From Spirochaetota bacterium (GTDB lineage: Bacteria > Spirochaetota > UBA4802 > UBA5550), in NCBI GenBank assembly GCA_050298055.1, contig JBNKTL010000053.1:1-32634 (forward strand): a stretch of 32,634 nt of DNA. Direction: 5' to 3'. The notes below the pieces were generated by a model. That model was not told the DNA's origin. It saw only the letters and a list, made by a program, of their open reading frames with translations, and ran no database searches. A program made the position numbers and the translations under genes. This document shows positions 1 through 32,634 of this stretch, piece by piece; the stretch's first letter is position 1, and each line of letters begins with the position of its first letter.

Positions 1-84
1 TCTGAAATATTATCATAGATTTCAGAAGGAGGGTTGACTTTTTTTAACTTTTTTTACATAGTAACTTTGCGGTTCAAAACTCCC

Positions 85-146
85 CTCTTCAACTCTTCAA
101 CTCTTCAACTCTTCAACTTGAAACTTGAAACTTGTAACTTGTAACT
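85..146. repeat. Short tandem repeat: (CTCTTCAA)x4 followed by (CTTG[A/T]AA)x4
   Basis: Read directly: ctcttcaa at 85, 93, 101, 109, then cttgaaa, cttgaaa, cttgtaa, cttgtaa; lies immediately downstream of the dinB stop codon. Confidence 0.9.
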
Positions 147-150
147 ATTC

Positions 151-1242
151 TTAAAACGGCAAAACCAACTGACTCCCCCCCTCACCCCCATCCAGAAAAT
201 TAGACGTAGAAATCCCCAATAACCTGATCCTCTTCTCCCCCGCTTCCGTGGACTTAAGGAGCCGTGTAACATGCATCATGATAATCTCCTCACTGCTGAT
301 AAACTCATCAAGGGTAATGCTCCGTGTAACGCTCCTGAAATCGTGGTACTTGACCTTCAGGGTCAGGGTCCGGGCACGGATACTGTTCTTCTCAATGAGG
401 AGCCAGACCTGTGACGCGGTCTTTTTCAGGACTTCAAGGGCGTCTTCAACCGTAACGATATCCTCCTGAAGGGTCACCTCCTTCCCCAGGGATTTCCTGA
501 CCCAGTGTGGGTTCACCGGCCGTGTGTCTATCCCCCGGACAATGTTGTAGAAGAAGGTCCCCGACTTGCCGAAGATCTTTACCATCTCCGATATCTCCAG
601 GTCTTTCAGGTCCTTCCCGGTCCGGATACCCCTCTTCACCAGGTGTTTCTCGGTGACCTTCCCGATACCGAAAAACTTACCCACGGGGAGCTTTTCCAGG
701 AATATCTCCGCGTCACCGGGAGTTATCACCGTAAGACCGTCAGGCTTGTTCATGTCCGAGGCCACCTTGGCAAGGAACTTGTTGAAGGAGACCCCGGCCG
801 AGGCGGTGAGCCCGGTCTCTTTATGAATTAATTTCCTGATCTCACGGGCGATGATGGTGGCGGAGGAGACATCCAGGAAGTTTTCCGTCACATCGAGGTA
901 GGCCTCGTCCAGGGAGAGGGGCTCCACAAGGTCGGTGTACCGGTGAAAGATCTCCCGGACCTGCCCGGAGATCTCTTTATAGAGGGCAAAGTTGGGCCTC
1001 AGAAAGACCGCCCCGGGGCAGAGCCTGAAGGCCCGGGATGAAGGCATGGCGGAATGAATGCCGAATTTACGGGCCTCGTATGAACAGGTGGATACTACTC
1101 CCCTGCTCTGGGGAGGGCCTCCCACGATCACCGGTTTCCCTTTAAGACCGGGGTCCTCCCTCTGTTCAACGGACGCGTAGAAGGCGTCCATATCAATATG
1201 AATGATCTTTCTCGGTTTGACTTTCTGTTCCCAGGGCTCCAT
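151..1242 (-). CDS. dinB: DNA polymerase IV (Y-family translesion polymerase)
   Basis: IIHIDMDAFYASVE, SYEARKFG, SLDEAYLD, NKFLAKVASD and KPDG motifs; C-terminal QLVLPF beta-clamp-binding motif. Confidence 0.97.
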   Translation of the reverse strand: MEPWEQKVKPRKIIHIDMDAFYASVEQREDPGLKGKPVIVGGPPQSRGVVSTCSYEARKFGIHSAMPSSRAFRLCPGAVFLRPNFALYKEISGQVREIFHRYTDLVEPLSLDEAYLDVTENFLDVSSATIIAREIRKLIHKETGLTASAGVSFNKFLAKVASDMNKPDGLTVITPGDAEIFLEKLPVGKFFGIGKVTEKHLVKRGIRTGKDLKDLEISEMVKIFGKSGTFFYNIVRGIDTRPVNPHWVRKSLGKEVTLQEDIVTVEDALEVLKKTASQVWLLIEKNSIRARTLTLKVKYHDFRSVTRSITLDEFISSEEIIMMHVTRLLKSTEAGEKRIRLLGISTSNFLDGGEGGSQLVLPF

Positions 1243-2008
1243 TGAAAAGGTCCTGTTCGTTTATCGGGGGAAGCTCCAGTCCTCTTTGAGCAAGAAGCCT
1301 GTGTCCCAGGATCAAAGTGGAGATAACATCGGCCCGGCAGTATGCCATAAGCCTCCTTCCCGCTTCACTGTTCCCCCCCTGCCACCGGTAGAAGAGGTCA
1401 ATGGCTTCAAGGCCGTCAACCCCGGCCACCTCACCGGGTCTTTGTATCCCCAGGACCTTCTCAATATTTTTAAGGCCTCCCCGATACCCCAGGTGATACG
1501 ACATCCACCGCAGGTCAACGTGGGGACAGTTCAGGGAGGGGATATGCCAGGTCTGTTCCAGGAAGGGGATATCGTAACCGCTGCCGTTAAAGGAAACCAG
1601 GAGCTTTGAGCGGTCCACAAGCTCCAGGAAATCATCCAGGTTCTCCCCGAACTTAAAATCCAGGAGCTCACCCTCCCGGTAGGCGGATATCACCGTGGCG
1701 TGGTTATCATACCAGGAGATCCCCGTGGTCTCGATATCGAACCAGGTGGCTTCGGGGTAGAACTCGGCCAGGATCCTCCAGTGCTCCCTCACCGGGTAGC
1801 TCTTTACCAGGTAGTCAATATCCGACTCCTCTAAAGCTTTTTGTGAGTCCCGGATATTCCCCATAAACTTCTCCCTTTTACTGCCGCTAAAAGGAAGGGA
1901 GCCGGCGTTATCCACGCACTGCTGCCAGTTGAGAAAGCCCAGCTCCTTCAGTCTCGCGGATGTCTTCTCGCCGATCCCGTCAATGTGCAGAAAGCATTCA
2001 TCGATCAA
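1193..2008 (-). CDS. YprB/MrfB-like RNase H-fold (DEDD) exonuclease with N-terminal helix-hairpin-helix
   Basis: FDIETTG (ExoI), FNGSGYDIPFL (ExoII), HVDL, GLKNIEKVLG, YCRADV (ExoIII); N-terminal IDGIGEKT HhH motif; follows a DUF1998 helicase as in mrfAB. Confidence 0.88.
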   Translation of the reverse strand: MIDECFLHIDGIGEKTSARLKELGFLNWQQCVDNAGSLPFSGSKREKFMGNIRDSQKALEESDIDYLVKSYPVREHWRILAEFYPEATWFDIETTGISWYDNHATVISAYREGELLDFKFGENLDDFLELVDRSKLLVSFNGSGYDIPFLEQTWHIPSLNCPHVDLRWMSYHLGYRGGLKNIEKVLGIQRPGEVAGVDGLEAIDLFYRWQGGNSEAGRRLMAYCRADVISTLILGHRLLAQRGLELPPINEQDLFNGALGTESQTEKDHSY

Positions 2009-4449
2009 TGGAGTCGTTCTCTCTTCTTTCTTAAAATTCCCGCCGCCCGGCCCAGCTTCCTGTTCATCTCTACTCTCTCTTTGTCCGCGGGAACCGCCTC
2101 CCGGGTCTCCACGGGGACCCGTATCTCCCTGATCTGGGGTATTTTTATCTCACCCTCGATGAGGGCGTCCAGGAGCGAAAGGGTGCATGCCCGGGAGCCG
2201 TTTGTCATTATGAGAAATGTTTCAAGCTCCTCGCTGCTCACCCCGGGCGGCAATGGGGGGACACAGGAGGGACATCCGGTGCCGCAGTCACATTCACTGA
2301 TGATACTCCTACAGAGGAGAAGGCACTCCTCCAGTGACTCGTATATCTTCTCGGCGTATCCCACGCCTCCCTCCATGGCGTCAAAGAAATAGAGGGCGCT
2401 CTTCCACTCACCGCTGCCCGCATCAATGAGGGAAACATCGGTGCTCACGTCCCTGATGTCCGCCATGCAGAAGCCCGGTGCCGCGTGGCGCAGGATATAG
2501 CTGAGTCCGTAGAGGGCGGCGCCGGTATACCGTTTGTCAACGGCCTCAAGTTTTTTCCGCCACTCCTCCGGGGGGAGCAGGGAGAAGCCGGTGGTATCGT
2601 ATTCAAAGGGCTCCAGGGTTATGGGGCCGTAGCCGATATTTTCGTAGCTCCTCTCCCGGATCTTTTTATAGATCTTCGGCTGCTTGTTGTAACGGACATA
2701 CCCGAAGGTGAGAGCGGCCCCCCTGCACTCCCGGGAACTCTCCTCTTCGGTGATCTCAACCCGTCCCTCCCAGACCGCCTCCGTGTAATAGTCAACGTCG
2801 GTGACCTCAACCCTGCAGAGCTTCTTTTCAAGATCAAGCTCCAGGGACATATACCGGGTCCCCAGGTGCTGGTAGATGGCGTCCTTGTAGAGGGTCCCCC
2901 GGGCGCCGATGGGGTCAAGCTCGCCGATGACCTCGGTGCCGCAGTAGATCTCGATGTTGTAATCGGTCATTCCCCTGAGGTTCACGCCCCGGGAGGGGAA
3001 ATCCCGGAGGGCGTACCTGTATGAGTCCCCGTAGGGAACAATTGTCTTCTCTTCTTTAAGGACGGCAAGGGCCTCCCCGTAGATCATTTTATCGTAGCCC
3101 TCCTCATGCTCCCTCAGGGGATGTTCATGGGCGGTACAGGGAAGATGCTGGAGGAGGATATAGGGATTGTCCCCGTTGAGAAGGGCCTCCTCCACCGGGG
3201 CGGAAGTGATAAACTCCGGGTGGTGAACAAGGTACTGGTCGATGGGCGAGTCCTTTGCGATATAGACTATCACCGGGGAGCGGTTCTTCCTTCCCACCCG
3301 TCCCGACTGCTGCCAGAAGCTGGCCACCGAACCCGGGTGCCCCGAGAGGATGCAGAGGTCCAGGTCGCCGATATCGATCCCCAGCTCCAGGGCGTTGGTG
3401 CTGATGATGGCGGTGATCCTCCCCTCCGCAAGGTCTTTTTCGAGCTTCCTCCTTTCATTGGGGAGCAGCCCCCCCCGGTAGGGTTTCACCTTCTCCCTGA
3501 GGCCCGGTTTGCCGTCGGTTACGGCCCTGTAGAGCCTCTCCGCTTCCTGCCTGCTGCGGCAGAAACATATGGTCCGTATCCCTTTTTTTACGGCCTCCCT
3601 TATGAGGGGGATAGAAACGGATGACGTCCCTTTTCTGTAAAGGGCATGCCCGTGGCTTTCAACCAGGGAGGGGTTCATGAAATAGATCTCCCTCCGGGGC
3701 CGGGGCGCGCCGTCTTTATCGATAACAGTGAAGTCCCTGTACAGGAGCCTTTTCACATGGTCCCCGGGATTGCCCACTGTGGCGGAGGAGCAGATGAAAA
3801 CAGGGCTGCTTCCGTGGAGACTGCAGACCCGGAGCAGTCTTCTGAAGACGTTGGACACGTGCGAACCGAATGACCCCCGGTAGATATGGACCTCGTCAAT
3901 AACGATATACTTCAGTCTCGAAAGGAACGACTTCCACTTCCTGTTGTGGTTGGGGAGGATACCGCTGTGGAGCATATCGGGGTTGGTGATGAGAAAATCG
4001 GCGGACCTCCTGATCCTGGCCCTCTCGTCCCGTGGAGTATCCCCGTCAAAGGTCCCGATGCCGAAATTCCCCCCCCCCACACTGTTCATAAGCTTTCCCA
4101 GGGTCCCTTCCTGGTCACGGGAGAGGGCCTTTGTGGGATAGAGGAACATCACGGAAAAGGGCGAAGCGGCTTCAAGGTACTCATTGAGCACCGGGAGAAA
4201 AAAGGAGAGCGTTTTCCCGCTGGCCGTATGGGAGACCAGCAGGGTGTTTTCCCCCCCGGTAATGGAATTGAAGGCCTCAAGCTGGTGTGAGTAGAGGGAA
4301 CCGATCCCCTGGGAAACAAGGGCCCCTTTCAGTTCACCCCGCATCTTTTCGGGAAAACCCGCCATGCTCCCCGGGCTTTCCTCAAGCTCAAGATGCGCCC
4401 TTATGTTGCCGCTGAGTTTCGATTCCAGGAACTTCTTAATTCTCTCCAT
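2005..4449 (-). CDS. DEAH-box SF2 helicase with C-terminal DUF1998 (MrfA/YprA/SftH/Hrq1 family)
   Basis: TASGKT, YPTKAL, TNPDMLH, DEVH, SAT, TNALELGIDIG, QQSGRVGR motifs; C-terminal FDAMEGGVG and CDCGTGCPSC zinc site. Confidence 0.93.
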   Translation of the reverse strand: MERIKKFLESKLSGNIRAHLELEESPGSMAGFPEKMRGELKGALVSQGIGSLYSHQLEAFNSITGGENTLLVSHTASGKTLSFFLPVLNEYLEAASPFSVMFLYPTKALSRDQEGTLGKLMNSVGGGNFGIGTFDGDTPRDERARIRRSADFLITNPDMLHSGILPNHNRKWKSFLSRLKYIVIDEVHIYRGSFGSHVSNVFRRLLRVCSLHGSSPVFICSSATVGNPGDHVKRLLYRDFTVIDKDGAPRPRREIYFMNPSLVESHGHALYRKGTSSVSIPLIREAVKKGIRTICFCRSRQEAERLYRAVTDGKPGLREKVKPYRGGLLPNERRKLEKDLAEGRITAIISTNALELGIDIGDLDLCILSGHPGSVASFWQQSGRVGRKNRSPVIVYIAKDSPIDQYLVHHPEFITSAPVEEALLNGDNPYILLQHLPCTAHEHPLREHEEGYDKMIYGEALAVLKEEKTIVPYGDSYRYALRDFPSRGVNLRGMTDYNIEIYCGTEVIGELDPIGARGTLYKDAIYQHLGTRYMSLELDLEKKLCRVEVTDVDYYTEAVWEGRVEITEEESSRECRGAALTFGYVRYNKQPKIYKKIRERSYENIGYGPITLEPFEYDTTGFSLLPPEEWRKKLEAVDKRYTGAALYGLSYILRHAAPGFCMADIRDVSTDVSLIDAGSGEWKSALYFFDAMEGGVGYAEKIYESLEECLLLCRSIISECDCGTGCPSCVPPLPPGVSSEELETFLIMTNGSRACTLSLLDALIEGEIKIPQIREIRVPVETREAVPADKERVEMNRKLGRAAGILRKKRERLH

Positions 4450-4466
4450 GTTTCACCTTGAAAACT

Positions 4467-4537
4467 GAACATAATTTCTTCGCGAAGATACATTATGTCA
4501 CAATAGCATTGGCAAAAATTCATGTCAACAAATGTTC
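4467..4537. promoter_or_regulatory. Two candidate LexA-type operators (GAAC-N4-GTTC, one mismatch each)
   Basis: GAACataaTTTC at 4467-4478 and CAACaaatGTTC at 4526-4537; the second overlaps the -35 box of a DNA-repair operon. Confidence 0.5.
4500..4528 (-). promoter_or_regulatory. sigma70-type promoter of the helicase-exonuclease-dinB operon
   Basis: Minus strand reads TTGACA-N17-TATTGT with a TG extended -10 motif, about 50 nt upstream of the helicase ATG. Confidence 0.7.
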
Positions 4538-4611
4538 AGTATTGATTTTCTTTTTTTATCCACTAACAACTCTAATTATAAAAAAATCACCTCAAATGTT
4601 TATTTAGTTAA

Positions 4612-4849
4612 TCTGTCATCATGAAGAACGAAGTGACGTAATGATCTGTTCCCCTCGATACAATTTGCCGCATTTTAAAGACATAAAGCACTGAATCAAT
4701 AAAGCGGCAAATCACTCGGGGAACACAACTTGTGCTGAGCCCGCATGATTTTGCACCAAATCATGCAGTCGAAGTACAGATGCTCATCGAGTGATCCTGC
4801 ATTTTGATACTCGTATCGAGATGAGCCACGTTGCCCTCGCTATGACAGA
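4612..4849. repeat. Composite nested palindromic (REP/MITE-like) element, copy A
   Basis: Outer inverted ends TCTGTCAT...ATGACAGA; inner hairpin units at 4647-4725, 4731-4778 and 4782-4826; clearly similar to 27537-27746. Confidence 0.85.
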
Positions 4850-4920
4850 AAAAAACCCGGAACTTACCGCCTCTGTGGCAAATCTTCCAAACATGACCGG
4901 GACAAAATTCACCGCAATAA

Positions 4921-4952
4921 CACTTGACCCAAGTGAAAAAATCATGTAGAAT
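4921..4952 (+). promoter_or_regulatory. sigma70-type promoter of the MCP gene with an overlapping palindrome
   Basis: TTGACC(4924-4929)-N17-TAGAAT(4947-4952); CACTTG-acc-CAAGTG palindrome covers the -35 box. Confidence 0.6.
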
Positions 4953-5004
4953 TTATCCGGTCAGATTACGGATGTGATAGTTATATCAGGGGAAGGCGCT
5001 GTTT

Positions 5005-6933
5005 ATGAATTACGGCAATGGGGACGAGATTGAAGGTATGACAGGCAGTGATGAACATTCATTCTTTCGAAAGGAGATGAAAAAATTTTTCCGGAGGTTC
5101 TTTCTTCTCACAGACGGGATCGCCTATGTCCTGATAATACCTGCTTCCGCTTTCATATTCTACAAGGCGCTTAAGGTCGAAGAGAAATACCTTTATATCG
5201 TGCTGGGAATTGTTGCCGCGGGAACCATACTTGCGCTGCTTGTCTCGTATATCACAGCGCGAATAATACTGAAGCCGCTCCTCCGCTGCTTCAGTATTGC
5301 CATGGGCGAGGGAAAATACTCCTTCGACGGGAGGGGAAAGGCATGCAGGAGGAGTAAAAACATTCCCCGGATTCATTCAACCATACTGGTCATCCGGTGG
5401 GTTGTTATTATGGGTGCGATTATTGCGGGTGTCTACATCTTCGGTCATCCGTCGTTGACTGATAAAGTCAACATGTGGTCTGTCTTTATCGTTGATTGTA
5501 TAATCGGAGGCCTCCTCTACTATATTGTCCCTGAAAAACTTATCAGTAAAATCGCCCTTTCCGGGATTTTTCATGTTGAAGGGGAAGAATTCAAGGCAAC
5601 GGGAAGCCTCGGGAAATACCTGGCGTCTGTGGTAACCGGAATAATCGTTGTAACAGTGGTTATCACTCTTGCGGTAGCGCACAACATGATGAGAAACAAG
5701 CTTACCCTCTCCACGCAGGATGACATAAAGGTCTCTTCCGGGAATATAACTTCAAATATTGAGGAGAGTACCTGGGAGATAACCTCCACAATGATCATCA
5801 TTCTCTCCATAGGCCTTGTTGTCATCGGTTTTCTGGTCAGGGTCATTATCAATCTCAGGATGGCCCCCCTTGAAAAGACCCAGAGGGCCATAGGCAGAAT
5901 GGCTGAAGGCAACCTGACCCAGGACCTCTTCATCACCACCAACGACGAAGTGGGTTCAATACTTGACAGTGTAAGAAAACTTACAAGAAAGCTCAATGAA
6001 TCCATCCAGAATATCAAGAATATATCCAATGAACTCGGGTCTTCATCGGTGGAGATAGACTCCACAACCAGCTCTTTTACCGATAACGCGCAGAACCAGG
6101 CAGCCAGCGCCGAGGAGATAACGGCCACTGTTGAACAGATCTCCGCGGGGATGGACCATATTTCCGAGAGGGCGGGAGACCAGGATTCACACCTCCTGTC
6201 GCTCATCTCGGTCATGGACAGGCTCTCCGATATCATTAACAATATGAACCAGAAAATAAGCAACTCCCTGACAATCACCGGGGTCATCGGGATAAAGGCC
6301 AAAGACGGCGAGGAATCCCTGAAGTCCATGAATTCAACCATGATCAAGATCACCGAGAGTTCCCGGCAGATGATGAATGTGATAAATATCATCAATGAAA
6401 TATCCGAACAGATCAACCTCCTTTCACTGAACGCGGCAATAGAGGCAGCCCGGGCAGGGGAGCTGGGAAGAGGATTTGCCGTGGTAGCGGATGAGATATC
6501 AAAACTCGCGGACCAGACGACTTCAAGTATCAGTGACATAGAAAAGCTCATAAGGGGCAACGATGAGGAGATCCGGAACGGTATGCAGAGCGTTAACAGT
6601 ACAATTGACGTGATCAGTTCTATTATCGACGGGGTCACGGAAATCAGTGATGTGACAAGAGAAATCGCGGAGAATATGAACAGGCAGGTAGAGACCAATT
6701 CCGATGTGAACAGTGAAGCAAATGACGTGAAAAACATGTCAGAGTCCATAAAAATATCCACCAACGAGCAGAAGAGGGCCGTAAACGAGATTGTTAAATC
6801 TATTTCAAGTATAACGGAACTGACACAGACAAACGCCGCAGGTTCCGAAGAACTCTCTGCAAGCACAAACAGGCTCATCACAATGGCCGATAAACTCATC
6901 GATGCCGTAAACTATTTCAAGGTAAAAACATGA
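5005..6933 (+). CDS. Methyl-accepting chemotaxis protein with multi-pass membrane N-terminus and HAMP domain
   Basis: [37 protein letters not shown] signalling hairpin; HAMP-like [18 protein letters not shown]...NDEVG; several hydrophobic helices; start could be 5038 or 5077. Confidence 0.95.
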
Positions 6934-7059
6934 TGTTTCGCTACCGTAACAATTTTTCAGATTAATAATAATTTTCATTTGACATAAATGTTTTTATATT
7001 AACTAATCATATATTCATGGTTCGACTTATAGAAAAAAACTGTTCTGATTGGAGGCAAA

Positions 7060-7317
7060 ATGAGAAAAGGATTCATATCAATAACAACACTGCTTCTCAT
7101 AGTGGCCGTATTGCTCTCAACTACCGGGTACTCTTCCAGTACGGATTGCGGAGAGACCTTTAAAAAAAAGTGCAGCAAATGTCATCCTGTTCCATCCCCC
7201 TTTAGTTATTCCAAGCAGTCGTGGGATAACTATGTTGAACAAATGGCAAAGGAGGCAAAGCTGAATAAAACCGAGAGTAAGTGCATAATGGATTTAAATA
7301 CCACAATAATACCCTGA
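7060..7317 (+). CDS. Small exported monoheme c-type cytochrome
   Basis: GGAGG RBS, signal peptide, CSKCH heme motif, WDNYVEQM with a candidate distal Met ligand. Confidence 0.8.
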   Translation: MRKGFISITTLLLIVAVLLSTTGYSSSTDCGETFKKKCSKCHPVPSPFSYSKQSWDNYVEQMAKEAKLNKTESKCIMDLNTTIIP

Positions 7318-7389
7318 GAGAAGCTGTATACCGGAATTATTCCCGTACAGGGAAACGGGATTCATCTTCTAAAAAACAGAAAAAATTAT

Positions 7390-8136
7390 ATGTGGGAAAA
7401 GATCTCAGATGCGGATGCATTGGGACTCAAGCCTGCCAGTCTTCCCGAAGTCGAACCGGAATTGCAGATTCCGCCTCCAAGGCCCATGGTCTGGCAGTAT
7501 CCCGAATCATCCCCCAAGAAAATCTCTCCTGAACTGGAGGACCTCCTGGTAAACGGCATAGCTGTGCGCGGATGGAAAACCCTCTACCGCTCACATTCGG
7601 AGAGGGAGGGGACTGAACACTATATGCAGTACAGCTTCCAGGTGGACGGGTCGCTGATACAGGGAAAAAATTACCGGTCATACGATGATCTTCACCTCGC
7701 CATAGAATCTCCCGATTACGCCATCTGGCTTGCCAATGCCTTTCACAGGGAAGGGACTTTCACCATTCTCTCCGAAAAGGGGAATCCCGCCCGCCATGAG
7801 ATTTTCGGGCACCTTGAGCTTTTTATAAAGATGGACCTTGCGCAGATCACCCAAAAGATCTGTGAAACCACCGATCCCTGCCGTGTTGATCAGCTCGCGT
7901 ACAATTTCCTGAAGATATCAATTTCCCCTCTCTGGAACATCGGCGAGAACAGCAGGAAGTATTTCAGCCTCATGGAAAAACTGGGGCTCGCCAACAAAAG
8001 TGAAGTCCATGATTCGGATACAAACCTGATGTTTATCAAGGAGATCATTCCCGCGGGAGACTATGACCGGGAAGTCCTGGGAGAGCTTTCCCGGCTGTGC
8101 AAGATCTATGTGCCGGGGGTCTGGGCGGCACGATAG
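7390..8136 (+). CDS. Hypothetical protein (248 aa)
   Basis: Long ORF filling the gap, genome-like composition, convergent with the next gene; no motif recognised. Confidence 0.7.
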   Translation: MWEKISDADALGLKPASLPEVEPELQIPPPRPMVWQYPESSPKKISPELEDLLVNGIAVRGWKTLYRSHSEREGTEHYMQYSFQVDGSLIQGKNYRSYDDLHLAIESPDYAIWLANAFHREGTFTILSEKGNPARHEIFGHLELFIKMDLAQITQKICETTDPCRVDQLAYNFLKISISPLWNIGENSRKYFSLMEKLGLANKSEVHDSDTNLMFIKEIIPAGDYDREVLGELSRLCKIYVPGVWAAR

Positions 8137-8138
8137 GC

Positions 8139-8651
8139 TTAAATTGCCATGGCCTCTTTAAAGGAATGGTACCATTCCAGTGTTGCTTCCGAGAAACTGT
8201 CCGTTATCCCGAGATCAACATAGTAATCCTTGAGGATCTTCAGGTGGACGATCTCTTTCTCTTCATCAGTGTGTTCTTCTTTGCCGCATGAGAGTATTTG
8301 ATAGTAGTTTTCATCAACCCACCGGAAGAAATCGCTCTCCTTCTCCGAAAAGATGATATGGCTGGAAATCATGTCATACTTGACTGTTTCGATGGCGAGA
8401 AAAAATTCCTCATCGCTTTTATTCACCAGTGCGGAAGCCAGTTCTGTCTGGAAATAATCACCCCAGGAGATAATATCCGGCATGACTCCATACTTTTTTT
8501 TGATCTCGTCAGCGTCCCTGTTCTCAATATAGCCCCGTGTTGAGATATTGTCGATAAACTCTTTTATTTCAATAAGGCTCAGTATCCTGGATGCCCCGAT
8601 AAGACCTTCGTTGACCATGGGAATTAACGCGTTGTTGATTATCTCTTTCAT
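8139..8651 (-). CDS. Hypothetical acidic protein (170 aa), downstream of ptsP
   Basis: Co-oriented with ptsP, protein-like composition, no recognised family. Confidence 0.75.
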   Translation of the reverse strand: MKEIINNALIPMVNEGLIGASRILSLIEIKEFIDNISTRGYIENRDADEIKKKYGVMPDIISWGDYFQTELASALVNKSDEEFFLAIETVKYDMISSHIIFSEKESDFFRWVDENYYQILSCGKEEHTDEEKEIVHLKILKDYYVDLGITDSFSEATLEWYHSFKEAMAI

Positions 8652-8732
8652 AGTTTTACCTGCCGGTGATTATTGAGAATATGTCTCTCTCATTATCATC
8701 GGTAAACCGGCAGAATGCCGAAAGAATTTTTT

Positions 8733-10985
8733 TTATTTTCCCAGGTAGCTTTCGATGGCCGATATCCTGCTCTCCGCAAGCAGCTGCCCGGCAAGATTCT
8801 CCGACCCGGTTATGGTCAGTTCAGACAGGGTCTTCTTGACCCGGGGTATGTAGAGGGCGTCCACACTGAAAGACCGTATCCCCGCCCCCAGCAAAAACGG
8901 GAGATAGAGACTGTTGCTTCCCATATCACCGCAAACGGTGACTTCGATACCCGCCGAAGCCGCGGCATCCGCTATTCTTTTGATTGACCGGAGTACCGCG
9001 GGGTGGTGCTGGATATAGAGATGTTCCACCTTCTCGTTTGTCCTGTCAACGCCCAGGGTATACTGCACAAGGTCGTTGGTCCCTATTGAAAAGAAACCGG
9101 CTTCCCGGGCCAGCTCATCAATGACCATGAGCACAGAGGGAAGCTCCACCATCATGCCTATGGAGGGAGACGTGTTGTGGGGAATATTTTCCCCGTCAAG
9201 GTCCTTCATGCACTGGAACACGATTTCCCGGGAGGTCAAAAACTCATCAACGGAAGATATCATGGGGAACATGATCCTGATATGGGCATCCACCCCCGCC
9301 CTGAGAATGGCCCGGATCTGCTCGATGAATACCTCCCGGTGTGTAAGGGAAAAACGGATAGACCGCATTCCCAGGAAGGGGTTCTGTTCGTTCATCTCAT
9401 CGTAATACGAGAGGACCTTGTCCCCGCCGATATCCAGGGTCCTGAAGGTGATCACCTTCCCTTCCATCATCTCCACCAGCTTCCTGTAGATGAAAAACTG
9501 CTCCTCCTCGGAAGGAAAGTCGCTTCTTATCATAAAGGGAAATTCTGTTCTGTAGAGGCCGATCCCGTCAACTGTATCAGGGCCGGCAATTTTCAGGTCG
9601 GAAAGAAGGTTGACGTTTGTCATAAGATTTATCCTCGTCCCGTCGGCAGTTTTCGCCGGCTGTGCTGCCAGTTCCCTGTTTTCCATGAAATTAAGGTAGG
9701 CCTGGTTGCGCCGGTTAAAGGTGTCCACAATCTCTGGGCCGGGATTTATGTAGATGTTCCCGATCTCACCGTCAAGGAGCACAAGGGCATCTTTCGGCAG
9801 TTTGAGAAACCGGGTATTGTCCGCGATAACAAGGGGTATCTGGAGCGAACGGGCAAGTATGGAGATATGGGAGGTCACCCCGCCGCTGACCAGGATTACC
9901 CCCTTCACCCCTTCCACCGACATCATCAGGAGGTCGGAGGGATAGAGTTCCCGGGCCACGACAATATGGTCTCCGTACCGGTCCTCTTCATTTTCACTTT
10001 TCAAAAGATTACCCAGGACCCTCCTTTCCAGGTCCTCCAGGTCGTTTATCTTCTCCTTGATGATATGGTTGCTGCTGTTTGAGAAGATATTTTTATACTT
10101 GTTGAAGTTCCAGATGGTTGCATCAACGGGGCTCTCGCCGCGCCTGATGAGTTCTTCTATGCCCCCGATGAATCCCCTGTCCTTGAGCATGAGGAGATGA
10201 GAGGAGAAGATCAGTGATGCCGCGTCAGAGAGCTGTTCCTCCACCCTCTGCTGCAGCTGTTCAAGCTGGAGCCCGGTTTTTTCCAGGGCCTCCCGAAAGT
10301 CATCCAGGGTCAACCCCCCGGTTCCTTCGGCGGACTTCAGAAGATCATGATAATCCTCTCTGCCCGCAACAACCGCGGACGCATGGGCAAAACCTGCCGC
10401 GGCCGACTTTCCCTTGAAAAAGGTAAAGTCACTGATGTCACCCGGCTCCTCTTCTCCGGCAACCTGTTCATGGGGCATTGTTATGAGAACATTGATATAT
10501 TCGATCATGGACGCCAGCTGTGACGCGGTTGCCTGGAGCGCCAGCCTGTCGTTCCTCTTAAACGGTTTTTTACCGCTTCTCTGTACAACAAGAACACCGA
10601 TTTTCAGGTTTCCCCTGATAATCGGAACCGCAAGAAAAGATTCATACTTCTCCTCATCGATCCCGGGAACAGGTTTGAAATCAGGGTTACTGCTCGCCTT
10701 GTTCTCATGGATCGCCCTGAGTTCACTCATGGATTTTCCCACAAGGCCCTCTCCCAGGTTCAGTGTCACCGTGTTGACAGATTCCGGCTTCAATCCCACT
10801 GTGGCCTTGAGGGTCAGGGTCCCCCTGATCTCGTTGTACAGGTAGATTGAGCAGACATCGGTATTCATATGGTCGGCAACCAGTTCCACGGTTGACTGGA
10901 GAAAATTCTCAATATTCACAGACTCGGTGAAAAGGCAGTTAAACTCCCCTATATCACAGAGCATCTTTATATGATCGGTAGACAT
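8733..10985 (-). CDS. ptsP: Phosphoenolpyruvate-protein phosphotransferase with N-terminal GAF domain (EI-Ntr type)
   Basis: GAF (DVCSIYL...GEGLVG...FLAVPI), phospho-His motif GGVTSHISILARS, GIGLYRTE, RTLDIGGDK, NPFLG, FFSIGTNDL. Confidence 0.95.
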   Translation of the reverse strand: MSTDHIKMLCDIGEFNCLFTESVNIENFLQSTVELVADHMNTDVCSIYLYNEIRGTLTLKATVGLKPESVNTVTLNLGEGLVGKSMSELRAIHENKASSNPDFKPVPGIDEEKYESFLAVPIIRGNLKIGVLVVQRSGKKPFKRNDRLALQATASQLASMIEYINVLITMPHEQVAGEEEPGDISDFTFFKGKSAAAGFAHASAVVAGREDYHDLLKSAEGTGGLTLDDFREALEKTGLQLEQLQQRVEEQLSDAASLIFSSHLLMLKDRGFIGGIEELIRRGESPVDATIWNFNKYKNIFSNSSNHIIKEKINDLEDLERRVLGNLLKSENEEDRYGDHIVVARELYPSDLLMMSVEGVKGVILVSGGVTSHISILARSLQIPLVIADNTRFLKLPKDALVLLDGEIGNIYINPGPEIVDTFNRRNQAYLNFMENRELAAQPAKTADGTRINLMTNVNLLSDLKIAGPDTVDGIGLYRTEFPFMIRSDFPSEEEQFFIYRKLVEMMEGKVITFRTLDIGGDKVLSYYDEMNEQNPFLGMRSIRFSLTHREVFIEQIRAILRAGVDAHIRIMFPMISSVDEFLTSREIVFQCMKDLDGENIPHNTSPSIGMMVELPSVLMVIDELAREAGFFSIGTNDLVQYTLGVDRTNEKVEHLYIQHHPAVLRSIKRIADAAASAGIEVTVCGDMGSNSLYLPFLLGAGIRSFSVDALYIPRVKKTLSELTITGSENLAGQLLAESRISAIESYLGK

Positions 10986-10987
10986 TT

Positions 10988-11848
10988 CTATATTACCCTG
11001 ATTTTATTTTCTCTTGCTGTTTTAAGTTTATCGTAAAGTTCCGGAGGTATCAGCATATCTTCACTGTAGTGCCCTATCTCCTCTCTCTTGTCACCGTGGA
11101 AGTCGCTCCCCCCCGAGACAAGCAGACTGTACTTATCGGCAAGACGGAGAAACATCCCGATCTCCTCCTGAGTATGCATAGTGGAATATGCCTCTATCCC
11201 CCTGACACCCCTGTCAACGAACTCCCTGAGGGTCCTTTCAAATTCATCGGGACCGTTACAGTTAAGACTCACCGGATGGGCGATCACAGGGATTCCCCCG
11301 GAGTTTACTATAAGCGATACGGCTTTTTCAAGCTTTATTTTTTCCTTGGGAACGTAGCCGGGTTTCCCTTTGATCATGAAATTGGCAAAGACCTCGCCCA
11401 TGTCCCCTGCGTAACCGTTCTTAATGAGTATCCGCGCGATATGGGGCCTTCCAATGGCGCCTTCAGGGCTCAGGGACTCAACGTCCCTAAAGCTGATATT
11501 GAAACCCTGCTCATTGAGGTCACGGACGATCTTCTCCGCCCTCCCCTCCCTTACGGCACTCAGCCTTTTGCACTCCGCGGAGAGTTCACTGTTCCTCTGA
11601 TCGATGTCCAGGCCCAAGAGGTGGAAGGAACCGCCGGTATAGTCAACACTGAATTCAATCCCCCGGATGAGTTCCAGCTCCTTTCCCGCGGAATATTCAA
11701 CGGCCTCCGCCAGGCCGTCAATGGTATCATGATCGGTAATGGCCAGCGCAATAAGATCCTCTTTCAGCGCCATGTCAATTAGCTCTGAAGGTGTATAGAT
11801 GCCGTCGGATGCCGTGGTATGTGTGTGAAAGTCAATTTTTTTATTCAT
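10988..11848 (-). CDS. PHP-domain metal-dependent phosphoesterase (YciV/TrpH-like)
   Basis: DFHTHTTASDG, AITDHDT, GIEFS, GRPHIA, AHP, GGSDFHG. Confidence 0.92.
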   Translation of the reverse strand: MNKKIDFHTHTTASDGIYTPSELIDMALKEDLIALAITDHDTIDGLAEAVEYSAGKELELIRGIEFSVDYTGGSFHLLGLDIDQRNSELSAECKRLSAVREGRAEKIVRDLNEQGFNISFRDVESLSPEGAIGRPHIARILIKNGYAGDMGEVFANFMIKGKPGYVPKEKIKLEKAVSLIVNSGGIPVIAHPVSLNCNGPDEFERTLREFVDRGVRGIEAYSTMHTQEEIGMFLRLADKYSLLVSGGSDFHGDKREEIGHYSEDMLIPPELYDKLKTARENKIRVI

Positions 11849-12031
11849 TACTTTTCCTTATCTATCACGTGGTATCTGACAGATTATTCCCATTTAGTTT
11901 CAGGTAAGCATTCTAAATCAAGGATAAAATGACCTGCACCTCTATTTTTCATAAAAAATCCTTTACTAAAATAACATCTTCATTTTGATTTGTCATTTAT
12001 TAAAATCACCAACAGAAGATCAGGAGAGTCT

Positions 12032-12985
12032 ATGTACGCAGGTATCGATATAGGCGGAACAAATATAAAAGGAGTCCTTGCGGACAGCACGGGGAAAATC
12101 CTCAGCGAACGTTCAACCATAACACCGGGGACAAAAAAAGAGATAGATAAAGAGATAGGATCGCTTATCGAGAACCTTGCCACATCAGCATCAATCTCAA
12201 AAATTGATATAAAAGCAATAGGGATAGGAGCAGCCGGTTCAATTGACAGGAACAAGGGAATTGTCATATCCAGCCCCAACATATCCGCATGGAAGAAATA
12301 TCCCCTGGCAAAGAACATTGAAAAGCTTACCGGGGCAAAGGTCTTTCTTGAGAACGATGCGACCGTTGCTCTCATTGGTGGGTGGTGGAAGGGGCATGGT
12401 AGCCGGTTCAAAAACTGGATCATGCTTACACTGGGGACCGGTATCGGCGGTGGAGTGATAATCGACAACAGGATATATACCGGCCAGAGCGGCAGCGCCA
12501 TGGAAGTGGGGCATATGAGCATCGACTATAACGGAAAACTCTGTAAATGTGGAAGAAAGGGATGCCTGGAGCAGTATGCTTCCGCGACGGCACTGGTTGA
12601 CTATGTTCAGGAAAACCTTACATCTCATAAAGGATCTTCCCTGAATAAAAATACCGGTGAAGAACTCTCCGCCAAGCTGATATTTGAAGAGGCCCAGAAC
12701 GGCGATGAACTTGCAGTGGAAGCCATAGAAAAGGTCGCCTACTACCTGGGCATAGGCGTGTCCAACCTTGTGAATATATTCAACCCCGAGGCAATTATTT
12801 TCGGCGGGGGACTCTCCCTGGCCCATAAAATGATTATCCCCATTGTGAAAAAAGTCGTTGATGAGATTTCACTTCCCGGCCTCAAGGAGAATGTCAAATA
12901 CCTTCCCATAAAGGACCAGTCTATCATACCTGCCCTGGGAGCAGTAAAAATGGCCATCGATTCCATGAATGCCATAAACAATTAA
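12032..12985 (+). CDS. ROK family sugar kinase (glucokinase-like)
   Basis: GIDIGGT, ENDA, TLGTGIGGG, EVGH, CKCGRKGCLE; ATG at 12032 preceded by AGGAG. Confidence 0.92.
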   Translation: MYAGIDIGGTNIKGVLADSTGKILSERSTITPGTKKEIDKEIGSLIENLATSASISKIDIKAIGIGAAGSIDRNKGIVISSPNISAWKKYPLAKNIEKLTGAKVFLENDATVALIGGWWKGHGSRFKNWIMLTLGTGIGGGVIIDNRIYTGQSGSAMEVGHMSIDYNGKLCKCGRKGCLEQYASATALVDYVQENLTSHKGSSLNKNTGEELSAKLIFEEAQNGDELAVEAIEKVAYYLGIGVSNLVNIFNPEAIIFGGGLSLAHKMIIPIVKKVVDEISLPGLKENVKYLPIKDQSIIPALGAVKMAIDSMNAINN

Positions 12986-13070
12986 GCAGTTTTCCTTGAC
13001 ATTTTCTCCTCTTTGAAAATTTATTACTCAATATCTAATGTAAAAACCTGAACTTGATATTTATTTAGCT

Positions 13071-13208
13071 TAATTACTTTAATATGTGAATAAAATTATG
13101 TATTTCCTAAAATAGCAACACTATGTCCCCGCCGCCTTCGGCGGCGGGGACATAGAATTTATTTTTTTTATTGAATATGTTTATTCTTACTAAAAGCTTG
13201 AGTAGATA
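13071..13208 (-). mobile_element. MITE-like AT-rich element with central GC hairpin, copy 1 (inverted relative to copies 2 and 3)
   Basis: Perfect 16 bp stem CTATGTCCCCGCCGCC-ttc-GGCGGCGGGGACATAG at 13121-13155; reverse complement of the flanks aligns by eye with 22297-22436; boundaries approximate. Confidence 0.7.
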
Positions 13209-13262
13209 CAGTTTATTAAAAAATAATTTCTCTACTGAATATATTTCATCCTGGATTACAAA

Positions 13263-14294
13263 ATGAAAGACCAACTTACATCAATCAGGGACAGTGCACT
13301 TGGCGCATTGAAAGAAGCAACCGGCATAAAGGAGCTGGAGGATGTCCGTATCAGGTTCCTGGGCAGAAAGGGGGAACTCACGAAAATACTCAGGTCACTG
13401 GGAGAATTGTCCCCCGAAGAGCGCGGTAAGATAGGAAAGCTCTCCAATCAGTACAAGCAGGAGATAGAGACCGCCATTGACCGGAAGAAGGATGAACTCA
13501 GCTCCTCCGGTATGGATAAACTTCTCAGCGAAGAGTGGATAGACGTCACGCTTGATATGCCCAGGACGCTGCCGGGCAAAAGAAGGGGCTACCTTCACCC
13601 CCTGGCGCAGGTCCAGTACAGCATGGAGGACATCCTCACATCAATGGGTTTCCGGATACTTGACGGACCCGAGGTGGAAACAGACTACTACAACTTTGAG
13701 GCCCTGAACATCCCTCCCCACCACCCGGCACGGGACCTGCAGGACACCTTCTGGACAGAGGACAACAACCTCCTGAGGACACACACCTCTGCCATACAGA
13801 TCAGGGGAATGGAGAAGCTGGAGCCCCCCTTCAGAATTGCCGCGCCGGGACGGGTATTCAGATACGAGGCAACCGATGCCTCCCACGAACATACCTTCTA
13901 CCAGTTCGAGGGGATGATGGTTGACAGGGAGATAAGCGTCTCCAACCTGATATTTATCATGGAGGAGGTCCTCTCCGCCCTCTTCAAGAGAGATGTCAAG
14001 GTGAGGCTCCGTCCCGCGTACTATCCCTTTGTTGAACCCGGTTTTGACCTTGACTTTAACTGCATGATATGCGGCGGCAAAGGATGCAGGGTCTGCAAGC
14101 AGACAGGATGGATCGAATTTCTCGGCTGTGGTCTTGTTCACCCCAATGTCCTCCGTTACGGCAATATCGATCCCGACAAATGGTCCGGGTTTGCCTTCGG
14201 TATGGGGATCAACAGGCTGGTCATGATGATCTACGGCATTAACGATATCCGCCACTTTATGAGCGGAGACCTGCGCTTTCTTCATCAATTCTAA
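13263..14294 (+). CDS. pheS: Phenylalanine--tRNA ligase alpha subunit
   Basis: FLGRKG, NFEALN, HPARDLQDTF, LLRTHTS, PGRVFR, YPFVEP, GFAFGMG. Confidence 0.98.
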   Translation: MKDQLTSIRDSALGALKEATGIKELEDVRIRFLGRKGELTKILRSLGELSPEERGKIGKLSNQYKQEIETAIDRKKDELSSSGMDKLLSEEWIDVTLDMPRTLPGKRRGYLHPLAQVQYSMEDILTSMGFRILDGPEVETDYYNFEALNIPPHHPARDLQDTFWTEDNNLLRTHTSAIQIRGMEKLEPPFRIAAPGRVFRYEATDASHEHTFYQFEGMMVDREISVSNLIFIMEEVLSALFKRDVKVRLRPAYYPFVEPGFDLDFNCMICGGKGCRVCKQTGWIEFLGCGLVHPNVLRYGNIDPDKWSGFAFGMGINRLVMMIYGINDIRHFMSGDLRFLHQF

Positions 14295-14321
14295 TCTGAG
14301 ATCGAAAACTGGAGTTATACT

Positions 14322-16718
14322 ATGTGGCTTTCACTTAATTTACTATCAAGAATGGTTGACACCGACGGGATCACTCCCGAAGAGATCGCCCACCGGCTCA
14401 CCATGTCCACCGCTGAGATCGAATCCATCGACTATATGAACAGCCATTTCAGGACAATCTATTCGGCAAAGATCCTCGATGTTACAAAGCACCCTGACGC
14501 CGATAAGCTGACCCTGGTTGACCTGGACACCGGTAAAGAAAAATACCGTGTGGTCTGCGGCGCTTCCAACCATAAAAAGGGGGACACGGTTGCCCTTGCA
14601 ACGGCAGGGACCCGGTTCAGCGAAGAGTTTGAAATAAAGAAGACCAAAATACGGGGAGAGGAGTCCTCGGGAATGCTCTGCTCCGAGAAGGAGCTGGGGC
14701 TCTCCGAAGACCACTCCGGGATCATGATATTACCGAAAGATACAGAATTAGGTGTCCCCCTGAGCGAGCTCTTCCCCCACTGGGTCGACGCGCGGTTTGA
14801 GATTGACAACAAGTCCATAACCCACAGGCCCGATCTCTGGAGCCACCACGGATTTGCCCGGGAGATTGGGGCCCTCTTTAACAGGGAGGTAAAGAACCCT
14901 GTGAATTATACTCTGAAAGAAAAACTGGGAAGCGGCAAAAACATAAAGGTAATAATCGAATCCCCCGAAGGATGCTCCCGCTACAGCGGACTAGTGGTAA
15001 AGAACATAAAGATCGGGGAGTCACCCGGCTGGCTGAAGGCCATGGTCACATCCATCGGGATGAGGCCCATTAACAACATTGTGGACATTACCAACTATGT
15101 CATGGTGGAGGTGGGCGAACCCATGCACGCCTTCGACAGGAAAAAACTCAACGGCGATACCATCATTGTGCGAATGGCCGGCAACGGTGAATGGCTCGAG
15201 ACCCTTGACGGCGGGAAGCATGAACTCTGCGAACAGGACGTTGTTATCGCCGACAGCAAAGGCGCTGTTGCCCTTGCGGGGGTCATGGGCGGGGGAAACA
15301 GTGAAATCGAGGAGAGCACCGATACGATTGTTCTGGAAGCCGCCAATTTCAACCCCGTATCCATAAGGCGAAGTTCCGTGAGGTACGGCCTCCGCACCGA
15401 GGCCTCCATGAGGTTTGAGAAGTCCCTCTCTCCCGGACTCACCGAAGCGGCGCTTCTCCGCTGCTATGAACTGATAAAGGAGATCATACCCGAAGCGGAA
15501 GCGGTCACACCCATTGCAGACGCGTACCCGGTCAAACAGGAAGACATTGAAATTTATACCTCAACAGATTTCATCAGGAGAAAGCTGGGCATAGAGATAT
15601 CGGACAGCGAGATAACAGGGACCCTCACCTCCCTCGGTTTCGATCTGAACATGACCGGAAATGAGATGGCCATATCAGTCCCCCCCTACAGGGCAACCAA
15701 GGACATCTCCATCCCGGCTGATATCGTGGAAGAGGTGGGCCGGATATACGGGTTCGACAATATCAAATCAACCGCCCCGCTGGTACCCTGTACTACACCG
15801 GAAAAGAACACGCACCGGGATTTTGAACGAAAGGTCAAGGAGATACTCTGCTCCGACTGCTGCATGTCGGAGATCTTCGGATATTCCTTCACCGGTGAGG
15901 ATGTCCTGAACCGCCTGGGGATAAACACCGGCCTGGAACTCACACTGAAAAATCCCCTTACAAAAGACCAGGACAGGCTGAGGCGGAGTCTCGTACCGAA
16001 CATCATTCAGAACATCCGGCTCAACCAGAAATTCCAGGATGAGTTCTCCACCTGCGAACTGGGAAAGGTCTACCTTAAGAAGAAAAAAGACTTATCCGAT
16101 CTCCCGGTGGAGAGGATGAAAGTGGCAGGGACCGTCTTTCAGAAAGTTCCCGGTTACCCGGTCTTCTACGATGCCAAGAACATCATAAATATCCTGGCTG
16201 ACAGGCTCATGCTTAAGTCTGTAAAGCTCATACCGGCAAACAGCGGACTTCCCTCCTACTGCCACCCGGGAAGAAGCATGCGGATAGAGATAGACGGAAA
16301 GGAAGCGGGCATGATTTTTGAGCTGCATCCGAAAACAAAAGATGATTTCGACATACACGGCTCCGCCGCCCTCTTTGAGATTGATATGGATGCGTGCTTT
16401 GAAGGGGAAAAACGCCCGGTAAAATTTACCGAGCTCCAGAAATTCCCCGAGGTCCCCTTTGAGGTTTCGGTGATCACCGACAGGTTTGTCTACTCTTCGG
16501 ATATCTGTGATGTGGTCAGGGAGAGCTACAAGGATAATGTGAGGAGCGTTGATGTGATCACGATCTATGAAGGAGACCCCATACCCAGGGAGAAGAAGTC
16601 TGTTTCGCTGAAGGTTGTTCTCCACTCCCGGGAAAAGACCCTCTCCCCCGAAGAGATTGAAACCATGCAGAAAAAGATCATTAAGAACCTGAGTAAGGCG
16701 GGTTATACCCTGAGATAA
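14322..16718 (+). CDS. pheT: Phenylalanine--tRNA ligase beta subunit
   Basis: HPDADKL, VVCGA, GMLCSEKELG, HRPDL, INNIVDITNY, ALAGVMGG, DIVEEVGRIYG, HPGRS; directly follows pheS. Confidence 0.98.
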   Translation: MWLSLNLLSRMVDTDGITPEEIAHRLTMSTAEIESIDYMNSHFRTIYSAKILDVTKHPDADKLTLVDLDTGKEKYRVVCGASNHKKGDTVALATAGTRFSEEFEIKKTKIRGEESSGMLCSEKELGLSEDHSGIMILPKDTELGVPLSELFPHWVDARFEIDNKSITHRPDLWSHHGFAREIGALFNREVKNPVNYTLKEKLGSGKNIKVIIESPEGCSRYSGLVVKNIKIGESPGWLKAMVTSIGMRPINNIVDITNYVMVEVGEPMHAFDRKKLNGDTIIVRMAGNGEWLETLDGGKHELCEQDVVIADSKGAVALAGVMGGGNSEIEESTDTIVLEAANFNPVSIRRSSVRYGLRTEASMRFEKSLSPGLTEAALLRCYELIKEIIPEAEAVTPIADAYPVKQEDIEIYTSTDFIRRKLGIEISDSEITGTLTSLGFDLNMTGNEMAISVPPYRATKDISIPADIVEEVGRIYGFDNIKSTAPLVPCTTPEKNTHRDFERKVKEILCSDCCMSEIFGYSFTGEDVLNRLGINTGLELTLKNPLTKDQDRLRRSLVPNIIQNIRLNQKFQDEFSTCELGKVYLKKKKDLSDLPVERMKVAGTVFQKVPGYPVFYDAKNIINILADRLMLKSVKLIPANSGLPSYCHPGRSMRIEIDGKEAGMIFELHPKTKDDFDIHGSAALFEIDMDACFEGEKRPVKFTELQKFPEVPFEVSVITDRFVYSSDICDVVRESYKDNVRSVDVITIYEGDPIPREKKSVSLKVVLHSREKTLSPEEIETMQKKIIKNLSKAGYTLR

Positions 16719-17243
16719 TCACTCCTTCTCTTCAAGGAGCTCCAGGTAGGACCTCCTCTCGAAGTTCCCGAGACCAAGCCTGGCCGCGAATTCCAGGAGT
16801 TCATCTTCTATCTCACCCGCAGGGGAACCTATCTTCTCGATCTCAACAAATCCTCCCAGGCCTTCAACAATATCAATGCAAACGCTGATATCATTGTACC
16901 TGTAGGTGTCCCTGCTCTTTTTCACCTCACGGACAGGGATGAAACCCAGGTGGATAAGTATCTCATGCATCTTCTCAGAGTCTGAGATCTTAAGCTCTTC
17001 TTCAACCCGGATCTTCGCCTTTCCCGGCTGCCTGGGCCCCTTGTAGGTGAGCAGGGTCTCATCCCCTCTCCTGCGTATTCTGAAGGCCTCATCAGTTTCC
17101 CTGAAATTTCTCGAAGGATGGTTAAAGTAGATGTCCCTCTCGTCATTTCTCCTCACGAACTTACCACCCAGGGATATGATCCTGGTAATAACAGAGAGGT
17201 GGTCGCTGCAGGGCGCCTTTATCTCAATTTCCAACTCTTTCAA
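16719..17243 (-). CDS. cyaB: CYTH-domain protein, class IV adenylate cyclase-like
   Basis: N-terminal EIEIK (ExExK), DIYF, RIR, LTYKGP, VKKSR, GLGGFVEIE, C-terminal SYLELL. Confidence 0.85.
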   Translation of the reverse strand: MKELEIEIKAPCSDHLSVITRIISLGGKFVRRNDERDIYFNHPSRNFRETDEAFRIRRRGDETLLTYKGPRQPGKAKIRVEEELKISDSEKMHEILIHLGFIPVREVKKSRDTYRYNDISVCIDIVEGLGGFVEIEKIGSPAGEIEDELLEFAARLGLGNFERRSYLELLEEKE

Positions 17244-18016
17244 TTGACCCTCCGCTGAAGAGGGCCGCTTATTGAAAAACCGTCACTCCCAAGGGTGCGC
17301 CGTGTTCTGCCGTTGATCTTTATAATGACACTGTCAACATCATCAAACTGTGTGGCCGTATAAACGATCTGGTCAATCCTGTTGAGGAGGATATTCCCGG
17401 CTGCCCCCCACTGAAGGGATGAGTTGAAGTCCAGTTCGGCAGTCCGGTTTCGCATCCGGACATTATGAAGTTTCAGCTCCCGGGGGACCGCAGTGAGAAA
17501 TCCCCTCCTCTCTTCATGGGGAGTGAGCCCCTTTATCAGCTCCTTCAGCGCGGCCTCAACCGGTTTTCTGCCGTCTATGCTTCTCTTTACAGGGGTAAGA
17601 TAGCTTTTTTCGGTCCTTTCGTTAAATTTCACAAAGTAGATCCGCGCATTTCTCATCTTTGCGGTTTTCTCGCTCTCACCCCTTTTCTCCTCATCTTCTT
17701 TCTGCCCGTGAATTGTTTCCGTCCCGTGAGGTTTTCCCCCGGAGATATTTTTCTCACTGCCCCTTCGGGATTGAGAAGACCTTTTCCCGTCCCGGAAGTA
17801 GAGATTATTCGCCAGGAAAACGATCACAGTAAGAAGGACCATTATTGTCAGCACATACGCCGGACTGAAAGTTGACTGCCGCGGGGTATTTCGGTTCCGG
17901 GTCTTATTTGCCGCGGGGTTTTTCTTAGTAACTGTTTTCGCGGCCCGGGTTTTCTTCACAGGTGTTTTTTTTGCTGCAGTTTTCTTTTTAGCTGCCGGTT
18001 TCTTTTTTTCTGTCAT
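17240..18016 (-). CDS. Membrane-anchored GerMN-domain protein with Lys/Ala-rich N-terminal tail
   Basis: Basic N-terminus, one TM helix, then IYFV..., ALKELIKG, QIVYTATQFDDVDSVIIKING; 4 bp overlap with the CYTH gene. Confidence 0.85.
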   Translation of the reverse strand: MTEKKKPAAKKKTAAKKTPVKKTRAAKTVTKKNPAANKTRNRNTPRQSTFSPAYVLTIMVLLTVIVFLANNLYFRDGKRSSQSRRGSEKNISGGKPHGTETIHGQKEDEEKRGESEKTAKMRNARIYFVKFNERTEKSYLTPVKRSIDGRKPVEAALKELIKGLTPHEERRGFLTAVPRELKLHNVRMRNRTAELDFNSSLQWGAAGNILLNRIDQIVYTATQFDDVDSVIIKINGRTRRTLGSDGFSISGPLQRRVN

Positions 18017-18099
18017 GTCTTTATCCGTAATGATATTTCTTAATCATTTGATTTTTCATATTTTGAGTATATTCCTTAATAAGTATTTCGGCTTTTTCA

Positions 18100-18230
18100 C
18101 ACATAAATATATCCATTAATTGGTATTCATTAAAAAAGATAACTGGCATGTCCCCCTCCGCCCAAGGCGGCGGGGACACATTGCTGATGTTTTCGCAATA
18201 CATTGATTTCACTTATTGCTGAGTAGTAAT
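18100..18230 (+). mobile_element. MITE-like element with central GC hairpin, copy 2
   Basis: TGTCCCCctCCGCC-caa-GGCGGcGGGGACA at 18149-18178; right end CTGAGTAGTAAT is the exact complement of the left end of copy 3; left boundary degenerate. Confidence 0.7.
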
Positions 18231-18246
18231 GATCTTTAATATATAC

Positions 18247-18275
18247 TTGACAATTAATACCATAAGTATTACTTT
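18247..18275 (+). promoter_or_regulatory. Toxin-antitoxin promoter with operator palindrome
   Basis: TTGACA-N17-TACTTT; TAATAC-cataa-GTATTA palindrome at 18255-18271. Confidence 0.7.
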
Positions 18276-18281
18276 AGTAGT

Positions 18282-18512
18282 ATGAAAGTAAAGACATCTA
18301 TAACACTATCCGATTCTGTCATACATGAAATTGATAATATCATTAGCTCAAAAGGTAACAGATCAATTTTTATTGAGAAAGCAATCATCTATTATCTTGA
18401 AAAGAGAAAAAAGGATGAAAGAAATAAAAAAGACCTGGAAATAATAAACAAAACAGCTGATAAATTAAATAAAGAAGCCGAGGATATTCTCTCCTACCAG
18501 GTTGAATTGTGA
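18282..18512 (+). CDS. Ribbon-helix-helix antitoxin
   Basis: KVKTSITL beta-strand, then helix and [10 protein letters not shown]; 4 bp overlap with the downstream toxin. Confidence 0.85.
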
Positions 18513-18835
18513 AAAGAGGTGAATTATACAGAGTTTATAAAGCCTCAAAAATTGACCCGAAAAAATACCGCGTTTTTGCTGTTGTCAGCAGACAAACATT
18601 AATCGATTCGAAGTTTTCTACAGTAATTTGTGCTCCAATTTACAGCAGCTATAGTGAAATCTCAACACAAGTCCCCGTCGGAGTTGATGACGGATTAAAA
18701 CATAACAGCTGCATTTACTGCGATGAATTAATCAGTATTCCGAAATCAGCATTGACAGATTACATCGGATCACTTTCGGAAGAAAAAATGAAGATACTGG
18801 ACTCTGCTTTAAAGGTATCTCTGGATGTAGAATAA
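18509..18835 (+). CDS. mazF: PemK/MazF family endoribonuclease toxin
   Basis: [40 protein letters not shown]. Confidence 0.9.
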
Positions 18836-18851
18836 ATTCAGAAAATCGGAT

Positions 18852-19145
18852 CTATTCAATCAAACTATAAGTACTCAATTCTATATGCGCCTTTCCACCG
18901 GTAATCAGCTCCTCCCACCTGGCATTGATCTCTTCCCACTCCGGGCTGCCCATACAGGCTTCATGGCTCTCTTTACTGTCCCAGACAAAACGTGTCATTA
19001 TATGGGAACCGTCATGGGAAAGATGCAGGGCAAGATCAACCAGGCCATTTTGCTCTTTGAAAATGAGGAGTGAACTTTTTGAAATATTAATGATGGCATC
19101 TTTTACATCTTCATTAAAAAAAGTTTTTGTCATTACAACGAACAT
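18852..19145 (-). CDS. Antibiotic-biosynthesis-monooxygenase (ABM)-like dimeric alpha+beta barrel protein
   Basis: 97 aa; FKEQNGL and WDSKESHEAC...SPE pattern; GGAGG RBS. Confidence 0.75.
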   Translation of the reverse strand: MFVVMTKTFFNEDVKDAIINISKSSLLIFKEQNGLVDLALHLSHDGSHIMTRFVWDSKESHEACMGSPEWEEINARWEELITGGKAHIELSTYSLIE

Positions 19146-19404
19146 AAAACCTCCCGTGAACCGGTAAAATTAAGTGAGGTGCGTATTATAATATTCCTGA
19201 AATCCGGATCAACAAGTATTTGCAAAGAAGACTTACTTTATGACCTTTTTATAAACAATAAAATTAACTGTGAAATCTCTTCTCTCTTTTTCCTTATAGT
19301 CCTTTGCACATTGAAGGTTTGAAATAGAATGATAAATTTTTTATGTTGACTATTTTCTTTTTATTGAGGAATTTAATTCTCGATGAATCTAGTTCTGAAA
19401 GAGT

Positions 19405-20076
19405 GTGACAAGCTCCGGTAACTGTGATAAAATGACAAAAATTACCTTTCAAATAAAAGATGAATGCAGAAAGAACCTTGCCCGGTTTACGGAAAGGGCC
19501 CTTTCTTTAATTCCTCATCTGGATCATCCGATAATTCTTGATATTGGATGCGGAACCGGGATACCAACCCTGATTCTTGCTGAAAAGTTCGATGGGACTG
19601 TTTATGCCGTTGATATAGACACTCCATCACTTGAGGTTTTGGAAGAGAAGATCAAAGGTCTTAATAAATACCGGAAAATAGTGTTGTTAAATGATTCACT
19701 GTTAAACCTCGCAAAGCTTAACCTGAAATTTGATATCATACTTGCAGAGGGTGTACTGAATGTTGTGGGTTTCCAGAAAGGGCTGAAAATCCTTGCGGAA
19801 AATTGTGTAAAACAGGGATATATAATTATTCACGATGAGTATCAGAATGATCCCGTGAAGAGAAGGAATTTTCACAAAAATAAACTTGACGTGATAGGTT
19901 CTTTTAAACTGAATAAAGATACCTGGTGGGATGAATATTACTCCTGCCTTGAAGAACGGATGGTTAAAACCGGCAATACTAATCTCTTTGCCGAAGAAAT
20001 AAACGAAATCAATGAATATAAACTTAATCCGGAAAAATTCGAATCAATCTATTATATATTAAAAAATAAAATATAA
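19405..20076 (+). CDS. Class I SAM-dependent methyltransferase
   Basis: ILDIGCGTG motif I, AVDID, FDIILAEG; true start may be the ATG at 19432. Confidence 0.9.
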   Translation: MTSSGNCDKMTKITFQIKDECRKNLARFTERALSLIPHLDHPIILDIGCGTGIPTLILAEKFDGTVYAVDIDTPSLEVLEEKIKGLNKYRKIVLLNDSLLNLAKLNLKFDIILAEGVLNVVGFQKGLKILAENCVKQGYIIIHDEYQNDPVKRRNFHKNKLDVIGSFKLNKDTWWDEYYSCLEERMVKTGNTNLFAEEINEINEYKLNPEKFESIYYILKNKI

Positions 20077-20096
20077 TAATCCTACAGGAGAAATAG

Positions 20097-20930
20097 ATGA
20101 AAAAACCAATTCACCCATTACTCATTCTTTTTTCTGCATTTTTACTTATTATTTCCGGTTGCAGCAAAGGGGAAAAAGATGAGACAGTTGAGGAGAAGGT
20201 GGATATTGCCTCAATCTCCTCATCAAAAATAATCAGCATCCTCTCCTCCAGCAATCTCCATGGTGTAAACATTAATTACCGGGTAAGTAATATTTTTGAC
20301 AAACTTCCCGACGGATGCTGGTGTGAAGGGTCTTCCGGTGACGGAAAGGGACAATATGTTATTTTAACATTTGATAAAATAGTCACAGTGAACAAGTTCT
20401 TTATAATGAACGGCTTTGCCGATACCAAGTTCTACAGAAAAAAAAACAGGATCCGCACTCTGGATATTAATGGTACGGTTGTGAAACTTGCCGACACTCC
20501 TTATGTCCAGGAAATAAAATTAAAAAAACCGGTCACAGGGAATAAAATAAAATTCACTATCACCGGTGTCTATAAGGGTGAACGTGATGACGATGCATGT
20601 ATAGCCGAGCTCTCTTTTCAAAAGATAGGCATTGCTCCAAAGAAAACAATTGTCTATCCTGTTACCCTACCCAGAAACGGATATTCCTTCACCCTTGGTG
20701 ATGAAGGGAAAGTCAACGTCTCCGGTATTGGCGATGTTGATTGTCCCGCGATCTTCGTTAAAGGAAACTGGACCCTGAATTCAAGGGGAAATTATGTTGT
20801 CGATTATACCGTAAAAAGCGACAAAATGTGCGGCGGCATCCAGATTATTAAAAGAAGTAAATCGTGGGATTTCAGCAGCATGAAGACTGTCTTTACTCCC
20901 GATCAGTTGAAGAGGAGAATGCGGTTTTAA
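20097..20930 (+). CDS. Lipoprotein with a discoidin-like / NADase-type glycan-binding beta-sandwich domain
   Basis: AGGAG RBS, lipobox IISGC, pattern WCEG..GDG.G...NGF...NR...I..VYKG...D.CIAEL. Confidence 0.75.
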   Translation: MKKPIHPLLILFSAFLLIISGCSKGEKDETVEEKVDIASISSSKIISILSSSNLHGVNINYRVSNIFDKLPDGCWCEGSSGDGKGQYVILTFDKIVTVNKFFIMNGFADTKFYRKKNRIRTLDINGTVVKLADTPYVQEIKLKKPVTGNKIKFTITGVYKGERDDDACIAELSFQKIGIAPKKTIVYPVTLPRNGYSFTLGDEGKVNVSGIGDVDCPAIFVKGNWTLNSRGNYVVDYTVKSDKMCGGIQIIKRSKSWDFSSMKTVFTPDQLKRRMRF

Positions 20931-20988
20931 GAGAACTTTCATTTATGAGAATGGATATTCCCTATGGGTGTACATCCATTGATTTAAA

Positions 20989-22149
20989 TCATTCTCCTCT
21001 CTTTGCGGCTGATAGTGCCGGCTTCAGGTCAAACACGGTAATTTCAGGGGGCGCGAGAAACCTCACCGGGGGACCCCAGGTACCGGTCCCCCGGCTCACA
21101 TAGACCTTTGTATTGTTGTCAATCCTGTACATACCGCAGAAAAAGGGGAAAACAATCCTCACTAAGAAGGTAAAGGGAAAAATCTGCCCGGCATGGGTAT
21201 GCCCGGAAAGCTGCAGGTCAAATTTACCGGTTGCTCTTTTATTAATCCGGGGCTGGTGCTTCATAAGAATTGAGTATAATTTTTCATCAACCCCGGAGAG
21301 GACATCCTCCTCACTCCTCTCAATTGCGACATCAAACCGCGTTGCCGAAAGATCATCCACACCGGAAATGCTTACTACACCGGCAATGACCCTGCTCCTG
21401 TTCCGCAGCAGAGTAAAGCCGCACTCTTTTATGAACTTCGTACTGTAATCGATGCCGGTAATGAACTCGTGATTTCCCGTTATGGCAATCTTGCCCAGAG
21501 GAGCATTGATGCTTCCCAGTATTCTGGAGACTTCACTGCTGTTCCTGATGGCCCTGTCCAGGAGGTCGCCGGTTGAGAGCAAAAGGTCAGGTTTTTCCTT
21601 TTCCACGAGTTCCTTGATTTTCAATGCCATGGATGCGCTGAGTATGGGGCTGAAGTGAACATCGGATATCTGCACAATCCTGATCTTCTTTTTCAGCTTA
21701 TTGAGTTTTTCAGATCTTATATCAATTCTTTCGATTTTTATGGATTTCGCTTCAATATAACCGTAGAGTACAATTGAAATGCATATGAAGGAGGTCAGCA
21801 GTGTAAATTTCCGTGCCATCTTTGCAGAGGGTTTTAACCCTGTTTTCTCGGAGATAAAGAGCAAAAGGTCCGCAATGCCGTGGATAACCAGGAAGAGAAA
21901 GAGAAAAGCGATCCAGCTGTAGCCGGTAAAGCCCGTGAAAGCTGCCATAAGGGGGATTTCGTTAATACTGAAAAAAACCGTAGCAACAGGAGTTAATATC
22001 AGGGTGAGAATAACCAGCCTCAGCAGGAGAAGAGGAAGAGATTTTGCAGTGAGTATACTCCTGTGTTTCTTGATAAAATAGTAATTTAAAAGACTGTAAA
22101 CCGTTATGACAATGAATATGAATATTATGAACTGAAGTCTTGAATTCAT
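20989..22149 (-). CDS. Membrane-anchored calcineurin-like metallophosphoesterase (YkuE/YaeI-like)
   Basis: N-terminal TM helices; SDVH, TGDLLD, GNHE, HQP, LSGHTHAGQ, YVSRGTGTWGPP. Confidence 0.93.
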   Translation of the reverse strand: MNSRLQFIIFIFIVITVYSLLNYYFIKKHRSILTAKSLPLLLLRLVILTLILTPVATVFFSINEIPLMAAFTGFTGYSWIAFLFLFLVIHGIADLLLFISEKTGLKPSAKMARKFTLLTSFICISIVLYGYIEAKSIKIERIDIRSEKLNKLKKKIRIVQISDVHFSPILSASMALKIKELVEKEKPDLLLSTGDLLDRAIRNSSEVSRILGSINAPLGKIAITGNHEFITGIDYSTKFIKECGFTLLRNRSRVIAGVVSISGVDDLSATRFDVAIERSEEDVLSGVDEKLYSILMKHQPRINKRATGKFDLQLSGHTHAGQIFPFTFLVRIVFPFFCGMYRIDNNTKVYVSRGTGTWGPPVRFLAPPEITVFDLKPALSAAKRGE

Positions 22150-22184
22150 AAACTACCTCTTATTATCGGTATGAGCATATCTTC

Positions 22185-22213
22185 AGTATATTACTGCAAC
22201 CAGGGGATGTCAA
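22185..22213 (-). promoter_or_regulatory. Near-consensus sigma70 promoter of the metallophosphoesterase
   Basis: Minus strand TTGACA-N17-TATACT, followed by AGAGGT RBS. Confidence 0.75.
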
Positions 22214-22296
22214 TGAAAGAAAAAATCAATTATTATGTTGCATAAAAATTATTCTGTATGATTATTACCCATACTTTAGTTCGATAATGATTATTA

Positions 22297-22436
22297 ATTA
22301 CTACTCAGAAATGTATAAGAATAATCATGTTCAATAAAATGATAACTGATATGTCCCGCAGCCGACCGCGGCGGGGACATATTGGTGATATCTTTAGTAA
22401 ATAAGTTAATTATCGCTATATAGCTGAGAAACTACT
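22297..22436 (+). mobile_element. MITE-like element with central GC hairpin, copy 3
   Basis: Left end ATTACTACTCAG, hairpin ATATGTCCC...GGGACATAT at 22349-22383, degenerate right end CTGAGAAACT. Confidence 0.7.
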
Positions 22437-22461
22437 ATTTCTTAGTAAAACCGGAGCAGAT

Positions 22462-25053
22462 GTGCCAGATATTAATGACCGCGAAACATTCCGTTTTTTA
22501 AATGTCCTGGACGAGATTGAAAAGGGAGAGGTCTTCAGCAAGCTGAAAAAGATTCCCTTTAAAAAGGGTGAAATTATCTGCAGGAAAGGTGATCCGGGGA
22601 TTTCTCTCTTCATGATATCATCAGGGAGAGTTGATTCAATTATAAACAGTGCAGGGAACGAGTACAGGATTGACAGTAAAGAAGAAGGGGAAGTCTTTGG
22701 TGAAATTTCCCTTTTTACCGGCAAACCGAGACCCTCTGACATCAAAGCGGCCACAGACGGTGAACTCTTTGAACTTAAAAAAACCGATTTTGAAGAAATT
22801 GTAAAAAAACACCCCTCGATAAAAGACAAGCTCCTGATACTGCTGGCCGGGCAGCTTCACAAATCTGTTGTAACAAAACACCTGCATGAATCCAAAAATG
22901 ACGATGCCATAATCGATCTCATAAGCAAGACCCGGCCGCCGGAAATTGACCACTATCCGGGCGTTTCACGATGGGCGGAAGATCTGAACAGGTATATCCT
23001 TGAACTGAGCATGTCTCATAAAAATGTACTCGTCACAGGCTCCCCCGGCACCGAGAAGTCCCTCGTAGCGGAACTTATCCATTTTGTAAAGCCGGGTGAG
23101 AAGGGACATCTCCTCTTTTTGAACTGTGCGGAACCTCCCCCGGTCCTGAGGAATATTGATGATACCTATGCTGATCTGTGTGAAAAGCCCGCCCTGCTTG
23201 CCGCACAGGAGTACGCCCTTTTCGGCATAAAGAAATGCGGTTCAGATACCGTTGAAATGACCGGGAAAGGGTACCTTGAACTGGCTTCCGGCGGGACCCT
23301 TGTTCTTGAAAACACCGATAAGCTCCTTCCGGAAGCACAGGAAAAACTGGCCGGGTATCTCGCCACACCCCCCGGGAAGCCGTTCAATGAGACCGGTAAG
23401 ATCCGCTACAATCTTCGTCTCATTGCAACTGCCTCACAGGATATTGAACAGATGGCGGATACAGGAGAATTCCACAGCACCCTTTTTGATCTCCTGAGAG
23501 AGGAATATATCGAAATAATTCCTCTCTGGAAAAGGAAAAAGGACATTCAGGTAATCGCCGAACTGATCCTCAATGACAGGAAGAAGAGAGAGGGGAAGGA
23601 GATACAGGGATTTACCCATGAAGCAATAAGTGTTCTTGTAAACTACGAGTGGCCCCTGAACTATGAACAGCTGAAACAGGTTGTTTACAGGGCAGTTGCC
23701 CTCTGTACCGAAGACCGGATAAGGGACGACCACCTGATACTGGATATTCTCTCCTTTTCACAGGAGGGTCAGGTCAACCTGCTGAACTTCAGTTTTTTTC
23801 AAAAGCTGGTCCATAAAAGCTATTTCCCCACTATCATAAAAAATATTTCAATACCAATTTTCATCGCGCTTACTATTTATATGCTTGCGGGACCGGAGAA
23901 CCGAAACCTTGCAAATATTATTATCTGGTCACTCTGGTGGCCCACCCTTCTCTTTCTCAATGCCATTGGACCCAGAAGCTGGTGCTCTGTCTGCCCGCTG
24001 CCTGATATAGGAAGCGGTTCCCATCTTTTTTTCAACGGGCTCTTCGCGCCGCCGGCTTTTTTGAAAAAGTACGCTCAGCCCCTGGGTATCGCCGGATTTT
24101 TTGTCATTCTCTTTACCGAATATGTCTTTCATATGTTCAGGAACCCGTCCGCAACCGGGTATCTTCTGCTTACCATGCTTGCAGGGGCATCTATCATGGG
24201 ACTGCTCTGGGGAAAGAGAGCATGGTGCAAGTATTTTTGTCCCCTGGGGAGAATGCTGAGCCTCTTCTCCCCGGTTTCCCTCCTTGAATTGAGAAGCAAT
24301 AAGAACATCTGTATTAACCAGTGCGCAACATACGACTGCATAAAGGACAATAGCTGCCCCATGGGTATCCACCCGTCAACAACGGTAAATAACTATGACT
24401 GCGTATTCTGCCTCTCCTGCGTCAAAAAATGTCCCTTTAATGCCATACATATAAGCGGGAGGGTCCCCTGGAGGGGTGTCCTTGAGAAAAAATACTGGCA
24501 GATCCGCGGAGGCCTTTTTGCCATCCTGATAACAGGTTCTGTCCTGGCGGTAAACCTGCCCAAACTGATTTACGGGAACAATTATGTTTTTGCAATGCTC
24601 CCTGAAATCATGAAGACAAATATCAACTCCTGGCAGGACCTGCTTTTTCTGACCGCGCTTTTAGGGTATCCCCTTCTGGTTTACGCCATTAATTATCTTT
24701 TTCTCCCCAGGGAAAACAGGACAATTTTCAGAAGCCTCGGTTATTCATACCTGCCCCTGGCTTTCTTCGGTCTTTTCAGCGTCTATTTCAGGGAGTTTAT
24801 CAATAAGGGACCGAATATCCTTCCCCTGGTTTTTGAGCTTGCAGGACTTCAGGGCAGGGTCCCCCTGGAGTATCTTGTCCTGAACCTGGGAACACTGAAC
24901 CTGCTCTTTCCCTTTATCGCGTTGACATCTCTCCTCATCTCAATCTACCTTCTGAACCAGATATCCGCCAGGGTGGAGATGCCGGAAAGGGTAAGAAGGC
25001 TTAACAGGTTTATTCTTATTCTTACCGCACTGTTGTTCCTCTTTCTTCTTTAA
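22462..25053 (+). CDS. Fusion of cNMP-binding domain, degenerate sigma54-activator AAA+ domain and NapH/FixG-like membrane 4Fe-4S domain
   Basis: GEVFGEISLFTGKPR (cNMP); VTGSPGTEKS, LNCA, ALFG, GYLELASGGTL, RKKDI, YEWPLN (AAA+); WCSVCP, WCKYFCPLG, CVFCLSCVKKCP and many TM helices; GGAG before GTG. Confidence 0.88.
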   Translation: MPDINDRETFRFLNVLDEIEKGEVFSKLKKIPFKKGEIICRKGDPGISLFMISSGRVDSIINSAGNEYRIDSKEEGEVFGEISLFTGKPRPSDIKAATDGELFELKKTDFEEIVKKHPSIKDKLLILLAGQLHKSVVTKHLHESKNDDAIIDLISKTRPPEIDHYPGVSRWAEDLNRYILELSMSHKNVLVTGSPGTEKSLVAELIHFVKPGEKGHLLFLNCAEPPPVLRNIDDTYADLCEKPALLAAQEYALFGIKKCGSDTVEMTGKGYLELASGGTLVLENTDKLLPEAQEKLAGYLATPPGKPFNETGKIRYNLRLIATASQDIEQMADTGEFHSTLFDLLREEYIEIIPLWKRKKDIQVIAELILNDRKKREGKEIQGFTHEAISVLVNYEWPLNYEQLKQVVYRAVALCTEDRIRDDHLILDILSFSQEGQVNLLNFSFFQKLVHKSYFPTIIKNISIPIFIALTIYMLAGPENRNLANIIIWSLWWPTLLFLNAIGPRSWCSVCPLPDIGSGSHLFFNGLFAPPAFLKKYAQPLGIAGFFVILFTEYVFHMFRNPSATGYLLLTMLAGASIMGLLWGKRAWCKYFCPLGRMLSLFSPVSLLELRSNKNICINQCATYDCIKDNSCPMGIHPSTTVNNYDCVFCLSCVKKCPFNAIHISGRVPWRGVLEKKYWQIRGGLFAILITGSVLAVNLPKLIYGNNYVFAMLPEIMKTNINSWQDLLFLTALLGYPLLVYAINYLFLPRENRTIFRSLGYSYLPLAFFGLFSVYFREFINKGPNILPLVFELAGLQGRVPLEYLVLNLGTLNLLFPFIALTSLLISIYLLNQISARVEMPERVRRLNRFILILTALLFLFLL

Positions 25054-25216
25054 AATTCCAAAAAAATGCCCTACAGTCTCAAATTCTTTTTATTTTTTTT
25101 GATACTCAATAGTATATATATCATATACACAGCTGAATAATTACCCTTTCGATACATTGTCATTGACACCTGATTCCATAAAATATATTTTAAACAGTGA
25201 GAGGAGAAGAACCGTC

Positions 25217-25633
25217 ATGCCGTCAAAAACCCGGAAAACAAAGGATCCGCTGACCTTTGATGAGTATAAGACCATTAAAGATGAGATAATCGAAATAAGC
25301 GAGCAGCGCTTTGAGAATATCCTCACAAAAAGGCTGAAAGAGTTTAAAGTATCTCTCATGGAAGAGATCAATATGAGGATCGATGCGTTGGAGAATAAAT
25401 TTTCAACAAAATTTGACGCCATTGATTCAAGATTTGATGCCATTGATTCAAGATTTGACGCCATTGATTCAAGATTTGAAGCCATTGATTCAAGATTTGA
25501 AGCCATTGACTCAAAATTTGACGGGATGAACTCAAAATTCGGCTCCCTTGAAAAAAGAATGACCTTTCTGACCTGGTTCCTTCCCGTTTTTATGACAATG
25601 CTTATGCTGACGCTGAAATATTTTGGGAAATAA
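25217..25633 (+). CDS. Heptad-repeat coiled-coil protein with C-terminal membrane anchor (Bdr/DUF1640-like architecture)
   Basis: GAGGAG RBS before ATG 25217; (K/R)F(D/E)AIDS repeats; hydrophobic C-terminus FLTWFLPVFMTMLMLTL. Confidence 0.8.
   Translation: MPSKTRKTKDPLTFDEYKTIKDEIIEISEQRFENILTKRLKEFKVSLMEEINMRIDALENKFSTKFDAIDSRFDAIDSRFDAIDSRFEAIDSRFEAIDSKFDGMNSKFGSLEKRMTFLTWFLPVFMTMLMLTLKYFGK
25409..25534 (+). repeat. In-frame 21 bp tandem repeat, about 6 copies
   Basis: Consensus A(A/G)ATTTGA(C/T/A)GCCATTGATTCA, last copy degenerate. Confidence 0.92.
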
Positions 25634-25648
25634 GTATATACTGATACT

Positions 25649-27484
25649 CTAATCCATCAATTCAGCATAGGCGCTGTTAACCAGGTCATCGATACCGCTC
25701 TTGACCTTCCTTTTAAGATATTCCGCTTTGAGTGTCATCCTGGATATATAGGAACGGGCGGCAACCTCCTTTTTTTCCGAGATTGTAGCCTGTCTCAGGA
25801 GGAGATAGGACTTGATGATACCGCTGAGAATATCCGCGTAATCCCTCTGGTACATACCGTTGTACCTGCGGCCCTCTTCCTTCCCCTTGTTCCTCTCCTG
25901 GATAAAAAGTGACTCCCTGACCTCCTTCAGTTCCCTTCTCATCTGGTCCACAACAGGAAGGAGTTCGCGAATGATATTTTTACCGTTGGAATTCTTCAGT
26001 ATCTCGTCCCTGTAGTCATCCATGAACCTGTCGAAGAAGAGCTTGTTGGTTTCGGTCTCCACAAAACTGCTGTTGCCTCCCATCTTATACTGGTTGATAA
26101 GAGCAACTTTCTCCGAATAGAAGGACTCGTTGAAGATCTGGTCCAGTTGTATCTGGCTGGTCCCTTCATAGATATTAGTGATCCTCACATCCCGGTAATA
26201 TCTTTCCATGGGATAATCCTTGGTAAACCCGTTCCCTCCGAAAACCTGGAGTGAAGAGTTCGCCACCCTGTTCCCCAGCTCGGCACCGTCGTATTTGGAG
26301 AGACAGACGAGAAGTTCGGTTATCTTTGAGTAGACACGGAGTTTTTTCTTGAGCTCTTCATACTCCGGGCTTCCCTCCTCCATCTCTTTCATCTTTTTCT
26401 TCAGGGCTTCCTTCATATCGAAATTAAAGGCGGCATAGTATATGAGGGCCCGGGTTGCCTGGAGATCAATCTCGTTCTCATAGAGGATCTGCCTCACCGG
26501 CGGGTGTTCCACAATGGGGACACCAAACTGCACCCTCTCGTTTGTTGCATAGTTTCTCGCCATCTGGTGCGCGGCCTGCCCGATTCCGAGCCCCTGGGTA
26601 GCGGTCCCCATCCGCGCGATATACATGAGCATGATCATGTTGGGCACAAGCCCGTCACCGATCTTCCCTATCATCACACCGGGAGAATTATCAAAGTAGA
26701 GCTCGCAGGTAGGGGACCCGGTAATGCCGAGCTTATGCTCGACCCGTGCGACCGCCTTGTCCTCAGACATGACAAGTATCATGCTGATCTCACCATTGAC
26801 CTTTGCCAGGGTCAGTACATCACCGAACCCGTTGGTTATAAAGATCTTTGTTCCGCTTACAAGGTAGACATCGCCAAGCTTTTCCAGTTCTTTGACCCTG
26901 GCACTCCTCTTTGATTTATCATCTCCCACAGGTTCGGCAACGGTAGTCATACCGGAGAGGTCGCTGCCCGCATGGGGCTCGGTAAGTCCCATACCGCAGA
27001 TTCTCTCACCGGTGATCAGTTTCGGGAGGTACTCTTCCCTGATTTTCTCGTTTGCGAACTCGTTGATGACCAGGGCGCATCCCTCCTGAAGCATGGGAGA
27101 AAGGCCAATACTGGAATCTGCCATTGAGAAGAGTTCGCCGATGGCAAAAAATGAGGTTAGGGCAAAACCGAATCCCCCGGCAGCTTCGGGCAGCGTAGTG
27201 CCGCAGAAAAGTCCCATGGATTTAAGCCTGTTCAGGTTGTCCTGCATTTTTGCGGGGATCCTGACCTCTTTCTTTCCTTTTTTTCCATCCACAAGTTCGC
27301 ATCCCTCACGATCAACTTCTTCCGCTGCGGGAATAACGTTCTTTTCACAGAACTGGGCGACCGACTGCAGTGTCATAATATATTCATCCTTCAGGCTCTC
27401 TCCGCCGTTTATCTCTGCAATCCTCTCCCAGTCGATAAACTGCTCCATGTTAAAAAGAAGGTCATCGTAGATAAGCTTGTCCAT
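25649..27484 (-). CDS. Acyl-CoA dehydrogenase family protein
   Basis: MGLTEPHAGSDL, GTKIFITNG, EHKLGITGSPTC, RVQFG, QVFGGNG, RDVRITNIYEGTSQIQ; ATG 27484 has a GGAGG RBS (ORF track start 27511). Confidence 0.93.
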   Translation of the reverse strand: MDKLIYDDLLFNMEQFIDWERIAEINGGESLKDEYIMTLQSVAQFCEKNVIPAAEEVDREGCELVDGKKGKKEVRIPAKMQDNLNRLKSMGLFCGTTLPEAAGGFGFALTSFFAIGELFSMADSSIGLSPMLQEGCALVINEFANEKIREEYLPKLITGERICGMGLTEPHAGSDLSGMTTVAEPVGDDKSKRSARVKELEKLGDVYLVSGTKIFITNGFGDVLTLAKVNGEISMILVMSEDKAVARVEHKLGITGSPTCELYFDNSPGVMIGKIGDGLVPNMIMLMYIARMGTATQGLGIGQAAHQMARNYATNERVQFGVPIVEHPPVRQILYENEIDLQATRALIYYAAFNFDMKEALKKKMKEMEEGSPEYEELKKKLRVYSKITELLVCLSKYDGAELGNRVANSSLQVFGGNGFTKDYPMERYYRDVRITNIYEGTSQIQLDQIFNESFYSEKVALINQYKMGGNSSFVETETNKLFFDRFMDDYRDEILKNSNGKNIIRELLPVVDQMRRELKEVRESLFIQERNKGKEEGRRYNGMYQRDYADILSGIIKSYLLLRQATISEKKEVAARSYISRMTLKAEYLKRKVKSGIDDLVNSAYAELMD

Positions 27485-27536
27485 TTTATCCTCCGGTTTT
27501 GTTATATACAATCAGTTTTATTTCTTACAGTTAACT

Positions 27537-27746
27537 CTGTCATCATGAGGAGCAAAGCGACTAACCTGTTCCCCTCGATACAATTTGCCGCACTTTATAA
27601 AGAGCATAAAGCAGTGTATTAATAAAGCGGCAAATCACTCGGGGAACAACAGGCGCTCATCGAGTGATCCTGCATCTCGATATGCCATTTCCTAACTACT
27701 AATGAGAGCAGGATCGTATCGAGATGAGCTGCGCTCGCTATGACAG
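27537..27746. repeat. Composite nested palindromic (REP/MITE-like) element, copy B
   Basis: CTGTCAT...ATGACAG ends; inner units at 27567-27648 and 27655-27729; shares TGTTCCCCTCGATACAATTTGCCGCA, AATAAAGCGGCAAATCACTCGGGGAACA and GCTCATCGAGTGATCCTGCAT exactly with copy A. Confidence 0.85.
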
Positions 27747-27795
27747 TTATTAAAATTAATTTAAATCTGTTCATCTTCTCCCCAGACAAGCACCC

Positions 27796-28551
27796 TCACT
27801 TCACCGTCGATATTGAAATCATATATTCACCGTGCCGGTAAACCTTTACAAAAGGTCCGTGGCAGCAGACTTCCGCAAACCTCTTCTCGACTTCCCGGTA
27901 GATCTCCACGGAGTAATCGCTGCCCCCCATACTGCTTATGAAGATGTCCTTCAGGTTGAGGTTCAGGCCCGACCCGATGGATTTCAGCACCGCCTCTTTC
28001 AATGTCCAGAAGAGCGTTATCTTTTCCTTATTAAAGCTTCCGTTTCCCCCGGACCTGAACTGGTCAATTTCCTGACTGCTGAAAGCAATCCTCAAAAATG
28101 ATCCGTCCCTGTCCTCTATCTTCTCCGCGTCAATTCCCACTCCCCTGAATTCGTCTCTTCCGCATACCAGTGAGAGGGCAATATTTCCGGAATGGGTGAT
28201 GGATATCATGAGATCTGACCGGTCACCGTTCAGCAGTATCTCCGGTTCCCCGGTATCTGTTCTTCTGATAGTGATTTCTCCCGGTTCCGGGACCTTTTCA
28301 CGACCATGGTCCCTGTAGTAGTTAACCACGGCCTCCTTCCCGGCCAGCCTTCCCGAAATAAAATCCGCCTTCCTCTTGGAGACCTTCAGCCTGTTCAGGT
28401 ACTCCAATTCCCACTCCGAGAGGTAATCGAAAAACTCGTATTCTCCCGTCTCCTTGAGGATTTTTGAAACCCTGTCTATATGAAACCGGGAGAGGGACAT
28501 CCTCTCCCTCCGGCACTCACTGATAATTGTCTCAATACCCGTATCATCCAT
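27796..28551 (-). CDS. Sfp/PfaE-type 4'-phosphopantetheinyl transferase
   Basis: GRLAGKEAV, GEP, SITHSG, GIDAEKI, FWTLKEAVLKSIGSGL; starts 8 nt after the PKS stop codon. Confidence 0.93.
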   Translation of the reverse strand: MDDTGIETIISECRRERMSLSRFHIDRVSKILKETGEYEFFDYLSEWELEYLNRLKVSKRKADFISGRLAGKEAVVNYYRDHGREKVPEPGEITIRRTDTGEPEILLNGDRSDLMISITHSGNIALSLVCGRDEFRGVGIDAEKIEDRDGSFLRIAFSSQEIDQFRSGGNGSFNKEKITLFWTLKEAVLKSIGSGLNLNLKDIFISSMGGSDYSVEIYREVEKRFAEVCCHGPFVKVYRHGEYMISISTVK

Positions 28552-28559
28552 CAGCTGCT

Positions 28560-31500
28560 TTAGTTTAATGATATTTTCTTCTCCTCGGGAAGTGTACCGG
28601 TTTTGATCATCCTGTACCCTTTCAGGAGCGAATAGACATTTCCCTCCGCATCGAACATCCGGGTATCGTATACCTGCTTTTCGCCCTCTGTTCCCCTGAA
28701 CTCTGAGACCACATAGAGCTCCTTCACCTCTGCCGGGATACTTCGGAAAATAATCTCCTCCATACTGTCGGGAAGTGAATTTATCTCCAGGTTTGCCATG
28801 GCATAGATCCCTGAATTCTGCAGGGCTGTCTCGATGACCAGCGGATCAGTTACCAGCTCCGGTTTTTTCGTAAAGCTGAAGATCTCGTTGTTCCTCCCGG
28901 CCATTACGCCCAGGGAACTCTTCTCGTCAACAATGATCACCGACTCAAGAACCTGGAAAAGCGGCCCGTGAAAGAAACGGGAATAGACATCCTCCTTTTT
29001 AAGGAGTCTTTCCCCGTTTTTTTTGAACTTCCCGATAATTTTTCCCAGCCTGTTTATCTCCTTCATCTTTTTGAAAGATCTCTTTTTAGCGGAGAGGATA
29101 ATCTCACCCCGGAAGTGGACCCGGGTGTCCCCGAGCTTCGTCCCATCCCTGTTGAAGAACTCCCTCTCCAGGAACGCTTCCAGGACAATATCGGTTCCTT
29201 CCACAGCTTTCTTTGCCACCCTGATGGTCATCTCAAAGGGCTCGTTTTTCAGGACTTTCAGGGGAACGAGAAAGGTGACATTTCTCAATGACATAAAGTT
29301 CATCTTCGGGTAGAGGAGCCGTGCCGCTTCCGCGAAGGACTCCATACCCATGACCGCGGGAAGCCACGGCACGCCGTCGATCTCATGGTCGGGAAGATAA
29401 ATGTCCCTGGCCGGGTCAATGGTTTTCCGGGCAGCAAGGGATATTCCGGGATTAACCTCAACCAGCCGGTCTATCATGGGATACCGGGACTTCTCCTTCT
29501 CGAGGAGTTGCGATATCCTGGCAAAATCCTTTGACTCTGTCCCCGCAATGACTCCGTGGCTGTCAATGGGGCCTACATTTCCCGCTATGATGACCTCGGT
29601 GTCGGTCCCGAAGAGAAGCTCCTCCCTGAACCGTGTCACACCTTCATCCAAGGGTATCATGTCTATCCCCGCCATTTCGAATATTTTCGCGATACTCCCC
29701 TTTGTGGCCATACCCACGTCCTTCCATCCCGACCAGTTGATGCAGAGACACTTTGTGTCCTTCATGCTTCCCCGGAGCATCTGCGCGTATTTGTTGAGAA
29801 GGTCATTTGCCGCGGCATAATCTGTCTGGCCGTTGTTCCCGAACCTTCCCGAGATGGAACCGAAGAGGACAATCGCCTTAAGCTTCTGGTCCCGTGTGAG
29901 TTCCACGAGGTTATAACATCCGTCTATCTTCACGTCCAGGATCCGGACAAAGTCCTCATACTTCTTCTCCTCCATGAGCTTGCTCTCCTCGAGACCCGCC
30001 CCGTGTATCAGCACGTCGATCCTGCCGAATTTCTTCTTTATCTCCTCAATGGTCTTCTTCATATGGTCATGGCTTGAGACATCACAGGGGAAGTACTCAA
30101 CCGCCCCGGCTCCCGCCTCCTTCATCTTTTCCACATTTCTGTACTTCTCTATTGCCGTAAGATATTTTCCATACTCGCGGTCGATCATCACCGGTGTGAC
30201 TCTCTCATGCTCTGCCTTGAGCCGGGCCACCACGGATTCTTTCAGCTCCCTGAGTCCCTTTTCATCAAGGGACGCGTACTTTTCGGCGTCTTCAGGGATA
30301 CCGGAGCGTGAGATGATGGCGATTTTCGGTTTATACCGCCCGGCAATCTCCTTGGCGATCTCGCTGGTTATCCCGTATCCCCCCCCGGTAATCATAAAGA
30401 CGGAACCCGGTTCTATTTCAGTTACCGGACCACCGGACCTGTCCGCTTCCCTGTAGATGACCTGGGGAGCAACACGGGTTTTCCCCCTGTAGCCCACTTC
30501 GGTCCTCCTTCCGCCGTACCGGAGTTCGGTGATAATTGCATTCGCCGTCTCTCCGTGCTTTGCGTCCAATGAGAAATCAATACATTTAACGAGCAGTCCC
30601 TCTATCTCCTTCTCAAAACTCTTGGTGATTCCCGCCACACCTCCTCCCACGGGATCACCGGCCTCAAATCCTTCAAATCCGAAGCTTCCGCCCATTTGAA
30701 CGGCAGACGCTATAAACCCCGAACCGGATTTTGCATTCTGAACAAGATCTTTCTGCGCTTCCTTTACGATGAGAAAGAGACTCTTGATCCTCCTGAAGAC
30801 CTTCTCTTTCCAGAGGTTAAAATCTGTCTTTCTGATATCCGCAGATTCCTCCAGGGGAACACAGTGGATGATACCGTTAAGGATCCCCTGTTCCCTTATC
30901 TTTCCCACTTCTTTTCTGAGGGAATCCTCCGAGCCGGGACCCTCCACTTTCAGGAGGCTGATATTTGCCCCCTCCTTCTCAAGTTTCTTCCTGAGATTTT
31001 CCGCAACGCCCTTTCCGTCATGGGTGATGAGGATATTCATCCCCTTAAAGTCCAGGGCAGCATCCTGTTTTTTCTCCAGGGGAAGCTCAACCGATTCCAC
31101 TACCATCCTTCTGATGGGGCCGGTTCCGCTCCCTGTTTCCGGGGCTTTCTCGCCGGTGGTATCGTTCACCACCGCGGCAGCCGAAAGACCGGGAGACCGG
31201 CTCTCCACGAACTGCACCACATGGTTCAGGGTGGGAAAGTCCTTTATCTGCAGATCGTCTTCACGGGGGATATTAAAGAGCTCACGGACCCTGCCGAAGA
31301 GCTCCGCCTGTTTTACCGTGTCTATCCCCAGGTCCGATTCCATGTCCAGGTCAAACTCGATGAGGTCCTCGGGATACCCCGTCTTTTCAGCCACAAGGGC
31401 AACGATCTTCTTCCTCACCTCGTCAAGTTCCGCCGGGGGTGCTGCCGCCGCTGATGCCGGAATTGCGGCTGATACCGCCGCGGCAGCCGGCGCCGGGGTC

Positions 31501-32634
31501 TGTGAAGGAAGATCGGGAGACTTGTCCCTGACAAACTGCACCACATGGTTCAGGGTGGGGAAATCCTTTATCTGCAGATCGTCCTCACGGGGGATATTAA
31601 AAAGCTCACGGACCTTACCGAAGAGCTCCGCCTGTTTTACCGTGTCAATTCCCAGGTCCGATTCCATGTCCAGGTCAAACTCGATGAGGTCTTCGGGATA
31701 ACCTGTCTTCTCGGAGACAAGGGCAACAATTTTCTTCATGACTTCATCAATCTTCCCCCCTGTTTCCTGCATTGATACCGCCGGTGTGGTCTCCGTCATG
31801 GATTGTGTCACAAGGGCAAGATCAGCCCGGGCCACTATCTCCGGGGACCTCTCCTGCACAAACTGTACCACATGGTTCAGGGTGGGAAAGTCCTTTATCT
31901 GCAGATCGTCCTCGCGGGGGATATTAAAGAGATCACGGACAGTCCCGAAGAGCTCTGCCTGCTTCACCGTGTCTATCCCCAGGTCCGATTCCATATCCAG
32001 GTCAAATTCAATGAGGTCCTCGGGATAACCTGTCTTCTCCGCCACAAGGGCGACGATCTTCTTTCTCACCTCGTCCAGCACTCCTCCCGGAGACGCTGTT
32101 GTCACGGCAGGAGCCGCTGCAGCAGCCGACGAAGAAGCAGCAGGAACATCGGGAACCAGAGAATCAATATCCGGGGACCTCTCCCTGACAAACTGCACCA
32201 CATGGTTCAGGGTGGGGAAGTCCTTTATCTGCAGATCGTCCTCGCGGGGGATATTGAAGAGATCACGGACGGTCCCGAAGAGTTCCGCCTGCTTCACCGT
32301 GTCTATCCCCAGGTCCGATTCCATGTCCAGGTCAAACTCGATGAGGTCTTCGGGATACCCCGTCTTCTCGGAAACAATGGCAACAATCTTCCGACGTACA
32401 ATGTCCATTCCCCCGGCGGGAGCGGCGACGGCCGATGCCGGTACTGCAGAAGAGACGGGAGAAGCTTCAGCGGGAAGATCCGGAGCCTTATCTTTCACAA
32501 ACTGCACCACATGGTTTAATGTGGGGAAGTCCTTTATCTGCAGATCATCCTCGCGGGGGATATTGAAGAGATCACGGACGGTCCCGAAAAGTTCCGCCTG
32601 CTTCACCGTGTCTATCCCCAGGTCCGATTCCATG
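28560..32634 (-). CDS. PfaA-like iterative type I PKS/FAS, 5'-truncated: tandem ACP (at least 5) - KR - DH
   Basis: SEKTGYPEDLIEFDLDMESDLGIDTVKQAELF repeats with Ala/Pro linkers; KR ITGGGYGIT, HGAG, GQTDYAAAN; DH DHEIDGVPWLP and FFHGPLFQ; the frame is open to the window edge. Confidence 0.93.
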   Translation of the reverse strand, partial: MESDLGIDTVKQAELFGTVRDLFNIPREDDLQIKDFPTLNHVVQFVKDKAPDLPAEASPVSSAVPASAVAAPAGGMDIVRRKIVAIVSEKTGYPEDLIEFDLDMESDLGIDTVKQAELFGTVRDLFNIPREDDLQIKDFPTLNHVVQFVRERSPDIDSLVPDVPAASSSAAAAAPAVTTASPGGVLDEVRKKIVALVAEKTGYPEDLIEFDLDMESDLGIDTVKQAELFGTVRDLFNIPREDDLQIKDFPTLNHVVQFVQERSPEIVARADLALVTQSMTETTPAVSMQETGGKIDEVMKKIVALVSEKTGYPEDLIEFDLDMESDLGIDTVKQAELFGKVRELFNIPREDDLQIKDFPTLNHVVQFVRDKSPDLPSQTPAPAAAAVSAAIPASAAAAPPAELDEVRKKIVALVAEKTGYPEDLIEFDLDMESDLGIDTVKQAELFGRVRELFNIPREDDLQIKDFPTLNHVVQFVESRSPGLSAAAVVNDTTGEKAPETGSGTGPIRRMVVESVELPLEKKQDAALDFKGMNILITHDGKGVAENLRKKLEKEGANISLLKVEGPGSEDSLRKEVGKIREQGILNGIIHCVPLEESADIRKTDFNLWKEKVFRRIKSLFLIVKEAQKDLVQNAKSGSGFIASAVQMGGSFGFEGFEAGDPVGGGVAGITKSFEKEIEGLLVKCIDFSLDAKHGETANAIITELRYGGRRTEVGYRGKTRVAPQVIYREADRSGGPVTEIEPGSVFMITGGGYGITSEIAKEIAGRYKPKIAIISRSGIPEDAEKYASLDEKGLRELKESVVARLKAEHERVTPVMIDREYGKYLTAIEKYRNVEKMKEAGAGAVEYFPCDVSSHDHMKKTIEEIKKKFGRIDVLIHGAGLEESKLMEEKKYEDFVRILDVKIDGCYNLVELTRDQKLKAIVLFGSISGRFGNNGQTDYAAANDLLNKYAQMLRGSMKDTKCLCINWSGWKDVGMATKGSIAKIFEMAGIDMIPLDEGVTRFREELLFGTDTEVIIAGNVGPIDSHGVIAGTESKDFARISQLLEKEKSRYPMIDRLVEVNPGISLAARKTIDPARDIYLPDHEIDGVPWLPAVMGMESFAEAARLLYPKMNFMSLRNVTFLVPLKVLKNEPFEMTIRVAKKAVEGTDIVLEAFLEREFFNRDGTKLGDTRVHFRGEIILSAKKRSFKKMKEINRLGKIIGKFKKNGERLLKKEDVYSRFFHGPLFQVLESVIIVDEKSSLGVMAGRNNEIFSFTKKPELVTDPLVIETALQNSGIYAMANLEINSLPDSMEEIIFRSIPAEVKELYVVSEFRGTEGEKQVYDTRMFDAEGNVYSLLKGYRMIKTGTLPEEKKISLN
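31195..32634 (-). repeat. Five near-identical tandem ACP-coding repeats (first one partial)
   Basis: Equivalent codons are spaced 309, 330, 327 and 324 bp apart; cores nearly identical, linkers divergent. Confidence 0.95.

Follow-up and report, generated by a model that had tools for sequence, protein, structure and literature searches.

The phosphopantetheine arm of fatty acid, polyketide and nonribosomal peptide carriers is attached to a conserved serine, a textbook rule held to apply to all of these systems. The PROSITE pattern for the attachment site requires this serine, and motif-based annotation rests on the same rule. Among described systems, the locus analyzed here comes closest to the Type R cluster, in which a PfaA homolog of the layout KS-MAT-CLF-ACP(3-6)-KR is followed by a PPTase gene; Shulse and Allen (2011, PMC3098273) report it from Koribacter, Solibacter, Elusimicrobium and Roseiflexus. 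The main text of that paper uses neither the word "threonine" nor "serine", so a Thr attachment site is not described in it. A full-text search of open-access papers and bioRxiv yielded no mention of Thr carriers.

The window, a stretch of 32,634 nucleotides that makes up an entire contig of a Spirochaetota genome, holds the 3' part of a synthase gene whose architecture, as judged from its sequence, matches a Type R secondary lipid synthase. In all of its visible carrier domains, Thr stands where Ser is expected.

The synthase gene

The PfaA-like iterative megasynthase gene occupies positions 28560..32633 of the minus strand, and its 1357 residues comprise five ACP domains (the first one partial), a KR and a DH. 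The ketoreductase (29718..30401, minus strand; PF08659 at residues 745-972) displays YAAAN and glycine-rich motifs, which we take to have their usual roles in such domains. The PKS-type dehydratase (28596..29474, minus strand) is represented by both of its Pfam halves, PF21089 at residues 1054-1143 and PF14765 at 1219-1346, and carries the motif HEIDGVPWLP. The frame is open throughout, with no stop across its entire length, and the gene is without signs of decay. The initial annotation had described an intact frame with retained KR and DH motifs, and both descriptions hold. The contig stops within the ACP repeats, so that the gene has been truncated by the assembly rather than by decay.

The likely 5' part, covering KS, AT and the first portion of a KS-like domain, is found at the 3' end of another contig (C38). 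At 67% identity, it aligns collinearly to residues 14-1107 of two orthologs, P0002 and P0005. The portion that the initial annotation had marked as missing is probably recovered in part; the middle, between C38 and the window contig (C53), is absent from the assembly. A contig of 606 b (C146) contains collapsed repeats.

Threonine at the canonical serine position

All five visible ACP domains share the motif DLGIDTVKQAELF, and GIDT recurs in the translation at residues 9, 112, 222, 331 and 439. On the minus strand, the domains extend over 32475..32633 (ACP 1, partial), 32166..32423 (ACP 2), 31836..32093 (ACP 3), 31509..31766 (ACP 4) and 31185..31442 (ACP 5), with the Thr codon at 32607-32609, 32298-32300, 31968-31970, 31641-31643 and 31317-31319, respectively. 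Each of these codons is ACG, as had been read from the sequence at the outset. Pfam PP-binding (PF00550) recognizes four stretches in the synthase (83 bits versus a cut-off of 20.8), and the conserved Ser of D-S-(L/I) at the start of helix II is replaced by Thr in 5/5 copies.

In phmmer alignments, the Thr falls into the column of the DS serine of solved ACPs, for instance PigH ("ESDLGIDSV") and AcpPs ("DLGADSL"). All 6 PDB entries with sequence similarity at E ≤ 0.01 carry Ser there, as do the 5 alignments shown. The AlphaFold (AF2) model of ACP 3 (pLDDT 88.3) contains helices at residues 2-21, 42-55 and 72-82, with the Thr as first residue of helix II (42-55), and the best Foldseek matches of this model in the PDB are all ACPs (TM 0.74-0.88). 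Alignment and model together show that the Thr occupies the position of the phosphopantetheinylated Ser.

An artefact is one alternative, whether it arose in sequencing or assembly, through decay to a pseudogene or through a non-standard decoding of ACG, and the contig does end in the repeats, with collapsed repeats on C146. However, any two of the four complete 258-nt repeat units are separated by 39-50 nt and by 10-14 of 86 amino acids, which marks them as diverged copies and not as one single error. The five copies vary at synonymous sites as well, the fourth (ACP 4) reading GGA ATT and the others GGG ATA. The frame is open, a paralog encodes the same Thr by ACC, and hundreds of homologs carry it, using all four Thr codons between them. 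The divergence of the copies, the conservation among homologs and the varied codons refute an artefact or decay, whose probability we consider negligible; the earlier judgement that an error would not hit all five copies is upheld.

Alternatively, the phosphopantetheine might be attached to another residue, such as the Ser of MESDLG, which lies six residues upstream of the Thr in all five copies. Against this, Ser fills that column in only 8% of 256 distinct Thr-type domains, the paralog on contig C1 (LEADLGIDT) has Ala there, and no column of the 256 domains has more than 32% Ser. Moreover, the same "ES" precedes the normal DS site in PigH. Attachment elsewhere is very improbable in our estimate, in line with the initial ranking of this Ser as the less likely site. 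The most conserved part of the Thr-type domain is LGxDTVKQAE around the Thr itself, as expected of an active site.

Conservation across homologs

Using the KR-DH region only as query, with the ACPs left out, we collected 120 homologs, drawn from Spirochaetota and Chloroflexi as well as from Poseidoniales and Heimdall-type archaea. Cultured organisms with such a synthase include Roseiflexus, Thermanaerothrix daxensis, Desulfobacter and Archangium violaceum. The resulting 121 proteins contain 330 ACP domains, of which 305 have Thr and 23 Ser at the attachment position, 2 being spurious. Counted per protein, 102 are Thr-only, 13 Ser-only and 2 mixed, and 4 are without a call. The FastTree phylogeny places Thr in four deep clades, and 12/13 Ser-only rows form one clade with a support of 100. 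At 134 sites, the codons are ACG (65), ACC (55), ACA (9), ACT (3), TCG (1) and TCC (1); this use of all four Thr codons counts as evidence for selection on the residue. Across the homologs compared, the Thr is deeply conserved, and it proves to be fixed in four deep clades rather than private to this genome.

Natural exchanges between Ser and Thr also speak for the Thr as the attachment site. The motif of Ser-type homologs, LGIDSIKRVEI, is little different from that of the Thr-type carriers, and the Ser-type first ACP of one locus (L072) shares 72-73% identity with Thr-type orthologs in two others (L034 and L036). Both kinds occur together beside one fused PPTase in P0042 (S,T,T,T) and P0061 (S,T,S).

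Do the Thr domains act as carriers at all? They might never be phosphopantetheinylated and instead serve as scaffolds or beads for non-covalent docking, with a separate Ser-ACP in trans as the actual carrier. The missing canonical Ser would agree with such a role, an 80-aa Ser-ACP exists on contig C37, and structural roles have been proposed for tandem ACPs (PMC3585217). However, the C37 protein belongs to an unrelated NRPS/PKS cluster with Ser carriers, and full-length members of the family are without any other PP-binding domain: the Pfam PP-binding stretches equal the Thr domains in number in P0019 (3), P0045 (1) and P0096 (4), the archaeal P0045 having a single carrier, with Thr. By this comparison, full-length close orthologs contain no additional Ser-ACP, which answers the concern that a canonical Ser-ACP might do the work upstream; as the middle of the gene is unassembled, its absence here rests on the orthologs. 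The peak of conservation around the Thr and the PPTase domains fused to synthases with Thr ACPs (see below) speak against scaffolding as well, and we regard it as unlikely.

The downstream phosphopantetheinyl transferase

A gene for an Sfp-type 4'-phosphopantetheinyl transferase (27796..28551, minus strand) begins 9 bases past the synthase stop, in agreement with the earlier observation that a PPTase gene follows. It scores 69.4 bits for PF01648 (cut-off 25) and is the sole PF01648 match in the genome. The protein retains the SITHS, GIDxE and WTxKEAxxK motifs, and D141, E143, E186 and K190, which from their roles in Sfp we take to be metal- and CoA-binding residues, are invariant in 14/14 aligned sequences. 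Its AF2 model (pLDDT 89.9) adopts the two-lobed pseudodimer of the Sfp/AASDHPPT fold, with AASDHPPT (2cg5), Sfp (4mrt and 1qr0), PcpS and PptT as best PDB matches (TM 0.60-0.72). In sequence, it matches the PPTase domains fused C-terminally to archaeal Thr-type synthases at 1e-27 to 1e-14, versus about 1e-3 for any PDB PPTase. Going by these matches, the PPTase belongs to a distinct Sfp-type subfamily that travels with Thr-type synthases.

Structure prediction for the complex of PPTase, CoA, Mg and ACP lent weak support, with a score of 0.55 versus 0.02 for the best control. The runs share at least 82% of contacts, with a partner pLDDT of at least 82. In the calibration, the mark is reached by 116/157 solved complexes and 2/215 mismatched pairs; 18/157 solved complexes and both mismatches do so at scores of 0.60 or lower. 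Because PPTase-carrier complexes have already been solved, passing this mark may reflect likeness alone, and we let the prediction count neither for nor against the pairing.

The linkage between the enzyme and its carriers can be followed through other genomes. With the PPTase alone as query (a narrower alignment), 80 genome loci were obtained. Same-strand upstream ACPs are present at 48/80 of them and comprise 123 Thr, 2 Ser and 3 truncated domains. Among the 65 loci with at least 4 kb upstream or with an ACP shown, 17 are without an adjacent ACP of the Thr-synthase kind; these are more distant relatives, a few of which lie near Ser-type PCPs or ACPs. A search of 1.84 billion proteins gave, among the 150 best relatives of the PPTase, 13 that contain ACPs; in these fused proteins, 30/30 ACPs have Thr. 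A word-based search for PPTase homologs returned 10 matches. Within the sequences surveyed, the Thr carriers are coupled to the PPTase.

An acyl-CoA dehydrogenase-like gene (25649..27511, minus strand), possibly in the operon, was considered as a family feature and rejected. Its position directly downstream recurs at a single locus, L015, which is the closest named ortholog, and weaker ACAD-like matches occur elsewhere in L042 and L044, which amounts to 3/80 loci overall.

Another conceivable explanation is that the Thr is functional and bears a different group, through direct O-acylation or another phosphodiester linkage. Such a role would suit a residue that is chemically distinct from Ser and strictly kept. 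The enzyme linked to it, however, belongs to the PF01648 PPTases, has the Sfp fold and keeps its CoA/Mg motifs intact, and the synthases retain ordinary thioester-dependent KS, AT, KR and DH domains. We consider a different group on the Thr quite improbable.

Proposed priming on threonine

Taken together, the Thr is probably where phosphopantetheine is attached, with the dedicated PPTase as the priming enzyme. In this reading, the gene product is an iterative PfaA-like type I synthase of the order KS-AT-(KS-like/CLF)-ACPn-KR-DH. The downstream PPTase would move the 4'-phosphopantetheine arm from CoA not to a Ser but to the hydroxyl of the Thr that opens helix II in each of the tandem carriers. 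The resulting holo-ACPs would bear malonyl and the growing acyl chain as thioesters, like the carriers of FAS and PKS in general, and the product may be a long-chain fatty acyl lipid. A Thr-primed class of carriers is favored over the scaffold reading on comparative grounds, because PPTase domains from this subfamily occur as fusions with synthases that have Thr-type carriers only.

The genome, which is 98.3% complete, yields no match to AcpP, AcpS, FabA/Z or PlsX. We count this as an argument in favor of a need for the Thr synthase. On the other side, AcpS reportedly fails to modify the S36T mutant of E. coli ACP, from which Thr would appear to be a poor substrate for ordinary PPTases. The Ser carriers of the C37 cluster would, moreover, depend on the sole PPTase detected in the genome, which implies that this enzyme is not exclusive to Thr, or that a second PPTase is unassembled.

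More tentatively, the Thr-ACP and its own PPTase might constitute a self-contained priming pair, orthogonal to Ser-ACP/AcpS, which could have let a PfaA-like synthase cross between bacteria and archaea and become the primary fatty-acid synthase in some lineages. We consider this possible, though doubtful as yet. Candidate lineages are this genome, six relatives lacking AcpP, and the Poseidoniales and Heimdall-type archaea, which have no type II system.

If priming on Thr is true, O-phosphopantetheinyl-threonine would be new among the natural modifications of proteins, and a large and ancient family with an invariant Thr would add a new residue to those that accept phosphopantetheine. Such a family would lead one to expect PPTases whose specificity for the nucleophile is altered or broadened, and these could be of use for orthogonal priming in engineered pathways. 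It would account for Thr-type clusters always bringing their own PPTase. It would also bear on fatty-acid making in abundant marine and Asgard archaea and in some bacteria without a type II FAS.

Comparison with known systems

The layout of the Type R cluster is found here as well, with at least five ACPs, KR and DH in the window and KS-AT and a KS-like start on C38; the CLF-like domain is complete only in orthologs of the window synthase. The PPTase gene lies directly downstream in both, and relatives from Roseiflexus and Elusimicrobia are among our Thr-type matches. In contrast to Type R, the window synthase has a recognizable DH and an acyl-CoA dehydrogenase-like neighbor.

With PfaA of the omega-3 PUFA synthases (TIGR02813), the synthase shares an N-terminal KS-AT and tandem ACPs followed by KR and PKS-DH, and both systems have their own Sfp-type PPTase, which is PfaE in the case of PfaA. 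The full-length ortholog P0002 (974 bits) and the partial P0001 (579.1) nevertheless stay below the TIGR02813 cut-off of 1010.1 bits. Unlike PfaA, the Thr-type orthologs have an extra KS-like domain between AT and ACPs, and the residue at the attachment position is Thr. No pfaB, pfaC or pfaD stands beside the synthase within the window, where its neighbors are the PPTase, the ACAD-like gene and a sigma-54 regulator; on the 5' side (C38), the ORF alone was looked at. Canonical PF00550 carriers and the Thr-type domains have in common the fold, the helix II site, the neighboring D and hydrophobic residues, and a PPTase partner of the Sfp fold, but the Ser that defines the former is replaced by an invariant Thr in the latter.

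Threonine in the Window Carrier Domains

The synthase open frame runs on the minus strand from the contig end to position 28560. Its product has five carrier domains, the first of them incomplete, followed by a ketoreductase and a PKS-type dehydratase. Every carrier domain reads DLGIDTVKQAELF. The initial annotation had noticed threonine in place of the phosphopantetheinylated serine, and this is confirmed in all five ACPs, the ACG codons lying exactly where it had read them; the fourth copy indeed has GGA ATT instead of GGG ATA. Pairwise, the four complete 258-nt units show 39-50 nucleotide differences but only 10-14 substitutions among 86 residues.

In phmmer alignments against solved ACPs, the threonine falls in the DS column (e.g., PigH ESDLGIDSV and several AcpPs DLGADSL). 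The AlphaFold model of the third carrier domain (ACP3, 31836-32093, minus strand), with 17 natural sequences as input, has a pLDDT of 88.3 and helices at residues 2-21, 42-55, and 72-82, so that Thr42 is predicted to open helix II. Its top PDB matches are all ACPs (TM 0.74-0.88). By both fold and profile the window carrier domains are ACPs, with the defining serine absent.

The gene is truncated by the assembly (4.7 Mb, 199 contigs, 98.3% complete), the window being a whole contig (C53, 32,634 bases). Its missing 5' part could be traced in part: a KS-AT stretch with the start of a KS-like domain is located on contig C38 (45779-49196, plus strand) and runs off the 3' end of that contig, and the middle is still unassembled. 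Collinear with the N-terminal residues 14-1107 of the homologs P0002 and P0005 at 67% identity, which are also the top matches for the KR-DH part of the window, this stretch very likely represents the same gene. Judged by orthologs, about 600 aa and possibly more ACPs lie unassembled in between.

A serine six residues upstream (MES) had been considered a less likely attachment site, a judgment that holds, as serine occupies this position in 8% of 256 distinct Thr-type domains. None of their alternative columns exceeds 32% Ser, and LGxDTVKQAE is their most conserved stretch. Hidden Ser carriers would be the other alternative. No G-x-D-S site with ACP-like surroundings occurs in the close full-length orthologs P0002-P0005, and the number of Pfam PP-binding stretches equals that of Thr domains in the homologs P0019 (3), P0045 (1), and P0096 (4), indicating that the single carrier of archaeal P0045 (2666 aa) is a Thr domain.

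Conservation and Natural Ser/Thr Exchange

The search of 5.8 billion proteins for homologs used only the KR-DH region as query and therefore carries no bias toward threonine. An ACP profile over 120 homologs and the query returned 330 domains, 305 with Thr, 23 with Ser, and 2 spurious weak matches, while 4 of the 121 proteins gave no ACP match; the threonine is thus not private to the window genome. Sources of Thr-type proteins include, by name, Spirochaetota (45-59% identity to the window's KR-DH part), Chloroflexi (Roseiflexus, Anaerolinea), Poseidoniales/"Thalassarchaeum", Thermoplasmatota, and Heimdallarchaeota. In a KR-DH FastTree of 117 rows, omitting the 4 proteins lacking an ACP call, 12 of 13 Ser-only rows form a single clade (support 100), Thr extends across four deep clades, and the Thr/Ser labels need only 4 changes. 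Because the tree was built quickly and has long branches, we use it solely to conclude that, judged from these sequences, Thr is not a tip-level quirk. Codons at 134 attachment sites from 51 DNA sources are ACG (65), ACC (55), ACA (9), ACT (3), TCG (1), and TCC (1); with Ser one base away from Thr codons, it is Thr itself that is being kept.

In both Ser exceptions, at loci L065 (TCG) and L072 (TCC), the domain is the first ACP of its synthase and stands apart, and the L072 domain shares 72-73% identity with Thr-type orthologs at L034 and L036. The homologs P0042 (S,T,T,T) and P0061 (S,T,S) combine both residues with a fused PPTase in one protein. This mixing and swapping suggests that Ser and Thr play the same role at this position, and that PPTases of this subfamily can handle either.

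The Linked PPTase

The 251-aa PPTase (27796-28551, minus strand; PF01648) begins nine bases past the synthase stop. Residues of SITHS, GIDxE, and WTxKEAxxK are invariant in a 14-sequence alignment and kept in the window PPTase; we presume their catalytic roles from Sfp. Its model (pLDDT 89.9) best matches AASDHPPT, Sfp, PcpS, and PptT. By sequence, it matches PDB PPTases at only about 1e-3. Nine archaeal Thr-type synthases carry a PPTase domain fused at the C-terminus, and with these domains its matches range from 1e-27 to 1e-14.

A scan with a PPTase-only alignment, at one genome per species, returned 80 loci. Same-strand ACP domains lie upstream in 48 of them (123 with Thr, 2 with Ser, and 3 interrupted by a gap or a contig end), the median distance from the last ACP to the PPTase being 2.8 kb. 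Too little upstream sequence is present in 15 loci, and such an ACP is absent, even at E<1, from 17 loci with at least 4 kb upstream each; these are more distant relatives, a few near Ser-type PCPs or ACPs. Named carriers include Desulfobacter latus, D. vibrioformis DSM 8776, Thermanaerothrix daxensis GNS-1, and Archangium violaceum Cb vi76. In the Spirochaetes RBG_16_49_21 ortholog locus (L015), the second ACP is broken at 6886-6990 by an N run starting at the Thr codon, a scaffold gap within tandem repeats and no stop.

The PPTase profile gave 15,042 HMMER matches at E<=0.001 among 1.84 billion representatives (2,231 at E<=1e-10). Among the best 150, 35 are at least 450 aa long; 13 of these contain ACPs, with Thr in 30 of 30, and 22 show no ACP.

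Directly after the PPTase lies an acyl-CoA-dehydrogenase-like gene (25649-27511, minus strand; 620 aa), an arrangement kept in L015 (57.6% identity) and absent from the other 79 loci, with L042 and L044 having a weaker match elsewhere. It could possibly provide an enoyl reduction step. Transcribed divergently from the operon is an 863-aa regulator (22462-25053, plus strand) in which a cyclic-nucleotide-binding domain is joined to a sigma-54 AAA+ activator module; its C-terminus has 4Fe-4S ferredoxin-like motifs. The plus strand also carries a MazF/PemK-like toxin ORF (18509-18835) and, at 20097-20930, a gene for a protein of 277 aa that contains an "NAD glycohydrolase translocation F5/8 type C" domain.

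Paralogous Synthases and Genome Context

KS domains in the genome are confined to the C38 synthase, a second synthase on contig C1, an NRPS/PKS cluster on C37, and three weak matches. The C1 synthase (71415-82562, plus strand; 3715-aa frame) is organized as ER(NMO)-KS-KS-AT-KS-like-ACP2-KR-DH, its ER being an NMO/FabK-like enoyl reductase. Its ACPs read LEADLGIDTVKQVEIF, with ACC codons for Thr and no Ser at the MES position. Two repeats of this type fill the 606-b contig C146, probably as collapsed copies, and the C1 synthase therefore likely has more than its two assembled ACPs; relatives show one to five in the stretches covered. Tandem LEADLGIDTVKQVEIFG occurs in frames of 3847-4099 aa in four relatives; in a fifth (G019), whose frame stops at the contig end, a single such ACP is present.

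AcpP (TIGR00517) gives nothing over cut-off in the draft genome, the top matches being Thr-ACPs at about 34 bits, and TIGR00516 (AcpS), PF07977 (FabA/Z), and PF02504 (PlsX) find no match in it. AcpP exceeds the cut-off in 34 of 41 related genomes, and the other seven all match the PPTase profile. Absence from a draft genome does not prove loss, yet this pattern fits Thr-ACP synthases doing essential work, and the C1 synthase may serve this organism as its primary type I fatty-acid synthase.

In the C37 cluster (1-8400), C-A-PCP occurs with an asparagine-synthase-like gene, a Ser-ACP of 80 aa, and a KS-AT truncated by the contig end; all carriers of the cluster are of ordinary Ser type. Since PF01648 has one match in the whole genome, the window PPTase, this enzyme may have to prime Ser and Thr carriers alike.

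Proposed Mechanism and Known Systems

Beside the observed position, conservation, and PPTase linkage of the threonine, we infer its modification and the synthase product. The Thr hydroxyl is probably the phosphopantetheine acceptor: a dedicated Sfp-type PPTase would move phosphopantetheine from CoA onto it, and the holo domains would serve as ordinary thioester carriers within an iterative KS-AT-CLF-ACPn-KR-DH synthase. The Thr-primed carriers proposed in the initial annotation are supported by the comparative evidence. One might speculate that Thr confers orthogonality to housekeeping PPTases and phosphodiesterases, or a more stable phosphodiester.

Such carrier domains, with Thr as the probable nucleophile and a PPTase subfamily that travels with them, are widespread and appear to be new; no mention of Thr carriers was found in the full texts of open-access papers and bioRxiv preprints. 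The window protein is PfaA-like, yet falls below the curated PfaA cut-off, and pfaBCD do not lie beside its gene. The uncharacterised "Type R" cluster (Shulse and Allen 2011, PMC3098273), described in a main text in which the words threonine and serine do not occur, shares both the layout and the downstream PPTase of the window synthase.
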